In this document: positions 1 through 64,000 of the stretch, piece by piece
Layout of the letters: each line of letters begins with the position of its first letter
Numbering within the stretch: position 1 is the first letter of the stretch
Assembly (NCBI GenBank): GCA_903910705.1
Contig: CAIWAN010000052.1
Coordinates: 5,844-69,843, forward strand
Length of the DNA: 64,000 nt
Direction: 5' to 3'
From: an uncultured Candidatus Marinamargulisbacteria bacterium
Lineage (GTDB): Bacteria > Margulisbacteria > Riflemargulisbacteria > GWF2-35-9
The notes under the pieces: model-generated
The model's input: the letters and a program-made list of their open reading frames with translations, nothing else
What the model was told of the DNA's origin: nothing
The model's database searches: none
Made by a program: the position numbers and the translations under genes

Positions 1-1026
1 CGAGATCTTATGCATTTCCTCGGTTCGGATCTGAACCTCGACGGGCTTTCCGCTCGGGCCAATAACCACCGTATGAATAGACTGATACATATTCTGTTTG
101 GGCATCGCGATATAATCCTTGAATCGACCCGGAATAGGCTTGCATTGCGTATGAATGATACCCAGAACGGCGTAACACTCTTTGACCTCTTTCACGATAA
201 TTCGAATGGCATAAAGGTCATAGAGGTTCTTAATAGTGGTACGTTGCTTGATCATTTTATTGTAAATCGACCAGAAATGTTTGGGCCGCCCTGTTACAAC
301 CGCAGGGATATCCTCGAGCGCGAGTAAGGTCTGAACGAGTTTAACAAAATCCTGAATGTAGAGTTCCCGACCCTCTCGCTTTTCGGCGATCTCACCTTTC
401 AATTTTTGGTAATCTTCTTCATACAGGTGGCGGAAACAAAGATCCTCTAGCTCCCATTTTATTTGACTCATCCCCAATCGATGGGAAAGGGGCGCATAAA
501 TATCAAGGGTCTCACGAGCGATCCGTCGCCGCTTATCCTCATCAAGGAACTTCAAGGTTCGCATATTGTGAAGGCGATCGGCTAACTTAATGATGACGAT
601 GCGAATATCCTTGGCCATGGCCAAAAACATCCGACGAAAATTCTCGATCTTCGCCTCTTCCGCACTCGAGAAATTCAATCGGCCGAGCTTCGTAACCCCC
701 TCGACGATCTCCGCCACATTTTCACCAAACAACCGAACGATCTCTTCATGGGACACATCGGTATCCTCGACCACATCATGCAGCATAGCCGCAATGAGTG
801 TCGTCTCGTCGGCCTCATATTCGGCTAGGATCTCAACCACATGAACGGGATGCCAAATATAAGACTCCCCTGACCGCCGTTTCTGGCCATCATGGGCTTT
901 CATCGAGAACTCAAAGGCCTCAATAAATTTCTCAAGATTGAAATGTTTGTTGTAGATTTTTATCGACTTGGCTAAACGGCGAATGGTATAACGCAGCTCT
1001 TGTTCCATAACGGTTAATCGTAACAT
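1..1026 (-). CDS. relA: (p)ppGpp synthetase/hydrolase RelA/SpoT family, N-terminal HD and synthetase region; the gene runs off the window edge
   Basis: Manual minus-strand translation from the ATG at 1026 gives MLRLTVMEQELRYTIRRLAK..HDGQKRRSGESYIWHPVHVVEILAEY..TLIAAMLHDVVEDTDV..RIVIIKLADRLHNMRTL. This carries the HD motif and RelA/SpoT hallmark blocks. It is not in the ORF track because it is partial. Confidence 0.85.
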   Translation of the reverse strand, partial: MLRLTVMEQELRYTIRRLAKSIKIYNKHFNLEKFIEAFEFSMKAHDGQKRRSGESYIWHPVHVVEILAEYEADETTLIAAMLHDVVEDTDVSHEEIVRLFGENVAEIVEGVTKLGRLNFSSAEEAKIENFRRMFLAMAKDIRIVIIKLADRLHNMRTLKFLDEDKRRRIARETLDIYAPLSHRLGMSQIKWELEDLCFRHLYEEDYQKLKGEIAEKREGRELYIQDFVKLVQTLLALEDIPAVVTGRPKHFWSIYNKMIKQRTTIKNLYDLYAIRIIVKEVKECYAVLGIIHTQCKPIPGRFKDYIAMPKQNMYQSIHTVVIGPSGKPVEVQIRTEEMHKIS

Positions 1027-1052
1027 GTTTTTTAGGTTTAATAACCCCTATT

Positions 1053-1535
1053 TTGGGGCACACTCTGAATATGGAACAAGAAGAACAACCCGAGACCTTC
1101 CGAGATATTGCGCGTGTTTGCGTTAAAAAGAACAATAAAGGGCCCTTTGATGAGCTCATTACCACCCTTTTCCGTATCAAACAGTTGACCGAATTTATTC
1201 CCCATATCGATTCAAAATGGGACAAGAAAACGGTTTTAATGAAATGTATCAGTCAAGGTCTCAAATACTCAAACTTCAAAAGCTTTAAAGACGAGGTCAC
1301 GGCCTATCCCAGCTTTAGCGATCTGGAAAATTGCAGCTCAATAAAAGAGTTCTATGCCTTATTGACCGAAGAAGAAAATCAAGAACCGATACACAAAAAG
1401 CTATTACAGCGTTTTCAAGGCATCCTTCATGAGCATGAATTCTCGCTTTCATTTTTGAAGAATTGGATCGCAAAAGATATCGAAGAACTCGAGCAGCAAG
1501 CCGAATACATCAAAATCACTCAACCAAACGGATAG
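1053..1535 (+). CDS. hypothetical protein (160 aa; the real start may be the ATG at 1071)
   Basis: Intact ORF with no recognisable motifs. Its stop lies 5 bp before the left 34-bp direct repeat. Confidence 0.4.
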   Translation: MGHTLNMEQEEQPETFRDIARVCVKKNNKGPFDELITTLFRIKQLTEFIPHIDSKWDKKTVLMKCISQGLKYSNFKSFKDEVTAYPSFSDLENCSSIKEFYALLTEEENQEPIHKKLLQRFQGILHEHEFSLSFLKNWIAKDIEELEQQAEYIKITQPNG

Positions 1536-1540
1536 CCCTC

Positions 1541-1574
1541 ACTCCTCCCGCATTAACTTCAAGAACATCGCAGC
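1541..1574. repeat. Left copy of a perfect 34-bp direct repeat ACTCCTCCCGCATTAACTTCAAGAACATCGCAGC. It is an orphan duplicate of the 3-prime end of gene 2495-3814.
   Basis: 34/34 identity with 2497-2530. Its reverse complement encodes AAMFLKLMREE plus a stop. Confidence 0.9.
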
Positions 1575-1577
1575 CTA

Positions 1578-1606
1578 TTGATTTATACCTCAATAATAGG
1601 TAATAT
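1578..1606 (+). promoter_or_regulatory. sigma70-like promoter TTGATT-N17-TAATAT driving the cassette genes
   Basis: -35 at 1578-1583, a 17-nt spacer, and -10 at 1601-1606. It is followed by a GGAGG RBS at 1616-1620 and the ATG at 1630. Confidence 0.5.
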
Positions 1607-1629
1607 AACCTTCATTGGAGGTATGATTT

Positions 1630-1965
1630 ATGTTAGATTACTTGTTTGGAAATAAAAATATTGAAAAAATACTGCAATATTTATCAAAGAACAAAACGGG
1701 GTATGCTTACGAACTCTCGCGACAATTTGGATGCTCTCTTGCACCGATCCAAAAAACCCTCAATAAACTTGAGCGGGGCGGACTCCTAGTTAGTCTAAAC
1801 ATAGGAAAAACACGACAATTTCAATTTAATCCAAAGTATCCCTTTCTAAATGAGATTGAGGCACTCGTCAAAGCAGCTTATCGTTTTCTACCCGAGGATC
1901 AGAAATTAACGTATCAACGCCTTACCAGAAAGCGTCCAAGACGAGCGAACAAGCCATTGCTGTGA
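1630..1965 (+). CDS. winged-helix DNA-binding protein, putative antitoxin/regulator (AbiEi- or MarR/PadR-like)
   Basis: 111 aa with a wHTH-like segment GYAYELSRQFGCSLAPIQKTLNKLERGGLLVS and a basic tail. A GGAGG RBS sits 9 nt upstream. Its stop overlaps the next start (GTGA). Confidence 0.55.
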   Translation: MLDYLFGNKNIEKILQYLSKNKTGYAYELSRQFGCSLAPIQKTLNKLERGGLLVSLNIGKTRQFQFNPKYPFLNEIEALVKAAYRFLPEDQKLTYQRLTRKRPRRANKPLL

Positions 1966-2492
1966 CAATTCCTATTGTTAAAGATCTGTCCATCTCTGAC
2001 CTAGCAGCCTTTATTGGTGGATATTTAGAACAACAGGGTGTGGATGTCGTTTTGGTCGGTGGAGCATGTGTATCCATTTATTCAAAACATGCTTACATCT
2101 CAGGTGATTTAGATTTAATTACTTATCACGAAGGCAAAAAGATCAAAGAAGCGCTGTCTCGCATCGGGTTCAGGTTTACAAAGAATAACTATTTTGTTCA
2201 TTCAGAGAGCAACTTTATTCTAGAGTTCGTGAACCCGCCTGCAGCAATAGGCCGAGACGCCATTACAGAGTTTGCGCAATATAAAACAAATCTTGGTTCA
2301 ATAAAGCTCCTAACGCCTACAGACTGCGTAAAAGATAGGCTTACAGCCTACTTCTATTGGAACGATGAACAGTCCCTTGAACAAGCTTTACTTGTTGCAA
2401 GAGAACAAACAATAAACCTTTCTTTGTTGGAAATTTGGGCAAAAAGAGAAAAACAATTGGGCAAGTTTTCCACGTTTATTTCTCTCATTTAA
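1962..2492 (+). CDS. minimal nucleotidyltransferase-fold protein (AbiEii/MNT-like), putative toxin
   Basis: GTG start overlaps the upstream stop. The sequence VVLVGGACVSIYSKHAYISGDLDLITYHE matches the pol-beta NTase signature (hGG-x12-S-x-D-h-D). Confidence 0.5.
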   Translation: MTIPIVKDLSISDLAAFIGGYLEQQGVDVVLVGGACVSIYSKHAYISGDLDLITYHEGKKIKEALSRIGFRFTKNNYFVHSESNFILEFVNPPAAIGRDAITEFAQYKTNLGSIKLLTPTDCVKDRLTAYFYWNDEQSLEQALLVAREQTINLSLLEIWAKREKQLGKFSTFISLI

Positions 2493-2494
2493 CG

Positions 2495-3814
2495 CTACTC
2501 CTCCCGCATTAACTTCAAGAACATCGCAGCGTCATTGGTCTGCATCGTCGAGAGCAGTTTTGCCTTCTTTTTGACCGACATTTTATCAAGGATCTTTTTG
2601 CATTCTGGGGGCGACAAATGCTTCCAAATAACCAAGACGTCATCGGGGGGCACCTTTTCCCAGACCCGAATGAACTGTTGAAAGTTTTTTGAGGGTTCCT
2701 CTGTCAACGTCCCTCGCGTCATTTCTTTGTAATACGTCGCAACTTTTTCAGATGGCAGGGCAACAAATAACTTGGTAACGGTTCTGTCCGACAGAGCCAA
2801 TAAAATATCTTCGACGGCTTTGTTATTCATTCGCGTAAATATCGGCGGCAAGGCATTGATGTCCATCTTTTCGTAAACAGCCGCTAGTTGTCGACGTTTC
2901 TTTTTGGCCTCTTCGACAACATTCACCGTTGGCTGAACCGCCACCCCATTTGTCTCGGTCGGGGCTATTGACGCAGACGGCATTTGGGGGATCGCAGGCA
3001 GCAAAAAGGACGCGGCCGGAACATCTTGACCATCGGGCGGAGGCGGCTCATCGATACCAACAACCCCCATTGCAACGCGGGTACTATTTATCCATTGGTA
3101 CAACAAATGGCGGGGGGGCACATTGAGACCGATCGCATCCTCACGACTCACTTGAAACATCTCTTGCTTTCCGAGCATCGCACAGTAACTTCCCGAACTA
3201 ATAAGAGGGACTAATTCATTGAAATCAGCATGGAGATTTACCGCATCATACAGGCGTTGCGCGACTTGTTTGGTTCGAATATACGGTGTTTTGCTGCCCT
3301 GTCCGACGAGGATCTTCATGATCTGAACATTATCGACCCAGAGTTCTGAAAATTCTTTATTTTTTACAATATTTCGGATGACCCGAAATCGATACAAAAA
3401 AGGAGGCGTCTGTTCCGAACTCTCAATATCGGCGACCTCTCTGATATCGAGATTAAACTCGCCAATTCGCTTGATTTGATTTTGAGCCGAAATACGTTCC
3501 TTGGCCCACGCAACACGTTGTTCTTGAGCAGCAATTTTCTGAACGGTACTCGCTATAAAAGGCAACCGATAGGCCACTCTCTTTGGCAAATATCCCATAA
3601 AGGCCAAGTTGGCGATGACTAAATACAAAAGAAAGATCAACAAAAAGAGACTCAATGCGATGAGAATACCTGACACAACGGAACGTCTAACCCGTTGAGG
3701 GTCTAGTTTCTTTTTCGGGTGTTTTAGGCGGCGCTTATGGGTTTTGACCTTTTTTGCTGCTTCCGCTCTGCCTTGTTCTTCATCCATGATCGTTATCATA
3801 TCAAAGATTCGCAC
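2495..3814 (-). CDS. membrane-anchored protein with a C-terminal helical MgtE_N/FliG-like domain; possibly a flagellar accessory protein of the YlxF/MotE type
   Basis: 439 aa with an N-terminal basic region and one TM helix (ILIALSLFLLIFLLYLVIANLAF). It is divergent from fliK. The functional assignment is weak. Confidence 0.4.
   Translation of the reverse strand: MRIFDMITIMDEEQGRAEAAKKVKTHKRRLKHPKKKLDPQRVRRSVVSGILIALSLFLLIFLLYLVIANLAFMGYLPKRVAYRLPFIASTVQKIAAQEQRVAWAKERISAQNQIKRIGEFNLDIREVADIESSEQTPPFLYRFRVIRNIVKNKEFSELWVDNVQIMKILVGQGSKTPYIRTKQVAQRLYDAVNLHADFNELVPLISSGSYCAMLGKQEMFQVSREDAIGLNVPPRHLLYQWINSTRVAMGVVGIDEPPPPDGQDVPAASFLLPAIPQMPSASIAPTETNGVAVQPTVNVVEEAKKKRRQLAAVYEKMDINALPPIFTRMNNKAVEDILLALSDRTVTKLFVALPSEKVATYYKEMTRGTLTEEPSKNFQQFIRVWEKVPPDDVLVIWKHLSPPECKKILDKMSVKKKAKLLSTMQTNDAAMFLKLMREE
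2497..2530. repeat. Right copy of the 34-bp direct repeat. It forms the actual 3-prime end of gene 2495-3814.
   Basis: Identical to 1541-1574. Confidence 0.9.
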
Positions 3815-3959
3815 TCTTTTGACCCTTTACAAGCAAAAAAAAATAGGTACTATGTTAAGTGTTACAGGGAATTGTACGGGGGTTTTTCACGGAAGATCAT
3901 TATTAGCACTGGCTGCCAGGAACGCTTGTCGTATGGCCAAAGCCAAGAAAGGGAGACCT

Positions 3960-5573
3960 ATGCAAGCGGTCACACAAGTATCCTCGTTAGGGGATCAAAC
4001 GCTATTCTTCTCGTCATCGTCAAAAAACACGGATTCTTCTTTTGCAGATATTTTTGCCAAAGAGAGTCAATCCCCTCCTGCTGAATCGAAAGCGGAGACG
4101 CCGACTAAGCCATCCACCGTTTCGGCCGAAGCCAATAAACCCGCCGAGAACAAATCAAGTCCCTCAACGGAAGCCAGTGAAACGACAAAAGCTGAGGCCA
4201 CCAACAAAGAAACCAAAGAGGCTCAAGCCAAACTCGAGGAAGAAGCCCTTAAAGAAAAGGTCAACACGCTCGTTTCAACAACGCCCACGTCCATCGCCTT
4301 TTTGCCAACACTCACGTCAAAAGAAACACTGGCCAAGCCAAACCATGCCACAAAGTGGACAGAGATCCCTCCGGTCACCCTTCGACTAAGCGGGAAATCG
4401 ATTACGTCTTCAGACCTCAATACAACGAATAATACAGACCTTGCGACCTTAGCCAAAAACATCAAAGAATTAGCCCCCCTTCTGGCCAAGCTGAAAGATA
4501 AGGTGGACATGTCCGCAGAGGAACGAACGAATTTGATGGCCCTCATTTCAAAAATATCGCAAAGCCTTTCAACCCTTCAGACACAATCCGCATCGCTTTC
4601 TATCGATCAAAAGAATATCCTTGCGTCCTTAAACACCCTTAAAGACTCCTTAACAACATCGCTACAAGTATCGAACGCCTCGTCACAAGCATTACCCCTT
4701 CAACGTTCAACGGATCAATCGGCTTCGTCCATCGCAACACTTCTCCAAGACCTACAAGGTTATGTTGAAGAGGTTAAAAAAACTCAAACCTTTAAGACAG
4801 AACTTATTAAGGGGATTGATCTTAGCCAAAAGAACGCGACGATCCAACCGGTTGCAACAAACCTGCAAACCCCTGAAGCGATCGCTGCAGCATCCGTTGT
4901 CGAATCCACGCCAGAAGTTGTTGATGCATTAAGTCAGGACATCGCCCCACCAGAAAAAACCAAATCACAAACCAGCAAGCAGCTTACCGATATGATAAAG
5001 CCTCTTTTTAGCGACAATCTCAATGTTGTCAACCTAAACACCGACACCAAGGCGGCCCCCCAAGCTCAACCATCTGTTGCGGCCACAGCACCACTTGCAG
5101 GGGCACCCCAAACCGCTAACATCGAAAAACAAACCGCCATTCTGTCGCAATTTACAACCTTTATGGCCGTCACCAAGCTTCGCTCAGAAACCGAAGTAAC
5201 GCTTCGTCTACATCCTCGCGAATTAGGGGACATTAAGATTCAGATCACTCGCACAGAGAACCAAGCCCTTCACGAGCCAGCGACTATTTCCGCTAAGTTC
5301 CAAGTCAACAGCGAGATGGTCAAATCCGTCCTTGAAAGCAATTTCAATTTACTCAAAGATAGCCTTCAACAGCAAGGCAACTTTAATATGGCGCAAATGA
5401 GTGTTGATGTCCAAACCAATGGATCTCAGAACCAGGGTTTTCAAGACAATCAGGAAAGCGCATCCAATCAGGGTTTTTACTCGAATCCTTTAGTCAATGA
5501 GGATCATTTTGTTGCAAACTCGTCCCCTTCCTTAGCTATCGCACATAGCGGGGATTTGGACAGAGTGGCCTAA
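3960..5573 (+). CDS. fliK: flagellar hook-length control protein FliK
   Basis: S/T/A/K-rich low-complexity N-terminal region and a C-terminal Flg_hook-type block LRLHPRELGDIKIQITRTENQALHEPATISAKFQVNSEMVKSVLESNF. The start is placed at the ATG at 3960, which has a GGGAG RBS. The ORF is open from 3744, with alternative in-frame ATGs at 3850 and 3933. Confidence 0.65.
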   Translation: MQAVTQVSSLGDQTLFFSSSSKNTDSSFADIFAKESQSPPAESKAETPTKPSTVSAEANKPAENKSSPSTEASETTKAEATNKETKEAQAKLEEEALKEKVNTLVSTTPTSIAFLPTLTSKETLAKPNHATKWTEIPPVTLRLSGKSITSSDLNTTNNTDLATLAKNIKELAPLLAKLKDKVDMSAEERTNLMALISKISQSLSTLQTQSASLSIDQKNILASLNTLKDSLTTSLQVSNASSQALPLQRSTDQSASSIATLLQDLQGYVEEVKKTQTFKTELIKGIDLSQKNATIQPVATNLQTPEAIAAASVVESTPEVVDALSQDIAPPEKTKSQTSKQLTDMIKPLFSDNLNVVNLNTDTKAAPQAQPSVAATAPLAGAPQTANIEKQTAILSQFTTFMAVTKLRSETEVTLRLHPRELGDIKIQITRTENQALHEPATISAKFQVNSEMVKSVLESNFNLLKDSLQQQGNFNMAQMSVDVQTNGSQNQGFQDNQESASNQGFYSNPLVNEDHFVANSSPSLAIAHSGDLDRVA

Positions 5574-5586
5574 AGGAGGCTCGATC

Positions 5587-6207
5587 ATGGCCAGTACAAC
5601 GCCGACTATTCAAACCAATGCGTTTAACTCCATTAATCGAAATATCACCTCGAGCAATCAGTTGGGAAAAGACCAGTTTCTTAAAATGCTCGTCACCCAA
5701 CTTCAATACCAAGACCCGATGAGTCCTCAAAGCAATGAAAGCTTTATCGCTCAGTTGGCTCAATTTAGTGCCCTTGAATCCCAGCAAAACCAGCAAAAAA
5801 CTCTTGAAGGGGCGCAAGCATTTTCCCTCATCGGAAAAACCGTCGAGAAAGTCGACGTTCTGACTCAAGCGGTTACTCAAGGCGTTGTAGGCGGGGTCAA
5901 GGTCGTTAGTGGCAAATATACGCTCCTGCTTGACCAAGCGGATACAAGCACTGTACTTAAAACCGATGTTGTCTCCGCCTTTAATGCAGCCGGAAAGAGT
6001 TATGAGCAATATAAGAACACCCTATTTACCGCGACCAGTCTCAGTGCAGACAAGCTCGTCTGGCGTTCAAACATCACCTCAGAAGCCGATTTTGCAACAA
6101 CTTTAGGCTATGCGGATGCGACCAAACTACCAACAGCGCTTCGAGGATTATATGGAAAAGCCTATCCGACCGAAGTGGCCATCGGAGACGTCAGCTATGT
6201 TTATTGA
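5587..6207 (+). CDS. flgD: flagellar hook capping/assembly protein FlgD
   Basis: Motif LGKDQFLKMLVTQLQYQDPMSPQSNESFIAQLAQFSALE, and an AGGAGG RBS. Confidence 0.85.
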   Translation: MASTTPTIQTNAFNSINRNITSSNQLGKDQFLKMLVTQLQYQDPMSPQSNESFIAQLAQFSALESQQNQQKTLEGAQAFSLIGKTVEKVDVLTQAVTQGVVGGVKVVSGKYTLLLDQADTSTVLKTDVVSAFNAAGKSYEQYKNTLFTATSLSADKLVWRSNITSEADFATTLGYADATKLPTALRGLYGKAYPTEVAIGDVSYVY

Positions 6208-6240
6208 TCCATCTATTTTGAAGGGAGGCGAACGAAACAC

Positions 6241-6648
6241 ATGGTAGATATGAGCCGATTTTCACAAGATATTGCACGGATACAAGCCGACCAGATCGGT
6301 CTAAACATTGCCCCCACACCCAGTCAACGAAAACTTGAACAAAGTCAATTCGCGCAAGAATTTAAAGCAAAGTTGGGGATCAGTGACGATCAAGATATTG
6401 TCCAATTTTCGAATCATGCTATTGCTCGACTTCAGAAAAGAAATATCGACATTACGCCGACAGACCTTTCCCGCATCACCAGTGCGATCGATAAGGCTGC
6501 AGCAAAAGGATCTCGCGACTCGCTCGTCATGATCGATGATCTGGCGCTTGTTGTAAGTATAAAGAATCGAACGGTCATAACGGCCATGGACCAACAATCC
6601 ATGAAAGATCAGGTGATTACGAATATTGATAGTGCGGTTATCGGTTAG
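6241..6648 (+). CDS. flagellar operon protein (TIGR02530-like small protein typically found between flgD and flgE)
   Basis: 135 aa, sitting between flgD and flgE. Motifs FSNHAIARLQKRNI and NRTVITAMD fit that family as I recall it. Confidence 0.45.
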   Translation: MVDMSRFSQDIARIQADQIGLNIAPTPSQRKLEQSQFAQEFKAKLGISDDQDIVQFSNHAIARLQKRNIDITPTDLSRITSAIDKAAAKGSRDSLVMIDDLALVVSIKNRTVITAMDQQSMKDQVITNIDSAVIG

Positions 6649-6712
6649 TTATTGAATCCATAGCGGGTTGGACCTCCTGAGGAAACCTGCTAAATAAAAA
6701 GGGGGGGGTATT

Positions 6713-8959
6713 ATGTTACGTTCTATGTTCGCAGGCCTTTCTGGCCTTCGGAACCACCAAACAGCGCTTGACGTTATCGGTAACAATATATCGAATGTCA
6801 ACACCGTGGGGTATAAAGGTTCCCGTATTCAGTTCGCAGAACTTCTGAGTCAAACCATTCGAGGCGCAGGATCTCCTTCAGCCGAAGGAACGGGGGGTAC
6901 AAACGCCATTCAAGTCGGCCTTGGTATCGCAACGGCATCCATCGACGTCAGCCATCAACAAGGCAATCTTCAATCTACGGGAAACATGAGTGATCTTGCC
7001 CTTCAAGGCAATGGTTTTTTTATCCTTAGTGATGGTCAAAAACAAGCCTACTCGAGAGCGGGCGAATTCTCCTTTGACGCGAACGGAACAATGGTTGCCT
7101 CAAACGGAATGAATGTGATGGGCTGGATGGCCGATTCAGCGGGAACCGTTGATCTTAACACCAATATTCAAGGGCTGCTTATCCCTGTCGGAAAAACGAT
7201 CGACGCCCGCGCCACAACAAAAGTAGACTATGCCCATAATCTCAGCTCTAAATCAGATATGCTTGGTACCCCGCACATCGCGTCAGGGAATTCTGCCAAT
7301 GTAGAGCTGATCACCGGCACCTATACCGGCAACGCCACCGCGATTGATAACCTTGGCGCCTCATTCCCTATTGTTGACGTCGTAGGCAGTCATTATCTGA
7401 CGGTCAATGCTGAAACACATACCGGCACAAGAACAGACTTGAACGGAACCGAATCTTTAACAGCGCTTGGAGCCACCAATGTAAGTACGTTTCGGGTCGC
7501 CGTCGACGGGGTTTCAAACATTGTAACCCTTGCGAATGGCAATATCAGCACAGTCAATGAGTTAATATCTGCGATCAACTCTCAGATCAATGGGGTTACC
7601 GCTGAACTATCAGGAAATGCCGTCAAAATAACCCGAAATATTGCTGGCTCTGATGCAACCATTTCTGTTGAAGATATCGGGTTTGCAACCAATGGAATCG
7701 CTGCCAATGTTTTTGGAACGGGAAATGCTGTTTGGACCGCAGGCACCCACAACAAAGGAACAACCATTCTGGGGGGGTCACCCTCTATTGCGGGAGCACT
7801 CCCCTTAACAACCTGGCCAGCCCTCAGCCTTGCCCAGACACTCAATGTCACGGTCAATGAAGCCGGCGGAGCAAAAACTATTGCATTTACCCCAACCGGA
7901 ACAGAAACCACACTCAATGATCTGATCACCAGTTTCAATACATGGGGCGCCTCTGCGGGGTTTGATAAAGCCGTTAAGATGTCGGTCAATAATGCAGGTA
8001 ATCTCATTATTGAAACAAAAGACCCATCAGTTGCGACCACAGGGCTTAGCGTAGCCGATGGGGGTGCAGGGGGCATCAAATCAACACTGATGGGCGTTAC
8101 AACCCAAATAGGACGAACGTCAGTCGCCGCAAATGTTACCCACGAATTCATTGAAGCTGACGGAGGGGGCGCACACTACACTCAACTCGATTTCAGTAAT
8201 GGGGATGCCCAGATCACAGGACTTACAGGGGTCTCTATCACAGCGAATACAACAGGGTTTAAAGCCGGTACGGTCGTCTTACAAACGGTAGCAGCAGCAG
8301 AACACATCGCAACGACACAAGTATATGACTCTCTCGGACTTGCCCATACCATTAACGTAACCCTAAAGCGACTATCCGATAACACGTGGAAATGGGACGC
8401 TGGGGGTATCGATGTTGTGGGTTCGGGCACCTTAACCTTTGATGCGAACGGCGTCATACAATCCGGTTCGGTAAATGGGAATATAACGGTAGGCGCATCG
8501 GGCGGAGCGAACTCGATCTCCATTGTTCCTGATTTCAGCAGCGTGACCCAATACGCCTCTTCAAGCACCATGTTACACGTCAACCAAGATGGGTATACCG
8601 ATGGCTCCCTATCAACGTATTCCATTGATTCGAACGGAGAGATTTTGGGTATCTATACCAATGGACTCAACCAAACCATTGGGCAAATAGCGGTAGCCGC
8701 CTTTAACAATCCGGCAGGTTTAATGAAAACAGGGGATAGCATGTTTATTGCCTCGAATAACTCGGGGACAGCCCAAATTGGTGCGGCGAACACCGGCGGT
8801 AGAGGAACGTTCTCTGCTGGTACTTTAGAAATGTCTAACGTCGATATCGCTCAAGAATTTGCGAATATGATCATTTATGAGAGAGGCTTTCAGGCCAACT
8901 CAAAAGTCATCACAACGGGTGATGACATGCTACAAACACTGGTTAGCATGAAACGATAA
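6713..8959 (+). CDS. flgE: flagellar hook protein FlgE, a large form carrying a central insertion
   Basis: N-terminus MLRSMFAGLSGLRNHQTALDVIGNNISNVNTVGYK and C-terminus MSNVDIAQEFANMIIYERGFQANSKVITTGDDMLQTLVSMK are canonical rod/hook termini. 748 aa. Confidence 0.85.
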   Translation: MLRSMFAGLSGLRNHQTALDVIGNNISNVNTVGYKGSRIQFAELLSQTIRGAGSPSAEGTGGTNAIQVGLGIATASIDVSHQQGNLQSTGNMSDLALQGNGFFILSDGQKQAYSRAGEFSFDANGTMVASNGMNVMGWMADSAGTVDLNTNIQGLLIPVGKTIDARATTKVDYAHNLSSKSDMLGTPHIASGNSANVELITGTYTGNATAIDNLGASFPIVDVVGSHYLTVNAETHTGTRTDLNGTESLTALGATNVSTFRVAVDGVSNIVTLANGNISTVNELISAINSQINGVTAELSGNAVKITRNIAGSDATISVEDIGFATNGIAANVFGTGNAVWTAGTHNKGTTILGGSPSIAGALPLTTWPALSLAQTLNVTVNEAGGAKTIAFTPTGTETTLNDLITSFNTWGASAGFDKAVKMSVNNAGNLIIETKDPSVATTGLSVADGGAGGIKSTLMGVTTQIGRTSVAANVTHEFIEADGGGAHYTQLDFSNGDAQITGLTGVSITANTTGFKAGTVVLQTVAAAEHIATTQVYDSLGLAHTINVTLKRLSDNTWKWDAGGIDVVGSGTLTFDANGVIQSGSVNGNITVGASGGANSISIVPDFSSVTQYASSSTMLHVNQDGYTDGSLSTYSIDSNGEILGIYTNGLNQTIGQIAVAAFNNPAGLMKTGDSMFIASNNSGTAQIGAANTGGRGTFSAGTLEMSNVDIAQEFANMIIYERGFQANSKVITTGDDMLQTLVSMKR

Positions 8960-8967
8960 CTATTTTA

Positions 8968-8997
8968 GCCGAGGCACAAAAAAAACTGTGCCTCGGC
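8968..8997 (+). terminator. stem-loop (11-bp stem GCCGAGGCACA/TGTGCCTCGGC with an A-rich loop) between flgE and fliL; a possible attenuator or RNA-processing site
   Basis: Perfect inverted repeat 8968-8978 / 8987-8997. There is no U-tract after it. Confidence 0.4.
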
Positions 8998-9034
8998 ATT
9001 CCAAGTCTTTCGTATCTGCGGTATAGTAAAGCAC

Positions 9035-9526
9035 ATGGAACAGGCCATCCCTAACAAAAAAAATAAATCCTTGTACGTTACCATTGGTCTGGCTGCAGGC
9101 GTTACCATGGCGTTCATTATTACTGCGATCATTGCTTTTATGCTCATCAATAAGCCCATTCCCAGTATCAATGCCGCAGAGGAACCCTTTACGCAAATGG
9201 TTCCCATGCGCGAATTTGTCGTCAATTTACTGGATATGGGGGGGCGTCGATATTTAAAAATTCAAATCGACTACGAAATTGAGCTGACAAAAAAACCTAA
9301 AGGAGGCGGCGAGGGTAAGGGGCCCGAGATCCCACCCGAGATCAAAGAAAAAGAATCCATATTACGGAACTATATTATCAATATCCTGTCCAATAATTCT
9401 GCAGCGGATATTCGATCCATCGAAGGTAAAAATGAGCTTAGAAAAGCGATTTTAGTCAAAAGCAACTTCATCCTTAAAAAGACAAAAGTATTGAACGTGT
9501 ATTTCAACGACTTTATAATACAGTAA
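9035..9526 (+). CDS. fliL: flagellar basal-body-associated protein FliL
   Basis: Single N-terminal TM helix, matching size, and position in the cluster. Confidence 0.55.
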   Translation: MEQAIPNKKNKSLYVTIGLAAGVTMAFIITAIIAFMLINKPIPSINAAEEPFTQMVPMREFVVNLLDMGGRRYLKIQIDYEIELTKKPKGGGEGKGPEIPPEIKEKESILRNYIINILSNNSAADIRSIEGKNELRKAILVKSNFILKKTKVLNVYFNDFIIQ

Positions 9527-9546
9527 CATAATCAAAGGATGTCAAA

Positions 9547-9969
9547 ATGAGCGGAGATATCAGTATAGACCAAAATGAAATTGACTCCTTGCTCGGATTT
9601 GAGGCTTCACCCCCACGGTCTAAACCACCTCCCCCTCCTGAAAAAAAGAGTCCCACCCTACACGCAGAAAATATCAGTTACCAAACACTCATCAATGACA
9701 AGCCCTCTGGATCTTCCAGCGAGATCGATCTGGTCGGCGATATCCCTCTCGAACTTTCTGTCGAGCTCGGTCGGACAAAACGATCGATTGCCGACATCCT
9801 TGATTTTGGTATCGGTACCGTCGTCGAACTGACACGATTAGCCGGCGAACCCGTCGATCTGATGGCCAATGGCAAGCTCATTGCCAAGGGCGAAGTTGTG
9901 GTCATTGATGAGAACTTTGCCCTCCGCATCACGGACATCATCAGCCAAAAATCCAAAAAAGAGTCCTAG
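9547..9969 (+). CDS. fliN: flagellar motor switch protein FliN (SpoA domain)
   Basis: C-terminal block DIPLELSVELGRTKRSIADILDFGIGTVVELTRLAGEPVDLMANGKLIAKGEVVVIDENFALRITDI. Confidence 0.8.
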   Translation: MSGDISIDQNEIDSLLGFEASPPRSKPPPPPEKKSPTLHAENISYQTLINDKPSGSSSEIDLVGDIPLELSVELGRTKRSIADILDFGIGTVVELTRLAGEPVDLMANGKLIAKGEVVVIDENFALRITDIISQKSKKES

Positions 9970-9974
9970 GTCAA

Positions 9975-10475
9975 ATGGCCACGCCGGATCCTCTCTTCTT
10001 CATAACCGAACATTCAGTCAGCAATAATACCGCAGGAAACACGACTTCAACGATGACCATAAGCCCGGTTCACTTCATTTTAAATGTTATTTTTGTCCTC
10101 GTTCTTTTGTACCTTACGCTGCTTGTTATTCGACTTATCTACCGAAAAACAGGCCTCGCCCATTCTCACGTTCTCAAAGAGATCCCGTTGGGGCCTACAA
10201 GTAAACTTCAATACATCAACGTCGGAGACAAACTTTACCTATTGGCTCAAAACGGGACGCAAATGGTTCATCTTGATACCCTTAGTGACCCTAGCCTTAT
10301 CCTCAGATTACTTGACGAGGCCACCCCCCTGAAACAACCCTCCTTTGCATGGGGAACACTGTTGAACTTTTTTAAACGAAACCGATCGATCGACCTTGAA
10401 CCCGAACAGTTTGACACGACCCTTAAGAAAATCCTTCAAAACTCGAACAAACTTGAGGACATGAATAACCGATGA
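9975..10475 (+). CDS. fliO: flagellar biosynthesis protein FliO/FliZ
   Basis: Single TM helix, located immediately upstream of fliP and overlapping it. Confidence 0.5.
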   Translation: MATPDPLFFITEHSVSNNTAGNTTSTMTISPVHFILNVIFVLVLLYLTLLVIRLIYRKTGLAHSHVLKEIPLGPTSKLQYINVGDKLYLLAQNGTQMVHLDTLSDPSLILRLLDEATPLKQPSFAWGTLLNFFKRNRSIDLEPEQFDTTLKKILQNSNKLEDMNNR

Positions 10476-11152
10476 ACTTCACCATCCCCAAACTCACCAT
10501 GGCCCTGAGCCAAACCAGTGATCCCGCCTCGCTCAATACAGCCCTGCAAATTATGATCGTCCTGACGGTATTGTCGTTGGCCCCATCTATCATTATTATG
10601 ATGACCTCCTTTACTCGCATCATCATTGTGCTAGGGTTTGTTCGAAACGCGCTTGGCACGCAACAAACTCCACCAACTCAAGTATTGGTCGGTATAGCCC
10701 TATTCTTGACCTTTTTTATCATGGCACCGATCTTTAATGAGATAAATGACGTGGCCATTAAACCCTACACGACAAAACAGATCACGCAAGCCCAAGCCTT
10801 TGATCGGGGCATGGAGCCCATGAGAACCTTTATGTTCAAACAAACGCGAAAAAGCGATCTCCTCCTTTTTGTAAAATACTCCCACTTAAAACCGAAAAGC
10901 AAAGCGGACATCCCCAATCATGTCCTTATCATTTCGTTTATTCTTTCTGAACTAAAAACAGCCTTCCAAATGGGGTTTGTGATCTTTATCCCCTTCCTTA
11001 TCATCGACATCACGATCTCCACTTTATTAATGGCGATGGGCATGATGATGTTACCCCCCGTCATGATCTCCCTTCCCTTTAAGATCCTCTTGTTTATTAT
11101 GGTTGATGGGTGGAACTTGATCGCCCAGTCCTTGCTATACAGCTTCCGTTAG
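10472..11152 (+). CDS. fliP: flagellar export apparatus protein FliP
   Basis: Conserved FliP blocks (LALQIMIVLTVLSLAPSIIIMMTSFTRIIIVL..., GMMMLPP). Confidence 0.9.
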   Translation: MNFTIPKLTMALSQTSDPASLNTALQIMIVLTVLSLAPSIIIMMTSFTRIIIVLGFVRNALGTQQTPPTQVLVGIALFLTFFIMAPIFNEINDVAIKPYTTKQITQAQAFDRGMEPMRTFMFKQTRKSDLLLFVKYSHLKPKSKADIPNHVLIISFILSELKTAFQMGFVIFIPFLIIDITISTLLMAMGMMMLPPVMISLPFKILLFIMVDGWNLIAQSLLYSFR

Positions 11153-11162
11153 GAGCCAATAA

Positions 11163-11432
11163 ATGGGCGAAGCCTACATTATGAATCTGGGTCGAGAATC
11201 CCTCATGATCGTGTTGATGCTCTCTGCCCCCTTCCTCATTTCTTCTTTAGTCATAGGGATCATTATTTCGATTCTTCAAGCCGTAACCCAAATTCAAGAC
11301 ATGACCATCTCGTTTGTACCTAAATTCATATTATTGGGGGTTGTCTTGCTGGCCACTGGGGGTTGGATGATGAGCATCATGCATGATTTCACCATCCGCA
11401 TCATTCAGAATACCTCGCTGTTTACACGATGA
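11163..11432 (+). CDS. fliQ: flagellar export apparatus protein FliQ
   Basis: 89-aa two-TM protein in the conserved position. Confidence 0.85.
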   Translation: MGEAYIMNLGRESLMIVLMLSAPFLISSLVIGIIISILQAVTQIQDMTISFVPKFILLGVVLLATGGWMMSIMHDFTIRIIQNTSLFTR

Positions 11433-12211
11433 CCTATCCGGTCATAAATCTCGCGTCCCTTTCTTTATTTCTGGTCTTCTTGGCTCGGGTATCGGGCATC
11501 TTCATCAGTGCCCCCTTGTTTGGTGCCCGCAACGTTCCAACCCGCGTTCGCATCGGCATGGCCATCGTGCTAGCCTATATCTTCTTTGAGTTGCTTCGCG
11601 GACAAGCCCCCGCCCTACCCAACACCATGAACTGGATGAATCTTGGGCTGTTAATTATTCTTGAGATCCTGGTAGGCCTCTTGATCGGATTTACGGCTAT
11701 GCTCATCTTTTTGGCCATTCAATTTGCTGGACATCTCATCGACATTGTCACCGGCATGCAGATGGCCAGCGTGTTCGATCCCGCCACCAGCGCGCAACAA
11801 TCCCTCTTTGGTCAATTCCAGTATATTTTAGCGCTCCTTCTTTTCCTTGCCTTTAATGGACATCACTTTATTATTCATGCGCTTTATCAAAGTTATTCGC
11901 TCATTCCCATCGGCTCATTGAGCTTTTCGGGGGGCGATCCTCTTATTTTCATGAAGATCGTCGGCACCAGTTTTTCGGTTGGCTTGCAACTGGCTGCACC
12001 GATCATGGCCATGCTTTTCTTAATTGATTTCAGCCTTGGCATTATCGCAAAAGGCGTCCCGCAAATGAATGTCTTTGTGACAGGGATGCCGATCAAATCA
12101 CTCGTAGGGATCATGGGGCTGTTTATTGTCATGTCCTACTATGGCAATTTCTTTAGCCACATTCCAAAGTTAGCCTATACGGACATCATCGCCGTATTGA
12201 AAGCGCTCTAA
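11429..12211 (+). CDS. fliR: flagellar export apparatus protein FliR
   Basis: 260-aa polytopic membrane protein between fliQ and flhB. Confidence 0.85.
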   Translation: MTYPVINLASLSLFLVFLARVSGIFISAPLFGARNVPTRVRIGMAIVLAYIFFELLRGQAPALPNTMNWMNLGLLIILEILVGLLIGFTAMLIFLAIQFAGHLIDIVTGMQMASVFDPATSAQQSLFGQFQYILALLLFLAFNGHHFIIHALYQSYSLIPIGSLSFSGGDPLIFMKIVGTSFSVGLQLAAPIMAMLFLIDFSLGIIAKGVPQMNVFVTGMPIKSLVGIMGLFIVMSYYGNFFSHIPKLAYTDIIAVLKAL

Positions 12212-13279
12212 ATGGCCGATCCCTCTCGTTCGGAAAAAGCGACCACTCGGCGACGACAAGACTATCGCAAAAAGGGCAGTGTCGCAAAAAGTGTCGAGAT
12301 CAATACGGCCGCGATCCTCTTGGCTGCCTTCATATATTTAAAGTTTGCTGGTGGGTTCATTTATGGACATTTACTTCAAATATTCCGATTCTATTTCGAA
12401 AATTTGAACACCATCGATGTCCAACAAGAGAGCCTACTAAATGTTGCCTTTAATGCTACCTTCCATATTGTCATTCTGACAGTGCCCTTTCTGCTATTTA
12501 TGATGCTGGTCGTCATGGTGGCCTCTTGGCTTCAAATAGGATTTATGTTTACCCTTGAGCCCATAAAACCCAGTTTCAGCAAGATCAACATTCTCAAAGG
12601 ATTTCAGAATTTATTCAGTAAACGCTCCCTCGAAACCCTCATCAAATCCTTGGCTAAGGTCATCATTATCGGCTATATCGTCTACTCGACCATTCGAAAA
12701 GACATTCCGATCATGCTCGACTTTTTCAATATCCCCATTGAAAATGCTTTTCTCATTCTTTGTAAACTCGCCATGGACGTTTTGTTAAAGATCATCCTTG
12801 CGTTTGTTGTTCTGGCAGGGATCGACTATCTCTTTCAACGATGGCAACTTGAGGAACAAATGAAAATGACAAAACAAGAGATCAAAGAAGAATATAAACG
12901 GACCGAAGGTGATCCGACGATCAAAGCCGAGATCCGCCGTCGTCAACACGAAATGGCTCGTCATCGCATGATGCAAGACGTTCCCAAAGCCGACGTGGTC
13001 GTTACGAATCCCATTCATGTAGCTGTTGCGATCAAATACAATGCTGCCGAGATGCGGGCTCCTATCGTTGTCGCCAAAGGCATGAATCTCGTTGCCGAGA
13101 AGATCAAGCAACTCGCTTCTGAGAACGACATTCCGATGGTAGAAAATCCACCCTTGGCGAGAGCCCTTTATAAATCCGCAAAGGTTGGCAAAGAGATCCC
13201 CGCCGATATGTACTCGGTTGTAGCCGAGGTATTGACCTATTTATATCGACTTAAGGGGAAAACGTTTGGGGTTATTTAA
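12212..13279 (+). CDS. flhB: flagellar export switch protein FlhB
   Basis: FlhB architecture, with a conserved C-terminal cytoplasmic domain (TNPIHVAVAIKYN...). Confidence 0.9.
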   Translation: MADPSRSEKATTRRRQDYRKKGSVAKSVEINTAAILLAAFIYLKFAGGFIYGHLLQIFRFYFENLNTIDVQQESLLNVAFNATFHIVILTVPFLLFMMLVVMVASWLQIGFMFTLEPIKPSFSKINILKGFQNLFSKRSLETLIKSLAKVIIIGYIVYSTIRKDIPIMLDFFNIPIENAFLILCKLAMDVLLKIILAFVVLAGIDYLFQRWQLEEQMKMTKQEIKEEYKRTEGDPTIKAEIRRRQHEMARHRMMQDVPKADVVVTNPIHVAVAIKYNAAEMRAPIVVAKGMNLVAEKIKQLASENDIPMVENPPLARALYKSAKVGKEIPADMYSVVAEVLTYLYRLKGKTFGVI

Positions 13280-15110
13280 GGTTCGACAGATGGACTTGAT
13301 TTCCTTTGATTCGAGCAAGCATGACGTCGACACCCCCAACCGATAATGCTTCTGTCATTTCAAGGGGACTCGGCATCGGGATCGACTGGTTCCCAATTTG
13401 CAGCTGTGTTCCCGATAACGACGAAGATAGCATCATCAGCGCGGTTGAATCAATCTTCCCCATACCTGACAGAAGATCTTTGATTCGTTCAAGCAAGGCA
13501 GCATCGGGCGCAACACCCGCCTGCTGAAGGAGTTGCAACATTTCCTCCGGATCCGTCATTGACATCAACTGCTCAATTAACGCTTCTGGCGAGATTTTTT
13601 CGCCCGTATCATCCAATAGCGCTTGCAACCCATTGTCTGACATCATTTTCTTGAAAAGTTCCATGAAATTTTGAGGCTGGGAGGGGGCACTTACGATCAC
13701 GACCGTTCCGATCATCTCAACCACGGCCCCTTTAGCCTTGCTCATATCGAATTTCACTCCATCGATATCCAGCACCATAAAATTCGTGTCCATGATCGCC
13801 AGATTGCCTCGATAATCAAAGGCCAGATTACCATTTTGATCAACAGCGATCCCCACCGTCACGGTCAAAACGATGAGTTTTCCGCCCACCCGAATGAAGA
13901 TCTGCTTATTGTACGGTCGCATGGTGATTTCTTTTTTCTTTACGGTAAGTTTAAGGTGATCGCCCTCCATCGTGATATTGGCTTTTTTAGGAAGCGACAC
14001 CCGACTCTCACCATAACGAAGCAGACGTTTACGGCCATTGAGGGACAGTCCTTCGCCAAATTTTAGCGATCCTCGAACAACCTCAACCGTAGCGCCCTTT
14101 TCAAACTGGACACCGATCCCATCAGACTGAACATGGGCCTGAGCCAATTGAACCCTAACCAGCTGATGATCAAGTTCAAAGGCAACATGTCCCTGATTAT
14201 CGACCACCGCATTCGTTCGAGGGGACATCAGCAGATGGCTCCCTCCCAAGGAAAGTTGCACTTTATCTGCAATAGTCATAAATTGAAGTCGTTGCGTTGC
14301 CTTCTGCTCATTAACCAGAACCTCGACGCTATCCTCCATGATGATCAGACGAGATTGCCAAGGCACTTTGATGGCATTCTTTCCCAGCTTCATCACGCCT
14401 CGTTGGAAATCAAAACTCATGATGTCACCGAATTGAAGGCCTTTTCCTGCCATCAACACAGGAAGATCGATCGGGTTATACGAAACACGATAGGGCCCAC
14501 ACTTAACCGAGCGATCGCGAAGATTCATCACCGCGACATCACCCGCTAGATCAAAAGCTAGGATCGCATGTTCATCAAGGTATCCATTGGTTGCGTCCAT
14601 CCATTGGATCGTTGTCGGCCCCAGTTTGATCTGTGCTGCCCCCGAAGCGAATGAGACAATAACCGGTTCATCGCACCCATCAAGAACGATCCCCACTTCA
14701 GAATCGCTCATCCCCAGTTCACAGTTTGAGGGAATTTGAAGTTGATTCTGTAGGATCGATAAAATACGTAGGGTTGAGTCGTATCGGACACCGTTAGGAA
14801 ACAACAACCCTTCATCGTCTTGAACGACCGCCCCGCCCATCATGAGATGGGCCACGATATTCTTATCTTTAAATATTAAATTGTCTTGCTCTTGTCGTAG
14901 GTGATGTCGCGACACGACATACGTACTAACGGTCACGTCGCTTTCATCCGTTTCTTCGCTCACAACAAGGTCTTCCTTGTCCACCGCTTCAAAGAGAGTT
15001 GACATGGTCACGAGGTTTTCTAACGACTCAAAAAGACCGACCTCGTCAATCGTATCAACAACGATCGACTGCGTAGACGGAGCGACAAGTGTTTGTTGTT
15101 GATCTTGCAT
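13272..15110 (-). CDS. hypothetical beta-rich repeat protein (612 aa) with a helical C-terminal tail
   Basis: Internal units of about 35-60 aa, for example GIVLDGCDEPVIVSF, HAILAFDLAGDVAVMNL, NGNLAFDYRGNLAIMD. There is no Walker A motif, so it is not FlhA or FlhF. A GGAGA RBS precedes the start. Its stop overlaps the flhB stop by 8 bp. Confidence 0.5.
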   Translation of the reverse strand: MQDQQQTLVAPSTQSIVVDTIDEVGLFESLENLVTMSTLFEAVDKEDLVVSEETDESDVTVSTYVVSRHHLRQEQDNLIFKDKNIVAHLMMGGAVVQDDEGLLFPNGVRYDSTLRILSILQNQLQIPSNCELGMSDSEVGIVLDGCDEPVIVSFASGAAQIKLGPTTIQWMDATNGYLDEHAILAFDLAGDVAVMNLRDRSVKCGPYRVSYNPIDLPVLMAGKGLQFGDIMSFDFQRGVMKLGKNAIKVPWQSRLIIMEDSVEVLVNEQKATQRLQFMTIADKVQLSLGGSHLLMSPRTNAVVDNQGHVAFELDHQLVRVQLAQAHVQSDGIGVQFEKGATVEVVRGSLKFGEGLSLNGRKRLLRYGESRVSLPKKANITMEGDHLKLTVKKKEITMRPYNKQIFIRVGGKLIVLTVTVGIAVDQNGNLAFDYRGNLAIMDTNFMVLDIDGVKFDMSKAKGAVVEMIGTVVIVSAPSQPQNFMELFKKMMSDNGLQALLDDTGEKISPEALIEQLMSMTDPEEMLQLLQQAGVAPDAALLERIKDLLSGMGKIDSTALMMLSSSLSGTQLQIGNQSIPMPSPLEMTEALSVGGVDVMLARIKGNQVHLSNLK

Positions 15111-17452
15111 TAGGCTGTCTCCACGATGGTCATAACGCTATATCGATCGGCACTTGGCAACTCATCCATCATGCTAGACTCTTCTTTTAGCCGACTCATG
15201 AGTTTCATCATTTCTCGATGGCGAACCACAAGCTGAGGAAGATCCATTTCGGACAAACGAACCCCGATCATGTCGACTTCTTTTCGCGTGATCTCGAACA
15301 TACGATGATTCGACTCATCTCGAAGTTTGTTAAACTCAGTCTTATCGATCTTAATCCCCGCTTTATCCGCGTTCTTGAGTATTCCTTTTATTTTATGCTC
15401 AATAAGCGTATAGGCCGGTCCTTGTAGCTCATAGAGGGTTGAGCGCTCCTCAAGAGCCTCCCGCAACATGTCCAAAATATTATCTTTAGCGACCAGTTCC
15501 GCTTCTTTTTGGATTTTGTCATTGAGCACATCGGTATAAACGCCCAATTTCATGAGCCCATTCTTCAACTTCCGAATTTTAAATTCAGTGTCCAACGTCG
15601 TCCGAAGCCCCGGTGAAACGGCTCGCTGAAGATAAAGAGCCCGAAGTCGATTGATAAAAATATCCTTCTCGTCGTTTTCTTGATATTCATAGCCATGTTT
15701 CTCGCGTTTATGTTGCTGTTGTCCACTGTCACCCGTGTTGACATTAACACTCATGCCCGCTATTTTTGAGGGATCGATCGTGATCTTTTCTTTTGCTAAG
15801 CCCAAATTCTTCATCATGGCTTCCATCGCTGTCTGAGCCCACTCTTCGGTGATCTTGGGGTTATTGGTTATTTTATTCAGATCGGATACTTTTTGCTCAA
15901 AATCACGGATCTTGCCGGCTTTGTCTTTTGAGGCATCCAACGAGGCTGACATGACGAACTGGCCCAATTCATCAACGGCGAAATCAGCCAAGTCTTTGCT
16001 GGCAAAGTACATCGCCTTATTGATCATGCCTTGGAACCCGTCATCAAAGTTACCAAAATCTTGACCACCTAATAACATATTGTTAACAAAATAATCGGTA
16101 AACTTATTCAGTCGCGCATCCCCCGCTGCCGAATCATATTGATCAAGAAGGCTGAGTTGTTTATTTAAAATGGCATCTTTAATGTCGCTTCGGATCTCAT
16201 CTTTAACCGATTTTTTAACGGCAAGCTGAATATCCTTTAGCTGTCGGGATGTTAAGCCATATTCTTTGAGCAACGACTCTTCTTGCTTGCCCACTGCGAA
16301 CAAATCCTTCTTATTACTGATCAGACTGGTTCGCAGACTTTGCGTGTACTTTTCGATAGCAACATCTCGAGTATCCGTTTCGTCTGTTGGCTTTGGTCTT
16401 TGTTTTGATATTTGAACCGGCTCGTCGCGGTCACGACTTTGATCTCTACCACCCGAACCATCCGATTGATCCCCTGAACTGGCAACCTGAATACGTCCAC
16501 CCTGTGCCGCTTCGATATCATCATCTTTTTGTTGATCGGCATCAACCTTGTCTTTCGCTTCGACATCTTTATCTTCATCTGTCTCCGTTTTTTCCGTGGA
16601 TTCTACGTCAGCCCCCTCGATCGAAGCAACCTGACTTTTGGGATCTTTCGATGCCTGTTTCAGCCCCTCGAGCCGATCTTGATCCGATTGCTCACTCTGA
16701 GCCTTTGCATCCGATCGATCATCTGAATCGGCGCCTTCATCAGAAAGCCCTATAATGCGCTGATCCCGCGAGAGCCCCGTAGAGGATTTATCCTGAACAA
16801 GCCCACTCTCTTGACCTTCATCTGAAGTGACTTTTTCGTCAAGGGGGTTCATCTTCTCCCCTGCGTCAGACGAAGCATCGGGTAAAAGCGTCTTCTCCAG
16901 AATACTATCACTTGATAGCTCTAGTTTTTGAATTTGATTACGGATGGAATTATGATCCGTTGACAAATGATCCTCGAGTCCACGTTGGCTCTGGGCTTGA
17001 TCGACTTCATCAGCAGGAGAAGCCGCTTCCGAAATTTTCGCTCGGTCTGCTTTTGCTGTACTTACCGCCTGTGTTAGCTGCCCCATTCGAGCACTGGCAC
17101 TGATCGTTACCTCGTCGGTTGACAAGGGAGATGCGCCAAAAAGCAGTTTCAGGTCACTCGTGAGCCCCGAATCTTTGCGGCCTTTATCTGATGAGGTCAG
17201 GATGTCGGACCCTGTACTCGCAACCTTTTGGATAAAGTCTTTTAAGAGATCTTTCTTCGCCTCGGTTTCTTTCCCCTGAATAATCTGCTGGATGGGCGAA
17301 CGAACCTCAACCTTATCTTTTAATTGAGTTTGTTGTTGGGTTTGACGAATGTCGGCATTGATCTCGTCAGTAGATTGGAGGACAACCTTCTGGATGTCAT
17401 CGGTATTGACATTGACGCGTCGTTGCACATTCGCTTGATGACTTAATTCCAT
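15110..17452 (-). CDS. hypothetical acidic low-complexity protein (780 aa): a D/E/S/K/Q-rich, probably disordered N-terminal 450 aa and a more globular C-terminal roughly 330 aa
   Basis: AGGAGA RBS. Its stop overlaps the downstream start (TAATG). No motif I recognise. Confidence 0.5.
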   Translation of the reverse strand: MELSHQANVQRRVNVNTDDIQKVVLQSTDEINADIRQTQQQTQLKDKVEVRSPIQQIIQGKETEAKKDLLKDFIQKVASTGSDILTSSDKGRKDSGLTSDLKLLFGASPLSTDEVTISASARMGQLTQAVSTAKADRAKISEAASPADEVDQAQSQRGLEDHLSTDHNSIRNQIQKLELSSDSILEKTLLPDASSDAGEKMNPLDEKVTSDEGQESGLVQDKSSTGLSRDQRIIGLSDEGADSDDRSDAKAQSEQSDQDRLEGLKQASKDPKSQVASIEGADVESTEKTETDEDKDVEAKDKVDADQQKDDDIEAAQGGRIQVASSGDQSDGSGGRDQSRDRDEPVQISKQRPKPTDETDTRDVAIEKYTQSLRTSLISNKKDLFAVGKQEESLLKEYGLTSRQLKDIQLAVKKSVKDEIRSDIKDAILNKQLSLLDQYDSAAGDARLNKFTDYFVNNMLLGGQDFGNFDDGFQGMINKAMYFASKDLADFAVDELGQFVMSASLDASKDKAGKIRDFEQKVSDLNKITNNPKITEEWAQTAMEAMMKNLGLAKEKITIDPSKIAGMSVNVNTGDSGQQQHKREKHGYEYQENDEKDIFINRLRALYLQRAVSPGLRTTLDTEFKIRKLKNGLMKLGVYTDVLNDKIQKEAELVAKDNILDMLREALEERSTLYELQGPAYTLIEHKIKGILKNADKAGIKIDKTEFNKLRDESNHRMFEITRKEVDMIGVRLSEMDLPQLVVRHREMMKLMSRLKEESSMMDELPSADRYSVMTIVETA

Positions 17453-17460
17453 AACATCTC

Positions 17461-17679
17461 CTATGAGATTTCTAGAATTCGTTGGGTTAAGCGGGTAATT
17501 CGATCTTTAGCCGTGGACTGTTCTTCTTGACGATAGAGCTTGGCAAGGCGAGCTTCGTGAACCTCAATACGCTTCAGCATATTGTTGGCCAACGAGCCGA
17601 TCTTTACAATTTTGAGTTCAAGCTCGTGACGGGGTGATAGCCCCAACTCGGTTTGCTCGCCAACCATGACTTGTTCCAT
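17461..17679 (-). CDS. hypothetical small coiled-coil protein (72 aa)
   Basis: Strong GGAGGGG RBS. It is the first gene of the three-gene minus-strand operon. Confidence 0.45.
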   Translation of the reverse strand: MEQVMVGEQTELGLSPRHELELKIVKIGSLANNMLKRIEVHEARLAKLYRQEEQSTAKDRITRLTQRILEIS

Positions 17680-17763
17680 TATTCCCCTCCAAGGTAAAGA
17701 CTTTGCCCCTATCTATATATAGACAAATTCTAGCTTTTTTATGTATGGATTCTTTGTGGTGGG

Positions 17764-17772
17764 TGGTATACT
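17764..17772 (+). promoter_or_regulatory. extended -10 element TGGTATACT upstream of rnhA (the same 9-mer precedes bioA)
   Basis: The 9-mer ends 10 nt before the rnhA ATG. Confidence 0.35.
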
Positions 17773-17781
17773 GGTCAACTC

Positions 17782-18234
17782 ATGAAAACCGTGACTCTTT
17801 ATGGCGATGGGGCGTGTAGTGGGAATCCTGGGCCAGGGGGTTGGGGCGTGGTGATGCTCTTTGAAGGGCATCAAAAAGAACTCTCCGGTGCGGTCGAACT
17901 CACCACGAACAATCAAATGGAGCTTTTGGCGGCGATCAAAGGCCTTGAATCCCTCAAAGAACCTTGCGACGTCACGCTTTTTACCGACAGCAAATATGTC
18001 GTTCAGGGCATGAATGAATGGGTTAAAGACTGGATCGCCCGAGGCTGGCGGACCGCGGCCAAGAAACCTGTCAAAAACATTGAGCTGTGGCAACGCCTCG
18101 TGGCGCTTTCAAAAGCACACACGGTCACCTTTAAATGGGTCAAAGGTCATGATAGCAACCCTTACAACAATCGCTGCGACGAACTTGCCACCACCGCCAT
18201 TACCCTGTTTCGACTGGGCGGGGATGAGTGTTAG
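17782..18234 (+). CDS. rnhA: ribonuclease HI
   Basis: TLYGDGACSGNPGPGGWG ... TNNQMELLAAIKGL ... WVKGHDSNPYNNRCDELA. Confidence 0.85.
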   Translation: MKTVTLYGDGACSGNPGPGGWGVVMLFEGHQKELSGAVELTTNNQMELLAAIKGLESLKEPCDVTLFTDSKYVVQGMNEWVKDWIARGWRTAAKKPVKNIELWQRLVALSKAHTVTFKWVKGHDSNPYNNRCDELATTAITLFRLGGDEC

Positions 18235-18258
18235 GGCTGAACCTGCCACATTATACGC

Positions 18259-18288
18259 TTGCATATTCCGTCAGATTTGACATAATAT
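18259..18288 (+). promoter_or_regulatory. sigma70-like promoter TTGCAT-N17/18-(A)TAATAT placed so that the transcript of the DUF4143 gene would be leaderless or nearly so
   Basis: The -10 ends about 7 nt before the ATG at 18295. No SD is present. Confidence 0.35.
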
Positions 18289-18294
18289 ACAAGC

Positions 18295-19608
18295 ATGAAA
18301 CGTCAAATCGAATCAAAACTGCAAAGATGGAAAGAAACTGACGCTCGAAAACCCTTGATTCTGAATGGGGCAAGGCAGATTGGAAAAACATACAGCCTCA
18401 TTGAGATTGGTAAAACAAATTTTCGCAACCTCATCTACATAAACTTTGAAGCACAGCCCGATTATAAAAGGATCTTTGATCGCGACGTAGAACCTTTACG
18501 AATACTTCAAGAGATCAATATGCTTTTGGGCACCTCGATAAAGGCAGGGCAGGATCTCCTTTTCTTTGACGAGATACAAGAGTGCCCTCGCGCGCTCACG
18601 AGCTTGAAATACTTCTGCGAAACCCTACCGGACCTTCATGTTTGTGCCGCGGGATCTCTTCTTGGACTTGAACTCAACGAAGCTGCCTTTCCGGTCGGGA
18701 AAGTCGAGATGCTCGACATGCATCCCCTCTCGTTTCATGAATTTTTATTAGCGGCGGATGATAAGCTTGCGGCCTTAACAGAGCAATCAGCTGTCGTTCC
18801 CGAGGCCATCCATAAGCGGCTCTGGGATTACTTAAAAAAATACTTTATCCTCGGAGGTCTTCCTGAGGTCATTGCTAGCTACATTCAACATGCAGGCGAT
18901 GAAGCCACTGCGTTTGAAAACGCACGCCAAGTTCAACTTCAACTCATACAGGGCTATATTGCAGATATGGCCAAACATTCCGGCAAACAAAATGCGATGC
19001 ACCTTGAACGAATTTGGAAAAACATCCCCGTTCAGCTCGCTCGAAAAGTTGATCTAACCACGTCGAAATACTCGTTCAAGGGGGTAATACCCAAAATCGA
19101 TCGATATTCGCGTCTTGTTGGAAGTCTCGACTGGCTAGAAAAGGCCGGACTGGTGATTCGTGTACCCATTTTAGACCACATTGACCTGCCATTATCGGCT
19201 CAAGTTCAAGAAAACACCTTTAAACTATATATTTTTGACGTAGGGCTCTTGGGAGCTCTTTCCGGACTATCTCCCCAGACCCTCTGGGCCCAAGATTATG
19301 GCTCATATAAAGGCTATTTTGCCGAGAACTTCGTCGCACAAGAACTCATAGCACACGGCAGAAGGCCCTTGTTTGGATGGGAAGGCCGTACGTCCGAAGT
19401 TGAATTCGTCCTCGATATTGCGGGAAAGATTATCCCTGTCGAGGTAAAGGCTGGCCATATCACTCGTTCACAAAGCATGAACGTTTATCAATCAAAATTT
19501 GCCCCACAAAAAGGATTTCTGCTGAGCGCCAGAAACGCGCCCCTCATCGAATCCACATGGATCACTCATCTTCCGCTTTATCAAGCGAGTAAGATTGGCC
19601 TGTCTTAG
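18295..19608 (+). CDS. AAA+ ATPase of the AAA_14/DUF4143 family
   Basis: Walker A GARQIGKT. The length and C-terminal region are typical of DUF4143 ATPases. Confidence 0.75.
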   Translation: MKRQIESKLQRWKETDARKPLILNGARQIGKTYSLIEIGKTNFRNLIYINFEAQPDYKRIFDRDVEPLRILQEINMLLGTSIKAGQDLLFFDEIQECPRALTSLKYFCETLPDLHVCAAGSLLGLELNEAAFPVGKVEMLDMHPLSFHEFLLAADDKLAALTEQSAVVPEAIHKRLWDYLKKYFILGGLPEVIASYIQHAGDEATAFENARQVQLQLIQGYIADMAKHSGKQNAMHLERIWKNIPVQLARKVDLTTSKYSFKGVIPKIDRYSRLVGSLDWLEKAGLVIRVPILDHIDLPLSAQVQENTFKLYIFDVGLLGALSGLSPQTLWAQDYGSYKGYFAENFVAQELIAHGRRPLFGWEGRTSEVEFVLDIAGKIIPVEVKAGHITRSQSMNVYQSKFAPQKGFLLSARNAPLIESTWITHLPLYQASKIGLS

Positions 19609-19615
19609 AAAAAAG

Positions 19616-20158
19616 CTAGAAAAGGCTCTGGAATTCACTAAAGGGCTTATAAACGCTATCTTTGGGGGAAAGGGTCGGGTTCGAAAGGGGCCACTCGATC
19701 GCCAGATCAGGGTCGTTCCACATCAGCCCACCCTCGGCGCTTGGCTCAAAGAGACCGGTACACTTATATTGGAACTCCGCGGTATCACTTAACACCTGAA
19801 ATCCATGAGCGAATCCGGATGGGATGTAGAGCATCTGAAACGTCGAGGCGATCAACGGATACGCCACCCATTGCCCATAGGTGGGGCTTTTCTTTCGCAG
19901 ATCAACCGCCACATCGAACACCTCGCCAACACTCACCCTGACGAGCTTGCCCTGAGCATACGGTGGTTTTTGAAAATGAAGCCCTCTCAAAACCCCTTTA
20001 ACCGACTTGCTATGATTGTCCTGAACAAAGCGTTCTGTAATACCCGCCTCATGGAACTTGCCTTCGTGATAACTTTCGAGAAAAAAACCCCGTTCATCCC
20101 CAAATACATCAGGGGTGATCAGCAATACATCGGGAATAGCAAGGGGTTCGACTTTCAT
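19616..20158 (-). CDS. rfbC: dTDP-4-dehydrorhamnose 3,5-epimerase (RmlC/RfbC cupin)
   Basis: Blocks ERGFF, GLHFQ, VRVSVGEVFDVAVDLR and GFAHGF over the 180-aa length. Confidence 0.85.
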   Translation of the reverse strand: MKVEPLAIPDVLLITPDVFGDERGFFLESYHEGKFHEAGITERFVQDNHSKSVKGVLRGLHFQKPPYAQGKLVRVSVGEVFDVAVDLRKKSPTYGQWVAYPLIASTFQMLYIPSGFAHGFQVLSDTAEFQYKCTGLFEPSAEGGLMWNDPDLAIEWPLSNPTLSPKDSVYKPFSEFQSLF

Positions 20159-20183
20159 GGTGCCTATTTTAGCATAGGGTGTA

Positions 20184-21335
20184 CTAATCCAACAGTTTTC
20201 CAGTCGCCAAGCTCTCTTGGAATTTCTTGAAAGGCCAAATACAAATATTATCCTCGGTCAGCAATTCTTTCTCACCCAGATAGACAAAGATTCGTTTGCG
20301 AAGCCCTGTTAATGGGGCAATGGCCCTTAACCCCACAAGTTCTTCATTTCGGAGTCGTTCTTGAGCTTTCACCTCGATAGCCCAGAATTCATCGCCTCGT
20401 TTTAACAAAAAATCAACCTCCGTTTTAAGCGTTTCACTGGGTGCCCAATAGAAAATCTCATCATAGAAAGGATGGGCTTGATTGTAGGCGCATAGCATCG
20501 AAAACACATAACCTTCAAGCAAGGCACCTCGCTCATCGGGGCTGACTTCATACCACCGCTTTTTTATCGCACGAACCAACCCAGGGTCAACCCAATATAG
20601 TTTGGGGTGTTTCTTTTCTCGAACCCTTAATTGCGGAACAAATGCTTCGAGTTTGGTCGCCAATAATGTATCGCTAAGAATCTCTAAATAACCTTCTACG
20701 GTGTTTCTTGCCACTTGCGCATCTCGAGCTAACGAGCTGACATTCAAAACTTGCCCATGGAACAAAGAGGCGACTGGCAAAAAACGTGAGAACGCAGGAA
20801 GGTTGCGAACCAAGGCTTCTGACTTAATTTCTTCTCGTAAATACGTCAACACGTAGGCTTCAAGGGTTTCTCGGGGACTATTCGAAGCCACGACGATCGG
20901 AAGAGACCCATATTGAAGAATAGCCGACAAATTAAAATCCTCCCCCATTTCATCGGGCACAAAAGGATACATGTGCTTCATCAAGGCTCTGCCGGCCAGC
21001 AAGTTCACACCCTCTCGTTTTAACTTGCGTGCAGAAGACCCTGACAAAACGAACTTGAGGCTTTTTTCTTCGATGAAAAGGTGAACATAATTCAAGAGAT
21101 GCGGCACTTTCTGAACTTCATCCAGCACAACCCAAGATCCATTGGGCAAGGCCCGCAACTCATCCGCAAATCGTTTGGGTGTCGCCAATAACTCTTGGTA
21201 AAGCGCCTCGTCAAGGAAGTTGAAGAAAGTCGCCTCTTTGTAATGTTGCCTCAACCACGTACTCTTCCCCGTGCCGCGGGGCCCGAATAAAAAGAAAGAC
21301 TGATTCTGCTCGTGAAAATATATTCTTTTGTACAT
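20184..21335 (-). CDS. AAA+ ATPase of the AAA_14/DUF4143 family (second copy)
   Basis: Walker A GPRGTGKST and Walker B VVLDEVQ. Confidence 0.75.
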   Translation of the reverse strand: MYKRIYFHEQNQSFFLFGPRGTGKSTWLRQHYKEATFFNFLDEALYQELLATPKRFADELRALPNGSWVVLDEVQKVPHLLNYVHLFIEEKSLKFVLSGSSARKLKREGVNLLAGRALMKHMYPFVPDEMGEDFNLSAILQYGSLPIVVASNSPRETLEAYVLTYLREEIKSEALVRNLPAFSRFLPVASLFHGQVLNVSSLARDAQVARNTVEGYLEILSDTLLATKLEAFVPQLRVREKKHPKLYWVDPGLVRAIKKRWYEVSPDERGALLEGYVFSMLCAYNQAHPFYDEIFYWAPSETLKTEVDFLLKRGDEFWAIEVKAQERLRNEELVGLRAIAPLTGLRKRIFVYLGEKELLTEDNICIWPFKKFQESLATGKLLD

Positions 21336-21392
21336 GATGAGGTCATTTTACGCCGTTTTTTTACATCAATCAATACAATAAACAAGAAAAGA

Positions 21393-21412
21393 TTGTACAG
21401 ACGTCTCTACAA
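21393..21412. promoter_or_regulatory. 20-bp near-palindrome TTGTACAGACGTCTCTACAA, copy 1 of a roughly 30-bp shared element AGATTGTAC-N8-TACAATTGAG
   Basis: 18/20 positions are self-complementary. It is followed by TATAAT at 21439-21444 and then by the small ORF at 21598. Confidence 0.5.
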
Positions 21413-21597
21413 TTGAGCGAGGATGTATCTTTATCTGATATAATGGCTGTATGCCAAATGTATACATTATCGCTGGGCATGGATGATGTTTGATAACTCT
21501 CAAGCGTCTCATCAATTGATTGCGAAGAGAACTTCAAATCAAATCGAAATCTTTGATCAAGATACATTTATAAATATTCAAAATAAAGGAGTTTCCC

Positions 21598-21753
21598 ATG
21601 AATAATAACAACCTTTCAATCCAAGATAAGGCTGAAGCTGCCATGAAAAAAGCGATTAGCAATGTTATTGCTCAACACAAGATTTCTGGACGACCATTAG
21701 CTGTTTGGAAAAATGGCAAAACCATTTTAGTTTCGCCTGATTCGATAGAATAG
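21598..21753 (+). CDS. small unannotated ORF (51 aa, MNNNNLSIQDKAEAAMKKAISNVIAQHKISGRPLAVWKNGKTILVSPDSIE), possibly an antitoxin- or regulator-like protein
   Basis: AAAGGAG RBS 8 nt upstream. Absent from the ORF track, probably because it is under 60 aa. It weakly recalls the Phd/YefM 'V-L-V-S-P-E-D' segment. Confidence 0.35.
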   Translation: MNNNNLSIQDKAEAAMKKAISNVIAQHKISGRPLAVWKNGKTILVSPDSIE

Positions 21754-21875
21754 ATTTATTGGCAACTATTGGGACTTACCCGATCCATTACACTTTGCAT
21801 TTTCAATTGACAATTTGCAAGAATCTGCGACGAAGCCTACAATCATTGGGCTACGAAGCTTACACCGCCATAAGA

Positions 21876-21895
21876 TTGTACGGGCGCCTGTACAA
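21876..21895. promoter_or_regulatory. 20-bp near-palindrome TTGTACGGGCGCCTGTACAA, copy 2 of the shared element; it overlaps the -35 of the bioA promoter
   Basis: The arms are the same as copy 1, with a different palindromic core (GGCGCC versus GACGTC). Followed by TTGAGA-N18-TGGTATACT and the bioA ATG at 21934. Confidence 0.5.
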
Positions 21896-21925
21896 TTGAG
21901 ACGATAATTGCCCCCATGGTATACT
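21896..21925 (+). promoter_or_regulatory. bioA promoter: -35 TTGAGA and extended -10 TGGTATACT. The ATG lies about 9 nt after the -10, so the transcript would be leaderless or nearly so.
   Basis: Read directly from the sequence. Confidence 0.4.
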
Positions 21926-21933
21926 GAGCGACT

Positions 21934-23265
21934 ATGTGGGCAACTCGTGACAAACAACATCTTTGGCATCCTTTTACCCAGATGAAGGAATGGCTCAATT
22001 CTGACCCGATTATCATCCAAAAGGGTCGAGGCAATTGGCTCATCGATGTCGAGGGGAAGCGCTACCTTGATGGGGTCTCGTCCCTGTGGACGAACGTTCA
22101 CGGCCATCATCACCCCAAAATAAACCGCGCGATCAAAAAACAACTGGACCTTATTGCTCACAGCACTTTCCTTGGCCTATCCCACACCATTGCCGTCGAG
22201 TTCGCTGCGGAACTGATGAAATGGGTTCCTAGCCATTTATCTCGACTATTCTATTCCGATAATGGTTCAACGGCGGTTGAGATCGGCACCAAAATCGCCT
22301 TTCAATACTGGCAGCAACAAGGCAATCCCTCTTTACGGAATAAAACAAAGTTCATCGCGTTTTCAAATGCCTATCACGGCGACACGTTGGGGGCGGTGAG
22401 TCTTGGGGGCATGGACTTATTCCATCGCATATACGACCCGCTTCTTTTCAAACCCATTCGCTTACCCTTCCCCTATCCGCTTCAAGAAAAACGATCGGTA
22501 GAAGAAAGCGAAGCCGCCGCTCTTGCTCAACTTGAAGCCACACTCAAGCAGCAGGGCCATGACATAGCTGGCCTCGTCATCGAACCGCTCATGCAAGGAG
22601 CCGCCGGAATGGTACACTCCACGCATCACTTTCTCCAACAGGTCCGCTCACTCACCCACCAATATCAGGTTCTCCTGATCGCGGACGAAGTCGCTACAGG
22701 CTTTGGTCGAACCGGCGCCATGTTCGCTTGCCAAAAGGCGGGCATTAACCCCGACATCCTCTGTATTGCCAAAGGGATATCAGGAGGATACCTCCCCCTA
22801 GCGGCAACGCTTACGACCGAAACGATCTTTGAAGCGTTCCTCGGTGAACACAGCGATCACAAGACGTTTTTTCATGGACACACCTATACTGCAAACCCCT
22901 TAGCTTGTGCCGCGGGCCTAGCGAGTCTTCAAATTTTCGAGAAAGAGAAAACGCTTAGCCAGCTTGAACCCAAGATCAAACAACTCAGGGACGGCCTTTG
23001 CGCTATTGCCGACTTAGAATGGGTCGCCGAGGTCAGACAAGAAGGCTTTATGGTTGGCATCGAACTCGGTGGTTTTGATCCGACTGAGCGAATGGGCGCA
23101 AAGGTTTGCCAAGCAGCCATCGACAAAGGGGTCTTTCTTCGCCCTCTAGGGGATGTCATTGTTTTGATGCCCCCCCTATCCATTACAGAAAATGAACTCA
23201 ACCTTTTGTTAGAAACCACTAAAACGTGTATAATTTCAAGTTGTGGCCATCAAGTCAAAAAATAA
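21934..23265 (+). CDS. bioA: adenosylmethionine-8-amino-7-oxononanoate aminotransferase (DAPA synthase)
   Basis: Class-III aminotransferase, with the BioA-typical N-terminus (HLWHPFTQM...) and length. Confidence 0.85.
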   Translation: MWATRDKQHLWHPFTQMKEWLNSDPIIIQKGRGNWLIDVEGKRYLDGVSSLWTNVHGHHHPKINRAIKKQLDLIAHSTFLGLSHTIAVEFAAELMKWVPSHLSRLFYSDNGSTAVEIGTKIAFQYWQQQGNPSLRNKTKFIAFSNAYHGDTLGAVSLGGMDLFHRIYDPLLFKPIRLPFPYPLQEKRSVEESEAAALAQLEATLKQQGHDIAGLVIEPLMQGAAGMVHSTHHFLQQVRSLTHQYQVLLIADEVATGFGRTGAMFACQKAGINPDILCIAKGISGGYLPLAATLTTETIFEAFLGEHSDHKTFFHGHTYTANPLACAAGLASLQIFEKEKTLSQLEPKIKQLRDGLCAIADLEWVAEVRQEGFMVGIELGGFDPTERMGAKVCQAAIDKGVFLRPLGDVIVLMPPLSITENELNLLLETTKTCIISSCGHQVKK

Positions 23266-23590
23266 CAAGCAAGTCTATCTCGCCAGTGGTATCACCCTGA
23301 ACGGCGCTATTCAAAGCCCAGACGCGATCTATATCGCCGGCAACGTTAAAGGCACCATCCGCTCCGAATCGGCCATCCATATCCTAAAAGGTGCCGCCAT
23401 CATCGCGGATCTCTCGGCCCCAAGCATTCAAATTTTTGGCATCGTCGAAGGACAGGTCAAGGCGACACATGAATTGGTTTTGAATCAAACCGCTCGAGTC
23501 TACGGGGATATCTATTGCGAAAGTCTTGTTCTCGAAGAAGGGGCCATTTATAGCGGAGCCCTTCACATTCGGCAGAATGAACATCCTTAA
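23243..23590 (+). CDS. bactofilin-family cytoskeletal protein
   Basis: Repeating beta-helix pattern IxGxVxGxI (ITLNGAIQSPDAIYIAGNVKGTIRSESAIHILKGAAIIADL...). Overlaps the bioA end and the rnfE start. Confidence 0.65.
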   Translation: MAIKSKNNKQVYLASGITLNGAIQSPDAIYIAGNVKGTIRSESAIHILKGAAIIADLSAPSIQIFGIVEGQVKATHELVLNQTARVYGDIYCESLVLEEGAIYSGALHIRQNEHP

Positions 23591-24119
23591 GGACAACCCC
23601 ACGTTCGTTCTTCTTCTCGGCCTATGTCCCGTTCTTGCCGTCACCACCTCGGTCTGGAGTGCTGTCGGAATGGGCGTTTTAACCTTGATTGCGTTAATGG
23701 CCTCTAACGCTGTCATCAAATGGATACACCCCAAGACCCCTCAAGCGATCGCTCTTTTAGTCAACGTCATTGTCATCTCAACGTTTGTAAGCTTACTGCA
23801 ACTAATCGTTCAAGCGTTTCTGCCTTCACTGGGCAACGACCTAAGCATCTATTTCCCCCTCATCGTCATTAACGGCCTGACGCTTTGCTCGCTCCCTTGC
23901 CCCCCCCTTCATGCTCTTCAAAGAGTGCTTGGCTTTTGCGTTGCGTTATTGATTATGGGCGCCCTTCGCGAGTTGCTCGGGGTAGGCACCCTTTTGGGGT
24001 TCACCATTCTCCCCGATTATTATCCCATGCTCATCATGATCCTCCCTTCGGGTGCTTTTTTGCTTTTGAGTTTTATCATGGCCATCCTCACATGGACAAA
24101 GAATCATCCTCATGAATAA
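23577..24119 (+). CDS. rnfE: Rnf electron-transport complex subunit of the RnfE/RnfA family, most like RnfE
   Basis: LLLGLCPVLAVT, IYFPLIVINGL and GALRELLGVGTL blocks. The start was moved to the ATG at 23577. Confidence 0.7.
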   Translation: MNILKDNPTFVLLLGLCPVLAVTTSVWSAVGMGVLTLIALMASNAVIKWIHPKTPQAIALLVNVIVISTFVSLLQLIVQAFLPSLGNDLSIYFPLIVINGLTLCSLPCPPLHALQRVLGFCVALLIMGALRELLGVGTLLGFTILPDYYPMLIMILPSGAFLLLSFIMAILTWTKNHPHE

Positions 24120-25359
24120 TCACAAAAAGATCACCGGCCTTCTACCCACCCGTGAAGCACCGGCCCCCCACGAACTCGTTTTCCCGCTTCTTCAACATAC
24201 AGGGACGCCCGCCCTGCCCATCATCAATGTCGGTGATGCTGTCAAAGTGGGCCAACTTATCGCAAAGGCATCGGGCAACGTCTCAGCCAACATTCATAGC
24301 AGTGTATCAGGACTTGTTACCGCTATTGATCTAGCCCCTTTTAGTAGCGGTATCGAGGTGATGAGTATACGCATTGAAAATGACCATAAATATTATAAAG
24401 TCCCCATGGCCACGCATACGCGTCCCATCAAAGAAACACCCAAAGAATTCCTTCTGCAACGGATTGAAGATGCCGGCATTGTTGGGCTTGGGGGCAAAAT
24501 GATCCCGACGCATATCAAGTTACGCCCGAACAAACCCATTGCCGAACTCGTCATCAATGGAGCCGAATGCGAGCCCTATCTTTCAGCCGACCACCGAGTC
24601 ATGGTTGAAATGACAAAGGCCGTCTTTACCGGCATCGAAGTCGCGATGCGCATTCTTGAACCCCAGACGGTTTTCATTGGCATCGAGGATCATATGATCG
24701 ACGCGATGATCACGATGCGCAACTATGCGCTCAAATACAAAAACGTCAAAGTGATCCCCCTCCCGTCGATATACCCGCAAGGCGCTGAACGAGTTCTTGT
24801 TCGCGAACTCACTCAAAAACGCGTCCGTCGATCCCCCCTTGAAGCGGGCGTCATTGCCTTAAATGTGTCCACGTGTGCAGCCATTGGACAAGCCGTCACC
24901 AACGGAATGCCTCTTATTTCGAGAGTCATCACCCTATCCGGCACTCAGCTTGAAAAGTCCTATAATTACCGAGTCCGTCTCGGCACCCCCATCAAGACCC
25001 TTCTCCCCGAACTGAGCGCCGATCGTGCAAGTAAGCTCGGCGACCTGCGTATCCTTATGGGCGGCCCCATGATGGGACTCGCTCAACACTCACTAGATGT
25101 CCCGATCATTAAAGGAACGACGGGCGTTCTCGTCCTCGAACACACGGTCTACGAAACGCAAATGTGTATTCGTTGTGGACGCTGCATCGATTATTGTCCA
25201 GTATTTGTCATGCCCATTATGGCCGCGCAGCAAGGGATTCAAGCCAGTGAGTGTATGGAATGCGGGCTTTGCTCCTATCATTGCCCCTCACGGATACCCT
25301 TGGTCGAAAAAATTAGACTTAATAAGATCAAACAACAAATGAGGCAACAACCCCAATGA
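24112..25359 (+). CDS. rnfC: Rnf complex subunit C (NADH-binding, two 4Fe-4S clusters)
   Basis: PLLQHTGTPALPIINVGDAVKVGQLIA, CIRCGRCIDYCP, CMECGLCSYHCP. Confidence 0.85.
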   Translation: MNNHKKITGLLPTREAPAPHELVFPLLQHTGTPALPIINVGDAVKVGQLIAKASGNVSANIHSSVSGLVTAIDLAPFSSGIEVMSIRIENDHKYYKVPMATHTRPIKETPKEFLLQRIEDAGIVGLGGKMIPTHIKLRPNKPIAELVINGAECEPYLSADHRVMVEMTKAVFTGIEVAMRILEPQTVFIGIEDHMIDAMITMRNYALKYKNVKVIPLPSIYPQGAERVLVRELTQKRVRRSPLEAGVIALNVSTCAAIGQAVTNGMPLISRVITLSGTQLEKSYNYRVRLGTPIKTLLPELSADRASKLGDLRILMGGPMMGLAQHSLDVPIIKGTTGVLVLEHTVYETQMCIRCGRCIDYCPVFVMPIMAAQQGIQASECMECGLCSYHCPSRIPLVEKIRLNKIKQQMRQQPQ

Positions 25360-26300
25360 GATTATTCGTCGCCGCATCGCCCCATAGCCGAAACCCTCAA
25401 GACGTTTCATCCATTATGTTACACGTTATTTTGGCTTTAGTACCCACAAGTTTGATGGGCATTTTTTTCTTCGGTATTCCGGCTCTGTCCGTGATCATTA
25501 CCTCGGTTTTATCCGCCCTTGCTTTTGAAGTCGGGGTCAACACCCTTCGTCATCAGAAATTAACCATCTTTGACGGATCGGCCGCGCTAACAGGGCTTTT
25601 GCTAGCCTTAACCCTGCCCCCCATTATTCCGCTCTGGATGGTTGTGTTAGGGAATGGATTTTCGATTATCGTGGTCAAGCACCTCTTTGGCGGACTCGGG
25701 CATAATATCTTTAACCCTGCTCTTTCAGGGCGGCTGTTTCTTTCGGTGGCTTACCCCGTTGCAATGACCTCATGGATAAAGCCCCATGCTTTACTCGACC
25801 CCGTCTATATCTCCACAGCGACGCCGCTTGCAAAAGAGGCTACGCTGATCGTATCAAATTGGCAACTATTCTGGGGCAACGTCGGCGGCAGCGTTGGCGA
25901 AACCTCGGCCTTTGCCATTCTTCTGGGGGCCATTTGGTTATTTAAAAAAGGGATACTCGATTGGAAAATTCCCGGAAGCTTTCTGGCCACCGTCTTCTTT
26001 ATGGCTCTGCTTTTTGGACAAGACCCGCTCTTTCATCTCCTCGCGGGCGGCACGCTACTGGGTGCTTTTTTCATGATGACCGACTATGTCACCTCCCCCC
26101 TAACCAAAATGGGGCGGCTGCTCTACGGCATCACGCTGGGTGTCCTCGTCATGTCCGTTCGGCTCTTCAGCCATATGCCGGAAGGACTCGCCTTTTGCAT
26201 TGTTCTGATGAACGGCGTCGTTCCGCTCCTAGATAAAGCGGGGATTGCGCTTCATGTCCATGTCTACGCACTCATTTTCAAGGAGCATCAAGACACATGA
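25356..26300 (+). CDS. rnfD: Rnf complex subunit D (NqrB/RnfD family)
   Basis: Polytopic membrane protein with NqrB/RnfD-type N-terminal region. Confidence 0.8.
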   Translation: MRLFVAASPHSRNPQDVSSIMLHVILALVPTSLMGIFFFGIPALSVIITSVLSALAFEVGVNTLRHQKLTIFDGSAALTGLLLALTLPPIIPLWMVVLGNGFSIIVVKHLFGGLGHNIFNPALSGRLFLSVAYPVAMTSWIKPHALLDPVYISTATPLAKEATLIVSNWQLFWGNVGGSVGETSAFAILLGAIWLFKKGILDWKIPGSFLATVFFMALLFGQDPLFHLLAGGTLLGAFFMMTDYVTSPLTKMGRLLYGITLGVLVMSVRLFSHMPEGLAFCIVLMNGVVPLLDKAGIALHVHVYALIFKEHQDT

Positions 26301-26875
26301 TCCCCACCCACATTCGCCCCCAGATTCTCTTTATCAGTCGCCTCGTCTTGATCTGTGCCTTTTTGCTTTTTGGGGTCAACTTGATGACCTCGACCCTTAT
26401 TCAAAACCATTTACGCCAAGATCGACAAACCTCCTTTTCAAAATTATTACCCACAGCTGCATCATTTTCACCCTATGCTAAAAACAGAACCCTTGAAAAC
26501 GCGAGTATCATTATCGGATGGGACAAGGCCCACAAAAAAACAGGCTATATCATCAGTTCAACGGGGCATGGATACGGCGGCCCCATTAGACTGCTCGTTG
26601 GATTTTCCGGCTCAAAAGTCACCCGTATCCAGATCCTTTCCCATGTCGAAACAACCGGAATGGGATCGCTTATCACCCATCCTGAACCCATGACTGGACG
26701 TGCGTTTACTTTTCAGGGACAATTTAATAACAAAAGTATTTTTGACCGTTTCAGCACACATGAGGATATTATTGCTCTTTCAGGAGCAACCATCACCTCA
26801 CAGGGTGTAGGGGACGGTATACTCGCTGCTGTTAAAATATATCGACGATTGGAGAATGTTCAATATGAAGACTAA
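26297..26875 (+). CDS. rnfG: Rnf complex subunit G (FMN-binding)
   Basis: N-terminal TM helix and FMN-binding motif SGATITSQGV. Confidence 0.75.
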   Translation: MIPTHIRPQILFISRLVLICAFLLFGVNLMTSTLIQNHLRQDRQTSFSKLLPTAASFSPYAKNRTLENASIIIGWDKAHKKTGYIISSTGHGYGGPIRLLVGFSGSKVTRIQILSHVETTGMGSLITHPEPMTGRAFTFQGQFNNKSIFDRFSTHEDIIALSGATITSQGVGDGILAAVKIYRRLENVQYED

Positions 26876-28268
26876 CCCGACCACCCTAAAGATCACCGTT
26901 GCTGGTATTCGAGGCCGAATGGGCGAATCGCTCACCCCCACGGTTGCACTTGATTTTGCCGAAATATTTGGGACCATCAATCAAGGCGGGCGGATCGTCC
27001 TCGGAACCGAGACTCGACTCAGCACCCCCGCGATTAAAGCAGCGGTTATCGCAGGATTGCTTGCGACCGGTTGCCATATTATTGATATTGGCATCGTGTC
27101 GACACCCACCACTCAACTCATGGTCAAACACCTTAAGGCCGATGGGGGCATCATGATCACAGCCTCTCACAACCCGATCATGTGGAATGGCCTAAAGTTC
27201 ATCTCGTCGGAAGGGATCTTTTTCGACGAAGCTGAAATGCAAGTCATTTTTGACAAATATCATGGACTTCAACAGTTAAAAACAAAAGCCTCCACGGTAG
27301 AGGCCATTACCCAAAGTGGGTTAATCCATTACGCCTCGATCGAGGACATGGGCATCCTTGATACCTTTCCCAGTGCCCCGCAAGTTCATATCGACAGCAT
27401 CTTGAAGCATGTCAATGTCGACCTTATTCGCCAAGCCAAACTCAATGTCGTGGTGGATGCCTGCAACGGCGCCGCCGCTATTCTTGATCCGATCCTTTTT
27501 GAAGCCCTCGGCATCAACGCGATCATCATCAATAGCGAACCCAACGGCCGGTTCACTCGTGGGCCAGAGCCCTTACCAGAAAATTTAGGCGCTCTTCGAG
27601 AAGCCGTTCGTAAACAGGGGGCGGACATTGGCTTTGCTCAAGACCCCGATGCCGACCGATTGGCTATCGTCAATGAACTGGGCGACCCTATTGGCGAAGA
27701 TTATACCCTCGTTCTCGCCATGCAATATATTCTCAAAAACCATCCCAACCCTAAAGGGAAAATCGTCGCGACGAATCTTTCGACCACCCGTGCCTTTGAT
27801 GATGTCGCAAAGCAATACGGGGCACGCGTCGTTCACACCAAGATCGGCGAGGTCAACGTCTCGAAAGCGCTCATGCATCCCGATGCTATCGTGGGCGGAG
27901 AGGGCAATGGCGGGGTCATTATTCCAGCCATCGGTCTGGGCCGCGACTCCTTTGCAGGGATCACCTTTATTCTTGAATATTTGGCCAAGGAAAAATGTCG
28001 AGTCACCGACCTCGTCAAAACAGTGCCCACTTACAAAGTCGTCAAGGCCCGCAAAGATCTGTCGTCGCCAGAGGAGATCGCTGAGGCGTTAAATAAAACA
28101 CGCACCTTTTATAAAGGGGCAACAATGGATGAGACCGATGGGGTCAAGGTCATCTTCGACGACGCATGGCTACATGTTCGAGCCTCGAACACGGAGCCGA
28201 TTGTTCGATATTTTGCCGAAGCCAAAACCCTTGAGGCCGCTCAAAAGCTTATTGACCCCATTTTCTAA
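26856..28268 (+). CDS. glmM: phosphohexomutase of the phosphoglucosamine-mutase type
   Basis: Active-site TASHNP, GIRG near the N-terminus, and a four-domain length of about 470 aa. Confidence 0.7.
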   Translation: MFNMKTNPTTLKITVAGIRGRMGESLTPTVALDFAEIFGTINQGGRIVLGTETRLSTPAIKAAVIAGLLATGCHIIDIGIVSTPTTQLMVKHLKADGGIMITASHNPIMWNGLKFISSEGIFFDEAEMQVIFDKYHGLQQLKTKASTVEAITQSGLIHYASIEDMGILDTFPSAPQVHIDSILKHVNVDLIRQAKLNVVVDACNGAAAILDPILFEALGINAIIINSEPNGRFTRGPEPLPENLGALREAVRKQGADIGFAQDPDADRLAIVNELGDPIGEDYTLVLAMQYILKNHPNPKGKIVATNLSTTRAFDDVAKQYGARVVHTKIGEVNVSKALMHPDAIVGGEGNGGVIIPAIGLGRDSFAGITFILEYLAKEKCRVTDLVKTVPTYKVVKARKDLSSPEEIAEALNKTRTFYKGATMDETDGVKVIFDDAWLHVRASNTEPIVRYFAEAKTLEAAQKLIDPIF

Positions 28269-28810
28269 TGGACAGCAAAGCCTCGATCCGCACACGACTC
28301 CTTGCGCAAAGAGACTCTCTGCCCACAGAGCAAGTGGCTCGTGAGAGTAAGCAAATTTGCGACAACTTAAAGGCTTTTCTTTCCCTCGATAAACCAAGGT
28401 CAATTTTGCTTTACGCGCCGATCCGAAATGAAGTGGATCCCTTCTATCTTCTTGCGTGGCTTCGAGAAAATCACATCACCGTTTGTCTTCCTTCTATCCA
28501 GTCAGATTCGATCGTCCCGTTGGTCTACGACCCGAATGAGCCGCTCATTCGAGGCAGCTTTGGCATTAACGAACCGTCCCATCGCCTGATCCACCCAACC
28601 CCTTGTGAAATCATCGTGGTTCCCTGTATAGCCGTGGACAAGTCGCATTATCGACTCGGCTATGGCAAAGGCTTTTATGATCGATATTTAAACTCCAATT
28701 CGATCAGTATCGGACTTGCTTATTCATTTCAAGTCCTTGAAAGTTTCCCTCATGAACCACACGATCAACCCCTCTCGAGCATCGTCACCCATAACGAGGT
28801 GTTGCAGTAA
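28268..28810 (+). CDS. 5-formyltetrahydrofolate cyclo-ligase
   Basis: Motif GYGKGFYDRYL and family-typical length. Confidence 0.8.
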   Translation: MDSKASIRTRLLAQRDSLPTEQVARESKQICDNLKAFLSLDKPRSILLYAPIRNEVDPFYLLAWLRENHITVCLPSIQSDSIVPLVYDPNEPLIRGSFGINEPSHRLIHPTPCEIIVVPCIAVDKSHYRLGYGKGFYDRYLNSNSISIGLAYSFQVLESFPHEPHDQPLSSIVTHNEVLQ

Positions 28811-28867
28811 CCCTCCAAATTGTCTATACTGTAAAAGCCCCTTTTGGGCAAAGAGGAGGTTCTCGCT

Positions 28868-29050
28868 ATGTCACTTCACATCGATGACTCAAAATGTATT
28901 GGCTGCGGGGTTTGCTGTTCAATGCTAGAAACGGTTTTTGATATGGATGAAGAGCAAGGGATCGCTCGTGTAATCAACGCCGAAGGCGCATCACACAACG
29001 AGATCCAAGAAGCCATCGAGGCCTGTCCTGTCGAAGCGATTTCAATCTAG
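28868..29050 (+). CDS. small [4Fe-4S] ferredoxin
   Basis: CIGCGVCC...CP cluster motif. The start was moved to the ATG at 28868, which has an AGGAGG RBS; the track ORF begins at a TTG. Confidence 0.7.
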   Translation: MSLHIDDSKCIGCGVCCSMLETVFDMDEEQGIARVINAEGASHNEIQEAIEACPVEAISI

Positions 29051-29142
29051 CCTTCCCTTTACGGAGCTTGTTCGGTTGAATTAAGATAGACACTGATTCC
29101 CCTTGGGGTATCGTGATTAAAACGAAGGATTTAGGGTGAACT

Positions 29143-30225
29143 ATGGAGTTTGTAAGCCATGCTGGGTTTGAAGATTATAACAGCGGTGACGCTGAGTCGT
29201 TTTCAGGCGCAAACTATTTAACCCCCGACGATATCCTAGAGATTATTGCCGAACCCGAAAACAATCTCGATCAGATCGAGAATCTACTTGATCGTGGCGT
29301 CGATATCGTTAAAGAAATCCCCGAGGAGCCCGCCGAAGAACCACCTTCAGCCCCCGAGGCAGCTGAGGTTAGCGATGACAAAGAGGCTAAAACCTCCGAT
29401 GTCGTTAAAATGTACCTCAAAGAGATCGGCAAAGTCAGTCTATTGAATCTGGCGGAGGAGCAGCACATCGCCAAGCTCGTCAACGAAGGTGATCTGGTCG
29501 CCAAACAACAATTGATCGACGCCAACCTTCGTCTCGTCGTGAGTATCGCTAAAAAATATATCGGTCGAGGTATGGCCTTTCTTGACCTCATTCAAGAGGG
29601 CAATATCGGCCTCATTCGTGCCGCTGAAAAGTTTGACTATCGAAAGGGTTACAAGTTCTCGACCTATGCAACATGGTGGATACGCCAAGCCATTACACGT
29701 GCCATTTCCGATCAATCACGCACCATTCGCATCCCCGTTCATCTGGGGGAGACCATGAGCAAACTTCGAAAAGCCTCTCGCGTTCTCATGCAAGAAAAAG
29801 GACGCAAGCCCACCGAAGAAGAGCTTTCAGTCTTCATGGATATGCCGATCGAAAAGATCCGCGAGATCTTTCGCTCATCGTTAACACCTATATCACTAGA
29901 AACACCGATCGGTGACGAGTCTGACAGCAGCAAACTGGGTGACTTTGTCAAAGATGATAAAACCGAGACCCCCGAATCAAATCTCTTTCGGAATTTGCTC
30001 AGACGAGATCTCGACGAGATCATGTCTGAACTTTCAGAACGTGAACGAATGGTTATTAAACTCCGCTTTGGGCTGGTTGATGATCGCCCACGCACACTTG
30101 AAGAAGTTGGAAAGGTCTATGATGTCACCCGCGAGCGAATCCGGCAGATCGAGGCCAAAGCCCTCAAAAAGCTTCGACATCCTTCCCGCCTGAAAAAGCT
30201 TCGAGGGTATTTGCAAGAGGCTTAG
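29143..30225 (+). CDS. RNA polymerase sigma factor of the sigma-70 family, primary-like (RpoD/RpoS group), with an acidic N-terminal extension
   Basis: Regions 1.2 to 4 are present (YLKEIGKV..., [62 protein letters not shown]). Confidence 0.85.
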
Positions 30226-30228
30226 AGC

Positions 30229-32259
30229 ATGAAAGTACAGCTGTCCTTAACGCCTCAGGAACAGCTTGTTTTTCTAAAAGATCTCGATGAACACCTCCTC
30301 CAAAGCGAGAATGCACTTGTAGAGCTTGAACACGGCGAGAATGAAACCAGTAGCATCGAACAACTTTTTCGTAGTTTTCATACCATCAAGGGGAACAGTG
30401 GTATTGCCGATTACACCCTGCTCCACGACCTGACTCATGAGATCGAAAGCGTCCTTTCGGTTTACCGAGCTAAAAAACGTCAAGTTTCAGAGGGATTGAT
30501 CAGTTTATTGTTTAAATCTATCGACCTTATGCGATCCCTTCGAGCCCCCATTCTCAGCCCCAAAACCGACGTAGAAACCGAACCGGTTGAGGCACTCATC
30601 CGTGAAGCGAAGTTGTTCCTTTCAAAGCCAGAAGCGTCAGAAAGATCGATCTCTGCCCATTCCGAACTTGATAAAGACCCCCATCTCCACAACAATATGA
30701 GCATTTACATTAATCTGACCGAACCCATGCCTGCCGTTAGAGGGTTTCAAGTCCTTCAACTTATTGAAAAATCAGGCATAGACTACACCTCCGAGCCTAC
30801 CTTTAATGAAATAAAGGCAGGTAACATCCAAAACCCGATTAACATCCAACTTTCGCCAACAGGACTCGCTGAATTTATTGAAAAACTTATCCCCTCTCTT
30901 TCGACCCATGACGGGGTAAAAGCCATCCATATCCAATACCCTCAACCCAACAATCCAAATAAGACAAAACCCAAAACACTCTCCGAAGCGATCACACAAG
31001 ATACGGAAGAAGAGCTACAAGAAATTCAGATCAATATCCGAAAACTAGATGGACTGATCAATCTGCTCGGCGAAATTCTCATTGATCGGAACAAAATATC
31101 CCAAAACATTCTTCGATTAGAGGAAAAATATAGCATTGACCCCCATGTCATGGAGCTTCTCGACCTTGTCAATCATCTCGGGAAGATCACCTACAATCTT
31201 CAAACAGAGCTGTTGAACATACGAACCATTCCCTTGAATAATATCGTCGAGAAATATCCTCGCCTTATTCGAGAACTGGGTCATCAGCTGGGGAAAAAAG
31301 TGAAACTCGAGATCACCGGGCAACATGTCGAATTGGATCGACTTATTCTTAAACATCTAAACGAACTCATTATTCACCTCATTCGGAACTCAGTTGATCA
31401 TGGGATCGAATCCCCAGAGTACCGACTTGCAAGAGGGAAAAAAGAGTTAGGCACCATTCGAATTGACGCCCATCAAAAGCATAATAAAGCCCATTTTGTG
31501 ATTTCCGATGATGGGAACGGCATCGACCCCAATAGCATCCGAGAATCGCTGGTTAGAAAAAATATCCTCGAAAAAGCAGAAGCCCAACGCACCTCCGACC
31601 AAGAGATCATTCGATATATCTTCTATCCAGGGTTCTCAACAAAAGATGAAGTCTCTGAAATATCTGGACGCGGTGTCGGCATGGATGTCGTACAAAATAC
31701 GATTCAAAAGCTGGGTGGACAAATATCCATCGATAGCGAGAAAGGGGTGGGGACCAGTTTTCGGATTACCTTACCCTTAACGCTCGCCATTATTCATGGA
31801 CTGGTGACCCAAGTAAACAAGAAAACGTTTGTTATCCCCATAAACTATGTTGAGGAGGTCTTGCGATGCCGAGGCGAAGATGTTCGGATCATGAACAAAA
31901 AACCTCATATCATTTTGCGAGACACCTTGATCCCCCTTGTAAACTTGACTGCGTTACTTTATGGCAACAACCTCGACATTGCAAAGAGCGGAAAACTCTT
32001 CATTGTCGTTGTTGTCTATAATGATAAACCCACGGGGATCGTCGTAGATAAACTTCTCGGCGAAGAAGAAATCGTTATAAAAAATATTGACTATGCTGCC
32101 GACAAATACTATATAATCCATTCAGCAACGATAATGGGGACAGGTGATGTCGGATTGATCCTTGATATTGCGTCACTCCTCGACTATCTAACCATGCATA
32201 GAGAGGAATCAGCTCGGATCTTAGTATCCGACACAAATCATGAAAATACTCATCGTTGA
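30229..32259 (+). CDS. cheA: chemotaxis histidine kinase CheA
   Basis: HPt motif FHTIKGNSG, an HATPase domain and a C-terminal CheW-like domain. Confidence 0.9.
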   Translation: MKVQLSLTPQEQLVFLKDLDEHLLQSENALVELEHGENETSSIEQLFRSFHTIKGNSGIADYTLLHDLTHEIESVLSVYRAKKRQVSEGLISLLFKSIDLMRSLRAPILSPKTDVETEPVEALIREAKLFLSKPEASERSISAHSELDKDPHLHNNMSIYINLTEPMPAVRGFQVLQLIEKSGIDYTSEPTFNEIKAGNIQNPINIQLSPTGLAEFIEKLIPSLSTHDGVKAIHIQYPQPNNPNKTKPKTLSEAITQDTEEELQEIQINIRKLDGLINLLGEILIDRNKISQNILRLEEKYSIDPHVMELLDLVNHLGKITYNLQTELLNIRTIPLNNIVEKYPRLIRELGHQLGKKVKLEITGQHVELDRLILKHLNELIIHLIRNSVDHGIESPEYRLARGKKELGTIRIDAHQKHNKAHFVISDDGNGIDPNSIRESLVRKNILEKAEAQRTSDQEIIRYIFYPGFSTKDEVSEISGRGVGMDVVQNTIQKLGGQISIDSEKGVGTSFRITLPLTLAIIHGLVTQVNKKTFVIPINYVEEVLRCRGEDVRIMNKKPHIILRDTLIPLVNLTALLYGNNLDIAKSGKLFIVVVVYNDKPTGIVVDKLLGEEEIVIKNIDYAADKYYIIHSATIMGTGDVGLILDIASLLDYLTMHREESARILVSDTNHENTHR

Positions 32260-32602
32260 TGATTCCCCTTTAATTATCAAGCGTCTTGGCGAGTTTCTCT
32301 CTGATTTAGGCCATCAGGTCATTATTGCTTATGACGGCAAAGAATCGATGGTCGCTTACAATCAAGAACTTCCTGATCTCGTCTTTATGGACATCCTGAT
32401 GCCAGGTCCCGATGGGATTAGCGTCATGAGAAGCATCATTTCTAAGCATGCCAAAGCACGGATCATCATCATGAGCAGCATGGGGCAGCAATCCAAGGTT
32501 ATTGAGGCGATCCAGTACGGCGCCATCGATTTTATCGTAAAACCGTTTGAACCCTCGAAGATTCTGCTCGCACTCGAAAAAGCAACAAACACCCTTTCAT
32601 GA
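32240..32602 (+). CDS. cheY: chemotaxis response regulator CheY
   Basis: Single REC domain (ILIVDDS..., DILMPG..., K residue) that overlaps the cheA stop. Confidence 0.85.
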   Translation: MKILIVDDSPLIIKRLGEFLSDLGHQVIIAYDGKESMVAYNQELPDLVFMDILMPGPDGISVMRSIISKHAKARIIIMSSMGQQSKVIEAIQYGAIDFIVKPFEPSKILLALEKATNTLS

Positions 32603-33354
32603 TCATCCCTATCGAGGCCCTTCCTAAAGCCATCCTCATTTCAACATTGCTTTCAGAGGTTTTTCGAATGGCTATTCCCGTTTTGTTGATATTAGCTTTC
32701 CGTCAAAAAAATAATATCCCCATCCGTAGTTTCTTGTTTGGGATTGGCCTCGCACTATTAACGGGAGGAAAGTTCTTATTTCTTATAAAACAACAACTCT
32801 TTTCAGGATGGGGCCCTGTTTATGTTGTCCTTATTAGCATCCTCGTTGAATGGCTAGTCAGAGAATGGGTCGTTCATCGTTGGGATCAATGGGAAAGCAA
32901 AGCCGTCGCTATTCAATTCGTTGCTGGATACTTGTTTACAAAGATATTCCTCCTTGGACTAAGCTATTTTCTTATATCCTCAATAAATTTTGTACTACTG
33001 TCAAATCACTCCGATTCAGCCAAAGAAATCATTCAAAGTATTCAGCCTCTTCTTAGCCATATTCTACTCGTTTTCCAGAGTGTTTTTCATCTTGGATATA
33101 TTTTCATATTATTCATCTTCATAATTATTCGGGTCCGACTCAAAACGAATCCTTTGTGGCAACGGTTTTCTGTAGAGGCATTATTCATATTTCTACAGGG
33201 GTTTATCCTCCTTGTAGATATGGCTGCCATTAACGATCCAAGAGCCCCTATCGGTGCACTCTTTTTTGCAGTTATATCTGGAACCGTTGGCCTCGGGTAT
33301 TACTTGATAAGATCGATCAATGAACTTCCAGAAGCACCTTCGATCGCTTCGTAA
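32599..33354 (+). CDS. hypothetical polytopic membrane protein
   Basis: About 7 predicted TM helices. It has EW..RE and F...H motifs weakly reminiscent of CPBP proteases. Confidence 0.45.
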   Translation: MIIPIEALPKAILISTLLSEVFRMAIPVLLILAFRQKNNIPIRSFLFGIGLALLTGGKFLFLIKQQLFSGWGPVYVVLISILVEWLVREWVVHRWDQWESKAVAIQFVAGYLFTKIFLLGLSYFLISSINFVLLSNHSDSAKEIIQSIQPLLSHILLVFQSVFHLGYIFILFIFIIIRVRLKTNPLWQRFSVEALFIFLQGFILLVDMAAINDPRAPIGALFFAVISGTVGLGYYLIRSINELPEAPSIAS

Positions 33355-33892
33355 GGGAGGCGTTCTCGCCATCCCCACTGACACGGTATATGGCCTTGCG
33401 TGTCTAGCATCCATTCCTTCAGCCGTAGATAAAGTTACCATCATCAAACAACGTGACGAGCGGAAACATTATGTCCTTCAAGTGGCCACGCTTGCAGATG
33501 CAAAAGCCCTCGTTCATTTCGATCAGCACGCCATACTTCATAAGGTTTCACAATACTGGCCCGGCGAGATCACCTTTGTCTTTAAAAAGGCACCTCACCT
33601 TTCCTATTCATTCCTTGGGCCGACGATCGCGATACGCATTCCGAATCTCGCCCTCACCCTATCACTATTAACCGAAGTGAATGAACCCCTTGTCGTGACT
33701 AGCCTCAATCGCTCGGGATACCCGCCCATATTATCAGCACAGGATATTCCAGTCGATCTTCGAAAGGAGCTCGATGGCGTCATTGTCTTCGACCAGCCTC
33801 TTTCCAACATTCCCTCCACCATCGTCGACCTCAGTCAATCGATCCCGAGAGTATTACGAGAAGGAAAGATTAAATTTTCTCTATCTTTGTAA
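33320..33892 (+). CDS. tsaC: L-threonylcarbamoyladenylate synthase (YrdC/TsaC family)
   Basis: AIPTDTVYGLA and the YrdC fold length. Confidence 0.8.
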   Translation: MNFQKHLRSLRKGGVLAIPTDTVYGLACLASIPSAVDKVTIIKQRDERKHYVLQVATLADAKALVHFDQHAILHKVSQYWPGEITFVFKKAPHLSYSFLGPTIAIRIPNLALTLSLLTEVNEPLVVTSLNRSGYPPILSAQDIPVDLRKELDGVIVFDQPLSNIPSTIVDLSQSIPRVLREGKIKFSLSL

Positions 33893-33917
33893 CACAGGCA
33901 AATGTATAATAATCACT

Positions 33918-34847
33918 ATGGAAACTGAGAACACTCTTAAACTTATTGATTTTCGCGTTTCAAAAAAAGACAGCAAGGGGAACATTCAAGAGCAGGTCTT
34001 CGGTATCAACGTCTATAAAGTTAAAGAAGTTATTTTCCGCCCCCCCAAATTAAATACAATGCCCAATAAATCCGAATTTATTGAAGGGATCATCAATCTT
34101 CGAGGCCATGTTATCCCAATTATTAATCTTCAAAAAAGACTAGGTTATGCCTCCGACGATATACTCTGCGATTATTTTATTATTTCAGAATGCAATAATA
34201 TTGTATTTGGGTTTATGGTCCATAAAATCATGAAGATCAGGCTCATTAAATGGGATGATGTTTTTGCGCCCCCAGAGGAGATTAAAAACTCATATGGAGA
34301 TCTGGTTACATCGATGACCGTTATCGAAAACAAAGAGATCATGCTAATTTTAGATTTTGAAAAAATCATTTCAGACCTCGACGAGAACACCATTGATATC
34401 AAAAGTCATGTTGAATCAATGAATAGCGCGCCCCCCCCATCTTCAGACAAATCAAAAACCGTCCTTTGCATTGATGATTCTGGCATTGCAAGAAATATGA
34501 TTCGACAAACTCTTGAAACAGCCGGATACGATTTCATCGAAGCCGTAAACGGGATTGATGGGCTTCAAATGATCAAAAACCTTTCGGATGAAGCTACCTC
34601 AGAGGGGCGTGCGCTAGCTGATAAGATCGGGGTCATTCTTTGCGATGTCGAAATGCCCCTTATGGATGGATTTACGTTCACCAAAACGATAAAAGCAAAC
34701 CCTCTCTACCGAAACATTCCGGTCATCATTCACTCCTCTCTCAGCAAAACCATTCTTTCTGACCGAGGAAATAATGTTGGCGCGGACGACTACCTTACAA
34801 AATTCAGCATCGAAAATTTACTCGCCTCTGTACGAAAATTCCTGTGA
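33918..34847 (+). CDS. cheV: chemotaxis coupling protein CheV (CheW domain plus REC)
   Basis: N-terminal CheW-like domain and C-terminal REC (VLCIDDS..., ILCDVEMPLMDG). The start was set to the in-frame ATG at 33918. Confidence 0.8.
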   Translation: METENTLKLIDFRVSKKDSKGNIQEQVFGINVYKVKEVIFRPPKLNTMPNKSEFIEGIINLRGHVIPIINLQKRLGYASDDILCDYFIISECNNIVFGFMVHKIMKIRLIKWDDVFAPPEEIKNSYGDLVTSMTVIENKEIMLILDFEKIISDLDENTIDIKSHVESMNSAPPPSSDKSKTVLCIDDSGIARNMIRQTLETAGYDFIEAVNGIDGLQMIKNLSDEATSEGRALADKIGVILCDVEMPLMDGFTFTKTIKANPLYRNIPVIIHSSLSKTILSDRGNNVGADDYLTKFSIENLLASVRKFL

Positions 34848-35206
34848 ACATCTTAGCTGTTGACGACAAAAAGGACATTTTAACGCTCATTAAAACAATC
34901 CTCGAATTTGAAGGACACACGGTGACAGATGTCGATAATGGTGATGATGCCATCATGGCTTGTGGAACAACATCATTTGACCTGATTCTATTAGATCTGA
35001 TGATGGACGGCAAAGATGGGTTTACCACCCTTGATATCATTCGACGATCAACGTTCAACGCCTCAACTCATGTTATTGCGCTCACAGCAAAAGCCTACAA
35101 CAGTGACCGAACGTTGGTACTAACTCGTGGATTTAATGATCACATTGCAAAGCCCTTCAGAGCCGCTGAACTGATCCAAAAAGTTGCGTTGCTTTCAAGA
35201 AAATAA
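34844..35206 (+). CDS. single-domain response regulator (REC only)
   Basis: ILAVDDK..., LILLDLMMDG..., AKP. Confidence 0.8.
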   Translation: MNILAVDDKKDILTLIKTILEFEGHTVTDVDNGDDAIMACGTTSFDLILLDLMMDGKDGFTTLDIIRRSTFNASTHVIALTAKAYNSDRTLVLTRGFNDHIAKPFRAAELIQKVALLSRK

Positions 35207-35207
35207 A

Positions 35208-35229
35208 TTAGGGCACTTTCGTGCCCTAA
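35208..35229. terminator. bidirectional rho-independent terminator TTAGGGCAC-tttc-GTGCCCTAA between convergent genes
   Basis: 9-bp perfect stem. On the minus strand it is followed by a T-rich run. Confidence 0.6.
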
Positions 35230-35254
35230 TAAAAATCACCATTACAATAAATAT

Positions 35255-35620
35255 TTAAAAACTCTGAAGCGCTTGTTCTTGGGTAGAAAAGATGTCAATT
35301 TTCTTTGAGATCTTCGTGATCTCAAGAACTCGTTTTACCTCAACATTGGGGCAAGCAATCTTAAAGATTCCGCCTTTTTCAGAAACCTGCTTATAGCCAT
35401 CAAAAATAGCCCCAAGTCCTGATGAGTCCACATAATTAACAAGCTTAATATTAAGAAGGATGTGGTGATGACCTTTTGCTAGCTCATTCTCAACGGCTTC
35501 ACTCAATAAATAATTATTGTCCACATCTAATTCAACCTCACCCGAAACCCCTGAAGCTTCTTTTTTTAAACCAAGATGAACAATCGAGACATTTCCTTTG
35601 TTTTCTGTAAAGATTTCCAA
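35255..35620 (-). CDS. anti-sigma-factor antagonist (STAS domain)
   Basis: STAS fold, with a phosphorylatable Ser in VDSSGLGAI. Confidence 0.8.
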   Translation of the reverse strand: MEIFTENKGNVSIVHLGLKKEASGVSGEVELDVDNNYLLSEAVENELAKGHHHILLNIKLVNYVDSSGLGAIFDGYKQVSEKGGIFKIACPNVEVKRVLEITKISKKIDIFSTQEQALQSF

Positions 35621-35706
35621 CCGCGATTCCTCCTTTACCCCAATTACAGTCTGTTGCTAATGATAGTACAGCTCGCTGACAATGCTTGTCAATATTGCAA
35701 GCCCCC

Positions 35707-37476
35707 CTACACCCTTTTTATAACAATAACCGTAAAGTCATCATGACGAGGAACCCCTTCAGAATAAGTAAGAATGCTCTCCTGTAAGGCATCCACGATA
35801 CCTTGAGCCGTTAACTGTTTATTCCTTCGAATAAGTGCCTTTAGCCGCTCAAGGCCATAATCAATACCCTGTTTGTCTCGGGCTTCTGTTATGCCATCCG
35901 TAAACATCACAACGATATCACCCATCGCCAGAGGAACGGTTTCTTTATCATAGGTGCTTCCACTAAAAGCACCAAGCGGAAGGCCTCCTGCGTCCTGTAA
36001 CAATCGAAACGATTGATCATTAGCACAAAACAATAAAGGGAACTCATGTCCAGCGTTAGTATAGGTATAGGTACACGTCTCATCATCTATTAAAGCAAAA
36101 ACACTAGGAATATAGTTTTTTACACTTTTATTCCGGTATAAATTATCATTGATCGTATAGAAGATTTCATCAGGACCACCCTGACCAAAAACTGAAAATT
36201 GCATGACACCCTTAAAGAAAGCCATGATCAAGGCAGCAGGAATCCCCTTCCCCACAATATCCGTAAGGGTCACAGCCAGTAGTTTTTCCGTTAGCGGAAA
36301 AAAATCAAAATAGTCCCCCCCGATGGTTCGAGCAGCGACGGAGGTTGCAGCGACCTGAAAATGCTGCAGAACCGGTTTGATCTTTGCCTGCAATCCCACT
36401 TGAATACTATGAGCCACTTGAAGCTCTTTCTGGGTGATCTGCTCTTTGAGGGTCTGCTCATATAACCGGTTATTCTCAATGGATGCCCCTGAAAACGAAA
36501 TAATGGTTTCGAGGATACTAATATCATTTTCCGTCCATTTTTCTTTTTCAACCGTTCGGCGAATGAGCGTCATAAATCCGATCGTTTTCTCGCGAATAAC
36601 CATAGGGATAATAAGCATCTCTGGAACAAGAACATCAATTACGGTGGGGTCTCCCGTCTTATAAATTTTCACAGAATCAAGCTTTGAAATATACCCATCA
36701 TGTTCTTTTACCCAAGAAAGCAGATTTCCCTTATCATCCACTTCAATTTGATCGAGGTTGTCAGGGAAATCGCGCTCAAACTCGCTAATTGAAAGCGAAA
36801 TATCAAAGAGCTGTGTATGCCAAGAGCAGCGAACCTTCGGCTCACCCGTCACATCATCATAAAGAACCATGAACCCCATCTGAGCATTAGAATGACTTAA
36901 AACAAGCTCACCCAAAATGGAGAACATGTCTTCGAGATCAACAACGTAATACGTCATATTTCGAGCTTCGTTGATAACATCCATTTTTTTAAACAACAAG
37001 GCCTGATGCTTATGCGTAATAATGAAGTACCGTTCTTGGAATAGAATAGCGACCAGCGAACAAAAATCAAAAGAGGGCAGGAACATACTCGGCGAATGAA
37101 CCAGCAAAACACCCTCGATTTTATCTTCAAGCAACATAGGGATCACTACTAAATGGTCAATATTTAGATCCTCCCCAACACTTGGAGCGATGTCTTCTAG
37201 GTACACTGAAAAATTCTGAGGCCTAAAAACCAAGCCCGAGCGTTCTTCTATTCGAGCGATCAACGCATCCTTTTGGCTCGTGATAGACCTTGAAGGGAAC
37301 TTGCTATAACCATAGAGGCTCGATCGTTTTGGGGATTTCACCAAAACAAAGGCAGCCATTGCATTGTCAACGAGATTTTCTCGAAGAAAATTTAGCGCCG
37401 AGCTGACCAAGTCTTCCTCGCTCATAAACGTGTTAAATTGACTTCGAAGCTGAATTAATTTTGCTAATGTATCCAC
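35707..37476 (-). CDS. PP2C-family serine phosphatase (SpoIIE/RsbU-like) with an N-terminal GAF-like sensor region
   Basis: C-terminal PP2C blocks (GDYFDFF, MFTDGITEA, DDFTVIVIK). Confidence 0.8.
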   Translation of the reverse strand: MDTLAKLIQLRSQFNTFMSEEDLVSSALNFLRENLVDNAMAAFVLVKSPKRSSLYGYSKFPSRSITSQKDALIARIEERSGLVFRPQNFSVYLEDIAPSVGEDLNIDHLVVIPMLLEDKIEGVLLVHSPSMFLPSFDFCSLVAILFQERYFIITHKHQALLFKKMDVINEARNMTYYVVDLEDMFSILGELVLSHSNAQMGFMVLYDDVTGEPKVRCSWHTQLFDISLSISEFERDFPDNLDQIEVDDKGNLLSWVKEHDGYISKLDSVKIYKTGDPTVIDVLVPEMLIIPMVIREKTIGFMTLIRRTVEKEKWTENDISILETIISFSGASIENNRLYEQTLKEQITQKELQVAHSIQVGLQAKIKPVLQHFQVAATSVAARTIGGDYFDFFPLTEKLLAVTLTDIVGKGIPAALIMAFFKGVMQFSVFGQGGPDEIFYTINDNLYRNKSVKNYIPSVFALIDDETCTYTYTNAGHEFPLLFCANDQSFRLLQDAGGLPLGAFSGSTYDKETVPLAMGDIVVMFTDGITEARDKQGIDYGLERLKALIRRNKQLTAQGIVDALQESILTYSEGVPRHDDFTVIVIKRV

Positions 37477-37551
37477 GACGACTCCCTCATCCCCCTTTCA
37501 TTTTACGCAATAATGAGAATAACAGGAATAGATAATCTCATATAATTATCG

Positions 37552-37579
37552 TTGCATCCCAAGATGGGTCAGTTATAAT
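37552..37579 (+). promoter_or_regulatory. sigma70-like promoter TTGCAT-N16-TATAAT upstream of metK
   Basis: -35 at 37552-57 and -10 at 37574-79. An AAGGAG RBS precedes the ATG at 37616. Confidence 0.45.
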
Positions 37580-37615
37580 AGAGTAGAATTTACTAAACTA
37601 GCAAGGAGCCCATAC

Positions 37616-38803
37616 ATGACAACCGTACAATATTCTGCTGACGACCTTTATCTCTTTACTTCAGAAAGTGTATCAGAAGGCCACCCCGACAAGATGGCCG
37701 ATCAGATTAGTGACGCCATTCTTGATGCCCATCTTACCCTTGACCCTGATTCTCGCGTCGCCTGTGAAACCCTTATAAAAACGGGGCTTGTTCTCGTTTC
37801 TGGGGAAATCACGTCAAAAGGACTCGTAAACTATGAAGAGATCGTCCGAAATACCATCAAAGAAATCGGCTATAGTCATACCGATGATGGGTTTGACCAT
37901 CAAACCTGTGGCGTTATCACCACCGTAGGCAAGCAGTCTGCTGATATATCGCAAGGTGTCACTGAAGGCGCAGGGCTTTTCGTCGAACAGGGCGCAGGCG
38001 ATCAAGGAATCATGTTTGGTTATGCAACCAACGAAACTCCGAACTATATGCCCCTCCCGATCCAGCTTTCTCATGATCTCCTTTTCAAGCTCTCAGACCT
38101 CAGAAAATCAAAAAAGCTCGACTATATCAAGCCTGACAGCAAGTCTCAAGTCACCGTTGCCTACAAAAACGGAAAACCCGACCACGTATACTCGGTCGTT
38201 ATCTCGACCCAACATTCCGAAGATGTAACCTATGCAACCATTCGTGAAGATATTATCGAACACGTTATCAATGCTGTTATTCCTGCATCGCTTCGAAAAC
38301 AACTCACGGATGAGCGCATCTACATCAATCCAACCGGTCGGTTTGTCATTGGTGGCCCCATGGGTGACTGTGGGCTGACGGGTCGAAAGATCATTGTTGA
38401 CACCTACGGTGGCATGGCTCGTCATGGCGGAGGCGCTTTTAGCGGGAAAGATCCTTCAAAAGTGGATCGTTCAGCCGCTTATGCTGCTCGATATATCGCA
38501 AAAAACATCGTTGCAGCAGGTCTCGCAGATAAATGCGAAGTTCAACTCGCCTACGCGATCGGTGTCGCCGATCCTATTGCTATCTACGTTGATACCTTCG
38601 GAACGGAAAAAATTGAACACCGAAAAATGATCGAGCTTATTTATGAAGTCTTCCCCTTAAAACCTCGCGAAATTATTGAGGTTCTTGATCTCAAAAAACC
38701 GATTTACCAAAAAACCGCCTCTTATGGCCATTTTGGGCGAGATATTTTCTCGTGGGAAAAACTCGACAAGGTTGAGATTCTTAAAAAGAAGGCCTTCAAA
38801 TAA
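37616..38803 (+). CDS. metK: S-adenosylmethionine synthetase
   Basis: Near-universal MetK blocks ([55 protein letters not shown]). Confidence 0.95.
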
Positions 38804-38856
38804 ACGTCGGATTTATTAGTCTGGGTTGTCCGAAGAACTTAACGGACACCGAAACC

Positions 38857-40089
38857 ATGATGGGGCATTTGCCTTCATCATATCGTATTGTTCCAACGAT
38901 GGATCAGGCCGATATTATGGTGCTAAATTCCTGCTCGTTCATCAAAGCCGCTGAAGATGAAACGCTTGAAACGCTCCATGAATTGGCCGATTGGCGTACA
39001 GACAACCGGCGAATCATCCTTACGGGATGTTATGTCGAACAAGAAAAGGACGCTTTATTAGAGCGATTCCCCTTTATTGATGGAATCCTCGGAACGGGAG
39101 GGCTTACCCAACTGAGCGACATCATTGATTCATCCTTGCGAAATGAGCGTCGTTATATTCATCCCCCTCGTTCAGAGAACCTTATTGGCCAAAATCAACG
39201 AAAATTAGCAACACCCCGACACTACGCTTACCTCAAGATATCTGAAGGTTGCGATCATGCCTGCAGTTTCTGCAAGATCCCCTCTCTTCGAGGGCCGGCT
39301 GTTTTCAAATCCCCGCAGGCCCTTCTTGACGAAGCCAAAGGCCTTATTGATCAAGGGGTCAAAGAGCTTATTCTTGTAGCTCAAGACTCAACGGCGTACA
39401 AAGGCCATAGCGGATATCGTCTCGCTAACCTATTACTCGATCTTGAATCCTTGGAAGGACTATTATGGATCAGAGTAATGTACGCTTATCCAACGAAGAT
39501 CGACGAAAAACTCATTAAAGTTTTCAATGAATCCAAAAAGATTGTTGCATATCTCGATATGCCCATACAGCATTGTAATGATACAATACTAGGGGCCATG
39601 AAGCGTCACGGCTCCAAGGTTGACATTGAAAATACTATCCAGAGACTGCGAGATGGCATTTCTGGCATCAAACTTAGAACGACTATTCTTGTTGGGTTCC
39701 CTGGAGAAACACAAGAACATGTCAATGAATTGGCACAATTTATGAAAAAAATTCGTTTTGATCATGTCGGTATATTTACTTATTCAGCCGAAGCTGGCAC
39801 GAGCGCAGCAACCTTGAGTGCTCAGGTCACTGAAGCAGACAAGCAAGCTCGGTTTGATCAATTAATGTTACTGCAACAATCCATAAGTCGATCCCTCAAT
39901 CAACCGTATGTTGGACAATTACTGCCCATCATGATCGACGATCTGGACGGAGGACGACGAACCTTTGATGCGCCCGAGATCGATGGACATGTGCATGTCG
40001 ATAATGTGAAGAAAGCCGATATTGGCCAGATTCGACACGTTCACATCACAGAAGCCCTCGACTATGACTTGGTCGGGCACATTTCGTGA
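38857..40089 (+). CDS. rimO: radical-SAM methylthiotransferase of the RimO type. The N-terminus is probably longer than annotated; see findings.
   Basis: MTTase N-domain, a radical SAM CxxxCxxC motif (CSFCKIP), a TRAM-like C-terminus and the RimO-like block IRVMYAYPT. Confidence 0.75.
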   Translation: MMGHLPSSYRIVPTMDQADIMVLNSCSFIKAAEDETLETLHELADWRTDNRRIILTGCYVEQEKDALLERFPFIDGILGTGGLTQLSDIIDSSLRNERRYIHPPRSENLIGQNQRKLATPRHYAYLKISEGCDHACSFCKIPSLRGPAVFKSPQALLDEAKGLIDQGVKELILVAQDSTAYKGHSGYRLANLLLDLESLEGLLWIRVMYAYPTKIDEKLIKVFNESKKIVAYLDMPIQHCNDTILGAMKRHGSKVDIENTIQRLRDGISGIKLRTTILVGFPGETQEHVNELAQFMKKIRFDHVGIFTYSAEAGTSAATLSAQVTEADKQARFDQLMLLQQSISRSLNQPYVGQLLPIMIDDLDGGRRTFDAPEIDGHVHVDNVKKADIGQIRHVHITEALDYDLVGHIS

Positions 40090-40589
40090 CACTCGCCAAC
40101 TGGATCACCTTATCACGAATTGCCGCCGTTCCTTTTGTGATTATGCTGCTCCCTCTTCAACCGTGGATCGCCGCGTTAGGGTTCGGGCTGATTAGTTTGA
40201 CTGATTTTGTCGATGGTTATGTTGCCAGAAGAATGAACCAAGTCACCTCGCTCGGAAAACTACTCGATCCTATCGCGGACAAAATTCTCGTCATCACCCT
40301 TTTGCTGTATTTTGTCGAGACGTTACGCATTTCCTATATATTTGTTGCCATTATCATCGTTCGAGAACTCGCAGTATCCGCACTTCGAACCCTTGCAGCG
40401 CTCGATAATCAGATCATCAAAGCGGATCAACTGGGTAAGGCCAAAACGGTTTGGCAGTACATCACGCTTGTTTGGATGATCATGGCTTGGCCACTTGAGA
40501 ATATCTTTATCTATGGAATGGTCGGATTAACGGTCGTATCCGGCATCAACTATTATTGGGTTAATCGAAAGGTCCTTAAACATGGCTGA
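40086..40589 (+). CDS. pgsA: CDP-diacylglycerol--glycerol-3-phosphate 3-phosphatidyltransferase
   Basis: CDP-alcohol phosphatidyltransferase motif (DGYVAR...G...DPIADK). GTG start overlapping the rimO stop. Confidence 0.8.
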   Translation: MTLANWITLSRIAAVPFVIMLLPLQPWIAALGFGLISLTDFVDGYVARRMNQVTSLGKLLDPIADKILVITLLLYFVETLRISYIFVAIIIVRELAVSALRTLAALDNQIIKADQLGKAKTVWQYITLVWMIMAWPLENIFIYGMVGLTVVSGINYYWVNRKVLKHG

Positions 40590-41097
40590 TTTTCGAGACA
40601 TTCTTCTTCAAAAAGAGAGCGTCAACCCTGACATATCCCCCAATAGAGTGGCCGATCTTCTTGTCGAAAAGAAAGTGACGCTCTCGGTTGCCGAGTCGAT
40701 CACCGGCGGTGCAATTTGTGCTGAACTCGTCAAAATTCCAGGGGCGTCAAAATACCTGCTCGGTGGGGTTGTTGCCTACAGTAACCGGATCAAAGTTTCC
40801 GAAGCGCGAGTCAACCCCAAGACCATCGCTCGATATGGGGCTGTCAGCGCTCAAGTTTGTCTTGAAATGGCACAAGGCATTCGACATAAGTATCAAACCA
40901 CCATTGGACTTTCGACAACCGGTTTCGCTGGGCCACGTCTTGAGAATGAAAAAGTTGGCCTAACCTATATTGGATGCGTAAAAGAGGGCACAGAAGTGGT
41001 CAAACCCTTCCTCTTTAATGGCGAACGCGCATCCATTATCCATCAAGCAACGTTCGCAGCACTTGATTTACTTCGTTACGTATTATCAACAAATTAA
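40582..41097 (+). CDS. cinA: CinA C-terminal domain protein (PncC-type NMN deamidase)
   Basis: [10 protein letters not shown] block, and conserved cinA-recA linkage. Confidence 0.7.
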
Positions 41098-41107
41098 GGA
41101 GGATTTT

Positions 41108-42124
41108 ATGGCAGAAAAGATTACTAGTAAAGAAACCCAGAAAGCATTAGACCTTGCGATCAACCAAATCGAAAAGAATTTTGGCAAAGGCTCGATCATG
41201 ACCATGGGCGAAGCGAACACGGCCGCGATTCCGTCCATTCCGACGGGATCGATTAAGCTTGACGCCGCGCTTGGCATTGGTGGCATACCAAAAGGGCGTA
41301 TCATCGAAATTTTCGGGCCTGAAAGTTCAGGAAAAACGACCATCACCCTTCATATCATTGCTGAGGCACAGAAGCTCGGCGGGATTTGTGCGTTTATTGA
41401 TGCCGAACATGCACTTGACCCCCAATATGCCAAAGCGATTGGCGTCAACACGAAAGAACTTCTTCTTTCACAACCTGATTTCGGCGAACAGGCCCTCGAT
41501 ATCACGGAAACATTGGTTCGTAGTGGTGCCATCTCCGTCATTGTCATTGACTCTGTTGCGGCGCTGGTTCCAAAATCCGAACTTGAAGGAGAAATGGGCG
41601 ACTCACATGTGGGGCTTCAGGCTCGACTCATGTCCCAAGCCCTTCGAAAATTAACAGCGGCCGTTTCAAAATCATCAACAACCGTTATTTTCGTCAATCA
41701 ACTGCGCGAAAAGGTTGGGGTTATGTTTGGAAGTCCCGAAGTCACCACTGGGGGCAAAGCCCTTAAGTTTTACGCATCGATTCGACTCGATATCCGCAAG
41801 AAAGATACCATTAAGAAGGGTGAGGACATGGTCGGTACCATGACTAAAATTAAAGTGGTCAAGAATAAAGTGGCCATTCCTTTTAAAGAAGTCCTTATCG
41901 AGATAACCTATGGAAAAGGCATCTCGAAAACGAGTGAAATACTCGACTTAGCCGTGGAACATAATTTGGTCGAGAAATATGGTTCCTGGTATAGCATTGG
42001 AAAAGAGAAAATGGGGCAAGGCAAGGAAGCCGCCCAACAATATCTGGATACGAATCCGGAGATTTTAGTCAACCTAGAATCCCAGCTGAGAACCATTCTC
42101 GGCATTCCAGCCAAAACCGAATAA
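41108..42124 (+). CDS. recA: recombinase RecA
   Basis: Walker [10 protein letters not shown] and canonical RecA blocks. The start is at the ATG at 41108, with an AGGAGG RBS. Confidence 0.95.
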
Positions 42125-42139
42125 ACGAAAGGGGCTAAC

Positions 42140-43678
42140 ATGTTCTTATTCATATTAACCATTGTACTCCTCGCTATTTTTGCGGGCGGACTCTACTGGA
42201 TCGGCTTAAAAAATGCTGTCGTAGGCCGAAAAGAAAAAGATGCAGAATCGAAGGCAGCCAAAATATTAAAAGACGCTGAACGAAACGCAGACGATATGCG
42301 TCGTGAAGCACTCATTCAAGGAAAAGAAGAAATTCATCGTCTTCGAAATGATCTGGAAGATGAAATGCGAGAACGTCGCGACAAACAGCTTCTCTTGGAA
42401 ACTCGCTTGCTTCAGCGAGAAGAGCATCTTGACCAACGAGAGGCGAACTTAGAGGTGAGAGACAATGAACTGAATCAGAAGAAATTAGGATTAGAACGAC
42501 AACAGGCCGACCTTGATCTTGTTTACAAACAGCAGGTCGATATTCTAGAACGCGTCGCAGGGCTATCGCAGGACGAAGGGAAAAAACTCTTGCTTGAAAA
42601 TCTCGAACGCGATGTCAAATACGAGGCAGCTAAGCTCATTAAAGAAACAGAAGATATGGCGATAAAGACAGCTCAACGGAAAGCGCGTGAGATCATCGCT
42701 ACCGCGATCCAACGCTGTGCGGTTGATAATGTTGTCGAACTGACCACTTCCGTCGTTGCGCTCCCAGGAGACGAAATGAAGGGACGCCTTATTGGTCGTG
42801 AAGGTCGCAATATCCGTGCCTTTGAAACCATGACCGGCATCGACCTCATTATTGATGACACACCTGAAACCGTTATTCTTTCTGGATTTGATCCTATTCG
42901 TCGGGAGATTGCTCGTCAAACGCTGAGCAAACTGGTTCAGGATGGAAGAATTCACCCCACTCGAATTGAAGAAGTCTACGAACAATGCAAAAAAGATCTT
43001 GAGTCAACCATTATGGATATTGGCGAACGAACCGCCATCGAGGTTGATGTCCAAAACCTAAGTCCACAGATCATCTACTTGCTTGGTCGACTTCACTATC
43101 GGACCAGTTATGGCCAAAATGTTCTCAGTCATAGTATCGAAGTGGCACATATCGCTTCATTGATGGCTCAAGAACTAGGCGTTAATCCTCGTCTTGCACG
43201 CCGAGCAGGGTTACTCCATGATCTAGGCAAAGCGATCGACTTCGAACGCGAAGGAACCCATGCCAGCTTAGGCGCAGAATTCGCGCAAAAAAATGGCGAA
43301 AATGAAGAAGTTGTCCACGCGATACTTGCCCACCACGAAGAGCAAAAACCTCAAACGATTGAAGCCATTTTGGTCGCATCAGCTGACGCGGTTTCGGCCT
43401 CTCGTCCAGGAGCTCGACGCGAATCCGTTGAAGCCTACATTAAACGACTAGAAAACCTCGAACAGTTAGCCGTTTCTTTCCAAGGCGTTGAAAAAGCTTT
43501 CGCGATCCAGTCGGGTCGAGAAGTTCGGGTGATGGTTAAACCCGATATCATTAATGATAAGTTAGCCTCAAAATTGGCGCACGATATTGTTCGAAAGATC
43601 GAAAGTGAACTCGAATATCCGGGCACCATTAAAGTAACCGTCATTCGTGAGACTCGTGTTCAAGATGTGGCGAAGTAA
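42140..43678 (+). CDS. rny: ribonuclease Y
   Basis: N-terminal TM helix, coiled-coil, KH domain (GREGRNIRAFE) and HD domain (HSIEVAH...LLHDLGK). Confidence 0.9.
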   Translation: MFLFILTIVLLAIFAGGLYWIGLKNAVVGRKEKDAESKAAKILKDAERNADDMRREALIQGKEEIHRLRNDLEDEMRERRDKQLLLETRLLQREEHLDQREANLEVRDNELNQKKLGLERQQADLDLVYKQQVDILERVAGLSQDEGKKLLLENLERDVKYEAAKLIKETEDMAIKTAQRKAREIIATAIQRCAVDNVVELTTSVVALPGDEMKGRLIGREGRNIRAFETMTGIDLIIDDTPETVILSGFDPIRREIARQTLSKLVQDGRIHPTRIEEVYEQCKKDLESTIMDIGERTAIEVDVQNLSPQIIYLLGRLHYRTSYGQNVLSHSIEVAHIASLMAQELGVNPRLARRAGLLHDLGKAIDFEREGTHASLGAEFAQKNGENEEVVHAILAHHEEQKPQTIEAILVASADAVSASRPGARRESVEAYIKRLENLEQLAVSFQGVEKAFAIQSGREVRVMVKPDIINDKLASKLAHDIVRKIESELEYPGTIKVTVIRETRVQDVAK

Positions 43679-44461
43679 GTGATAACGGTCCTCTTCGTTG
43701 GGGATGTCGTTGGCAAAATTGGGCGGGATACCCTTATGGGGCAACTTCCCGCCCTGAAAGCCACCTACAAGCCTGATCTCATTATTGTTAATGGAGAAAA
43801 CTCCGCAAATGGAAAAGGGATCACCACTCGTGTCGTGGAAGAATACCTAAAAGCAGGGGTTCACTGCATTACATCAGGCAATCACGTATTTGATAACCGA
43901 GAGATCCATCAAAACATGGGCTCGATCGCTGAACTTATCCGTCCCCTCAATTATGCAACGCGCGTTCCAGGCAACACCGTCTTTAAAACAACCCTCAAGG
44001 GGCAAACATTGGGAGTGATCAATGTGCTCGGTCAAGTATTTATGCCACCCATTAATCATCCCTTTGATGCGATAGAAGATATTCTTGAAACGGAGCTTGC
44101 AGATACCGATATCATTCTTCTGGATGTTCATGCTGAGGCAACCTCAGAAAAGAAAGCGATCGCACTCTATTTTACGGGGCGGATATCTGCGGTCATTGGC
44201 ACACATACGCATGTTCAAACCTCAGATGCATGTATCCTCGATCAGCAAACGGCCTTTATTACCGATGTCGGCATGGTTGGAGCACGGAATAGTATACTGG
44301 GCATGGCATCAGACCCTGTTATTACACGATTTTTAACGGGAATGCCCGAGCGTTTTGCGCCGCCTGAAACAGACACAGAAAGAATCTTGGACTTTTCGAT
44401 CGTTGAATTCTCTCCCGAAGGAAAAGCAACACATATCGAAGCCCACCATCTTATTATCTAG
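43679..44461 (+). CDS. ymdB: YmdB-family metallophosphoesterase (2',3'-cyclic-nucleotide phosphodiesterase, TIGR00282)
   Basis: ILFVGDVVGKIGR...IIVNGENSANGKGIT. Conserved position downstream of rny. Confidence 0.85.
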   Translation: MITVLFVGDVVGKIGRDTLMGQLPALKATYKPDLIIVNGENSANGKGITTRVVEEYLKAGVHCITSGNHVFDNREIHQNMGSIAELIRPLNYATRVPGNTVFKTTLKGQTLGVINVLGQVFMPPINHPFDAIEDILETELADTDIILLDVHAEATSEKKAIALYFTGRISAVIGTHTHVQTSDACILDQQTAFITDVGMVGARNSILGMASDPVITRFLTGMPERFAPPETDTERILDFSIVEFSPEGKATHIEAHHLII

Positions 44462-44473
44462 TATGGGTATCAA

Positions 44474-45487
44474 CTAATTTGCAAAGATCTGATTAATCTT
44501 TATCGCATAGTGTTTGTCTGAAACGCCCAAGGCGGCACCAAACTTGTTTAATCCGCCGACTTTGACAAGCAAGTCTTCTGTTTTCTTAGTTCGCAAAGTG
44601 ACAATATCACCGACCTGCAAATGAATAACCTCTTCAACGGTGACATCGGCCTTGCCAAGCTCAGTAGAGATGTCGACCATAGCTATTGCCAAGTTTTCCT
44701 TCATCTCGGATTCCTTCTTAATAAACTGATGTTTGGAGCGACTGTACTGACTATCAATAAGCTGAGAAAGAACATGATCAATCGCAATATAGGGGATACA
44801 ATACGTAAAAATACCTAGCACATCGCCAATAGACAACTCGAAAACCATTTTCAATACGATATCATTCGGCTGAACAAGATGAATCACGCGAGGGTTTGTC
44901 TCAACAGAAATGATCCGAGGTAAATCCTTCATAACCTCGCCCCAACTTTCCTTTTGATGAACAAAAAGCTTATCTAAAATATTTCGAAGAATAATTAACT
45001 CGATATCGGTAAGATCTTGCCGATTGGTCCAAACATCAGCACCCTGCCCCCCCAGAATTTTTTCAACCATCAGCATCGCAATTTCGATATCAAAACTTAG
45101 AATGGCTTGATCATCCACAAAAGAAAGGATGTAATGTCGAGCCCGTTCATTACAGTCATCAATATATTCTTGATAAGTGTGCTGTTCGATATAAGGCAGG
45201 TTCACTTTGACGTCTTGTCGCAAATAAACCGACAATGAACCACTAAAAAGTCGAGCCATATTATCATGGAAACCTTTCAATATTCGAAGCAGATCTTTTG
45301 AGAATTTATTAGGACGTCGAAAGTCATACTTAACAATGTGCTGAAAAGCCTCTAAATGTCTCGGTTTGGAGATAAATTCTGTTTCGGATACCTGACTGGA
45401 TTGCGTCGGCGAGGATTCGGGCTCTTGCTCATCCATCACACCCATAAGGAGGGCATTGATCTCGTCTTGGGAGAGGATGCTACTCAT
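44474..45487 (-). CDS. fliM: flagellar motor switch protein FliM
   Basis: N-terminal CheY-P binding LSQDEINALL and FliM middle-domain blocks. Confidence 0.8.
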   Translation of the reverse strand: MSSILSQDEINALLMGVMDEQEPESSPTQSSQVSETEFISKPRHLEAFQHIVKYDFRRPNKFSKDLLRILKGFHDNMARLFSGSLSVYLRQDVKVNLPYIEQHTYQEYIDDCNERARHYILSFVDDQAILSFDIEIAMLMVEKILGGQGADVWTNRQDLTDIELIILRNILDKLFVHQKESWGEVMKDLPRIISVETNPRVIHLVQPNDIVLKMVFELSIGDVLGIFTYCIPYIAIDHVLSQLIDSQYSRSKHQFIKKESEMKENLAIAMVDISTELGKADVTVEEVIHLQVGDIVTLRTKKTEDLLVKVGGLNKFGAALGVSDKHYAIKINQIFAN

Positions 45488-46356
45488 TCGGCTTCTTCCA
45501 GTAGCTCCTCCTGCTTAAACTCATCCATAACACTCATCATCAACGTTTCAATATCAGCCGGTTTAAGAGAAAGCTTTTCCATTGATTTGGGTTGTAGCTC
45601 ATAATTCAGGCCATCATACCCAAGACCGATACCCAATAATTCGCTCACCATATCGGCAATATGAACCATATGGACGGTTATATTATCCTCAGGTGCACAT
45701 TGCGGATCATGATGGAACCGGATCGACTGAATAAGATCATCTGAAAGATTCCATTTCTCGGCTACTTTAGCGCCAATTTCTCCATGATTAAACCCTAGTA
45801 CCGTTTCTTCAGCCTGCAGGAACGTAATATTGCCCCCCCGAAATAAACGGATAACATCAACAAACTTTTGTTTAGCATATTGATCCAATACAACCTTCCC
45901 CACATCGTGAAGCAACCCCATGACATAAACTTCATCTGGATTGGGATATTTAAGCTGTGTGGCTAAGGTTCTGGCACCAATTGCAACAGAATAACTATGT
46001 TTAAAAAGTGCTCCCTTTTCAAGGGCATAGCTCATTACACCCTTATTGAACATTGAATGAGTAGAAGCGGTCAGTGCAATATATTTGATCGTATTATATC
46101 CAAGACAGACAACGGCGTGTGAAATCGTTTTGATCTGCTTTGAAAATCCATAATAAGACGAATTGGCTAATTTAAGAATTTTCGCCACCATCGCTTGATC
46201 TTTTTCAAGCGAAATAACAATTTCTTTAAGATCAGATTCTGGATCACGTGTTAACTGAATGAGTTTTTTGATAGTCGTAGGCAACGGCATCAAGTCATCT
46301 AACTTGGACACCAATTCATTAAAAAGTTCGCTATTTGCTTCGTCTACCATTCTCAA
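45484..46356 (-). CDS. HDOD-domain signalling protein
   Basis: HDOD-type HD-like fold (LGYNTIKYIALTAS...GLLHDVGKVVL). Confidence 0.7.
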   Translation of the reverse strand: MRMVDEANSELFNELVSKLDDLMPLPTTIKKLIQLTRDPESDLKEIVISLEKDQAMVAKILKLANSSYYGFSKQIKTISHAVVCLGYNTIKYIALTASTHSMFNKGVMSYALEKGALFKHSYSVAIGARTLATQLKYPNPDEVYVMGLLHDVGKVVLDQYAKQKFVDVIRLFRGGNITFLQAEETVLGFNHGEIGAKVAEKWNLSDDLIQSIRFHHDPQCAPEDNITVHMVHIADMVSELLGIGLGYDGLNYELQPKSMEKLSLKPADIETLMMSVMDEFKQEELLEEAE

Positions 46357-46361
46357 GCTCC

Positions 46362-47165
46362 CTATTTATAATAAAACAAATTTGAATGACGCGTAAACCC
46401 TACTTGCTTTGAATTAAGGATCGTTTCGGTGCCACCAATGAACAGAACCCCTCCAACCGTCAATGCATCGAAAAACTTCTTATACAAAACATCTTTTGCT
46501 TCTTCAGTAAAATAAATGACTACATTACGACACAGGATCAAGTCAAACCCTTTAGTGAAAGGATCTTCCAAAAGATTATTACGCAGAAACTTAACATTTC
46601 GCTTTAATCTCGACTTTATTTTCCACCGTTGCTCCTCCGGATTTTTGTCAAAATGCTTTAATAGGAGTTCTTGAGATAAGTTCTTAATATCTATCTCACG
46701 GAAATCACCTTCACTAGCGAGTTTCATGACCGTTTCATCAATATCCGTTGCCGTGATCGAATAGTCTTGTCCTGGGAAAGAGTCTTCCATAATGATAGCC
46801 ATCGTATAAGCCTCAGAGCCGTTTGAACAACCTGCACTCCAGATACGAAGAGGGCGTCCTTGTTTTCTTGCTTCAGAAATTAGACTAGGCAAAATATTAA
46901 CCTGAAGATCAAGGAATCTTTCAGGATTTCGAAAAAATTCAGTCACATTAATGGTCAAGAAATCTTTAAAGTCGAGAAGAACATTCGGGGTACTTCGAAG
47001 ACGTGAAACAAACTCGACCAATGTTTCACACTTATATTTTAGAATAAACGAGCGGATCCGACGCTTCATCTGCGCAGGCTTATATTGGTCTAAATCAATA
47101 CCTAAAAGAACTCTAACGTCTTTTTTGAAAGGGTTATAATCAATATCGAACTGATCTTCTTCCAT
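46362..47165 (-). CDS. cheR: chemotaxis protein methyltransferase CheR
   Basis: TEFFRNPERF, IWSAGCSNGSEAY and SAM-dependent MTase blocks. Confidence 0.85.
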   Translation of the reverse strand: MEEDQFDIDYNPFKKDVRVLLGIDLDQYKPAQMKRRIRSFILKYKCETLVEFVSRLRSTPNVLLDFKDFLTINVTEFFRNPERFLDLQVNILPSLISEARKQGRPLRIWSAGCSNGSEAYTMAIIMEDSFPGQDYSITATDIDETVMKLASEGDFREIDIKNLSQELLLKHFDKNPEEQRWKIKSRLKRNVKFLRNNLLEDPFTKGFDLILCRNVVIYFTEEAKDVLYKKFFDALTVGGVLFIGGTETILNSKQVGFTRHSNLFYYK

Positions 47166-47647
47166 TATAGCTCCTTCTCCTGCATGCCGATTCGCCTTGA
47201 AAAGACTTGGCCTGTCGATATATGTAATGAGAATATTCGGCCGTTAGTTCCCCCACAATCTTGAGCGAGGGGACGAATGCCTGATGCCCAAAGCGCTTGC
47301 AACACCGCTTCAATATTTCTTTTCCCAATATCAAGGCTCGTTATATTTGCTTTTGCGAACATATTCGCCCCACCCACAATCTTCACAAAACTTGTCATCA
47401 TATTGCCGCCAAGACCTTTAAATTTATGAAGCAACAACGGTACTCCTGTATCTGCAAATCGTTCTGGCACTTGACTGTCTCGCTGAATGCTACTATCGGG
47501 CAAAACAATATGAGCCATGCCCCCAAGTCGAGAAACTTTATCGTAAATAGCCACACCAACACAAGACCCTAGTCCATGTACAACAATGAGGTCCCCCAGT
47601 GTTTTCGAAAACTTGATTTCTGCTAGTCCCACACTTATTGTTGCCAT
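47165..47647 (-). CDS. cheD: chemoreceptor glutamine deamidase CheD
   Basis: GLGSCVGVAIYD...GGMAHIVLP. Confidence 0.8.
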   Translation of the reverse strand: MATISVGLAEIKFSKTLGDLIVVHGLGSCVGVAIYDKVSRLGGMAHIVLPDSSIQRDSQVPERFADTGVPLLLHKFKGLGGNMMTSFVKIVGGANMFAKANITSLDIGKRNIEAVLQALWASGIRPLAQDCGGTNGRIFSLHISTGQVFSRRIGMQEKEL

Positions 47648-47682
47648 AATTCCTTGTTTATCATACTACGGCATCAAAGATG

Positions 47683-48360
47683 TTAAAACAATGATTCTAT
47701 TTCTTTTAGTTCTTGACTAGAAAGATATGCACTTCCCATTAAACTGGGAAGATCTACTTGCCCACATATTTGAAGAGGGAATGAATCCTTCTCTCTTTCT
47801 TTTATCTCAACAAACCGCCCCCCATCTCTAAATAGATAGGCTAATTGCGGAGAGGAAGGATCCGATTTCTTTAGAAATAGGGCCTTATATGAACCATCTA
47901 TTGGCTTTAGATGAAGAGAAAGTATCCCATTAATAATAAAAAGGGGGTTATCTAAATAAGTTCCTGCGACTTGAGGCTTCATCCACTTGATCGTGCTTGC
48001 TGGAACAACGCATTCGATCATATGTACATCAATACAAATTTTGTTCATCCCACCATCACCGTCAAACATAGTCTCCATGAAACTTTGTTTTTTCTCGAGC
48101 ACACGAATCCGAACGGGTTCATTGTATCGGATCGTATTGGCTATGACATTGGGCGACGTTTCGTGATTGCGAATAAGCACCTGATAAGCTTCCAGAATTC
48201 GTTTCGTTTGAGTCTCTGCCCATTGGCGATGTTTTTGATTGAGATCAGGGTGATATTTTTTCAGAAGCTCTTTTGCAACTTTTTTTATTATCTCAGGGCT
48301 TGCCCCTTCTGGAATGTTCAAAACCCGATGATACTGGCTCGTTTTCATGTTTTCGCTCAT
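47683..48360 (-). CDS. J-domain (DnaJ N-terminal) protein with an uncharacterised C-terminal domain
   Basis: YHRVLNIPEGASPEIIKKVAKELLKKYHPDLNQ, with an HPD tripeptide. It has no Gly/Phe region or zinc finger. Confidence 0.65.
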   Translation of the reverse strand: MSENMKTSQYHRVLNIPEGASPEIIKKVAKELLKKYHPDLNQKHRQWAETQTKRILEAYQVLIRNHETSPNVIANTIRYNEPVRIRVLEKKQSFMETMFDGDGGMNKICIDVHMIECVVPASTIKWMKPQVAGTYLDNPLFIINGILSLHLKPIDGSYKALFLKKSDPSSPQLAYLFRDGGRFVEIKEREKDSFPLQICGQVDLPSLMGSAYLSSQELKEIESLF

Positions 48361-48373
48361 TATAGCATAACGA

Positions 48374-51300
48374 TTATCGTAACAACCCTGCTTTGACTCG
48401 AACTTTATTTTGTGGCCCTTCTTTTTCAGCTTGAATCACGATCGTATACCCACCCTTTGAAACCTTTTCATTCAATTGATCGGTTCCATTCCATTTTACT
48501 ATGTTGGGCTGAGTACTATCTCCTCCCACTTGGCCAGCACCGAAACCCATCTCCTTAACAAAATGGCCTAATGCATCATAAATCTTGATACTCACATTGG
48601 TATCTTGATTCAACTCATAGTAAATCTGTCCCTCATCAGCATCCGCCTTAAAAGGATTGGGATAAAATGAAGCATTATAGATAACCTCATTCGGCTTCAC
48701 GACATCCGTATAGTCCGACATCAACCAAGCCGTCTCACTTCCAGCCATATTAACCGCTCTAACCCGATATCGATATCGCTTTGATTGGTCGATATTGGAC
48801 GATTTATAGTAATTCTGGGTTAGCGTCATATCTAAGTCATCCCATTTCTCGCTATTTGCTTTTTGCCACTGCAATTCATAATGAGATAACCCTGACTCAT
48901 CATCTCGAGCAGCTGGCCAAGACAGGAACTGATTGACAAGGGCTTGGGCAACCAATGTTTGATTTTGAACAATTTGAGGTTGATTAACAAAGACCTTACT
49001 TCCTCCAGGAAGAACGGGGGGGGTAAGGTCAACTTTGAACCCAAGATCTTTCTGACTTGAAACATAGGAAGCGAGCGAATTATCCTCACTATAGGCACGC
49101 AACCTTAAAATATAATTCGTATTATGTTTTAACGAAAGTCCGCTGAAATATTGGTGTTCCTCTGGCAAATACAAACTATTATCAATGGTAATCGTTGTCC
49201 AAGGTCTAATATGGGTTACACCTAGATCACCATCGATCGCATACTCGATCCGCACGATCCTTGATTGGGGGGACTTTATGTTATTGAGTTTGACATCAAA
49301 GGTTAAACTAATGGCATCCGATCTATTTACAAATGACTTCATGGCAACATCTTCAATAATGGGTTGACGAAGATCCACAATTCTTAGGGTACTCAACTCA
49401 ACATTAGCCGTATTCATTATCTTTGCATTTAATGACAATCGATCCGGTGCAAGAATTAGCTGAAGATCCCCCGTTGAACAATTGTCTTTAAGTCTCATAT
49501 TTAAATAAAAATACTGATCGATAGGCGTCAGCATAATCGGCGAAGCAAAATTGAGTCTGATCTTATTATCTTGTCGATCCATAACCGTATTGATGAACGG
49601 TTGAGCGGACGTATTAAGCGTCAGTGCAGATACCGTTTCGTAGGGCACATTGGCTGATATATTAAAATCAAGATGATTGAGGGATACCTCATTGCGATCC
49701 ACCTTGAAATTAAAAACTTCATAAGGGCTTACCCCATCACCCTGATAAACATCACTGCTCGAACCCGCCCAAGCTGAAATGGTGATCTGGGGTAAGTACG
49801 CTCTGATGATCGATGGCTGAAGAAGTAATGGAAGTGTGTTCGAATTTACATTTTGATTGACGTCCAATTTAATATCGTTCCGAGAATCAAAGTAGGGTTG
49901 GAACTTTTTCCCTACGGGCGACGTTAACGAAATATCTCCAGCGAGATACAGGGTCTGTGGCGAATTCCCTACGATCCAACGAAGGGGTCTAAAAACGATC
50001 TTTCCATCAATTTTGTAGGCAGGAATGGACGTTAACAGCGTATCTTCACTTGGCGACAGTTTGTCGTCATAGTTTGATTCTCTGTATAGTCTCAAATTGC
50101 TAAGGTTTTCAGTAATTGATAGATTCCCTGAAACATTAAACGTTATTTCCTGTACCATGGTCGAATAGGGGTAGCTCTCCATCATCACTCTAGCTAAGAC
50201 GACGGTTTGATCCGCTTGATATACGTTGCCCCATTGTTGAGACCAACTTGAATCTTTGACATAAACACTCAATTGATTCGCTCCGCCCAAAATATCAAAT
50301 GTGGGAGTGGTGGCAGGGATCACCGACGAAACCATGACATCATAAGTCCCAACACTAACACCTCCAGACGGAATATATAAACTGAATGGATCCATAGCCG
50401 ACGATTCAATGTCTACTTGAAGAACAATACGAGTCAAGCCAGAAATCCTGTTCGGGGTTCTAAACTCAAACTGGGTCTCCATTCGGGTATTATCAAACCC
50501 AGCTTCACTGACAATATCCTCCGAGATAAGCAATCGAACATTCTTCAAACTCTTCCCCATCGGATCACCATATTTGTTCAACTTTATCCCTTTGATCCAT
50601 GCTACAGAAGACGATGAAACGACAATTTCAGCAATATCCACTTGCCGTTGGCCTCGATAGACATTACTCGTTAACACGTTCATGGAGATCACCCACAATC
50701 GAGGTTGAAGTTCCCGTTTAACATCAAGAATATTACCCGCTCGATCCGTTATCCTTAGATCCAGATAGGGATCTTGGGTCGGATTAACATTAACGTTAGC
50801 GGAAAACACTCTCGAAGAATTGGTCAAGAACGTCATGTCTTTGGTACTCATGACGTCTGAGCCAAAAGGATAGGATCTGATCTGCGCATCACTTATTGAT
50901 ACCCACTCTGAAGCGGATATGATCAATGAAACATTTATTGAACCCACATTCTGAGTACTCAATGGGACATAATCCAATGTAATAATGGGCGTTGTTATAT
51001 CAATCGTTATTCGTTGCATCGCACTCGCTGTTGACACATATCCAGTCAAACTCTTATGCCACACATAAAAGGTTTTTACTAAATAGCCCTGAACCGCGTC
51101 ATAGCCAATCATATCATATGTAACATCACTGGCCTCGAAGGGCACGCTTAGATTGTCTTTTACGGGGGGGCTACACAACTTCCAGCGAGAGTCCCCTGCC
51201 ATTGGACGATCGGCCGAAGAAGAATCGATTATATAATACATATCACTTGAAATAATAAGCAGAATCTTAAGAGTTGACTTGTTTGTATTTTCAAGGGGCA

Positions 51301-54300
51301 ACGGATTATCTCCTTCTCCAGCCGGATCAACGATTTTCATAACGGGTTTGGGTGGATATTGGAGTTTTACATAAATTGTCTGTACACCCAGATTAAGGGT
51401 TGAGATATTCGCAGCCCGATCCTCCATAAGCAGATTCAATGTAGCGAATCCCTCGCCCATATCCTCATTGAAATTAAACTCTGCTATAAATCGTCGAGGC
51501 CCGCCTGAAACGGACATTCGAATCGACTGTGTCGCTTGAGCGGGGAATTGAATGCTCAGCGATGGGGGAACGAACAGGTCTTCATTTGTCGTGATACTAA
51601 ACATTTTCATCCCAAACCGATTCAAATCTGATAATTGTTGGACTTTTCCGCTGGGTAAAGTCGTATCCACAAATATATTTACCGTTGAGGCTCTTAGACT
51701 CATACCCTGATCATTTTTCACCCAAGCATAAACAGAATGGGTTCCTTCTGACATTGCAGGAAGCACATATTGCCCCGCCCAAGCTACCCAAGCAGGATCA
51801 ACCGAAGGGGGTTTGGTTGCATTATCTGTAAGGAACCATGCCCATGTGGGATGAAGTGAAGCATAATGACTTGAAAGAATAAGATTCGACGTCCCCGTAT
51901 AAAGAGCCGAGCCATTAAGCGGATTGATCATGATCAGATCAGGAGGCTGGGGAAGATATCGATATGCAAGGATTTCCTTATCACCCTGAATGGGGATAGA
52001 GGCTAACATCCCACTCTTCCCGACCACTTTATATCTCAACTGCCCGATACCATCAATAAAAGACAAGGTGTCGAGCGTTGCAATGTATTGATAGTTGCCT
52101 AATGAAGCAACCCCAAAAGAATAGGGTTCTAACCCCGAGTTCATAGACAGTTTCAAGTCAGGCATCCAACCAAGAGGCTGATTTGCAGTGATCAAAACCG
52201 TAAGGATTGTATCTGTTTTAATTTCATTGGGTGTGATGAATACTGAAAATACAGGTGCTACTCTTAATACAGAGATAGACACGCTTGCCTCTGAATAATT
52301 GCCCGCTCGATCAACGGCGAGAAGCGTGACCCGATGGATAGCATCCACCAAAAAGGTGGGCGTAATGATCATTTGATTTGAGGTCAACACCACGGATCGG
52401 CTCGTGAGAGAGGGCTGATCAACCCTGAAGAAATACGGAACAGATTTCAGGGCAATATTATCAAAGGCTCCATTATAGGTAACCGTGATCATGCCATCAT
52501 CATCAAACCCTGGTAAGGGGGCGAAACCATCCGAAAGATCAGTCTCGTCTTGCTCTAGGAATAAATCTCCCAATATGGGCGGGGTCGTGTCCACTGTAAT
52601 TTGAGTTGAAAAGGTCGCCACATTGCCAGCCCGATCGATAGCTCTGACAATAATGGATTGCACCCCTTCTGAAACACTAAACCCATTAATGAACGGAGTG
52701 CTCTGACTGGGACTCCAATTATCAAATAGGCTGCTTTGTATTTCATACGGTTTTGTTCTTAGCCCCCCACCAATGGGCTCGACCCATTCCAGATCAAGCG
52801 TGACTCTTGAATAATATCCACTTTCTTCTTTAAAGTAGGTGTTTTTTGGAACCATGGGTTTGACCGAGATATAGCTATTAACGGGAGGTTCTGTATCCAC
52901 ATAAACTTTGGTCACCGTCTTAAGACTATTTCCAGCTTTATCCACAATAAGGGCATAAATATTTATTGGATGTACGCCTGCCGGCGTTAACTCAACACTA
53001 AACTCAGATGAACCAAAAACATTGAATTGATCATTTCGATTTCCCTGAACATATAAATAGGCATCACGAGTGTTTGTTTCAGTAAGTATGTTCCAAGATA
53101 TTTGTCCAAAAATGATCGGACTATCATACCAACCACTTTCCGGATCAATACCATCGCCACGACTATCTAAATCAGCCGAAATTATCAGTTGCAAACCATT
53201 GGCCGATGGGGGTGTTGTATCAACATTCACAGTTACCCGAGTCATTGAACAATTCCCTGCACGATCAGCGGCCTCGATTTCATAGACGTATTGTCCATCG
53301 GGAAACGCTACACAGAAAATGTCCGTCGAATTAAAGATCTCGGACCACTGACTGATATTTGGACTGAGACTTCGGTAACGATAGGGAGCATTTCTTAATC
53401 CACCTTGATCATCCGGTAGGGCAATCTTTATATCCAATGTATTTATATCCGACCAACCTGCATCCGGTGCGATACCATCTCCACCATGGTCAATGAGAGC
53501 CCCTAATTGCGCCGCCAACATTGTGGGTGGATTTAGGTCAATAACAATCTGCCGTTTATTCTCGATCAGGGTTCCGTTCTTAAGCCGAATCCCATAAACA
53601 AGCGTCAATCCGTCCCGTTCGCTACTATTTAATGAAAGACTAAAGGTATTATTCACACTCAAAAAAACGTCTCCAGCGTAGCGCGCGTCATAGGCATAAT
53701 AAAGCAAGTCTTGGGTTAGCTGCTGCGCAGATAGAATCGGCAGGTAGTTCGTCGTAATAACTAAGGTCAGTGTCGGTACATTAAAACACCCTAGTTCGGG
53801 AGCTTTACCCCCAATAGCGGACCGAGTGACACCCTCCTCAGGAATGACCCCATTTATCCAATAGGAATCATTTGTAACGATCAGATTCGATACATTTACC
53901 GTCCCGATCAGATTAGCCGTGTTCCCTGCGTGATCACGAACTTCAAGCTCAAAATACTCGGGAATCCCCCACGTGGTTATGATCTGCGTTCCTGTTTGAC
54001 GATTCCAAATACTCCAACTTGAATGGGGTTCACTTAGATTATGGTATCGATACGGCATCGACGAAAGCCCCGCCCTATCGCTCGCTTGCCATTGCCAATT
54101 AACAAGCTGGCTATCATACCACCCATCCGCAAGCCGTCCGCCTATATCCGTATAGTCTGGCATCAGGGTTAATTTCGAAACCGTTGGAGGAACCGTATCG
54201 ATCTGGAAACCATTGGACTCGACTTTTAAACTATTGCCGGCTCTATCCACGACTTTCAATATAAGGGTGTTTGCTAAAGAATCATCACTCACATTTAGGT

Positions 54301-57300
54301 TAGTCAAGGAGAGATTACTCAATCCTTGATCGATCGTCACCCACCAATTCTGGCTTATACGAGTGGGGCGTATAAAACGACTCGTTGATACGTTTAACTC
54401 GCCAATATCGCTAAGCGAAGACCATTCGACCTGCAAGGTTGTATCATTATACCAGCCGTCCTCTGGAGAGGATGCAGGATCATTCCCTTCCGTATCGGGC
54501 AATACACTTAAGGTATACAGGTTGGGCGGGGTCGTATCGATATTAACTGAAGCGAGTTGCTCGCTAATATTCCCCGCTTTGTCCACGACCCGAACCCAAA
54601 GATAGGAGGGTTCTCGGTCACTCTGATTGTGATATTTTGACTGAAGTTCTATTTTTGTCTTTTCGTTCAGAGAGAGAAAAGAGCCATAGGGCAGTAGTTC
54701 AGACTTGATCTGAAGCGGATAAATACGTAAGCCGCTCTGGGTATCAACCGGCTCTGAAACATTAACCGTCACAAACGGAATGTTCGTCCATGCAGGATCT
54801 TCGAACAACTGACCATCAGCATCAACAAGATGCTGGATCGATAGAGTCACATTGAACGTACTCGGCGGGGCAATGTCCATCAATAGTTGACGACTTGCCG
54901 TCGAAACATTTCCAGCTCGATCGGAAACCATGATCTCAATGTTTAGGGTTTGCTCCGTTGCATTCACTTTAAAATCATCAAGGAATGTTGCATTCGTTGA
55001 CAAGCCCCAAGCCATTCCACTCATTCGCACTTGAAAGGGTTGGGACTTCAACATGAGATTGTCTGTCGGTGAATCCCAAGCCAGATCGATCGTATCATCG
55101 TTATACCAACCCTCCTCGGGGGTCATCTGATCTGATCGATTCTTGGTGTCAGGTTTTATTCCAAATTTTGGAAAAAGGGAGGGGGGGGTTAGGTCAATAT
55201 GAACCTTTTGAGAGGATGCGTAGATGTTGCCTGCATTATCAGCAACCGCTACAAAAATAGCCGCATTATTCGTTAAAGAGGAATCCTCAGGAACCCAAAC
55301 ATTTCTAAACGCGTTACTTGAAGAAGAATAGGGCCACATCACCATCGTGGTCCCTTCCGTTACCACCCTAGATCGGAAGTAATTGTCTCGTATCCCATAC
55401 GAATCCATTAATGAACTTGCATTTACATGAAAATTAATGGTCGAAGTATTGTACCACCCATAGTCTGCCCCAGCTCCTGGATTAATGAGGTTGGGGTCAA
55501 AGAAAAGTTGCAACTGACCCTCGGGTGGATCCGTATCAATGGTTACAACCAAAGCACTCTCGGTAATATTTCCTGCAAGATCGGCAACCGCCACCTTCAT
55601 CGTATAGACACCCGAATGATTGAAGGAAACACCATAAAAATTGTTGGTTATTGAGCCAGCCTTAACCAGAACAGCCGGGTCCGCATTTTCTTGAAAATAT
55701 TCAAAATAATTAAATGAAATATACGAAGGCAGACTACCCGTTGGATCTGTTTTGATAAAGTACCGATTATTCCTAAGTCCAATATTATCGTTGACGTTTG
55801 CAGAAACGTGAACATTAATGGTCAGATTATCATAGTACCCAATAAGCGGATCCACACCATCCCCGTGACTATCAATGTCTGGAATAAGTAAAAAGTTGAT
55901 ATTCCCTGAGGGAGGCGTTGTATCAATAGAAAGGGTAATGCTCGTCGAACAAACATTTCCCGCCTTATCGGCTACCGCACCATAAACAATGATCGGACTA
56001 TAGTCATTAGCTGTAGGAATAAAATTGACAATATTTCGAGTCGATTGTCCAAACGGCTGAGCCCCCTTTATCTCGTCAAGAATATTCAAACTTACACCAT
56101 TTTTGTCCTTATAGGTAAAGTTCTTATAGTGATCTGTCCCCAGCAGATTTGAGCGAACAAAATATCTGTTTAATATAAACCCACTTTCATCCGTTAGGTT
56201 TTCTGAAATGATAAAACTAATATTAGCCGTATCAAGATACCCTTTTACGGGTCCGATACCATCCCCTTGGCTATCCTTTGCCTCTGCAAGCACGATTTCG
56301 ATTGCCCCATTCGGAGCCATTGTATCCACCGTTACGCGAATACTTCGGGTGACCACATTCCCTGCTCTATCTGACACAAATACCGTTAAATGATGAGCAC
56401 CTTCTAAAACATTAATGCTACTGAACACTAACTCGACCTGTCCAGTTGGGTTAGTTATTTGCGAATTATCCACCGCAACAAAAAGATCTTTAATCCGTTT
56501 ATTGGACTCTCCATAATTTAGTGTAATCACATTAAGACTTACGGCAGAATTATCAAAATAACCATAGTAAGGAGGAACGCCATCTCCTTGGCTATCTTCA
56601 TCAAGGAACAAATCAACAGACCATGTGTTTATGGAGGGTGGCTCAATGTCAACGACTATTGACTGAGAAACAAGCCGGACATTTCCTGCATTATCAGCTA
56701 CGCCAACCCAAACGAGAATATCTCCCGTGGGAAAAACAACCCCATTAAACATGGCATCTTTATTTCCCCATCCTTTATAGAGTTTATCTAATTCCTCTGG
56801 GATCGTTGAATGAGTGTCGTAAGAGGTTACTGAATCCCACTTTAACGAAGTACTACTGGCATTCGCGGAGGTCACGGCCAACAAGTATCGATTGAGCCGC
56901 AACCTTGAAGAGCCAACGTCGTTATCTGGAACGCTTGTCAAGTTAAACGAAATATCTCGATGATTAAAGAAACCAAGTTCGGGGAGGATACCCGCTCCGC
57001 TAATATCCCGAGTATCGATCAACGAAAAGGAAAGTGGCAACTGAGGAGTCTGTGTATCGATCGTTAATTTTAATGAATCATCAATTTGGGTAACGTTCCC
57101 TGCCCGATCAACCAACACAACAACAACTTTCCCTGAACCCTCCTGTAACGGAATGGCAATATCATTAACCACGCCGTCGTTAGCCACACCTTGAATATCT
57201 GCGCCCTGTTGGTTCCCTGGGTAGCGAGCATTTAGATAAACATCGGGTGTAGAGCTGACATCAAAGCCATCATAACGGATAAATAGTGGACGCGTTCTTA

Positions 57301-60300
57301 ATCCAGAACCATGCTTAGGCGTCGATTCTCCATCTGAATACTGGGCATCATACGAGGTTCCATAATGCCCATCCCCCCACGAATCAAGAACAAACTTAAG
57401 ATCAATAGATGCTGTCAAACTATCAAAATACCCAGGATAGGGATCCAGACCATCCACATGGCTGTCCAAGTCAGGTTTGGCTTTAACTGTTTGGAAGAAT
57501 CCTACATCTTTTAACTGGATGGGGGTATCGTCATAATTTATACTGATCCGTTGTGCAAGAAGATGCCCCGCTCGATCTCGAAGTGAAAATTCGTAGGAGT
57601 ATTTATCCTCTACTGACATGGTTGCAACCCCTGAATCTCTGAGCATCACGGTTGATAGTGATGCGTTCCCCATAACGACATTGATAAGGTTAGAGACATT
57701 TTGGCTATCTAAAAGGGCTATCGTTTGGGCACTAGCAACAAGTTGGTCATAACCGTTGTACACACGAATATAGAGTTCTTGAGCCAACGGTGCGTAGCCA
57801 TTAGAGGTGATATTGCTATTCATCGAGACATTGACCGAGGGCCACTGACTATCATAACACCCAAATTCAGGTGCAAACCCATCCGCGGCACTATCCCCAT
57901 CAGGCATAAGCGTCACATTAAAGATCCCCCCTTCCAATAAGGTGGGTGGAGTCATATCGACAACGACATTAAACGTAAAGGGTGTTTCCCCTTCTGGCAA
58001 ATTACCCGCCCTATCTAATAGAGAGGCTTGAAGCGTAAAGGCCCCACCCCCACCCATCATATAGAGTGTCAAGTCAAGATTGATCGTAACAATATATGAT
58101 TTCTCGGATGCCCCAAGACCAATAATATATTGATACGCATTATTCGTCATAAGAACCGAATAACCGTTTTGTGTTGAAATCATTATCTTCATGTTTTTTG
58201 TTGATAGATCCGTCAACTCTGAAACATTATTCAACTTTAATACAATAGAAAGGGTCGGTTGATCGGTATACCCCAATTCAGGCACTACGCCATCGGAAGA
58301 AGGAGAATTGTCTGTATTATCGGGAAGAAGTTGGCTATTTGAACTCCCAGCGGCGCTATTTGACCAGTCAAATATGACAAAGAGGCTTGTTGTTGTGACG
58401 TTCCCCGCATAATCAACCGCGCCAAAAGTAAACGTTGTATCGCCTTCTTTTATGCTATTACTCACAACATCGATTGAGACGATGAACGCATCGGCTTGCC
58501 AACGATCAGCCTTTGTCAAAAGATCTCCGGAGGTTGTATATCCTCCGGTCACACCCGTCGATGTCCATGACAAGGTGTAGTACCATATTCCATTATCGGT
58601 CACTACATTTAAGTGATTCACATCCAAGTTGTCCCAACAATTCCAAGACAGCATCAATGACTGTTTGTTATACATGAAATTTTCTTCTGGAGCAAAACCA
58701 TCGTTACCTACATCACGATTGACTTCGCGATTTAAAGAAACGATGACAGGAGGCGAGAAATCAATGACCAGTCGATCAATATTGGATGTCATGATGCCAG
58801 CTTGATTTCGAACAAAGCAGGTCAATTCATAATTACCAGATGATAGTTGATAAAAGTTATTAATCTGCTCGCCCGTGATCATATTGGTTGATAGCCATTG
58901 TGAATATTTCAAGTCTCCCAGAGAATCACCATTGAAATCCGAACCCAGAATACCCACAGAGTATGGGAATTCCGGCAACCCTGAATGGGCATCAGCAAAC
59001 AGCATCATTCTGATGACAAAATCTTTTGATGTATGGGTAAACACAATATTTCGGTACTGCCCCAAGACATCAGAATGGGAGTAACCCACATTTTCGGTCA
59101 ACATAAATCCTGCCTGAACAGGCGCCGTGGGGGGGGTAAAATCAACTGTGATCCGCGTGGTCTGAGCATTAAAAGCACTCATATTGCCGGCACCGTCCAC
59201 AACAAAGAAATTTACATCGATCAGGCCCTGATAGTTATCGATCCCCACATAGGGCTCTAAGTCGGCATTGACGTTGAACTCCGCAAGTCCAATATTGCTC
59301 GTTTCACTATTCACATCATTGATTCGTGTTGTATTAAGGAGCGAATTTAACGTTTCGATCCGTTGATTATAACTAATCCGCATTTCGAAGGGTAAATTTG
59401 TGAAGACACCCGTGTTTAATCCTGTCGTATCATAGGCTGCAGGATTAAATAAAATCTTGAAATCCACCGTGGGTTGATCATAAATTCCTGGAAGACCTGT
59501 TACATCAAAGGGGCTAAAATTATCATGCCCTTCACCTATCGAATTTGAATGATCCTCGGTCGGCTCAATGGACGCAATGGCTTCATTAATCGTATTTGTC
59601 CAGTCGAAGCGAACTTGTCGTTCGAAGAGGGACGAATTGCCTGCAAAATCAACGACTTGAATGCCTATTGTCACAATCCCTTGACCGATTACATTCTCAA
59701 TATACCCTTCTGTCACCATAATCTCACGGCGATACCCGGAAATATTATTCGAAATAATATGCCGAATACTCCCACCCTTAATAAAATATAGATTATTAAA
59801 ATAAATTCCATAATGGTGTTCAGAATTGTCGGCGTTATCTCCGAATAGATCTCCTTGGTTCTCGACATAGGCGTTATCCTCTGCGGACCATGAAATAGAC
59901 AGTGGTTGTTTTGAATAGTATTGAAGGTCGCTAGGGGCATACCCCGCTACTCCACCTGTTGCATTACTCAAATTCAATTCATTAATGGTTGGCAGAATTT
60001 GATCATACACAACGCGCAGGGTGCTTGTCTCTGCTCTGGCCACATTATTTCGAACTTTTTGTGAAACATCATAAATTCTATCGCGTGTGACTATTTCAGA
60101 GAATAATTCGATGATATCAACCGAAGAACGATCCGACCAAATATTCGTCGAAGACTTGATTATACTTGTATCAAGGTTTAATGGACGTTCTTGAATACTC
60201 CACTTATACGCATCTAATGGGAGCAAGGAGTGTGCATCAGAGAAACTACTGCTAACCACAAAATGATTTTGACTCGTAAACGCAATATTATCTCCGATAT

Positions 60301-63300
60301 AAGCATAATATTTTTGGTCTAACACCAATTGCCCCGTTGGTGGTGTGTAGTCAATCGTTATGGCAAAGGGATCTGAAGCACCGGAGAGATTTCCCGCACC
60401 ATCGATAAATTTAAATGATAACTTTAATTGTCCTTGAAAATCCTCATTAATGATATCCGAAAAAGTCGCGATAATATTTATTGAAATATTCGCCAAATTG
60501 TTGGACGAAAGAAGTGCTGGCAACGATTGTCGATCATAGGAAGCGATGTAAGATCTAAACGAATAGTTGTTAACGACACTTCCACTATAATATTGAACAT
60601 TAATCTCAATCGGACAATTTGGACTTAATAGGGTACTGAGTTGGGTTGTATCTGCTGCATTTGAAGACAAAACGATCGACATTGATACTTTAGACCTATC
60701 ATCAAAATATCCTTGCCCACCCACAGTGAACGGGGTCCCAGCATCAGCGTCAGTTGAGGTTCTGTCTTCAGCAATAAAGTGAGCAATCTGATTCTGAAGA
60801 TTGCAGATTGGATCAAAGATAACAGGGGAATAATCTTTGATCGAAGCGTTGTTGGCAAAATCAAATGTTTTCAATCTAAACCAAACAACTTGGTTACTAA
60901 AATTCTCTTGCGAAACACTAAGCGGAATAACAAAAATATTCGATTGCATGGGAACAATAGGAATATCGAGTGCCTGCCAAACAGGATTCTCCATTGTCTT
61001 GAACTCAAAAATATACTTTTGAATACCTTGATGGGGTTTTGAGTTAAATCCATCTAAGCTAAACGATGAATAGACATTATCAGATGCTTCCCAATAAAAG
61101 TTCAGAGTCTGAACCGACGCAAAATTTGTACTCGACGACTGATAGCTTCCTACATTGACATTCAAATCACCTCGACGATCAAAACTCGTTACAAGGGGAG
61201 GCATTGTATCAACAACAATATGTAGCGTTGGTGATGAGGCAACAATACCGGTCTTATTGGAGGCGAACCCTACCACATCAAAACAGTAATTCGTTGTAAT
61301 AATACCCATATCCTTAAGGTTTTGGGTTGGCTTCTCGATCCATGTCCCATTAATGCTAGCAACATACGCTCGGGTATAAGTATATTTTGAAACATTTAGC
61401 TTATTCCCAGAAACAGCAAGGCCGCTCTCACTATCTTGATAATTGATCGAGATATTTAACGTTGAAATATCTGAAACAAAGGCTGTATTTTTTGATACCC
61501 CCGATGCGGCAAAGTTTAAATCACTTCCGATGTAGCTAAATCCATTCGAGAAATCAACGCTCCCTGTTGGTGGTGACGTATCAACCGTGATCCTGACAGG
61601 AAAGAGGTCAGCCGTTGACGAAAGGTTCCCCGCTCCATCAATAATTTTTGCAAGGATCGTCATGGGGCCGTTATAACCTGACGACTCTAAATAGCTTGAA
61701 AGATCAACAGTAACAGACAAGCTTGCGGTTGGTAGATTGGGATCATCATCAATATTTGCTACAACATCAGTTGTAACAAAATAGTTTTCTGTTTGGATCA
61801 TTAAAACCCATCCCGCATTTGATGTCGAGATATAGAGTTCTAGCGGGACAAACTCACTATTCAACTTACTAAACTGAGTGAAATCATTCGCAGAAGAAAG
61901 CATTTTAATCGTAAAATTGACCGTATTCTGATCAAAATAACCACTTCGTCTGCTCGCTTCAAAAGGTGACAACCCATCTTGACCGTTATCAACATCATCC
62001 GTCACGACCTCAATCATTTGGATCTGCGAATTAAGCGTATTGTTTAGATCAAGATAGTACGGGCCAATATCTTGTGTCAAAACATTCCCCGCGAAATCTT
62101 GGATTTGGAGTCTAAATTTTACGCTACCCTCTTTGAGTACATTGATCAAATAACCCGTCGTTATGGTGAAATTATTCGCAGAAACAGGAAATATCGACGA
62201 AGTAATGACAGCGTAGGAGCCATTTTCTTTTGGCTTATTGTATGAAAGCGAGTAATTCATAATGCCCCGTCGATTTTGATCCAAAAAAGCCTCGCTCCAA
62301 TTTACAAAAACATCATCCATTGCCTGCCAATTGATCGTTACATCATTATTCTGAAGAAATTGAGGACTTGAGGGGGGGTATTTGCCATAGTTTTGACCTG
62401 TTTGCAAGGAAAAGGTAGAAATGCTTGGCGCCGTTACATCGACAACAATATATCGTCGAGCTGGCAACGCAACGATACCTGCCATATTTGTAATTCGAGG
62501 CTGGATTTTATAAAGGTGATTCGGGGTTAGGACGTTTGTGCTAATTAGATTATAGGCTCCAATGGACACGGTTGGAGAAAAATAGTTTGTACTCAAGGAT
62601 CGATCCAAAATGTTATAGGATGTTATGGAATAGACAACCGATTTTGATGGCATCCCACTTTGACCATCAAGATAAGATGTTGACACCCAAAGAGCCTGCG
62701 TTGACTTTGTAAATGCCCAATTTAGGCTCACACCAAATTGATTGTTGATCGTTGGAATATAGTCATATCCGACTCCATAGCTCCAATTTCCTTCTGGAGC
62801 CGTCACATCAACCGTGACAAAACCTGTTAACGCGAGAGAATCATCCGAGACATTGCCTGCACCATCAATAAATTTTACAAAATACTGAACACGCCCTTGA
62901 TAACCGTTTTCATTGATATATTCACGAAGATCGGCAGTGATATTGACAGTAACATTACCCAAGTTAAAGAGCGCATCAATGGACGGCATTCCTTCAGCTT
63001 TCGCTTTAACGTTGATTGAGGATACCATCACGGGAGATCCCGTCGTAACCACCCAAACTTCAACCGGCTCACCGTCAAGCAGCCTTAGCTGTGTAGCATC
63101 ATTAGCCGTCGGCGATAGATGAACGACAAGATTAATTGATGTTTGATCAAAATATCCAGCCACTCCACTTGCTATCCAAGGGGTCAACCCGTCCGAGGGA
63201 AAACTATTATCAACATTATCCGAAACCGCCTCGATATCTTTTACTTGTTCATTTATCGTATTTTCCCAATCAAAGTATATGGGGCCAAGATTACGAGACA

Positions 63301-64000
63301 CTTGATTGCCAGAAAAATCGATGGCGGTAAGTCTAAAATATGCCTGTCCTTGCTTAATAACATCCATAACGATCCCTTTGGTAATGGATATTTCATGAGC
63401 ATTTCCACCCAAGTTATTCAAATGGGTTAGGGTTGTTTTCCTGATCACATCAATCGAATAGTTCTTTATGCCCCAATGCTGTGCATTGTTAAAAAGGGCT
63501 CCCTGACTTTCTTCATAAACATTTTCTGAAATACTCCAGTTTAGAGTCAAAGGAACGGCTGACGAGAAATTTCCACTCGACGATTTATACTTGGCTTCAA
63601 CACCCACCGATTGAGTAAGCCAAATAGTGTTGATCGTGGGGCTCTGGACATCAATGACGACATTCTTTGTTGAAAAAGCAACCACGCCCGTATTATTTCT
63701 AACCTTACTAAGAATCTGATAGAGATAATTGACTGTTATGAAATCGTCCATCTCTTGAAAGTTTTGAAGATCAATTTCGGAACCCGATTTCCACGTCGAA
63801 GTCTTTGAACCCGCAGGCTGTTGACTAAACGTCTGTCTATTTACAACGAACTGATATCGAGACGAATTAAATCCTGAATCATCAAAAGGGTAATCGGCCA
63901 AAAGTTGCAAAGCACTATTGGGGCTAGAGGTGAAAGCCATTGTAGTCGCAAGATCGACTCCATCACCAACGCTGAAATAATTCGACGCACCCGTATTATA
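48374..64000 (-). CDS. giant surface/adhesin-like protein, more than 5200 aa within the window with its N-terminus beyond the window edge. It has tandem Ig-like repeats, an FN3-like domain, and a C-terminal T9SS/FlgD-Ig-like sorting domain.
   Basis: Single uninterrupted 15.6-kb minus-strand ORF. Recurrent module boundaries h-D-T-T-P-P-(S/T) roughly every 130-150 aa, with at least 12 seen in the C-terminal half, each followed by D-G...P..GWY(D/N). FN3-like segment YELQWQKANSEKW...YRYRVRAVNMAGSE. C-terminal FYPNPF...NVSIKIYDALGHFVKEM...GGYTIVIQAEK matches the T9SS type-A / FlgD_ig consensus. Confidence 0.85.
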   Translation of the reverse strand, partial: YNTGASNYFSVGDGVDLATTMAFTSSPNSALQLLADYPFDDSGFNSSRYQFVVNRQTFSQQPAGSKTSTWKSGSEIDLQNFQEMDDFITVNYLYQILSKVRNNTGVVAFSTKNVVIDVQSPTINTIWLTQSVGVEAKYKSSSGNFSSAVPLTLNWSISENVYEESQGALFNNAQHWGIKNYSIDVIRKTTLTHLNNLGGNAHEISITKGIVMDVIKQGQAYFRLTAIDFSGNQVSRNLGPIYFDWENTINEQVKDIEAVSDNVDNSFPSDGLTPWIASGVAGYFDQTSINLVVHLSPTANDATQLRLLDGEPVEVWVVTTGSPVMVSSINVKAKAEGMPSIDALFNLGNVTVNITADLREYINENGYQGRVQYFVKFIDGAGNVSDDSLALTGFVTVDVTAPEGNWSYGVGYDYIPTINNQFGVSLNWAFTKSTQALWVSTSYLDGQSGMPSKSVVYSITSYNILDRSLSTNYFSPTVSIGAYNLISTNVLTPNHLYKIQPRITNMAGIVALPARRYIVVDVTAPSISTFSLQTGQNYGKYPPSSPQFLQNNDVTINWQAMDDVFVNWSEAFLDQNRRGIMNYSLSYNKPKENGSYAVITSSIFPVSANNFTITTGYLINVLKEGSVKFRLQIQDFAGNVLTQDIGPYYLDLNNTLNSQIQMIEVVTDDVDNGQDGLSPFEASRRSGYFDQNTVNFTIKMLSSANDFTQFSKLNSEFVPLELYISTSNAGWVLMIQTENYFVTTDVVANIDDDPNLPTASLSVTVDLSSYLESSGYNGPMTILAKIIDGAGNLSSTADLFPVRITVDTSPPTGSVDFSNGFSYIGSDLNFAASGVSKNTAFVSDISTLNISINYQDSESGLAVSGNKLNVSKYTYTRAYVASINGTWIEKPTQNLKDMGIITTNYCFDVVGFASNKTGIVASSPTLHIVVDTMPPLVTSFDRRGDLNVNVGSYQSSSTNFASVQTLNFYWEASDNVYSSFSLDGFNSKPHQGIQKYIFEFKTMENPVWQALDIPIVPMQSNIFVIPLSVSQENFSNQVVWFRLKTFDFANNASIKDYSPVIFDPICNLQNQIAHFIAEDRTSTDADAGTPFTVGGQGYFDDRSKVSMSIVLSSNAADTTQLSTLLSPNCPIEINVQYYSGSVVNNYSFRSYIASYDRQSLPALLSSNNLANISINIIATFSDIINEDFQGQLKLSFKFIDGAGNLSGASDPFAITIDYTPPTGQLVLDQKYYAYIGDNIAFTSQNHFVVSSSFSDAHSLLPLDAYKWSIQERPLNLDTSIIKSSTNIWSDRSSVDIIELFSEIVTRDRIYDVSQKVRNNVARAETSTLRVVYDQILPTINELNLSNATGGVAGYAPSDLQYYSKQPLSISWSAEDNAYVENQGDLFGDNADNSEHHYGIYFNNLYFIKGGSIRHIISNNISGYRREIMVTEGYIENVIGQGIVTIGIQVVDFAGNSSLFERQVRFDWTNTINEAIASIEPTEDHSNSIGEGHDNFSPFDVTGLPGIYDQPTVDFKILFNPAAYDTTGLNTGVFTNLPFEMRISYNQRIETLNSLLNTTRINDVNSETSNIGLAEFNVNADLEPYVGIDNYQGLIDVNFFVVDGAGNMSAFNAQTTRITVDFTPPTAPVQAGFMLTENVGYSHSDVLGQYRNIVFTHTSKDFVIRMMLFADAHSGLPEFPYSVGILGSDFNGDSLGDLKYSQWLSTNMITGEQINNFYQLSSGNYELTCFVRNQAGIMTSNIDRLVIDFSPPVIVSLNREVNRDVGNDGFAPEENFMYNKQSLMLSWNCWDNLDVNHLNVVTDNGIWYYTLSWTSTGVTGGYTTSGDLLTKADRWQADAFIVSIDVVSNSIKEGDTTFTFGAVDYAGNVTTTSLFVIFDWSNSAAGSSNSQLLPDNTDNSPSSDGVVPELGYTDQPTLSIVLKLNNVSELTDLSTKNMKIMISTQNGYSVLMTNNAYQYIIGLGASEKSYIVTINLDLTLYMMGGGGAFTLQASLLDRAGNLPEGETPFTFNVVVDMTPPTLLEGGIFNVTLMPDGDSAADGFAPEFGCYDSQWPSVNVSMNSNITSNGYAPLAQELYIRVYNGYDQLVASAQTIALLDSQNVSNLINVVMGNASLSTVMLRDSGVATMSVEDKYSYEFSLRDRAGHLLAQRISINYDDTPIQLKDVGFFQTVKAKPDLDSHVDGLDPYPGYFDSLTASIDLKFVLDSWGDGHYGTSYDAQYSDGESTPKHGSGLRTRPLFIRYDGFDVSSTPDVYLNARYPGNQQGADIQGVANDGVVNDIAIPLQEGSGKVVVVLVDRAGNVTQIDDSLKLTIDTQTPQLPLSFSLIDTRDISGAGILPELGFFNHRDISFNLTSVPDNDVGSSRLRLNRYLLAVTSANASSTSLKWDSVTSYDTHSTIPEELDKLYKGWGNKDAMFNGVVFPTGDILVWVGVADNAGNVRLVSQSIVVDIEPPSINTWSVDLFLDEDSQGDGVPPYYGYFDNSAVSLNVITLNYGESNKRIKDLFVAVDNSQITNPTGQVELVFSSINVLEGAHHLTVFVSDRAGNVVTRSIRVTVDTMAPNGAIEIVLAEAKDSQGDGIGPVKGYLDTANISFIISENLTDESGFILNRYFVRSNLLGTDHYKNFTYKDKNGVSLNILDEIKGAQPFGQSTRNIVNFIPTANDYSPIIVYGAVADKAGNVCSTSITLSIDTTPPSGNINFLLIPDIDSHGDGVDPLIGYYDNLTINVHVSANVNDNIGLRNNRYFIKTDPTGSLPSYISFNYFEYFQENADPAVLVKAGSITNNFYGVSFNHSGVYTMKVAVADLAGNITESALVVTIDTDPPEGQLQLFFDPNLINPGAGADYGWYNTSTINFHVNASSLMDSYGIRDNYFRSRVVTEGTTMVMWPYSSSSNAFRNVWVPEDSSLTNNAAIFVAVADNAGNIYASSQKVHIDLTPPSLFPKFGIKPDTKNRSDQMTPEEGWYNDDTIDLAWDSPTDNLMLKSQPFQVRMSGMAWGLSTNATFLDDFKVNATEQTLNIEIMVSDRAGNVSTASRQLLMDIAPPSTFNVTLSIQHLVDADGQLFEDPAWTNIPFVTVNVSEPVDTQSGLRIYPLQIKSELLPYGSFLSLNEKTKIELQSKYHNQSDREPSYLWVRVVDKAGNISEQLASVNIDTTPPNLYTLSVLPDTEGNDPASSPEDGWYNDTTLQVEWSSLSDIGELNVSTSRFIRPTRISQNWWVTIDQGLSNLSLTNLNVSDDSLANTLILKVVDRAGNSLKVESNGFQIDTVPPTVSKLTLMPDYTDIGGRLADGWYDSQLVNWQWQASDRAGLSSMPYRYHNLSEPHSSWSIWNRQTGTQIITTWGIPEYFELEVRDHAGNTANLIGTVNVSNLIVTNDSYWINGVIPEEGVTRSAIGGKAPELGCFNVPTLTLVITTNYLPILSAQQLTQDLLYYAYDARYAGDVFLSVNNTFSLSLNSSERDGLTLVYGIRLKNGTLIENKRQIVIDLNPPTMLAAQLGALIDHGGDGIAPDAGWSDINTLDIKIALPDDQGGLRNAPYRYRSLSPNISQWSEIFNSTDIFCVAFPDGQYVYEIEAADRAGNCSMTRVTVNVDTTPPSANGLQLIISADLDSRGDGIDPESGWYDSPIIFGQISWNILTETNTRDAYLYVQGNRNDQFNVFGSSEFSVELTPAGVHPINIYALIVDKAGNSLKTVTKVYVDTEPPVNSYISVKPMVPKNTYFKEESGYYSRVTLDLEWVEPIGGGLRTKPYEIQSSLFDNWSPSQSTPFINGFSVSEGVQSIIVRAIDRAGNVATFSTQITVDTTPPILGDLFLEQDETDLSDGFAPLPGFDDDGMITVTYNGAFDNIALKSVPYFFRVDQPSLTSRSVVLTSNQMIITPTFLVDAIHRVTLLAVDRAGNYSEASVSISVLRVAPVFSVFITPNEIKTDTILTVLITANQPLGWMPDLKLSMNSGLEPYSFGVASLGNYQYIATLDTLSFIDGIGQLRYKVVGKSGMLASIPIQGDKEILAYRYLPQPPDLIMINPLNGSALYTGTSNLILSSHYASLHPTWAWFLTDNATKPPSVDPAWVAWAGQYVLPAMSEGTHSVYAWVKNDQGMSLRASTVNIFVDTTLPSGKVQQLSDLNRFGMKMFSITTNEDLFVPPSLSIQFPAQATQSIRMSVSGGPRRFIAEFNFNEDMGEGFATLNLLMEDRAANISTLNLGVQTIYVKLQYPPKPVMKIVDPAGEGDNPLPLENTNKSTLKILLIISSDMYYIIDSSSADRPMAGDSRWKLCSPPVKDNLSVPFEASDVTYDMIGYDAVQGYLVKTFYVWHKSLTGYVSTASAMQRITIDITTPIITLDYVPLSTQNVGSINVSLIISASEWVSISDAQIRSYPFGSDVMSTKDMTFLTNSSRVFSANVNVNPTQDPYLDLRITDRAGNILDVKRELQPRLWVISMNVLTSNVYRGQRQVDIAEIVVSSSSVAWIKGIKLNKYGDPMGKSLKNVRLLISEDIVSEAGFDNTRMETQFEFRTPNRISGLTRIVLQVDIESSAMDPFSLYIPSGGVSVGTYDVMVSSVIPATTPTFDILGGANQLSVYVKDSSWSQQWGNVYQADQTVVLARVMMESYPYSTMVQEITFNVSGNLSITENLSNLRLYRESNYDDKLSPSEDTLLTSIPAYKIDGKIVFRPLRWIVGNSPQTLYLAGDISLTSPVGKKFQPYFDSRNDIKLDVNQNVNSNTLPLLLQPSIIRAYLPQITISAWAGSSSDVYQGDGVSPYEVFNFKVDRNEVSLNHLDFNISANVPYETVSALTLNTSAQPFINTVMDRQDNKIRLNFASPIMLTPIDQYFYLNMRLKDNCSTGDLQLILAPDRLSLNAKIMNTANVELSTLRIVDLRQPIIEDVAMKSFVNRSDAISLTFDVKLNNIKSPQSRIVRIEYAIDGDLGVTHIRPWTTITIDNSLYLPEEHQYFSGLSLKHNTNYILRLRAYSEDNSLASYVSSQKDLGFKVDLTPPVLPGGSKVFVNQPQIVQNQTLVAQALVNQFLSWPAARDDESGLSHYELQWQKANSEKWDDLDMTLTQNYYKSSNIDQSKRYRYRVRAVNMAGSETAWLMSDYTDVVKPNEVIYNASFYPNPFKADADEGQIYYELNQDTNVSIKIYDALGHFVKEMGFGAGQVGGDSTQPNIVKWNGTDQLNEKVSKGGYTIVIQAEKEGPQNKVRVKAGLLR

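Follow-up and report, generated by a model that had tools for sequence, protein, structure and literature searches.

An old insertion of a horizontally acquired winged-helix/nucleotidyltransferase module at the junction of two convergent Marinamargulisbacteria genes, with duplication of the gene ends

In the genome of an uncultured Marinamargulisbacteria bacterium, a perfect 34-bp direct repeat encloses a segment of about 0.9 kb that carries two genes, and one of the repeat copies is the 3' end of a neighboring membrane protein gene. The locus raises the question of how such a segment came to lie there, how long ago, and whether it is still a mobile element. The window is the whole 64-kb stretch of DNA that was analyzed, and its relevant features are as follows.

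1071-1535, plus strand: conserved 154-aa host gene with no assigned function, convergent with the MgtE_N gene
1533-1574 (exact 34-mer 1541-1574), no strand assigned: left copy of a duplication that originally spanned at least 42 nt, an orphan gene end
1575-1629, plus strand: cassette control region, with -35 box TTGATT (1578-1583), 17-nt spacer, -10 box TAATAT (1601-1606) and GGAGG
1630-1965, plus strand: winged-helix DNA-binding protein of 111 aa with weak HTH hits, putative antitoxin and autorepressor
1962-2492, plus strand: minimal Pol-beta-fold nucleotidyltransferase of 176 aa, putative toxin, translationally coupled via GTGA
2489-2530 (exact 34-mer 2497-2530), no strand assigned: right-hand copy, which forms the functional end of the MgtE_N reading frame
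2495-3814, minus strand: target gene, a 434/439-aa MgtE_N-domain membrane protein (Pfam MgtE_N, 1.3e-11)

The 34-mer ACTCCTCCCGCATTAACTTCAAGAACATCGCAGC is present exactly twice, at 1541-1574 and 2497-2530, with 0 mismatches (34/34). No third copy with up to 3 mismatches was found in the 64-kb window, 100 shuffled sequences gave 0 matches, so that none is expected by chance, and the pair is the sole long perfect direct repeat in the window aside from the internal repeats of a giant ORF. Read on the minus strand, the right copy is the functional C-terminal coding end of the MgtE_N ORF, while the left copy reads Q*AAMFLKLMREE* (asterisks denote stops), an orphan that repeats the final 11 codons of that gene and is followed by a TGA stop. 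The perfect repeat and the orphan gene end with an in-frame stop just before it had both been described in the initial annotation, and both descriptions stand. The 34 nt given there as the extent of the duplication fall short, as comparison with the sister lineage L093 indicates an ancestral duplication of at least 42 nt, TA[G/A]CCCTC plus the 34-mer: window positions 1533-1574 align over 42 nt, with 2 mismatches, to the right copy of L093 and its flank. The ancestral duplication spans both convergent stop codons. In the window, the distal 8 nt of the right copy have degenerated since the duplication (TAACGCT, versus TAACCCTC in L093), and its stop is therefore TAG and not TGA. Neither dyad or arm symmetry, nor an inverted repeat, nor a predicted structure was found in the 34-mer; there was no significant fold at the repeat and no Rfam match in window positions 1 to 6000.

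The initial annotation had considered that the duplication might be a collapsed repeat. Such an artefact is ruled out by several independent assemblies of the locus, all identical, by a k=31 Logan unitig that terminates exactly 30 nt inside either repeat copy, and by the sister lineage, in which the copies differ at 3 sites and the assembly runs straight through.

Both duplicated gene ends belong to conserved neighbors. The MgtE_N gene is divergent from the fliK-flgD-flgE flagellar operon, and its orthologues show 76% and 61% identity; only three clusters of homologues are on record, so that sampling is thin. The 154-aa gene, whose TAG stop (1533-1535) lies 3 nt from the stop of the orphan, has no Pfam or NCBIfam family, and its orthologues hold the same position with 81% amino acid identity in L007 and 62% in L009; its dN/dS against L093 is 0.03.

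Relatives show that the slot between these two genes is variable. In a 61%-identical relative (L009), the convergent genes are directly adjacent, 162 bp apart, and the cassette is absent; in L007/L008 (76% identity), the slot is filled by an unrelated ORF of 225/250 aa without a Pfam family. Closer lineages all carry the cassette. In the sister lineage L093/L094, the cassette has the same junctions, and the region is collinear with the window at 88.6% nucleotide identity. In L090, a third and more diverged lineage, the cassette likewise adjoins an orphan MgtE_N 3' end; the cassette boundary is identical, and the orphan starts 22 nt deeper inside the MgtE_N gene. An empty site, which the initial annotation had proposed as a test of insertion, is seen only in the 61%-identical relative; the contigs of the source population are all 100% identical and show neither an empty-site allele (expected junction GGATAGCCCTC + 34-mer + GTCATTGG) nor a circular form (expected junction CTCATTTAACGCT + 34-mer + CTATTGATTT).

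The interior was also described at first as more AT rich than both flanks. Its composition is indeed atypical: a GC content of 38.5% lies at the 1.7th percentile among 922-nt windows, and the tetranucleotide distance lies at the 99.4th percentile. The AT richness is not sharply delimited by the repeat on the left, where the flank is likewise AT rich (40% GC), but the 154-aa ORF there is a conserved host gene. Because of the atypical composition, the empty slot, the different insert in relatives, and the occurrence of the gene pair in many phyla, we assign the cassette a foreign origin: it is an inserted, horizontally acquired accessory segment.

The cassette is an old, fixed, and inherited resident, neither a recent nor a demonstrably active element. 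Between the window and L093, dS is 0.10 for the winged-helix (wHTH) gene, 0.33 for the nucleotidyltransferase (NTase) gene, and 0.24 to 0.78 for the flanks. Both cassette ORFs are intact in L093, with no stops, and are under purifying selection (dN/dS of 0.04 for the wHTH protein and 0.13 for the NTase). In L090, the dS of the cassette is ~0.7 to 1.8, similar to the value of ~1.2 by which the hosts of the window and L007 differ. The perfect identity of the two repeat copies is no sign of recency, because the sister lineage has the same junctions at a flank dS of ~0.5 to 0.8; identical flanking repeats should, as a general caution, not be used to date an insertion as recent. The divergence from L093 is mosaic, with the block formed by the orphan, promoter, and wHTH gene 3.3% diverged versus 8 to 17% for its neighbors, and the orphan copy itself differs at 2 of 34 sites where ~12 would be expected from a neighboring dS of 0.5. 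A scar subject to neutral decay alone would not account for the complete identity of the copies and the slow divergence of the orphan, for which one must invoke gene conversion or constraint, or else a recombinant block of younger age; this counts against the scar reading favored below.

The interval between the repeat copies is occupied by a promoter, the gene for the 111-aa wHTH protein, and the overlapping gene for the 176-aa NTase. A spacer of only 3 nt lies between the left repeat and the -35 box, and the gap from the NTase stop to the right repeat measures 0 to 4 nt; there is no pseudogene debris between the repeats and the cassette genes. The promoter matches the consensus at 8 of 12 positions, which is under the threshold of the promoter-scan tool, hence its absence from that tool's output. 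Both hexamers are invariant in three diverged lineages (the window, L093, and L090), and the stretch from the cassette boundary to GGAGG shows one or two differences in L093 and L090, though the L090 coding sequence is only ~80% identical. The GGAGG ribosome-binding site precedes the ATG of the 111-aa ORF, and ORFs 1630-1965 and 1962-2492 share 4 nt (GTGA); the elements described earlier for a sigma70-like promoter, a ribosome-binding site, and coupled ORFs are all present in the sequence. A palindrome, TATTGA-N8-TCAATA, overlaps the -35 box and is a putative operator; analogous palindromes occur at the matching position in the cassettes of relatives.

The two proteins form a strictly conserved pair, with the wHTH gene upstream of the NTase gene in every case across ~75 loci, and the pair is spread over many phyla. 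The 111-aa protein gave weak profile matches to HTH_20, HTH_11, and GntR and matched the N-terminal region of PADLOC PDC-M05A at 1.6e-8. In the NTase, the motifs GG...D.D and TPTDxxKD are invariant, as are G33, G34, D49, and D121, and D51 is nearly so. Its AF2 model (pLDDT 93) was matched by Foldseek, with TM scores of ~0.5, to 5uvd, ANT(2'')-Ia, MenT1, MenT3, LnuA, and TM1012. A Pfam scan of the NTase gave no DUF1814/AbiEii-family match and only a subthreshold match to DUF2204, and the AbiEii profile match was insignificant (E = 0.034). More than 1,100 NTase homologues were found, in Margulisbacteria, Chlamydiae, Elusimicrobia, Thermodesulfovibrionia, and other groups.

By analogy with known systems, the pair is probably a toxin-antitoxin module. 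It shares with AbiE (AbiEi/AbiEii) and MenA/MenT a two-gene operon in which the gene for a DNA-binding wHTH partner lies upstream of a Pol-beta NTase gene with intact catalytic Asp residues (GS/GG...D.D...D), to which translational coupling, the palindrome at the promoter, and the fold match to MenT1 and MenT3 may be added. The NTase is shorter than AbiEii or MenT3 (176 versus ~290 aa), with insignificant sequence profiles, and the 111-aa wHTH protein lacks the C-terminal domain of AbiEi, so that membership in the AbiEii/AbiEi sequence families (DUF1814, COG2253/COG5340) is rejected. A minimal NTase in a two-gene module of the defense-island type is also found in HEPN-MNT systems and the PADLOC candidate PDC-M05, the latter consisting of an NTase and a HEPN protein (PMC12988326). 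The PDC-M05A profile is matched in its N-terminal portion by the wHTH protein; in contrast to those systems, the cassette holds no HEPN gene and its NTase itself has no M05A match, and we do not assign it to them.

The reading that we favor, with moderate confidence, is that an addiction module resembling AbiE and MenAT entered in ancient times by duplicative insertion, that the repeat is the scar of this event, and that the module is now inherited and kept functional. In this reading, a self-contained two-gene module of ~915 nt was acquired horizontally and inserted once, long ago, in a Marinamargulisbacteria ancestor, at the 3-nt junction between the convergent MgtE_N-domain gene and 154-aa gene. 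At least 42 nt of the target were duplicated (11 codons from the MgtE_N end with their TGA stop, then GGG and the stop codon of the neighbor), and both host ORFs were left intact because the insertion duplicated both gene ends; the 34-bp perfect repeat is what remains of this duplication. Chromosomal inheritance followed, with function retained and no sign of present movement. The data establish that a segment was inserted and a stretch duplicated, that the event is old, that both cassette ORFs are under purifying selection, that no recombinase was recognized in the window, and that flanking repeats are enriched across the family; the toxin-antitoxin role, addiction as the cause of retention, and the inserting enzyme are inferred. 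The sigma70-type promoter with its overlapping palindrome may drive a wHTH protein that acts both in autorepression and in neutralization, together with the coupled minimal NTase, which by comparison with MenT and AbiEii may be a toxin that nucleotidylates a cellular target, for example tRNA 3' ends. The toxin would presumably be set free if the module were lost, which could explain why a repeat-flanked and intrinsically deletable insert has persisted. If so, the locus illustrates how a very small module of the addiction type enters a compact genome at a junction of convergent genes 3 nt apart and harms neither, the gene-end duplication permitting harmless entry and the module persisting for long despite repeats that should promote its loss. 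The cargo is an uncharacterized and yet very common wHTH plus minimal NTase pairing with fold links to the tRNA-modifying toxins MenT and AbiEii.

The weakest step of this scenario is the entry route, for which we suggest that local target DNA was copied rather than that an att copy was brought in by the element. Insertion primed by microhomology or at a staggered break, in the course of replication or repair, is a candidate route; the two junctions share TA and possibly GCTG. A precedent is SPDIR, in which ectopic single strands are integrated at replication forks with microhomology as primer, and which is limited to short patches (bioRxiv 10.1101/2023.11.22.568220). Some observations count against a duplicative origin. 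In one subgroup of related cassettes (L028/L037/L031), the repeats travel with the cassette, both copies being common to different contexts, and the L031 cassette ends resemble one repeat unit split at ATGAT[A/C]AA, the mark that a circle leaves when it recombines site specifically. Moreover, no documented bacterial mechanism is known to produce target duplications of 40 to 180 nt around kilobase-sized inserts, and integrase-borne islands yield just such a duplication, from inside a gene through its stop codon.

Evidence on the route comes from the cassette family as a whole. Tight local direct repeats of 19 to 180 nt flank 13 of 53 metagenomic cassette loci versus 4 of 244 control positions (Fisher p = 7e-8), and in 12 loci the repeat-bounded units measure only 914 to 1,140 nt, without a common terminal motif. 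The repeats are local sequence, such as the pepF 3' end with its terminator (L060), the 3' end of a 73-aa ORF (L027), or the 5' region of a small gene (L062), and they are wholly different in sequence and length between cassette lineages, with intergenic DNA among them. Recurrence beside the duplicated ends of other genes, which the initial annotation had envisaged, is therefore found at no fewer than two loci (L060 and L027). No recombinase was recognized in the cassette, which holds the wHTH and NTase genes only, or elsewhere in the 64-kb window, in agreement with the initial annotation, and no recombinase family recurs among 139 neighboring proteins from ~60 family loci.

Several classes of mobile DNA were compared with the cassette. 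Toxin-antitoxin cassettes of chromosomal integrons are likewise small promoter-bearing units that lack a recombinase of their own, move discretely, and stabilize their surroundings. They differ in that integron insertion does not involve a target duplication of 30 to 180 nt, and here there is no attC, no inverted repeat, hairpin, or significant fold at the repeat, and no integron integrase or array; the attC box pair RYYYAAC...GTTRRRY occurred downstream of the NTase gene in 0 of 70 family loci versus 5 of 1,101 control windows, and an integron gene cassette is ruled out. The pdif modules of Acinetobacter plasmids are also ~1 kb or more, often carry toxin-antitoxin pairs, and are bounded by short sites used by host-encoded recombinases, but these are XerC/XerD sites of 28 bp that have dyad symmetry and lie in inverted orientation, whereas the repeats here are direct, asymmetric, and made of coding sequence of the neighboring gene. 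A pdif/Xer module is disfavored, the 34-mer having no arm symmetry by inspection and no inverted repeat. A transposon, insertion sequence, or MITE is ruled out by the absence of terminal inverted repeats at the cassette ends, the absence of a transposase, and a duplication of 42 nt here and of 19 to 180 nt in relatives. Islands that target tRNA or tmRNA genes, including tycheposon-like ones, are rejected because the target is protein coding and the first 6,000 positions of the window gave no Rfam match. No tRNAs were found in the 13 repeat-flanked related loci scanned, and tRNA-half-like repeats occur in only one family locus, the unrelated L038.

The cassette could instead be a trans-mobilized unit of a CIME-like or satellite-like kind, integrated site specifically by a recombinase encoded elsewhere, in the host or in another element, from a circle that carried the MgtE_N 3' end as its attP; the repeats would then be attL and attR, and the cassette may remain excisable. 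We consider this unlikely. A repeat that begins inside the target, crosses the stop, and restores the ORF is the classic footprint of such integration, the cassette fills the space between the repeats exactly, and the same chromosomal slot took other cargo in L007/L008. The shared repeat copies of the L028/L037/L031 subgroup, with the L031 ends as halves split at a common core, point the same way, as do related cassettes that occur as discrete units in unrelated contexts. The missing recombinase, both in the window and around ~60 family loci, argues against it, together with a 34-mer devoid of dyad symmetry or predicted structure, repeats that are unlike between lineages (19 to 180 nt, a gene 5' region and intergenic DNA included), and an insertion that is common to lineages with a flank dS of ~0.5 to 0.8 and has no empty or circular form in the population. 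Nor does a fixed crossover point predict the L090 orphan, which starts 22 nt deeper in the gene at the same cassette boundary. The initial annotation had read the locus as a classic footprint of site-specific integration; the regenerated target end supports that reading, but it does not single out one mechanism, since several fit and the repeats are local and variable.

A decayed integrative island, in which a larger integrase-bearing element at the MgtE_N 3' end lost everything except its addictive toxin-antitoxin module, appears less probable still. Toxin-antitoxin modules resist deletion, the slot is variable among relatives, and, compared with L090, the orphan seems to have lost sequence on the side that faces the cassette. 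Integrase-less remnants at gene 3' ends are documented as CIMEs, such as those at the fda 3' end of Streptococcus thermophilus. As in CIMEs, the bounding direct repeats here derive from the 3' end of a protein-coding target whose ORF is restored, and att-like flanks enclose no recombination, conjugation, or transfer genes; of the features of a full integrative element, the repeats that restore the target end are present and a tyrosine or serine recombinase of its own is absent. CIMEs, however, are several kilobases long, are derived from or paired with an ICE or IME sharing their att site, and are defined by cis mobilization, whereas the cassette is ~0.9 kb and exactly one transcription unit, gives no evidence of current mobility, and belongs to a family whose flanking repeats are unrelated local sequences. 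Among the three MgtE_N homologue clusters on record, no ICE or IME with an integrase for the same att site was found, the sole other insert at the site being the ORF in L007/L008. Decay would also have had to stop within 3 nt of the -35 box and 0 to 4 nt of the NTase stop without leaving pseudogene debris, and the same tightness, arisen independently in ~12 loci (914 to 1,140 nt), would take two near-perfect deletions each; identical junctions in three diverged lineages speak against it as well.

We judge it quite improbable that RecA integrated a small nonreplicating circle by a single homologous crossover of the Campbell type, the circle bearing the cassette with gene-end homology and having been, for example, released in a related cell when repeat recombined with repeat, and then taken up. 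A single crossover of such a circle duplicates precisely the homologous stretch, repeats of 34 to 180 nt reach or exceed the shortest length that RecA needs, and the mosaic divergence from L093 suggests that lineages have exchanged DNA by recombination. The scenario does not account, however, for the way in which the first circle came by the target end; efficiency at 34 to 42 nt is very low, and the unrelated targets of other family members would each require a prior association.

That no insertion took place, and that the repeat is due to chance, to faulty assembly, or to a conserved element of structural or regulatory function resembling a gene end, is barely credible and effectively refuted by the shuffled sequences, the concordant assemblies, the imperfect sister repeat, the lack of an Rfam match or significant fold, and the slot that is empty (L009) or otherwise filled in relatives, even though the orphan is conserved beyond neutral expectation and sits just upstream of the cassette -35 box.

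Beyond this locus, the wHTH-NTase pairs might form a widespread class of ~1-kb recombinase-less mobile cassettes that insert among housekeeping genes, often at gene ends, by a hitherto undescribed duplicative mechanism copying 30 to 180 nt of local target. We put this forward tentatively and regard it as rather doubtful. The mechanism could be driven in trans, by an unrecognized function of the host or of an element, or the DNA-binding protein and nucleotidyltransferase of the cassette could themselves promote it, and the element in the window would be an old, fixed example. If the family pattern of discrete 0.9- to 1.15-kb units with local repeats at about one-fourth of the loci and no nearby recombinase reflects a real mobility mechanism, it would represent a new route for the spread of toxin-antitoxin and defense genes, independent of integrons, transposons, and integrases. 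Closely related cassettes, with 90 to 96% nucleotide identity, do occur as discrete units of 0.97 to 1.16 kb in unrelated contexts.

The 34-mer ACTCCTCCCGCATTAACTTCAAGAACATCGCAGC occurs at 1541-1574 and 2497-2530 with 0 mismatches between the copies, and together with the host genes on either side it frames the following features.

1071-1535 (+), 154-aa gene, left neighbour
1541-1574, left 34-mer copy, reading Q*AAMFLKLMREE* on the minus strand (asterisks, stops)
between the repeat copies, cassette promoter (TTGATT-N17-TAATAT) and GGAGG ribosome-binding site
1630-1965, winged-helix (wHTH) ORF, 111 aa
1962-2492, nucleotidyltransferase (NTase) ORF, 176 aa, overlapping the wHTH ORF by GTGA (4 nt)
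2497-2530, right 34-mer copy, read on the minus strand as AAMFLKLMREE, the last 11 residues of the 439/434-aa ORF at 2495-3814
2495-3814 (-), that ORF, encoding an MgtE_N-domain protein; divergent, upstream of fliK-flgD-flgE

By its minus-strand reading, the left copy is an orphan gene end, as the initial annotation had proposed. No third copy with up to 3 mismatches was found in the 64-kb window and 100 shuffles gave 0 matches, which rules out a chance repeat; internal repeats of a giant ORF aside, the 34-mer is the only long direct repeat of the window. The possibility that the duplication is an assembly artefact or a collapsed repeat is contradicted by independent assemblies (contigs of several samples in ENA, NCBI and Logan match the window at 100% identity), by a Logan k=31 unitig that ends exactly 30 nt inside each repeat copy, and by a sister lineage with the same arrangement. 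The 34-mer observation is real and non-random. Neither population polymorphism nor an empty-site allele was seen among contigs encoding an identical MgtE_N or 154-aa protein, all of which carry the cassette and match the window at 100%; the diagnostic junctions would be CAAACGGATAGCCCTC + 34-mer + GTCATTGGTCTGC for an empty site and CTCTCATTTAACGCT + 34-mer + CTATTGATTTATACC for a circle.

The cassette interior is compositionally atypical, with a GC content of 38.5% (1.7th percentile of equal-sized windows) and a tetranucleotide distance at the 99.4th percentile. The earlier description of the interior as AT-rich holds, but not the contrast with the left flank: there a conserved host gene, the 154-aa ORF, has an equally high AT content, so that composition marks the cassette as unusual, draws no sharp left boundary, and was rejected as a boundary marker. 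The promoter, the GGAGG site and the coupled ORFs are all present. With no more than 8 of 12 consensus positions, the promoter was not listed by a promoter scan, yet both hexamers are invariant in two other diverged lineages, where just one or two positions vary between the cassette boundary and the ribosome-binding site.

The MgtE_N homologues on record form three clusters only, and among named genomes the closest is that of a Candidatus Marinamargulisbacteria MAG (L007; MgtE_N 76% amino acid identity). In a more distant relative (L009, 61% identical), the MgtE_N gene converges directly on a 157-aa orthologue of the left neighbour, with 162 bp and no cassette between them, and in L007 and its companion L008 the same slot is occupied by an unrelated 225/250-aa ORF that belongs to no Pfam family. 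Since the slot is empty in one relative and filled by an unrelated ORF in others, it is variable and the cassette is a foreign insertion, with the repeat as its scar. In the empty-site comparison proposed at the outset, the slot is empty in L009 alone, at 61% identity; the sister lineage carries the same cassette. As side observations, the empty slot that separates the convergent genes (L009 9405-9566) includes a long hairpin, ggccaagttgcaaccggaa...ttccggttgccgtcttggc; in the L007 slot (9309-10436) the 250-aa ORF is bracketed by GGGGGGCTA and GGGGAGGCTA, and there is a 16-nt inverted repeat (10291-10306 / 10398-10413). A remnant of the MgtE_N end beside the 154-aa gene of L007 was considered, but the match, 9 nt and G-rich (GGGGxGGCTA), is too weak.

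The sister lineage (L093/L094; Logan SRR26280454/55) was reached by a protein search through a wHTH variant differing by one residue. Over 10 kb its gene order is collinear with that of the window (88.6% nucleotide identity), and it has the same cassette with the same junctions. Between the two repeat copies of L093 there are 3 differences in 34 positions; parsimony places every one of them on the L093 branch and gives the common ancestor two copies of the window 34-mer. The right copy of L093 is preceded by TAACCCTC, matching the TAGCCCTC that stands before the left copy of the window, and the original duplication therefore measured at least 42 nt. It took in the 11 codons, their TGA stop, GGG and, as its complement, the stop codon of the neighbour, whose exact place is taken by the NTase stop codon in the other repeat copy. 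The right copy of the window was later altered to TAACGCT, so that the MgtE_N stop changed from TGA to TAG.

Divergence between the window and L093 by gene
Gene; dN; dS
wHTH; 0.004; 0.098
NTase; 0.043; 0.33
relA (partial); 0.001; 0.24
154-aa gene; 0.016; 0.50
MgtE_N; 0.035; 0.53
flgD; 0.031; 0.70
flgE; 0.026; 0.78

The wHTH and NTase genes are both intact, and purifying selection acts on them. The cassette is an old, fixed, vertically inherited module and not a demonstrably mobile element. Over window 1-10000 the divergence from L093 is mosaic: identity is 95-100% in relA and in the intergenic region between it and the 154-aa gene, 96.7% in the block formed by the orphan, the promoter and the wHTH gene, and 83-89% in the flagellar genes, a pattern that suggests recombination between the two lineages. 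The orphan is itself less diverged than expected: the repeat copies are still identical in the window, and its orphan differs from that of L093 at only 2 of 34 sites, where a neighbouring dS of 0.5 predicts about 12 differences; the orphan-promoter-wHTH block is 3.3% diverged, versus 8-17% for its neighbours. This low divergence might result from gene conversion from the coding copy, from a regulatory role of the nucleotides that immediately precede the -35 box, or from a younger recombinant block, each of which is possible.

A third, more diverged lineage, represented by a contig from a different sample (L090; 3x coverage, adapter at one end), carries the same cassette lineage (NTase 89% amino acid identity, dS 0.7-1.8), at a dS comparable to the window/L007 host divergence (~1.2). 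Its cassette boundary is identical to that of the window (...CAGC|CTATTGATTT), and the sequence directly outside it is an orphan MgtE_N-like 3' end, 57 nt long or more (LKMKPTDAALYLKLMKKEW), that extends 22 nt further on the cassette side than the orphan of the window. Beyond the orphan come a stretch resembling the L007 intergenic region and then another neighbour, by eye a DUF4143-type ATPase. These differences are most simply read as a single ancient insertion in which nonfunctional DNA later underwent an indel, although an independent insertion with the same cassette end is possible. The same ATPase type, identified by eye beside the L090 orphan, occurs near the cassette of metagenomic locus L028, and the window itself has two AAA_14 + DUF4143 ATPase genes (18295-19608, +; 20184-21335, -) flanking an ORF (19616-20158) that by eye resembles dTDP-4-dehydrorhamnose epimerase.

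Related wHTH-NTase cassettes are also flanked by repeats more often than control positions are. When the 400 nt upstream and downstream of each cassette were compared, a significant same-strand repeat was found in 13 of 53 metagenomic loci; of 244 control positions of cassette size, taken from these loci, 4 had one (Fisher p = 7e-8). The repeats lie tight against the cassette in a dozen loci, giving repeat-bounded units of 914-1140 nt against ~860 nt for both ORFs; a conserved terminal motif common to these units was sought and none was seen. The repeats are local sequences, 19-180 nt long and 80-96% identical. The recurrence at other gene ends anticipated by the initial annotation is borne out by L060, where the repeat covers the last 17 codons of a Peptidase_M3 (pepF-like) gene and its terminator hairpin in the topology of the window, and by L027 (the last 43 codons of a 73-aa ORF). 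In L062 a small gene contributes its promoter and its 5' coding region to the repeat, and others are intergenic or REP-like multicopy sequences. A toxin-antitoxin cassette array in L038 (2027-5510) combines a wHTH-NTase pair, ParE/Phd and a DUF5615 PIN-like gene, separated by ~100-270-nt repeats that each contain a tRNA 3'-half-like fragment (...GGCGTCCCCAAGAGGATTTGAACCCCTGTTACCGG...); no intact tRNA was found in this 8.6-kb locus.

Closely related cassettes in unrelated contexts have just a discrete unit in common.

Common spans of related cassettes, counted from the wHTH ATG and from the NTase stop
L028 / L037; 96% nucleotide identity; -163 to +145
L054 / L056; 93% nucleotide identity; -156 to +28
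L023 / L049; 90% nucleotide identity; -84 to +30
L041 / L053; 87% nucleotide identity; -55 to +6

From these spans, the unit begins shortly before the -35 box and ends right after the NTase stop, and the cassette boundary of the window, at -55, agrees with it. In L028 a ~53-nt repeat lies on both sides of the cassette (5529-5581 / 6623-6675), and both copies are also present in L037 in a different context. In a third context, L031, homology of the same cassette lineage begins and ends mid-repeat, at ATGAT[A/C]AA, the cassette ends being two repeat halves; this looks as if a circle with one repeat unit had been opened at a recombination core. Tight, recombinase-less, repeat-bounded cassettes across the family are the part worth following up.

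In agreement with the original description of a cassette lacking its own recombinase, none was recognized in the 64-kb window (Pfam on ten otherwise unnamed ORFs, the remaining ORFs identified by eye from translations), nor near family members among families matched by at least 2 of 139 integrase-sized neighbouring proteins; the recurrent families there were housekeeping. An integron cassette was rejected (0 of 70 loci with an attC-type box pair after the NTase gene), as were a target in a tRNA or tmRNA gene (a scan of 13 related loci with flanking repeats gave none, and window 1-6000 matched no Rfam family), an RNA or DNA structure formed by the 34-mer (fold z-scores -1.5 to +0.9) and terminal inverted repeats at the cassette.

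The locus thus records a single insertion with a duplication of at least 42 nt that spans two convergent stops and preserves both host ORFs, and long retention of the cassette under purifying selection, without recombinase, inverted repeat, attC or structured element. We favor a target-copying (duplicative) insertion over an element-borne att copy, because the family repeats are always local, arbitrary in length and cover 3' ends, a 5' end and intergenic DNA. With the host genes 3 nt apart, no insertion could have persisted unless it duplicated their ends. The junctions have TA, possibly GCTG, in common, and a preprint on SPDIR (bioRxiv 10.1101/2023.11.22.568220) describes ectopic single strands integrating at microhomologies during replication, in short patches only. 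The main rival is site-specific recombination in trans, by a CIME-like or satellite-like route: the classic footprint, from which the initial annotation proposed site-specific integration, and the L031/L028 pattern both support it, but they do not establish it, and the local, arbitrary repeats favor target copying. A decayed island or RecA-mediated Campbell integration is less likely. Addiction is a plausible reason why the cassette was retained. Recombination between flanking repeats normally removes the insert that they enclose; inserts with a toxin-antitoxin pair would escape this loss, which would also account for the repeat enrichment around this cassette.

The first cassette gene encodes a winged-helix DNA-binding protein of 111 aa. 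Its matches to HTH_20, HTH_11 and GntR are weak, and it also matches the N-terminal part of PADLOC PDC-M05A (1.6e-8). The 176-aa protein is a minimal Pol-beta-fold nucleotidyltransferase in which G33, G34, D49 and D121 are invariant, and D51 nearly so, across 48 homologues. Its AlphaFold model is confident (pLDDT 93), and the closest solved structures (TM ~0.5) are the fungal NTase-like 5uvd, ANT(2'')-Ia, the MenT1 and MenT3 toxins, LnuA and TM1012; among sequence profiles, DUF2204 and AbiEii match weakly and NCBIfam gives no match. Known defence and toxin-antitoxin profiles gave just weak or partial matches to the cassette. NTase homologues number >1100 (E <1e-3), the named ones from Margulisiibacteriota, Chlamydiae, Verrucomicrobia, Elusimicrobiota and Thermodesulfovibrionia; the wHTH gene precedes the NTase gene in every one of ~75 fetched loci, and a palindrome, TATTGA-N8-TCAATA, lies over the -35 box, relatives having different palindromes at the same place. 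Because of the gene order, the 4-nt overlap, this palindrome and the patchy distribution, we infer by analogy that the cassette may be a toxin-antitoxin or abortive-infection-type module resembling AbiE/MenAT. However, it falls outside both families in sequence-membership tests and, unlike HEPN-MNT/PDC-M05 systems, to which a HEPN partner belongs (PMC12988326), it has no such partner. The cassette is a variant of elements already known, both of repeat-bounded elements that lack an integrase and of toxin-antitoxin modules with an NTase. A basic tail, R-K/R-R-P-R-R-A-N/G-K-P-L, is conserved at the C-terminus of the wHTH proteins (window 1930-1965 and across the family), directly preceding the overlapping NTase start codon, and this tail is a candidate neutralizing or substrate-mimicking segment. 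A 61%-identical cassette (L092 119-2902) lies in a small toxin-antitoxin island beside an MNT-HEPN pair and an Unstab_antitox gene.

Elsewhere in the window, the giant ORF (48374-64000, -; >5208 aa) runs off the window end, and its diverged internal repeats lie ~340-730 nt apart. Two large adjacent ORFs of 612 aa (13272-15110, -) and 780 aa (15110-17452, -) gave no Pfam match, and the 780-aa ORF is very rich in acidic and serine low-complexity sequence.

Follow-up and report, generated by a model that had tools for sequence, protein, structure and literature searches.

Related Nucleotidyltransferase Modules

Nucleotidyltransferase (NTase) toxins, such as AbiEii and MenT, form an abundant family involved in phage defence and persistence. 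In AbiE and MenAT systems a DNA-binding partner is encoded first in a bicistron and a pol-beta-fold NTase second, under a promoter with two inverted repeats that fits negative autoregulation; in the NTase, motif I (hGG...DxD) is accompanied by a third carboxylate and by a lysine in a helix, and the partner is either a two-domain protein of the AbiEi/COG5340 type or the MenA1 helix. A single mode of control has been proposed for these toxins, antitoxin-induced autophosphorylation, the phosphoacceptor being the motif-I Ser/Thr (S78 in MenT3, T39 in MenT1) (PMC11375011; bioRxiv 10.64898/2026.01.19.700257). The catalytic core of MenT is positively charged (PMC11375011). Two further groups are relevant. 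First, MNT-HEPN systems (MntA-HepT; PDC-M05) are mobile two-gene modules with a minimal NTase, which in this case is the antitoxin. Second, the resistance enzymes ANT(2'')-Ia and LnuA are two-lobed minimal NTases of about 160-177 aa, encoded by mobile genes lacking an obligate overlapping winged-helix (wHTH) partner.

The locus described here lies in a 64 kb window (the whole stretch of DNA that was analysed) and shares with AbiE/MenAT the gene order, the two inverted repeats of the promoter and motif I of the NTase, together with a likely third carboxylate and a candidate helix lysine. The original prediction was of an AbiE-like, type IV toxin-antitoxin (TA) or abortive-infection pair. The likeness is upheld by the wHTH and NTase folds, the TA-like bicistron and the fold matches to MenT1 and MenT3, whereas membership in the AbiE family is not, as neither the Pfam family of AbiEii nor any AbiEi family matches. 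The type IV label is out of date, AbiE having been reclassified as type VII by a 2026 preprint, and the small size of the NTase, taken earlier as a possible sign of novelty, is shared by MenT1 (about 190 aa; PDB chains of 184-195 residues compared to 176 aa here). Our best reading is that of a new NTase-type toxin-antitoxin or addiction/abortive-infection module (type II/VII-like) with a putative toxin, to which we give about an even chance.

Organization of the Cassette

Re-reading of the open reading frames reproduced the two overlapping genes that had been proposed, ORF1 and ORF2. Positions refer to the window:

1575..2496, plus strand: inserted cassette of 922 bp, containing a promoter, operators and two genes, and nothing else
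1630..1965, plus strand: ORF1, ATG start, 111 aa, predicted ArsR/MarR-like winged-helix repressor and putative antitoxin
1962..1965, plus strand: GTGA, overlap of the ORF1 stop and the ORF2 start
1962..2492, plus strand: ORF2, GTG start, 176 aa, predicted minimal pol-beta-fold NTase with a C-terminal four-helix domain, putative toxin/effector

The cassette begins 3 nt before the -35 box and stops 4 nt past the ORF2 stop codon, and the 4-nt overlap suggests translational coupling of ORF2. No HEPN-like or other obvious toxin gene was found within the cassette in the ORF list or by a Pfam scan, and Rfam yielded no RNA family within positions 1000-3000. The same arrangement was found in independent contigs from several samples, which excludes an assembly artefact. 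That positions 1575-2496 constitute a two-gene unit which is complete in itself, moves horizontally, belongs to an uncharacterised family and works like a TA module is a proposition that we would place halfway between doubtful and probable.

Predicted Nucleotidyltransferase ORF2

The signature GG-x12-SGDLDL, reported earlier in ORF2, is exact (L31-V-G33-G34, 12 residues, S47-G-D49-L-D51-L), and the NTase fold, suggested at that time from the signature, was obtained as a high-confidence model (AF2 pLDDT 94.8, pTM 0.89). The candidate active-site elements are:

2058..2117, plus strand: catalytic motif I, G33-G34-x12-S47-G-D49-L-D51-L
2223..2225, plus strand: E88, likely third metal-binding carboxylate, in the neighbouring strand (86-90) of the model
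2331..2339, plus strand: K124-D125-R126, motif-III-like, with the candidate NTP-binding lysine, at the start of helix 119-133

In the alignment of 52 homologues, residues G33, G34, S47, D49, K124 and D125 are invariant, D51 and R126 are conserved in at least 90%, W133-x-D135, a candidate counterpart of the C-terminal catalytic motif IV of DUF1814, is also conserved, and position 88 is occupied by E or D in all alignment rows shown. Motif I is intact in 87 of the 88 loci, its spacing (G33-G34-x14-D49-L-D51) being one residue longer than in the textbook pattern hG[GS]-x9-13-Dh[DE]h. The role of K124 in NTP binding may be proposed by analogy with K189 of MenT3 (PMC11375011). The model and the alignment indicate that ORF2 is a catalytically intact minimal pol-beta-fold NTase. 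In contrast to AbiE/MenAT, where the position after the first motif-I Gly is Ser/Thr, all 52 homologues have Gly (Gly34) at this acceptor position, and neutralisation thus cannot use antitoxin-induced autophosphorylation of the MenT/AbiEii kind.

Every significant PDB match of the ORF2 model in Foldseek had the NTase fold; the matches included 5uvd, ANT(2'')-Ia, MenT3/TglT, LnuA, MenT1, TM1012, and JHP933, with resistance NTases and MenT toxins matched about equally (TM ~0.5 for all). A profile search of PDB sequences with the ORF2 family returned only 5uvd (E = 0.5). In a Pfam scan at E up to 1, ORF2 matched DUF2204 only, below threshold, and neither AbiEii/DUF1814 (PF08843) nor NTP_transf_2; with a cut-off of E = 0.01, PF08843 was likewise absent from the matches of all 52 family members, and there was no NCBIfam match. 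The closest sequence families are DUF2204 (PF09970) and DUF6036 (PF19502), of similar length (about 180 aa). ORF2 scores 17.0 bits against DUF2204, compared to the gathering threshold of 20.3, over residues 18-62 only; 42 of the 52 family members match it, weakly (best E = 1.3e-5), four match DUF6036, and two homologues carry a precomputed PF09970 label. As no function is known for either family, the label explains nothing; literature searches on DUF2204, DUF6036 and NTase TA systems of Leptospira plasmids gave nothing relevant. None of the PADLOC defence models fits ORF2, its ZorG and AbiEii matches being at noise level. The likeness to MNT-HEPN consists in a minimal NTase in a mobile pair and in a partial match of the ORF1 wHTH to PDC-M05A; no HEPN partner is present here, neither ORF matches HEPN, and the ORF2 family does not match PDC-M05. 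ORF2 does match PHROG 13263 (E = 1.4e-34), and the proteins of both genes are included in PHROGs as families of unknown function.

Winged-helix Protein ORF1 and Putative Operator

For ORF1, a winged-helix protein with a basic tail had been predicted, and both traits were found. In the AlphaFold model (AF2 pLDDT 88.8) a wHTH with the recognition helix at residues 37-49 is followed by two helices and a coil tail of lower confidence, the best Foldseek matches being MarR/ArsR-SmtB repressors. The C-terminus reads R100-K-R-P-R-R-A-N-K-P-L-L, and the pI of the protein is 10.1.

1927..1962, plus strand: codons for the C-terminal tail of ORF1, family consensus RxRPRRxGKPL at the C-terminus

Residues R100, R102, P103, R104 and K108 of the tail are invariant in 39 aligned homologues, and Tyr95 is nearly so. 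A strict motif, R[KR]RPR[RK]..K, is matched in 45 of 88 loci; the printed ORF1 tails of the remaining 43 show, by eye, the core RPR[RKE]..KP. Unlike the partners of AbiE/MenAT toxins, ORF1 is a 111-aa ArsR/MarR-like wHTH protein with a conserved basic tail; it lacks the C-terminal domain of AbiEi, and no AbiEi family was detected in a Pfam scan at E up to 1. The possibility of a metal-sensing ArsR was considered and rejected, as the 39 homologues have no conserved Cys or His.

Upstream of ORF1, the following elements were recognized:

1578..1583, plus strand: putative -35 box TTGATT, separated from the downstream -10 box by 17 nt, read from the sequence
1587..1601, unstranded: putative operator palindrome 1, ACCTCAATAATAGGT, ACCT-N7-AGGT
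1601..1606, plus strand: putative -10 box TAATAT, between the two palindromes
1608..1622, unstranded: putative operator palindrome 2, ACCTTCATTGGAGGT, covering the Shine-Dalgarno sequence GGAGG of ORF1 (1617-1621)

A generic sigma-70 scan called no promoter at the cassette; the assignment was made from the TTGACA/TAATAT layout conserved in homologous loci, which mostly have TTGACA at the -35 place and, in most cases, the same arrangement of the -10 box and palindromes. The palindromes are 15 bp each and the only ACCT-N7-AGGT sites in the 64 kb window; as their starts are 21 bp apart, both would lie on the same face of the DNA. Two perfect palindromes with the same arms within 80 nt before ORF1 were found in 48 of 78 loci, compared to 1-5 of 78 in shuffled controls, and the real pairs (ACC/TACC arms) are spaced 21 bp. 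Moreover, residue 39 of ORF1 covaries with base 4 of the operator: A goes with a residue other than Pro in 45 of 46 loci, and T, C or G with Pro in all 23 (Fisher p = 2e-17, phylogeny not corrected for). This covariation would offer a ready-made specificity code for a compact repressor. With the -10 box between the palindromes and the ribosome-binding site covered by them, the operon probably represses itself; the DNA features and the predicted fold together suggest DNA binding and repression by ORF1.

Distribution and Genomic Context

The family occurs in at least 590 species and forms about 2,100 clusters when grouped at 50% identity. Its members, those on plasmids of pathogenic Leptospira among them, are listed in RefSeq as 'hypothetical protein'; a name for the family would benefit the annotation of hundreds of genomes. 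In all 80 best genome loci an ORF1 homologue is encoded directly upstream of the ORF2 homologue, with a 4-nt start/stop overlap in 56 (ATGA in 36, GTGA in 16, TTGA in 4). Carriers among these loci belong to Margulisiibacteriota, Chlamydiota, Nitrospirota, Elusimicrobiota, Verrucomicrobiota, Actinomycetota, Omnitrophota, Armatimonadota, delta- and gammaproteobacteria, and others. Both host-associated groups (Simkania, Parachlamydiales, Rhabdochlamydiaceae) and groundwater Nitrospirota are among the carriers of the family. The pairwise identities of ORF1 homologues are correlated with those of ORF2 homologues (r = 0.81, a value reached in 0 of 999 Mantel permutations), which argues for co-evolution.

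The neighbourhood of the module is variable. The 144 flanking genes fall into 157 different Pfam families, none of which is recurrent, and neither an integrase or transposase nor defence-island neighbours recur among them. The pair is thus small, invariant, horizontally moved and independent of context, as is typical for TA modules, and the original proposal of a mobile TA-type module agrees with the tight bicistron, the putative autoregulatory operator, the patchy occurrence across phyla and the variable neighbours. In a Thermodesulfovibrionia genome the module adjoins a HigA/Gp49 pair. It is also carried on 39 Leptospira plasmids, where it adjoins ParA/ParB and lies among Phd-PIN and NTase-antitoxin pairs. 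Among plasmid records, ORF1 and ORF2 each match 42, with the same organism make-up, and accession numbers that follow directly on one another suggest that a putative strain may carry the module on several plasmids. The INPHARED phage collection contained no match to the module and IMG/VR a single locus, which argues against a phage-borne system; this near absence and the lack of defence-island neighbours leave phage defence with no positive support.

Degraded copies were also found. On many L. interrogans plasmids ORF2 matches over its first 50-56% only and ORF1 over residues 25-110; on one of them (L089) an annotated ORF1 homologue adjoins the ORF2 stump. In one natural fusion of wHTH and NTase both the catalytic motif and the tail motif are lost; such a fusion hints at physical association of the two proteins.

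Proposed Function and Alternative Explanations

If the pair is a TA or addiction module, it may work as follows. A winged-helix dimer of ORF1 would bind both 15-bp palindromes and shut off its own operon, while ORF2 would be made by translational coupling through the GTGA overlap. Free ORF2 would nucleotidylate an essential cellular target and so arrest growth; the 3' ends of tRNA could be this target, as suggested by MenT and AbiEii, and this is the weakest step of the scheme. ORF1 would neutralise ORF2 through direct binding, the best candidate for the neutralising element being the tail RxRPRRxGKPL, which may dock on the acidic active-site face of ORF2. Alternatively or additionally, the tail could serve as a minor-groove arm in the AT-rich centre of the operator, or as a protease degron making ORF1 labile.

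Several observations count against the TA reading, besides the fold matches to non-toxic small-molecule NTases of equal size, which are about as good as those to MenT toxins. First, the putative antitoxin is basic and the putative toxin has a slightly acidic pI of 5.9 (family median 6.4), and in most type II pairs the pattern of charges is the reverse. Second, the acidity of ORF2, together with the small number of conserved basic residues in its family, is unlike an RNA-binding toxin, and it also sets ORF2 apart from MenT with its positively charged core. Third, ORF2 remains intact in loci with a damaged partner: the ORF1 wHTH is deleted in at least one locus, L039, a metagenome-assembled genome (MAG) whose name suggests low coverage, and ORF1 is disrupted on two L. 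noguchii plasmids, although an intact copy of it elsewhere in the same L. noguchii strain is plausible.

The acidity of ORF2 and its intact state where ORF1 is degraded would suit the main alternative, a repressor-controlled NTase cassette that is not toxic. ORF2 would then be a mobile regulated gene for resistance or stress response, acting on a small molecule, like the antibiotic-modifying ANT(2'')-Ia and LnuA, or on another non-essential acceptor; ORF1 would simply be its transcriptional repressor, and the likeness to a TA module superficial. Two enzymes of the size of ORF2, ANT(2'')-Ia (E = 2.4e-4) and LnuA (TM 0.57, normalised to target), are found among its best fold matches; the acidic ORF2 has invariant W133, D135, W159 and E163 in the C-terminal domain, as in pockets for cationic ligands; and detoxification genes are classically controlled by ArsR/MarR repressors. 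However, ORF1 is minimal (111 aa) and has no conserved Cys/His; no ligand pocket is evident, and conservation is highest in its disordered basic tail. Strict 1:1 pairing with an overlap and r = 0.81 over more than ten phyla would be unusual for a resistance gene, and the host range, with Simkania, other chlamydiae (Parachlamydiales, Rhabdochlamydiaceae) and groundwater Nitrospirota, differs from that of clinical resistance genes. Moreover, the module is found on plasmids close to bona fide TA pairs and to par loci, and ORF2 has no sequence similarity to any resistance NTase family, including those of ANT(2'')-Ia and LnuA. We regard this explanation as possible yet doubtful.

A two-subunit enzyme, or a type VII-like pair with the NTase acting on ORF1, is improbable, taking its two versions together. 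In one version ORF2 would nucleotidylate ORF1, e.g., at Tyr95 or in the tail, and tune its DNA binding, as MntA AMPylates HepT; in the other the basic tail of ORF1 would provide a nucleic-acid-binding surface, and the complex, not free ORF2, would be active. The invariant tail and nearly invariant Y95, as well as the complementary charges of basic ORF1 and acidic ORF2, would fit this explanation. The wHTH of ORF1 also matches the N-terminal part of the PADLOC profile PDC-M05A (E = 1.6e-8), a protein that is the NTase of a NTase-HEPN pair (PMC12988326), so that such a wHTH is linked to NTases elsewhere too; the absence of a HEPN-like or other obvious toxin from the cassette speaks against the explanation. 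Finally, the relatives P0271, P0333, and P0234 are fusions in which a NTase-like domain is joined to an extension rich in Lys/Arg or to the wHTH itself, but all three have lost the catalytic Asp residues and therefore do not demonstrate an active holoenzyme.

The literal first reading, a true miniature member of AbiE/MenAT (DUF1814), is very improbable and already contradicted by the sequence-family tests: in spite of MenT3 and MenT1 structures matched with a Foldseek probability of 1.0, AbiEi 6y8q in the ORF2 list, PADLOC AbiEii matches at E = 0.006-0.034 in 5 of 52 family members and the AbiE-like gene order and promoter with two inverted repeats, PF08843 is replaced by DUF2204/DUF6036 in the Pfam matches, neither MenT nor AbiEii chains were found by the profile search of PDB sequences, Gly takes the place of the motif-I phosphoacceptor (compare PMC11375011), and ORF1 is no AbiEi.

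A new NTase-type TA module would be of interest for the control of such toxins. A widespread minimal NTase with a different repressor and no phosphoacceptor would test how general autophosphorylation control is, and the ORF1/ORF2 family could reveal peptide-based NTase inhibition.

Insertion Site and Mobility

The cassette lies next to flagellar genes and had been taken for a horizontal acquisition. This view is supported by a perfect direct repeat, low GC content and absence from a relative:

1541..1574, unstranded: left copy of the perfect 34-nt direct repeat, ACTCCTCCCGCATTAACTTCAAGAACATCGCAGC
2497..2530, unstranded: right copy of the 34-nt direct repeat, now the 3' end of the MgtE_N gene
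2495..3814, minus strand: MgtE_N gene of the flagellar locus, its TAG stop completed by the last two bases of the insert

Between the repeats the GC content is 38.5%, compared to 44.8% for the window, which places this segment in the lowest 2.2% of equal-sized windows. The left repeat is a duplicate of the 11 codons with which the MgtE_N gene ends on the minus strand, and it has kept the original left context; it aligns with a single copy in the relative L086, where the product of the neighbouring gene is 76% identical and the cassette is absent. Insertion of the cassette would have taken place in the final 34 nt of the MgtE_N gene, with duplication of this stretch, so that the gene stayed intact. 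An exact empty site was sought by a look-up of the identical MgtE_N protein, which gave occupied sites only.

Two other candidates were rejected. Site-specific integration of the att type does not agree with flanking repeats that are wholly different between loci, nor with the fact that no integrase recurs nearby. The 982-nt contig L083 had raised the idea of a circular form, which was dismissed because the ends of this contig correspond to a break of the de Bruijn graph at the 34-nt repeat. Literature searches on TA cassettes flanked by direct repeats gave nothing relevant.

A joint reading, rather unlikely as a whole, would combine a new NTase TA family, neutralised via the RxRPRRxGKPL peptide, with a bare cassette serving as its own unit of mobility. 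Its first half would mean a family described neither in Pfam or NCBIfam nor in the literature and controlled without induced autophosphorylation; the second would imply insertion without a linked recombinase, producing target duplications of variable and unusually large length (about 30-55 bp). If true, this would mean that TA cassettes can insert by a route not yet described, and long duplications flanking a cassette that has no recombinase are relevant to the movement of chromosomal TA modules. L081 and L082 carry a cassette identical to the present one, and the flanking duplication measures 34 nt in the window, compared to 40 nt in L069 and 33 nt in L077.

Organization and conservation of the gene pair

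The cassette located at 1575-2496 (922 bp) contains a predicted promoter and operators, and two overlapping genes, whose originally predicted lengths and GTGA overlap, common to both genes at 1962-1965, were confirmed:

ORF1, 1630-1965, plus strand: ATG start, winged helix-turn-helix (wHTH) protein, 111 aa
ORF2, 1962-2492, plus strand: GTG start, nucleotidyltransferase (NTase), 176 aa

A scan limited to a single genome for each species found at least 590 ORF2-encoding loci. In the best 80 of them, an ORF1 homolog was always encoded immediately upstream on the same strand (80/80), with a 4-nt overlap in 56 loci (ATGA in 36, GTGA in 16, and TTGA in 4); other overlaps (4) and gaps of at most 11 nt (18) were found among the remaining loci. 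The pairwise identities of ORF1 and ORF2 are correlated (r = 0.81, a value reached by 0 of 999 Mantel permutations). ORF1 and ORF2 are one unit, occurring in Margulisiibacteriota, Chlamydiota, Nitrospirota, Elusimicrobiota, Verrucomicrobiota, Actinomycetota, Omnitrophota, Armatimonadota, Aminicenantes, delta- and gammaproteobacteria, and others. The 144 genes immediately flanking the pair at homologous loci matched 157 different Pfam families; no neighbor family beyond generic hydrolases recurred among them, and integrases and transposases were absent from the recurrent families.

Nucleotidyltransferase ORF2

Neither ORF1 nor ORF2 is named by curated libraries. For ORF2, the only Pfam match was a sub-threshold one to DUF2204 (E = 0.0048, residues 18-62), no match was found in NCBIfam, PADLOC yielded AbiEii at E = 0.034, and PHROGs yielded phrog_13263 (E = 1.4e-34), a family of unknown function. 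The homolog search brought up more than 1,100 relatives with a length near 176 aa; where these have a name at all, which is rare, it is "hypothetical protein" or "nucleotidyltransferase". An exhaustive profile search found 2,100 clusters (50% identity) at E <= 1e-3, 1,070 of them at E <= 1e-10.

The predicted motif GG-x12-SGDLDL is present, reading L-V-G33-G34, 12 residues, S47-G-D49-L-D51-L. Invariant positions of the alignment are G33, G34, C36, Y40, S47, D49, P93, G97, T120, K124, D125, W133, D135, W159, and E163; D51 and R126 are conserved in at least 90% of sequences, and position 88 is E or D. The AlphaFold model is confident (pLDDT 94.8, pTM 0.89) and has four helices C-terminal to an alpha/beta NTase core. 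All Foldseek matches in PDB, considered up to E of about 1e-2, were NTase folds or their close kin with TM-scores of about 0.5: 5uvd, ANT(2'')-Ia, MenT3/TglT, LnuA, MenT1, TM1012, JHP933, and also AbiEi 6y8q. Given the confident model and these matches, together with the conserved catalytic residues, the NTase fold and catalytic signature proposed for ORF2 are real. Toxin and antibiotic NTases fit the fold about equally well.

Winged-helix protein ORF1

ORF1 has only sub-threshold wHTH matches in Pfam (HTH_20, E = 7.5e-4). In PADLOC it matches the N-terminal part of PDC-M05A (E = 1.6e-8), the NTase of an NTase-HEPN candidate system (PMC12988326), and in PHROGs it matches phrog_18520, a family of unknown function. 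Nearly all of its 70 relatives found by homolog search are 111 aa long. Its AlphaFold model (pLDDT 88.8) is a winged helix with the order a1, a2, a3 (recognition helix), b-hairpin, a4, a5, and a coil tail; the nearest structures are MarR and ArsR/SmtB repressors (YusO, AntR, ZitR, SqrR, CadC, and SmtB).

The protein ends in RKRPRRANKPLL, the family consensus of the tail being RxRPRRxGKPL. Residues Q41, E48, G59, and P88 are invariant, as are R100, R102, P103, R104, and K108 of the tail. The strict motif R[KR]RPR[RK]..K occurs in 45 of 88 loci, and the other 43 tails, judged by eye as printed, have a looser C-terminal core, RPR[RKE]..KP. The winged helix and the basic tail of the original prediction are both upheld. 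With a pI of 10.1 (family range 9.2-10.9) ORF1 is basic, and with a pI of 5.9 (family median 6.4) ORF2 is mildly acidic.

Predicted promoter and operators

Homologous loci have a common upstream layout: a TTGACA-like -35 box, a 15-bp palindrome, a TAATAT-like -10 box, and a second 15-bp palindrome adjoining the Shine-Dalgarno sequence. Two perfect palindromes with the same arm were found in 48 of 78 loci, and shuffled controls gave 1-5 of 78; for the real operator pairs, those with ACC/TACC arms, the start-to-start distance is 21 bp. The corresponding elements upstream of ORF1, read from the window sequence, are:

1578-1583: putative -35 box, TTGATT
1587-1601: palindrome 1, ACCTCAATAATAGGT, predicted operator
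1601-1606: putative -10 box, TAATAT
1608-1622: palindrome 2, ACCTTCATTGGAGGT, predicted operator, covering GGAGG at 1617-1621

Apart from palindromes 1 and 2, the 64-kb window has no ACCT-N7-AGGT site. Base 4 of the half-site covaries with ORF1 residue 39, at the start of the recognition helix. By raw counts that ignore kinship, base 4 is A with a non-Pro residue 39 in 45 of 46 loci, and T, C or G with Pro39 in 23 of 23. A-class loci with AT have Asn38, and those with AA mostly have Tyr38 or Phe38. Such covariation is the pattern expected if ORF1 reads the palindromes. From the paired palindromes and the covariation, we conclude that ORF1 probably represses its own operon; the architecture is observed directly, and from it we infer binding by two dimers on the same DNA face.

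Operator-like palindromes, single or paired, are also located just downstream of the NTase gene at two loci from Chlamydiota or Verrucomicrobiota (L016, 1525-1562; L026, 5528-5542); these may provide repressor control of the neighboring gene or be remnants of a tandem copy.

Insertion of the cassette

The window originates from a flagellated Candidatus Margulisiibacteriota, its RNase Y (42140-43678) being 73-76% identical to those of Margulisbacteria MAGs, and flagellar, chemotaxis and Rnf genes are spread throughout. Perfect direct repeats of 34 nt lie on either side of the pair (1541-1574 and 2497-2530). In the flagellar cluster, a minus-strand gene with an MgtE_N domain has the right-hand repeat as its 3' end; the left-hand one is a duplicate with its original left context retained, and the identity stops exactly at the cassette start, 3 nt before the -35 box. 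The GC content of the insert is 38.5% vs. 44.8% in the window. The cassette is absent from a relative (L086, MgtE_N protein 76% identical), which has a single copy of the repeated sequence and a different neighboring gene. Identical occupied sites were found in independent samples. The repeat, the low GC content and the cassette-free relative bear out the proposed acquisition of the cassette beside the flagellar locus.

Direct repeats of unrelated sequence flank the pair elsewhere: 40/40 nt in L069 (4538-4577/5615-5654), where the duplicated sequence is the promoter of the downstream gene together with its first codons, 32/33 nt in L077 (92-124/1291-1323), 55 nt with about 80% identity in L040 (4473-4527/5590-5644), and 29-41 nt in L034, L032, L010, and L058. 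Between the repeats there is the wHTH-NTase pair and, at most, a single additional short ORF (54-98 codons) without annotation. A repeat score of at least 20 was obtained for 8 of 78 loci and for 1 of 183 control segments drawn from the same set of loci (Fisher p = 3e-4); in L016, counted among the eight, the duplication is operator-like and not a flanking repeat. As repeats of different loci share no sequence and no recombinase recurs nearby, att sites were rejected, and the repeats look like target duplications of variable length (29-55 nt), unusually long, that appear to leave the interrupted gene intact.

Just left of the cassette, a 160-aa ORF (1053-1535, plus strand) of low GC content (about 39%) has no Pfam, NCBIfam or PHROG match. 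It may also have been acquired, since L086 carries an unrelated convergent ORF at this position.

Plasmids, damaged copies and fused relatives

The module was found in 42 plasmid records, 39 from Leptospira and the others from Sulfurospirillum, Sulfurimonas and Bdellovibrio, and is essentially absent from phage collections. It lies between ParB- and ParA-type genes in pLiSL32, within a run of Phd-PIN, NTase-antitoxin and GNAT genes in pLiSL23, and abuts a HigA/Gp49 pair in a Thermodesulfovibrionia chromosome. Runs of consecutive accession numbers suggest that several L. noguchii plasmids, putatively of one strain, each carry a copy. In many L. interrogans plasmids the ORF2 match is limited to the first 50-56%, and the ORF1 match spans residues 25-110. 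L089, the plasmid of this kind that was inspected, has an ORF2 stump beside an annotated ORF1 homolog.

ORF1 is damaged and ORF2 intact in two L. noguchii plasmids and in a Chlamydiae MAG (L039). The latter (4800-4985) has lost the wHTH-coding part of ORF1, one operator and the tail-coding end being kept along with an intact NTase gene with the full catalytic motif. This deletion argues against strong toxicity, with the caveat that the MAG name suggests about 3x coverage.

Three NTase-family relatives from the exhaustive profile search (P0234, P0271, and P0333) are catalytically dead. One is fused to the wHTH partner, with the motif GP...KLH and a degenerate tail motif; two are extended at the N-terminus by about 75 aa rich in Lys and Arg, and in them S-x-E replaces D-x-D. 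These fusions to dead NTase-like domains hint that the basic segment and the NTase fold cooperate physically.

Possible function

The best-supported model is a toxin-antitoxin (TA)-like addiction or abortive module, in which ORF1 would serve as both autorepressor and neutralizer, and ORF2 would be an active NTase effector produced through translational coupling. The obvious candidate for neutralization is the tail of ORF1, which is basic, disordered and invariant and could dock on the acidic face of ORF2 that bears the catalytic site; the tail could also contact the AT-rich minor groove at the operator center or be a basic C-terminal protease degron. MuA-type ClpX signals are a precedent for the latter. 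MenT/AbiEii toxins add pyrimidines to tRNA 3' ends (PMC11375011), and by analogy ORF2 might target tRNA, which is uncertain because ORF2 is acidic. Their control by antitoxin-induced autophosphorylation of the motif-I Ser/Thr (PMC11375011) cannot operate in ORF2, as the acceptor position is the invariant Gly34.

It is possible that ORF2 is instead a non-toxic NTase under MarR/ArsR-type regulation, e.g., a modifier of a small molecule. Several points favor this: the fold is about as similar to ANT(2'')-Ia and LnuA as to toxin NTases; the enzyme is acidic, with conserved aromatic and acidic residues in its pocket; some loci have kept ORF2 without ORF1; and Makarova et al. give a caveat on TA look-alikes (PMC2701414). 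The NTase may also modify ORF1, as in a type VII-like scheme, or the pair may form a two-subunit enzyme; these are minor alternatives to the TA-like module. The originally proposed AbiE-like nature, taken as literal membership, was rejected by negative sequence-family tests; both partners differ from those of AbiE/MenAT, and so does the likely mode of control. Mobile bicistrons that combine a wHTH partner and an NTase effector are an already known concept, and searches of Pfam, NCBIfam, PADLOC and the available literature found no description of this wHTH-NTase family.

Other genes of the window

The last quarter of the window is filled by a giant ORF of 5,188 aa (48374-63940, minus strand). 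An ATPase with AAA_14 and DUF4143 domains is encoded at 18295-19608 (plus strand), an architecture common in mobile or defense contexts.

Follow-up and report, generated by a model that had tools for sequence, protein, structure and literature searches.

The closest described counterparts of the operon reported here are the FliA-dependent late flagellar operons, namely flgMN, flgKL and fliDST of E. coli and Salmonella and those of the B. subtilis sigma-D regulon. Relatives of our operon share their promoter type (TAAA..GnCGATAa), as do distant homologues of its largest protein, g780 (CAAGTTT-N13-CCGATA), and our operon, like these counterparts, has a small helical gene directly upstream of one for a large protein lacking cysteine and a signal peptide, and lies beside flagellar export genes. 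Our operon differs in that its products have no sequence or fold similarity to late flagellar proteins, it is convergent with flhB and its own −10 element lacks CGA; the wider g780 cluster also contains giant proteins and many further unannotated families. Sigma-28-family factors also run non-flagellar programmes, such as the Streptomyces WhiG and chlamydial sigma-28 regulons, which likewise have FliA-type promoters on genes that are not recognisable as flagellar. In the organism studied here, by contrast, a flagellar and chemotaxis gene set abuts the operon, which is not known to share homology with the WhiG or chlamydial targets. Flagellin glycosylation islands (FlmG, GmaR or FgtA type) are similar in make-up to the glycosyltransferase-bearing clusters of some relatives: Saganbacteria-type clusters combine GT2+TPR and CgeB-like genes with candidate substrates that lack signal peptides. 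The operon itself, however, encodes no glycosyltransferase, and no g780 cluster contains a flagellin. Finally, the polar hubs HubP, FimV and PopZ resemble g780 in having a long acidic low-complexity linker and a conserved helical C-terminal region, but g780 has no LysM or FimV domain and no known homology to these proteins.

We analysed a 64,000-nucleotide stretch of DNA (the window) from an uncultured member of the Margulisbacteria, the sister phylum to Cyanobacteria. The gene content of the window indicates a flagellated and chemotactic organism. The features discussed below are as follows.

12212-13279, plus strand: flhB, final gene of the flagellar export operon; convergent neighbour, outside the g72–g780–g612 operon
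13272-15110, minus strand: g612, open reading frame of 612 aa; clade-specific
15110-17452, minus strand: g780, whole open reading frame, 780 aa
15110-16372 (including the stop codon), minus strand: g780 residues 361-780, conserved, predicted all-helical two-domain region that defines the family
16373-17062, minus strand: g780 residues 131-360, acidic/polar linker, poorly conserved
17063-17452, minus strand: g780 residues 1-130, N-terminal part with moderate conservation
17461-17679, minus strand: g72, open reading frame of 72 aa, helical/coiled-coil, zero cysteine
17717-17741, minus strand: candidate sigma-28-type promoter, TAAA (17741-17738), 13 nt, GTCTATAT (17724-17717); its end lies 37 nt upstream of the g72 start codon (ATG)

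The three minus-strand open reading frames were present exactly as the original prediction, made from the sequence alone, had described them. They are real genes that are coupled to one another: a TAATG at the g780/g612 junction couples the g612 start to the g780 stop, and the strong ribosome-binding sites that had been claimed could be read before g72 (GGAGG) and g780 (GGAG with an 8-nt gap). The stop codons of flhB (13277-13279) and g612 (13272-13274) also confirmed the predicted 8-bp stop-over-stop overlap. FlhB was identified by Pfam Bac_export_2 (3e-127) and TIGR00328 (400 bits, above the cut-off), and its gene is, as predicted, the last of the plus-strand flagellar operon, which runs fliK, flgD, flgE, fliL, fliN, fliOPQR, flhB. 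Because the two are convergent, the g72–g780–g612 operon and flhB are not co-transcribed. Simple scans for sigma-70 promoters and terminators stayed at chance level. A Kyte–Doolittle scan of g72, g780 and g612 found no transmembrane segment, and their N termini, by inspection, have no signal-peptide-like stretch.

Together, g72 and the C-terminal 420 aa of g780 form the core of a large family and are conserved as a pair across the phylum. A word-index search with the g780 C terminus returned 28 homologues, and a profile search with its C-terminal 420 aa returned 279 representative clusters (50% identity), 218 of them at E ≤ 1e-30. The g780 family spans 22 GTDB-species loci, nearly all from Margulisbacteria, as are nearly all named sources of the core family. 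Aligned with 27 homologues (alignment A2), g780 showed 26–63% identity (database E values of 1e-24 to 1e-174), and the motif NRLRALY was invariant in 16 of the 27. The motifs that define the C-terminal region, NRLRALY(M/L)Q and FK(I/M/V)RK(L/M)KNG, are both present in the window's protein. The predicted division of g780 into 450 disordered and 330 structured residues has to be redrawn. Residues 1-130 are moderately conserved (0.38–0.55 identity to orthologues per 40-aa block) and align with the N termini of Saganbacteria/WOR-1 homologues; the linker, at about 130-360 (0.15–0.35 per block, D+E up to 40%), is an insertion relative to homologues of about 530 aa and is gapped in those short homologues; and residues from about 361 to 760 are conserved and predicted to be helical. 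The AlphaFold model of the C-terminal region (g780C) has 15 helices at a pLDDT of 68, with a low-confidence linker at fragment residues 191-231.

The description of g72 as a 72-aa coiled-coil protein proved correct. Its gene is a conserved partner that directly precedes g780 homologues, and its family (alignment A6, 13 lineages) shares the motif KI.KL.S.IK.VERRI..HE..L. The window's copy, directly upstream of g780, carries KI.KL...IK..ERRI..HE..L and aligns with 12 orthologues and analogues. In L023, L027 and L029–L031 this motif is fused to the C terminus of another cluster protein, F1. The cysteine content was 0.08% in the g780 family (41,435 aa), 0% in g72 and 0.05% in FlgE, against 1.1–2.5% in enzymes from the same loci. 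In its low cysteine content the g780 family matches exported axial proteins, although coiled-coil proteins, too, are generally poor in cysteine.

The original prediction had recognised no motif in any of the three proteins, and our searches agreed: Pfam, NCBIfam, PHROGs and PDB sequences gave no match. For g780, there was no credible match in Pfam, NCBIfam or PHROGs; Pfam across 33 diverse members revealed no consistent weak family and nothing relevant at E ≤ 1; a profile search of PDB sequences returned nothing; and Foldseek of g780C against the PDB gave no meaningful fold match (E > 0.1, TM < 0.2). Comparison of g780 with the cluster proteins F1, F30, F25 and F42 and with the giant cluster proteins found no relationship. 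For g72, Pfam, NCBIfam, PHROGs and PADLOC gave no match, and its family profile (A6) had no significant match among PDB sequences. We rejected phage or anti-phage defence genes as candidates, given the absence of PHROGs matches, the housekeeping flanks in all lineages and a single weak, partial PADLOC match among the three proteins (g780 to a DRT model, 19.8 bits, about 90 residues).

By comparison with this core, g612 is a clade-specific add-on limited to one Margulisbacteria clade. Its syntenic homologues have 83, 58, 32 and 25% identity, and it is absent in L015. A protein-database search gave six matches including the window's own, with more distant orthologues found in the loci, and profile extension added no members. 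As had been predicted, g612 consists of short beta-strand units and a helical tail: the AlphaFold model has about 50 short strands over residues 78-475 (pLDDT 85–93), arranged as three beta-hairpin repeats of about 122 aa, followed by helices at 482-551, with residues 1-76 disordered and acidic. Searches with g612 gave no Pfam match even at E ≤ 1, no NCBIfam or PHROGs match and an empty PDB profile search. Foldseek against PDB and viral structures returned only generic beta-propeller or fibre matches at TM ~0.1; the best 50 PDB matches by E value were mostly beta-propellers, with no beta-helix protein among the matches listed. The proteins that take its place in the loci of other clades showed no homology to g612 (hhalign probability 0.1% for the Saganbacteria protein F30). 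The suggested FapA/DUF342 or PilZ identity thus found no backing, as g612 had no match to PF03961 and none of the three proteins matched PilZ (PF07238; RxxxR and D/NxSxxG motifs) at E ≤ 1. FapA/DUF342 proteins share with g612 a beta-rich body, a helical tail and a gene adjoining flagellar genes, but g612 is predicted to form three antiparallel-hairpin repeats and occurs in a single clade.

In relatives, putative sigma-28-type promoter motifs precede the g72–g780 pair or g780 itself. At the position orthologous to the window's candidate, six species (L012/18, L015, L016/38, L017, L020/37 and L041) carry G[TG]CGATA[ATC] with TAAA upstream. TAAA-N13-G[TG]CGATA lies 22–41 nt upstream of g72 in L012/18, L015, L016 and L017, and these four loci account for 4 of the 7 intergenic matches to this pattern in 763 kb; the L020 and L041 copies read GTCGATAA and GGCGATAA. 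Across eight otherwise diverged orthologous upstream regions (alignment A7), two blocks, −35 and −10, were invariant and at fixed spacing. In the window's clade, the spacing from TAAA to the −10 is 2 nt below the E. coli and B. subtilis consensus. Saganbacteria/WOR-1-type loci have a rigid, near-canonical FliA motif, CAAGTTTTT..nCGATA, with 61 copies on the same strand as the cluster and none on the opposite strand (0.25 expected from shuffles). Copies precede g780 homologues at 6 loci and also precede genes neighbouring them. This motif is close to E. coli FliA promoters (PMC4183435, Table 2).

We took TAAA(GTTT)-N11-15-GCCGATAA upstream of the operon as the mark of FliA regulon membership; the window has TAAA-N13-GTCTATAT, with one mismatch, in the CGA core (CTA for the CGA of relatives, T for G). 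With 1.66 matches of this kind expected at random across the window, this copy, taken as a pattern match, is no better than chance. The check for a flagellar-class promoter that the original prediction had proposed nevertheless gave a real signal, in the conserved sigma-28-type elements of six relatives and the FliA motifs of distant homologues; the window's own copy is its weak point. The 64-kb window contains no fliA gene; a sigma factor at 29143-30225, next to cheA, was considered as FliA and proved to be SigA.

The order g72–g780(–g612) convergent on flhB was found in the window and in L001/14, L003/4, L008, L009, L015, L016/38, L020/37, L039 and L041, and this synteny persists even where identity has fallen to 25% for g612 and 57% for FlhB. 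Within the window's clade, L017 has three genes in between and L012/L018 have no flhB on that side. In a marine clade (L013, L032 and L072), a FlgE/FlgG-family gene lies 19–35 nt after the g780 homologue; the FlgG-like protein has 35% identity to the N terminus of the window's FlgE and a weak Flg_bbr_C match. In Saganbacteria/WOR-1, the g780 homologue is inside a 13–15-gene cluster flanked by housekeeping genes; a canonical flagellar gene is found neither in the cluster nor within 10 kb of it. This cluster contains small paralogues in tandem that have promoters and terminators of their own, proteins of 540–840 aa, giants of 1,800–2,600 aa and glycosyltransferases. Among about 40 cluster proteins of other lineages, Pfam matched only the GT2+TPR, CgeB-like glycosyltransferase and FlgG-like proteins. 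None of the other cluster families is encoded in the 64-kb window, and the window's 5,188-aa open reading frame, considered as a candidate, is unrelated to the cluster giants. Our searches of the literature on Margulisbacteria motility found no report on whether Saganbacteria/WOR-1 are flagellated. The significance originally attached to the position of the operon in a slot for flhA and flhF did not survive this comparison, given the convergence with flhB, the loss of flhB from that side in L012/L018 and the housekeeping surroundings in Saganbacteria/WOR-1.

The reading we favour, at a probability of roughly 45%, is that the operon is a reduced local form of a Margulisbacteria-wide set of soluble, cysteine-poor structural proteins with FliA-type promoters that belongs to the late motility regulon. 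Because the gene set lacks signal peptides, is poor in cysteine and appears to be transcribed from FliA-type promoters in a flagellated organism, we place it in that regulon. The operon, which consists of new protein families, probably belongs to a sigma-28 regulon, and on circumstantial grounds its products may plausibly act in the flagellum itself. The original proposal of a flagellar accessory module thus gains from the relatives' promoters, the synteny with flhB, the marine FlgG-like gene and the low cysteine content, but not from similarity to any flagellar protein, which sequence and fold searches (Pfam, NCBIfam, PDB and Foldseek) did not detect. In the mechanism we propose, FliA–RNA polymerase would transcribe the operon late in flagellar assembly, and the small coiled-coil g72 would bind g780 as a partner or chaperone, a pairing supported by the fusion of g72 to F1 in some lineages. 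The g780 protein would be a helical scaffold of two domains that includes a flexible acidic linker, and it would either be exported through the flagellar type III apparatus or assemble at the flagellar base. As one species lacks g612, this protein would be a lineage-specific beta-repeat adaptor that is dispensable for the core. If the operon does belong to the FliA regulon, the late flagellar programme of this little-studied phylum gains entirely new protein families.

The g72–g780 core could instead belong to a non-flagellar structure or developmental programme under a factor of the sigma-28 family, for instance a filament on the cell surface, a scaffold of the cytoskeleton or cell pole, or an organelle for attachment, with the flhB adjacency being gene order inherited in this clade only. 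The cluster of entirely unannotated genes in Saganbacteria/WOR-1, with its housekeeping flanks, is consistent with this, as is the retention of the operon without an adjoining flhB in L012/L018, and the giant proteins would be unlikely cargo for flagellar type III secretion. We nevertheless consider it somewhat unlikely, since the core is associated with flagellar genes independently in two clades, with flhB in the one and with a FlgG-like gene of the same operon in the other, and the organism is flagellated and chemotactic. To our knowledge, a FliA-type sigma factor without flagella is also uncommon. A link to motility might be absent altogether, the three products being lineage-specific cytoplasmic proteins whose promoter resemblance and neighbourhood in the window are coincidental. 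The window's motif is indeed mismatched in the key CGA core, with about 1.7 chance matches expected, the operon is convergent with flhB and, because the window has flagellar and chemotaxis genes dispersed along it, adjacency to one of them is not rare. Coincidence is hard to reconcile, however, with −35 and −10 blocks at fixed spacing in eight diverged upstream regions or with the 61:0 strand asymmetry of FliA motifs in distant homologous clusters, and we judge this explanation improbable.

Very improbable, in our estimate, is that these are diverged versions of known proteins, with g72 being FlgM or a chaperone of the FlgN/FliS/FliT type, g780 a junction or cap protein of the FlgK/FliD type and g612 a member of FapA/DUF342 or PilZ. 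The order of a small helical and then a large cysteine-free protein does resemble flgN–flgK and fliD–fliS, and late-type promoters are associated with it. Against this, no relevant Pfam or NCBIfam match appeared at E ≤ 1, including among the 33 diverse g780 members, PDB profile searches with g612, g780, F1 and g72 were empty, and g612 matched only generic beta-propellers. The model predicted for g780C consists of helices throughout and lacks the beta head domains seen in FliD and FlgK. We therefore rejected a FlgK, FlgL, FliD, FlgM, FlgN or FliS identity. Canonical flagellins have been reported in the Margulisbacteria phylum (PMC7018530), which also counts against this explanation.

Beyond the favoured reading of a late-motility gene set, g72 and g780 might form the core of an undescribed sigma-28-controlled multi-protein apparatus of Margulisbacteria, a novel structure, either extracellular or attached to the flagellum, whose protein families have no known relatives. 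This idea is speculative, and we think it rather doubtful. Such an apparatus might comprise filament-like small subunits from the tandem paralogues, which have separate FliA promoters and terminators, and, equally tentatively, helical proteins of 500–800 aa, giants of 2,000–6,600 aa and cytoplasmic TPR-glycosyltransferases. In any case, the operon points to the 13–15-gene unannotated cluster of Saganbacteria/WOR-1, in which every gene has a textbook sigma-28 promoter motif, and promoters conserved across orthologous loci yielded functional leads where sequence and fold searches failed. In Saganbacteria-type clusters, the GT2+TPR gene lies directly upstream of the g780 homologue and the CgeB-like glycosyltransferase gene lies downstream.

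The original prediction placed three minus-strand genes opposite flhB, and we found all three open reading frames (ORFs) where they had been predicted.

12212-13279, plus strand, flhB (Pfam Bac_export_2, 3e-127; TIGR00328, over its cut-off)
13272-15110, minus strand, g612 (612 aa), ORF
15110-17452, minus strand, g780 (780 aa), ORF
17461-17679, minus strand, g72 (72 aa), ORF

These are real genes, and both family matches make the identity of flhB unambiguous. Gene order (fliK, flgD, a small 'Flagellar_put' gene, flgE, fliL, fliN, fliO, fliP, fliQ, fliR, flhB) confirmed that flhB comes last in the plus-strand flagellar operon. As also predicted, the stop codons of flhB and g612 overlap by 8 bp, g780 and g612 are coupled through a TAATG junction, and strong ribosome-binding sites precede g72 (GGAGG) and g780 (GGAG). 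No significance could be demonstrated for the idea that the genes fill a flhA/flhF slot.

A database of 5.8 billion proteins yielded six g612 matches, including the window's own protein, with relatives at 83, 58, 61, 32 and 25% identity; all homologues with a contig placement lie in the same gene arrangement. The C-terminal 420 residues of g780 had 28 word-index homologues, and their profile search returned 279 clusters (50% identity), of which 218 reached E ≤ 1e-30. Margulisbacteria (Marinamargulisbacteria, Termititenax, Saganbacteria, WOR-1 and UBP8) account for the named sources and, with a few exceptions, for the 22 GTDB-species loci; one metagenome-assembled genome (MAG) with a homologue is labelled Omnitrophota. 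The window's host itself belongs to Margulisbacteria; the closest genome record, sharing 90% identity across the C terminus of g780, is that of a 'Candidatus Marinamargulisbacteria' MAG (L014). We found no description of the three families in the searchable literature.

The original prediction recognised no motif in these proteins, and Pfam, NCBIfam and PHROGs likewise gave no credible match; PADLOC returned a single weak partial DRT match, to g780. A FapA/DUF342-like or PilZ-like identity for g612 found no match in Pfam or NCBIfam and is not supported, and family searches gave no match of the three proteins to FlgK, FliD, FlgM, FlgN or FliS. Scanning 33 diverse g780 members singly revealed no recurring weak family, and PDB profile searches were empty. 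Foldseek comparison, which had been proposed as a check, was run on models of the g780 C terminus and g612 and gave no meaningful fold match (E > 0.1 and TM < 0.2 against PDB for the former; generic beta-propellers and phage fibres alone, TM about 0.1, for the latter). Conservation and AlphaFold modelling replaced the proposed division of g780 into 450 disordered and 330 structured residues with a three-part layout: the first 130 aa, which show moderate conservation; an acidic linker (residues ~130-360) of low conservation, which is an insertion relative to ~530-aa homologues; and a conserved region (361-760). The last was modelled as two helical domains (mean pLDDT 68) connected by a low-confidence Gly/Gln/Asn-rich loop. 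The description of g612 as short beta-strand repeats with a helical tail held up: after a disordered, acidic segment (1-76), AlphaFold confidently predicted a beta region of ~50 short strands (78-475; pLDDT 85-93) and then a helical segment (482-551), and the beta region is made up of three ~122-aa repeats, all opening with a (V/L)D..G.(L/V)AF(D/E) unit. g72 is a single-helix protein of the predicted coiled-coil type. A Kyte-Doolittle scan found no transmembrane segments in the three proteins, and inspection found no signal-peptide-like stretch at their N termini.

Clustering of ORFs across 76 related loci revealed three neighbourhood patterns. In the window's clade, synteny runs from a divergent RNase H gene through g72, g780 and g612 to the convergent flhB-fliR-fliQ-fliP genes and onward; this full order is kept in the window, L001/14, L003/4, L008, L009, L016/38, L020/37, L039 and L041. 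Exceptions are L015, where g612 is missing and g780 adjoins flhB; L017, with three extra genes, including a ParDE toxin–antitoxin pair; and the Termititenax-labelled L012/L018, where a ParDE pair and a Cas12a-Cas4-Cas1-Cas2 locus (14010-22202) occupy the position of the relatives' flhB operon. Because the genes that follow g780 in different clades lack homology to one another, g612 is a clade-specific addition.

Marine UBP8/ZB3-type loci (L013, L032 and L072) carry F1 (a protein family found near g780 homologues in other lineages), a small coiled coil, an optional GT2-TPR gene and the g780 homologue, followed after 19-35 nt by a gene apparently in the same operon.

L013:11873-12739, L032:11241-12107 and L072 (contig end), downstream of the g780 homologue, 288-aa FlgE/FlgG-family axial protein

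This protein has 35% identity to the N terminus of the window's FlgE and a weak Flg_bbr_C match. In Saganbacteria/WOR-1-type loci, the conserved g72/g780 pair lies inside a cluster of 13-15 unannotated genes encoding several 65-143-aa proteins (some tandem paralogues), a 540-840-aa protein, F1 (234-312 aa), a coiled coil, the g780 homologue, a variable 400-700-aa helical protein and a giant 1,800-2,600-aa protein. The 64-kb window encodes none of the other cluster families. In several lineages the g72-type motif is fused to the C terminus of F1, which argues that g72, F1 and g780 work together.

L023:7953-8345, L027:7696-8103, L029:8629-9558, L030:8635-9570 and L031:7780-8160, g72 motif–F1 fusion (F1 split in two ORFs in L023 and L027)

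In some clusters, the g780 homologue has a GT2+TPR protein and a glycosyltransferase of the CgeB-like kind as neighbours, an arrangement that resembles cytoplasmic flagellin-glycosylation systems.

Promoter comparison was the most informative part of the analysis. In the window's clade, eight orthologous regions upstream of g72 have diverged elsewhere, yet in all of them the blocks AT..ATAA and TG.C.ATA are invariant and a constant distance apart. In L012/18, L015, L016/38, L017, L020/37 and L041 the downstream one is G[TG]CGATA[ATC], a predicted -10 element typical of sigma-28 (FliA/SigD) promoters, with TAAA 13 nt upstream. A relaxed TAAA-N12-16-CGATA pattern had seven intergenic, correctly oriented matches in 763 kb of loci, four of which are the sites upstream of g72. 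The window and its two closest lineages carry GTCTATAT at the -10 position. The promoter check proposed with the original prediction finds a sigma-28-type -10 block in relatives, but the window's own match (17717-17741), taken alone, is not above chance. Saganbacteria/WOR-1-type loci contain a rigid motif.

L010:4400-13830, L011, L021-L034 and L042-L073, cluster strand, near-canonical 26-nt FliA-type motif CAAGTTTTT..nCGATA, upstream of almost every transcription unit

This motif closely resembles the experimentally mapped E. coli FliA promoters of ycgR (TTAAGTTTTGTTAACTGTGACCGATAAA) and tar (TAAAGTTTCCCCCCTCCTTGCCGATAAC) (PMC4183435, Table 2). We counted 61 copies on the cluster strand and none on the opposite strand (shuffles, 0.25). 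Copies precede the giant gene (9 loci), the gene after g780 (7), the g780 homologue (6), F1 (5) and small paralogues by 7-70 nt; in L010, three tandem ~120-aa paralogues also have hairpin-T terminators. The motif's strand exclusivity and placement before cluster genes suggest that the cluster acts as a regulon of the sigma-28 type.

On the best-supported reading, g72-g780-g612 forms part of a late FliA-type regulon of a flagellated, chemotactic organism (a probability of roughly 45%) and is a reduced local form of a phylum-wide gene set. The window also encodes FliM, CheA, CheR, CheD, CheW and CheY. Low cysteine content is a supporting observation: 0.08% over 41,435 residues of the g780 family and zero in g72, compared with 0.05% in FlgE, 0% in FlgD and 1.1-2.5% in enzymes of the same loci. 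The main weaknesses are that the window's -10 element is degenerate and that spacing in its clade departs from the canonical one, together with the Saganbacteria/WOR-1 clusters, which show no evidence of a flagellar connection; flhB and g72-g780-g612 are, moreover, convergent and not co-transcribed. The chief rival, which we consider somewhat unlikely, is a non-flagellar structure under a sigma-28-family factor. The genes themselves, their coupling, the conserved g72/g780 pair, the conserved promoter blocks and the synteny are established. In the proposed mechanism, transcription would depend on FliA, g72 would bind g780 as a partner or chaperone, g780 would be either a protein that the flagellar apparatus exports or one assembled there, and g612 would serve as a clade-specific adaptor. 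Accessory operons specific to one lineage are already known for the sigma-28 regulon, and the protein families and wider cluster are new; that the operon marks a wholly new sigma-28-controlled apparatus is unlikely.

Elsewhere in the window, a minus-strand ORF (48374-63940) encodes 5,188 aa in which S, N, D and T are abundant and Cys makes up 0.2%. It had no PDB sequence match and is unrelated to the giants encoded in the g780 clusters; judged by eye, its final ~80 residues look like a C-terminal sorting domain of the T9SS/FlgD-Ig type. fliM is grouped with genes for an HDOD protein, cheR, cheD and a DnaJ-domain protein (44474-48360, minus strand), ~35 kb from the fliL-fliN-fliOPQR-flhB operon; there fliN is present, but no fliM separates it from fliL. 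On the plus strand (29143-35206), sigA immediately precedes cheA, cheY, a Sua5-like gene, cheW-REC and a further response regulator; the sigma factor is primary SigA (best PDB matches SigA, 1e-110), and the sigA-cheA adjacency recurs in L012. Two ATPase genes flank a dTDP-sugar isomerase gene beside the operon.

18295-19608, plus strand, AAA_14/DUF4143 ATPase gene (Pfam)
20184-21335, minus strand, P-loop ATPase gene (by eye)

The AAA_14/DUF4143 gene may be a mobile insertion, because it is present in L004 and L006 and missing in L001. Divergent from fliK, a minus-strand gene (2495-3814) encodes a 439-aa protein whose sole domain is a C-terminal MgtE_N (FliG-like) domain, and this gene is kept at the same position in the relatives L003 and L005.
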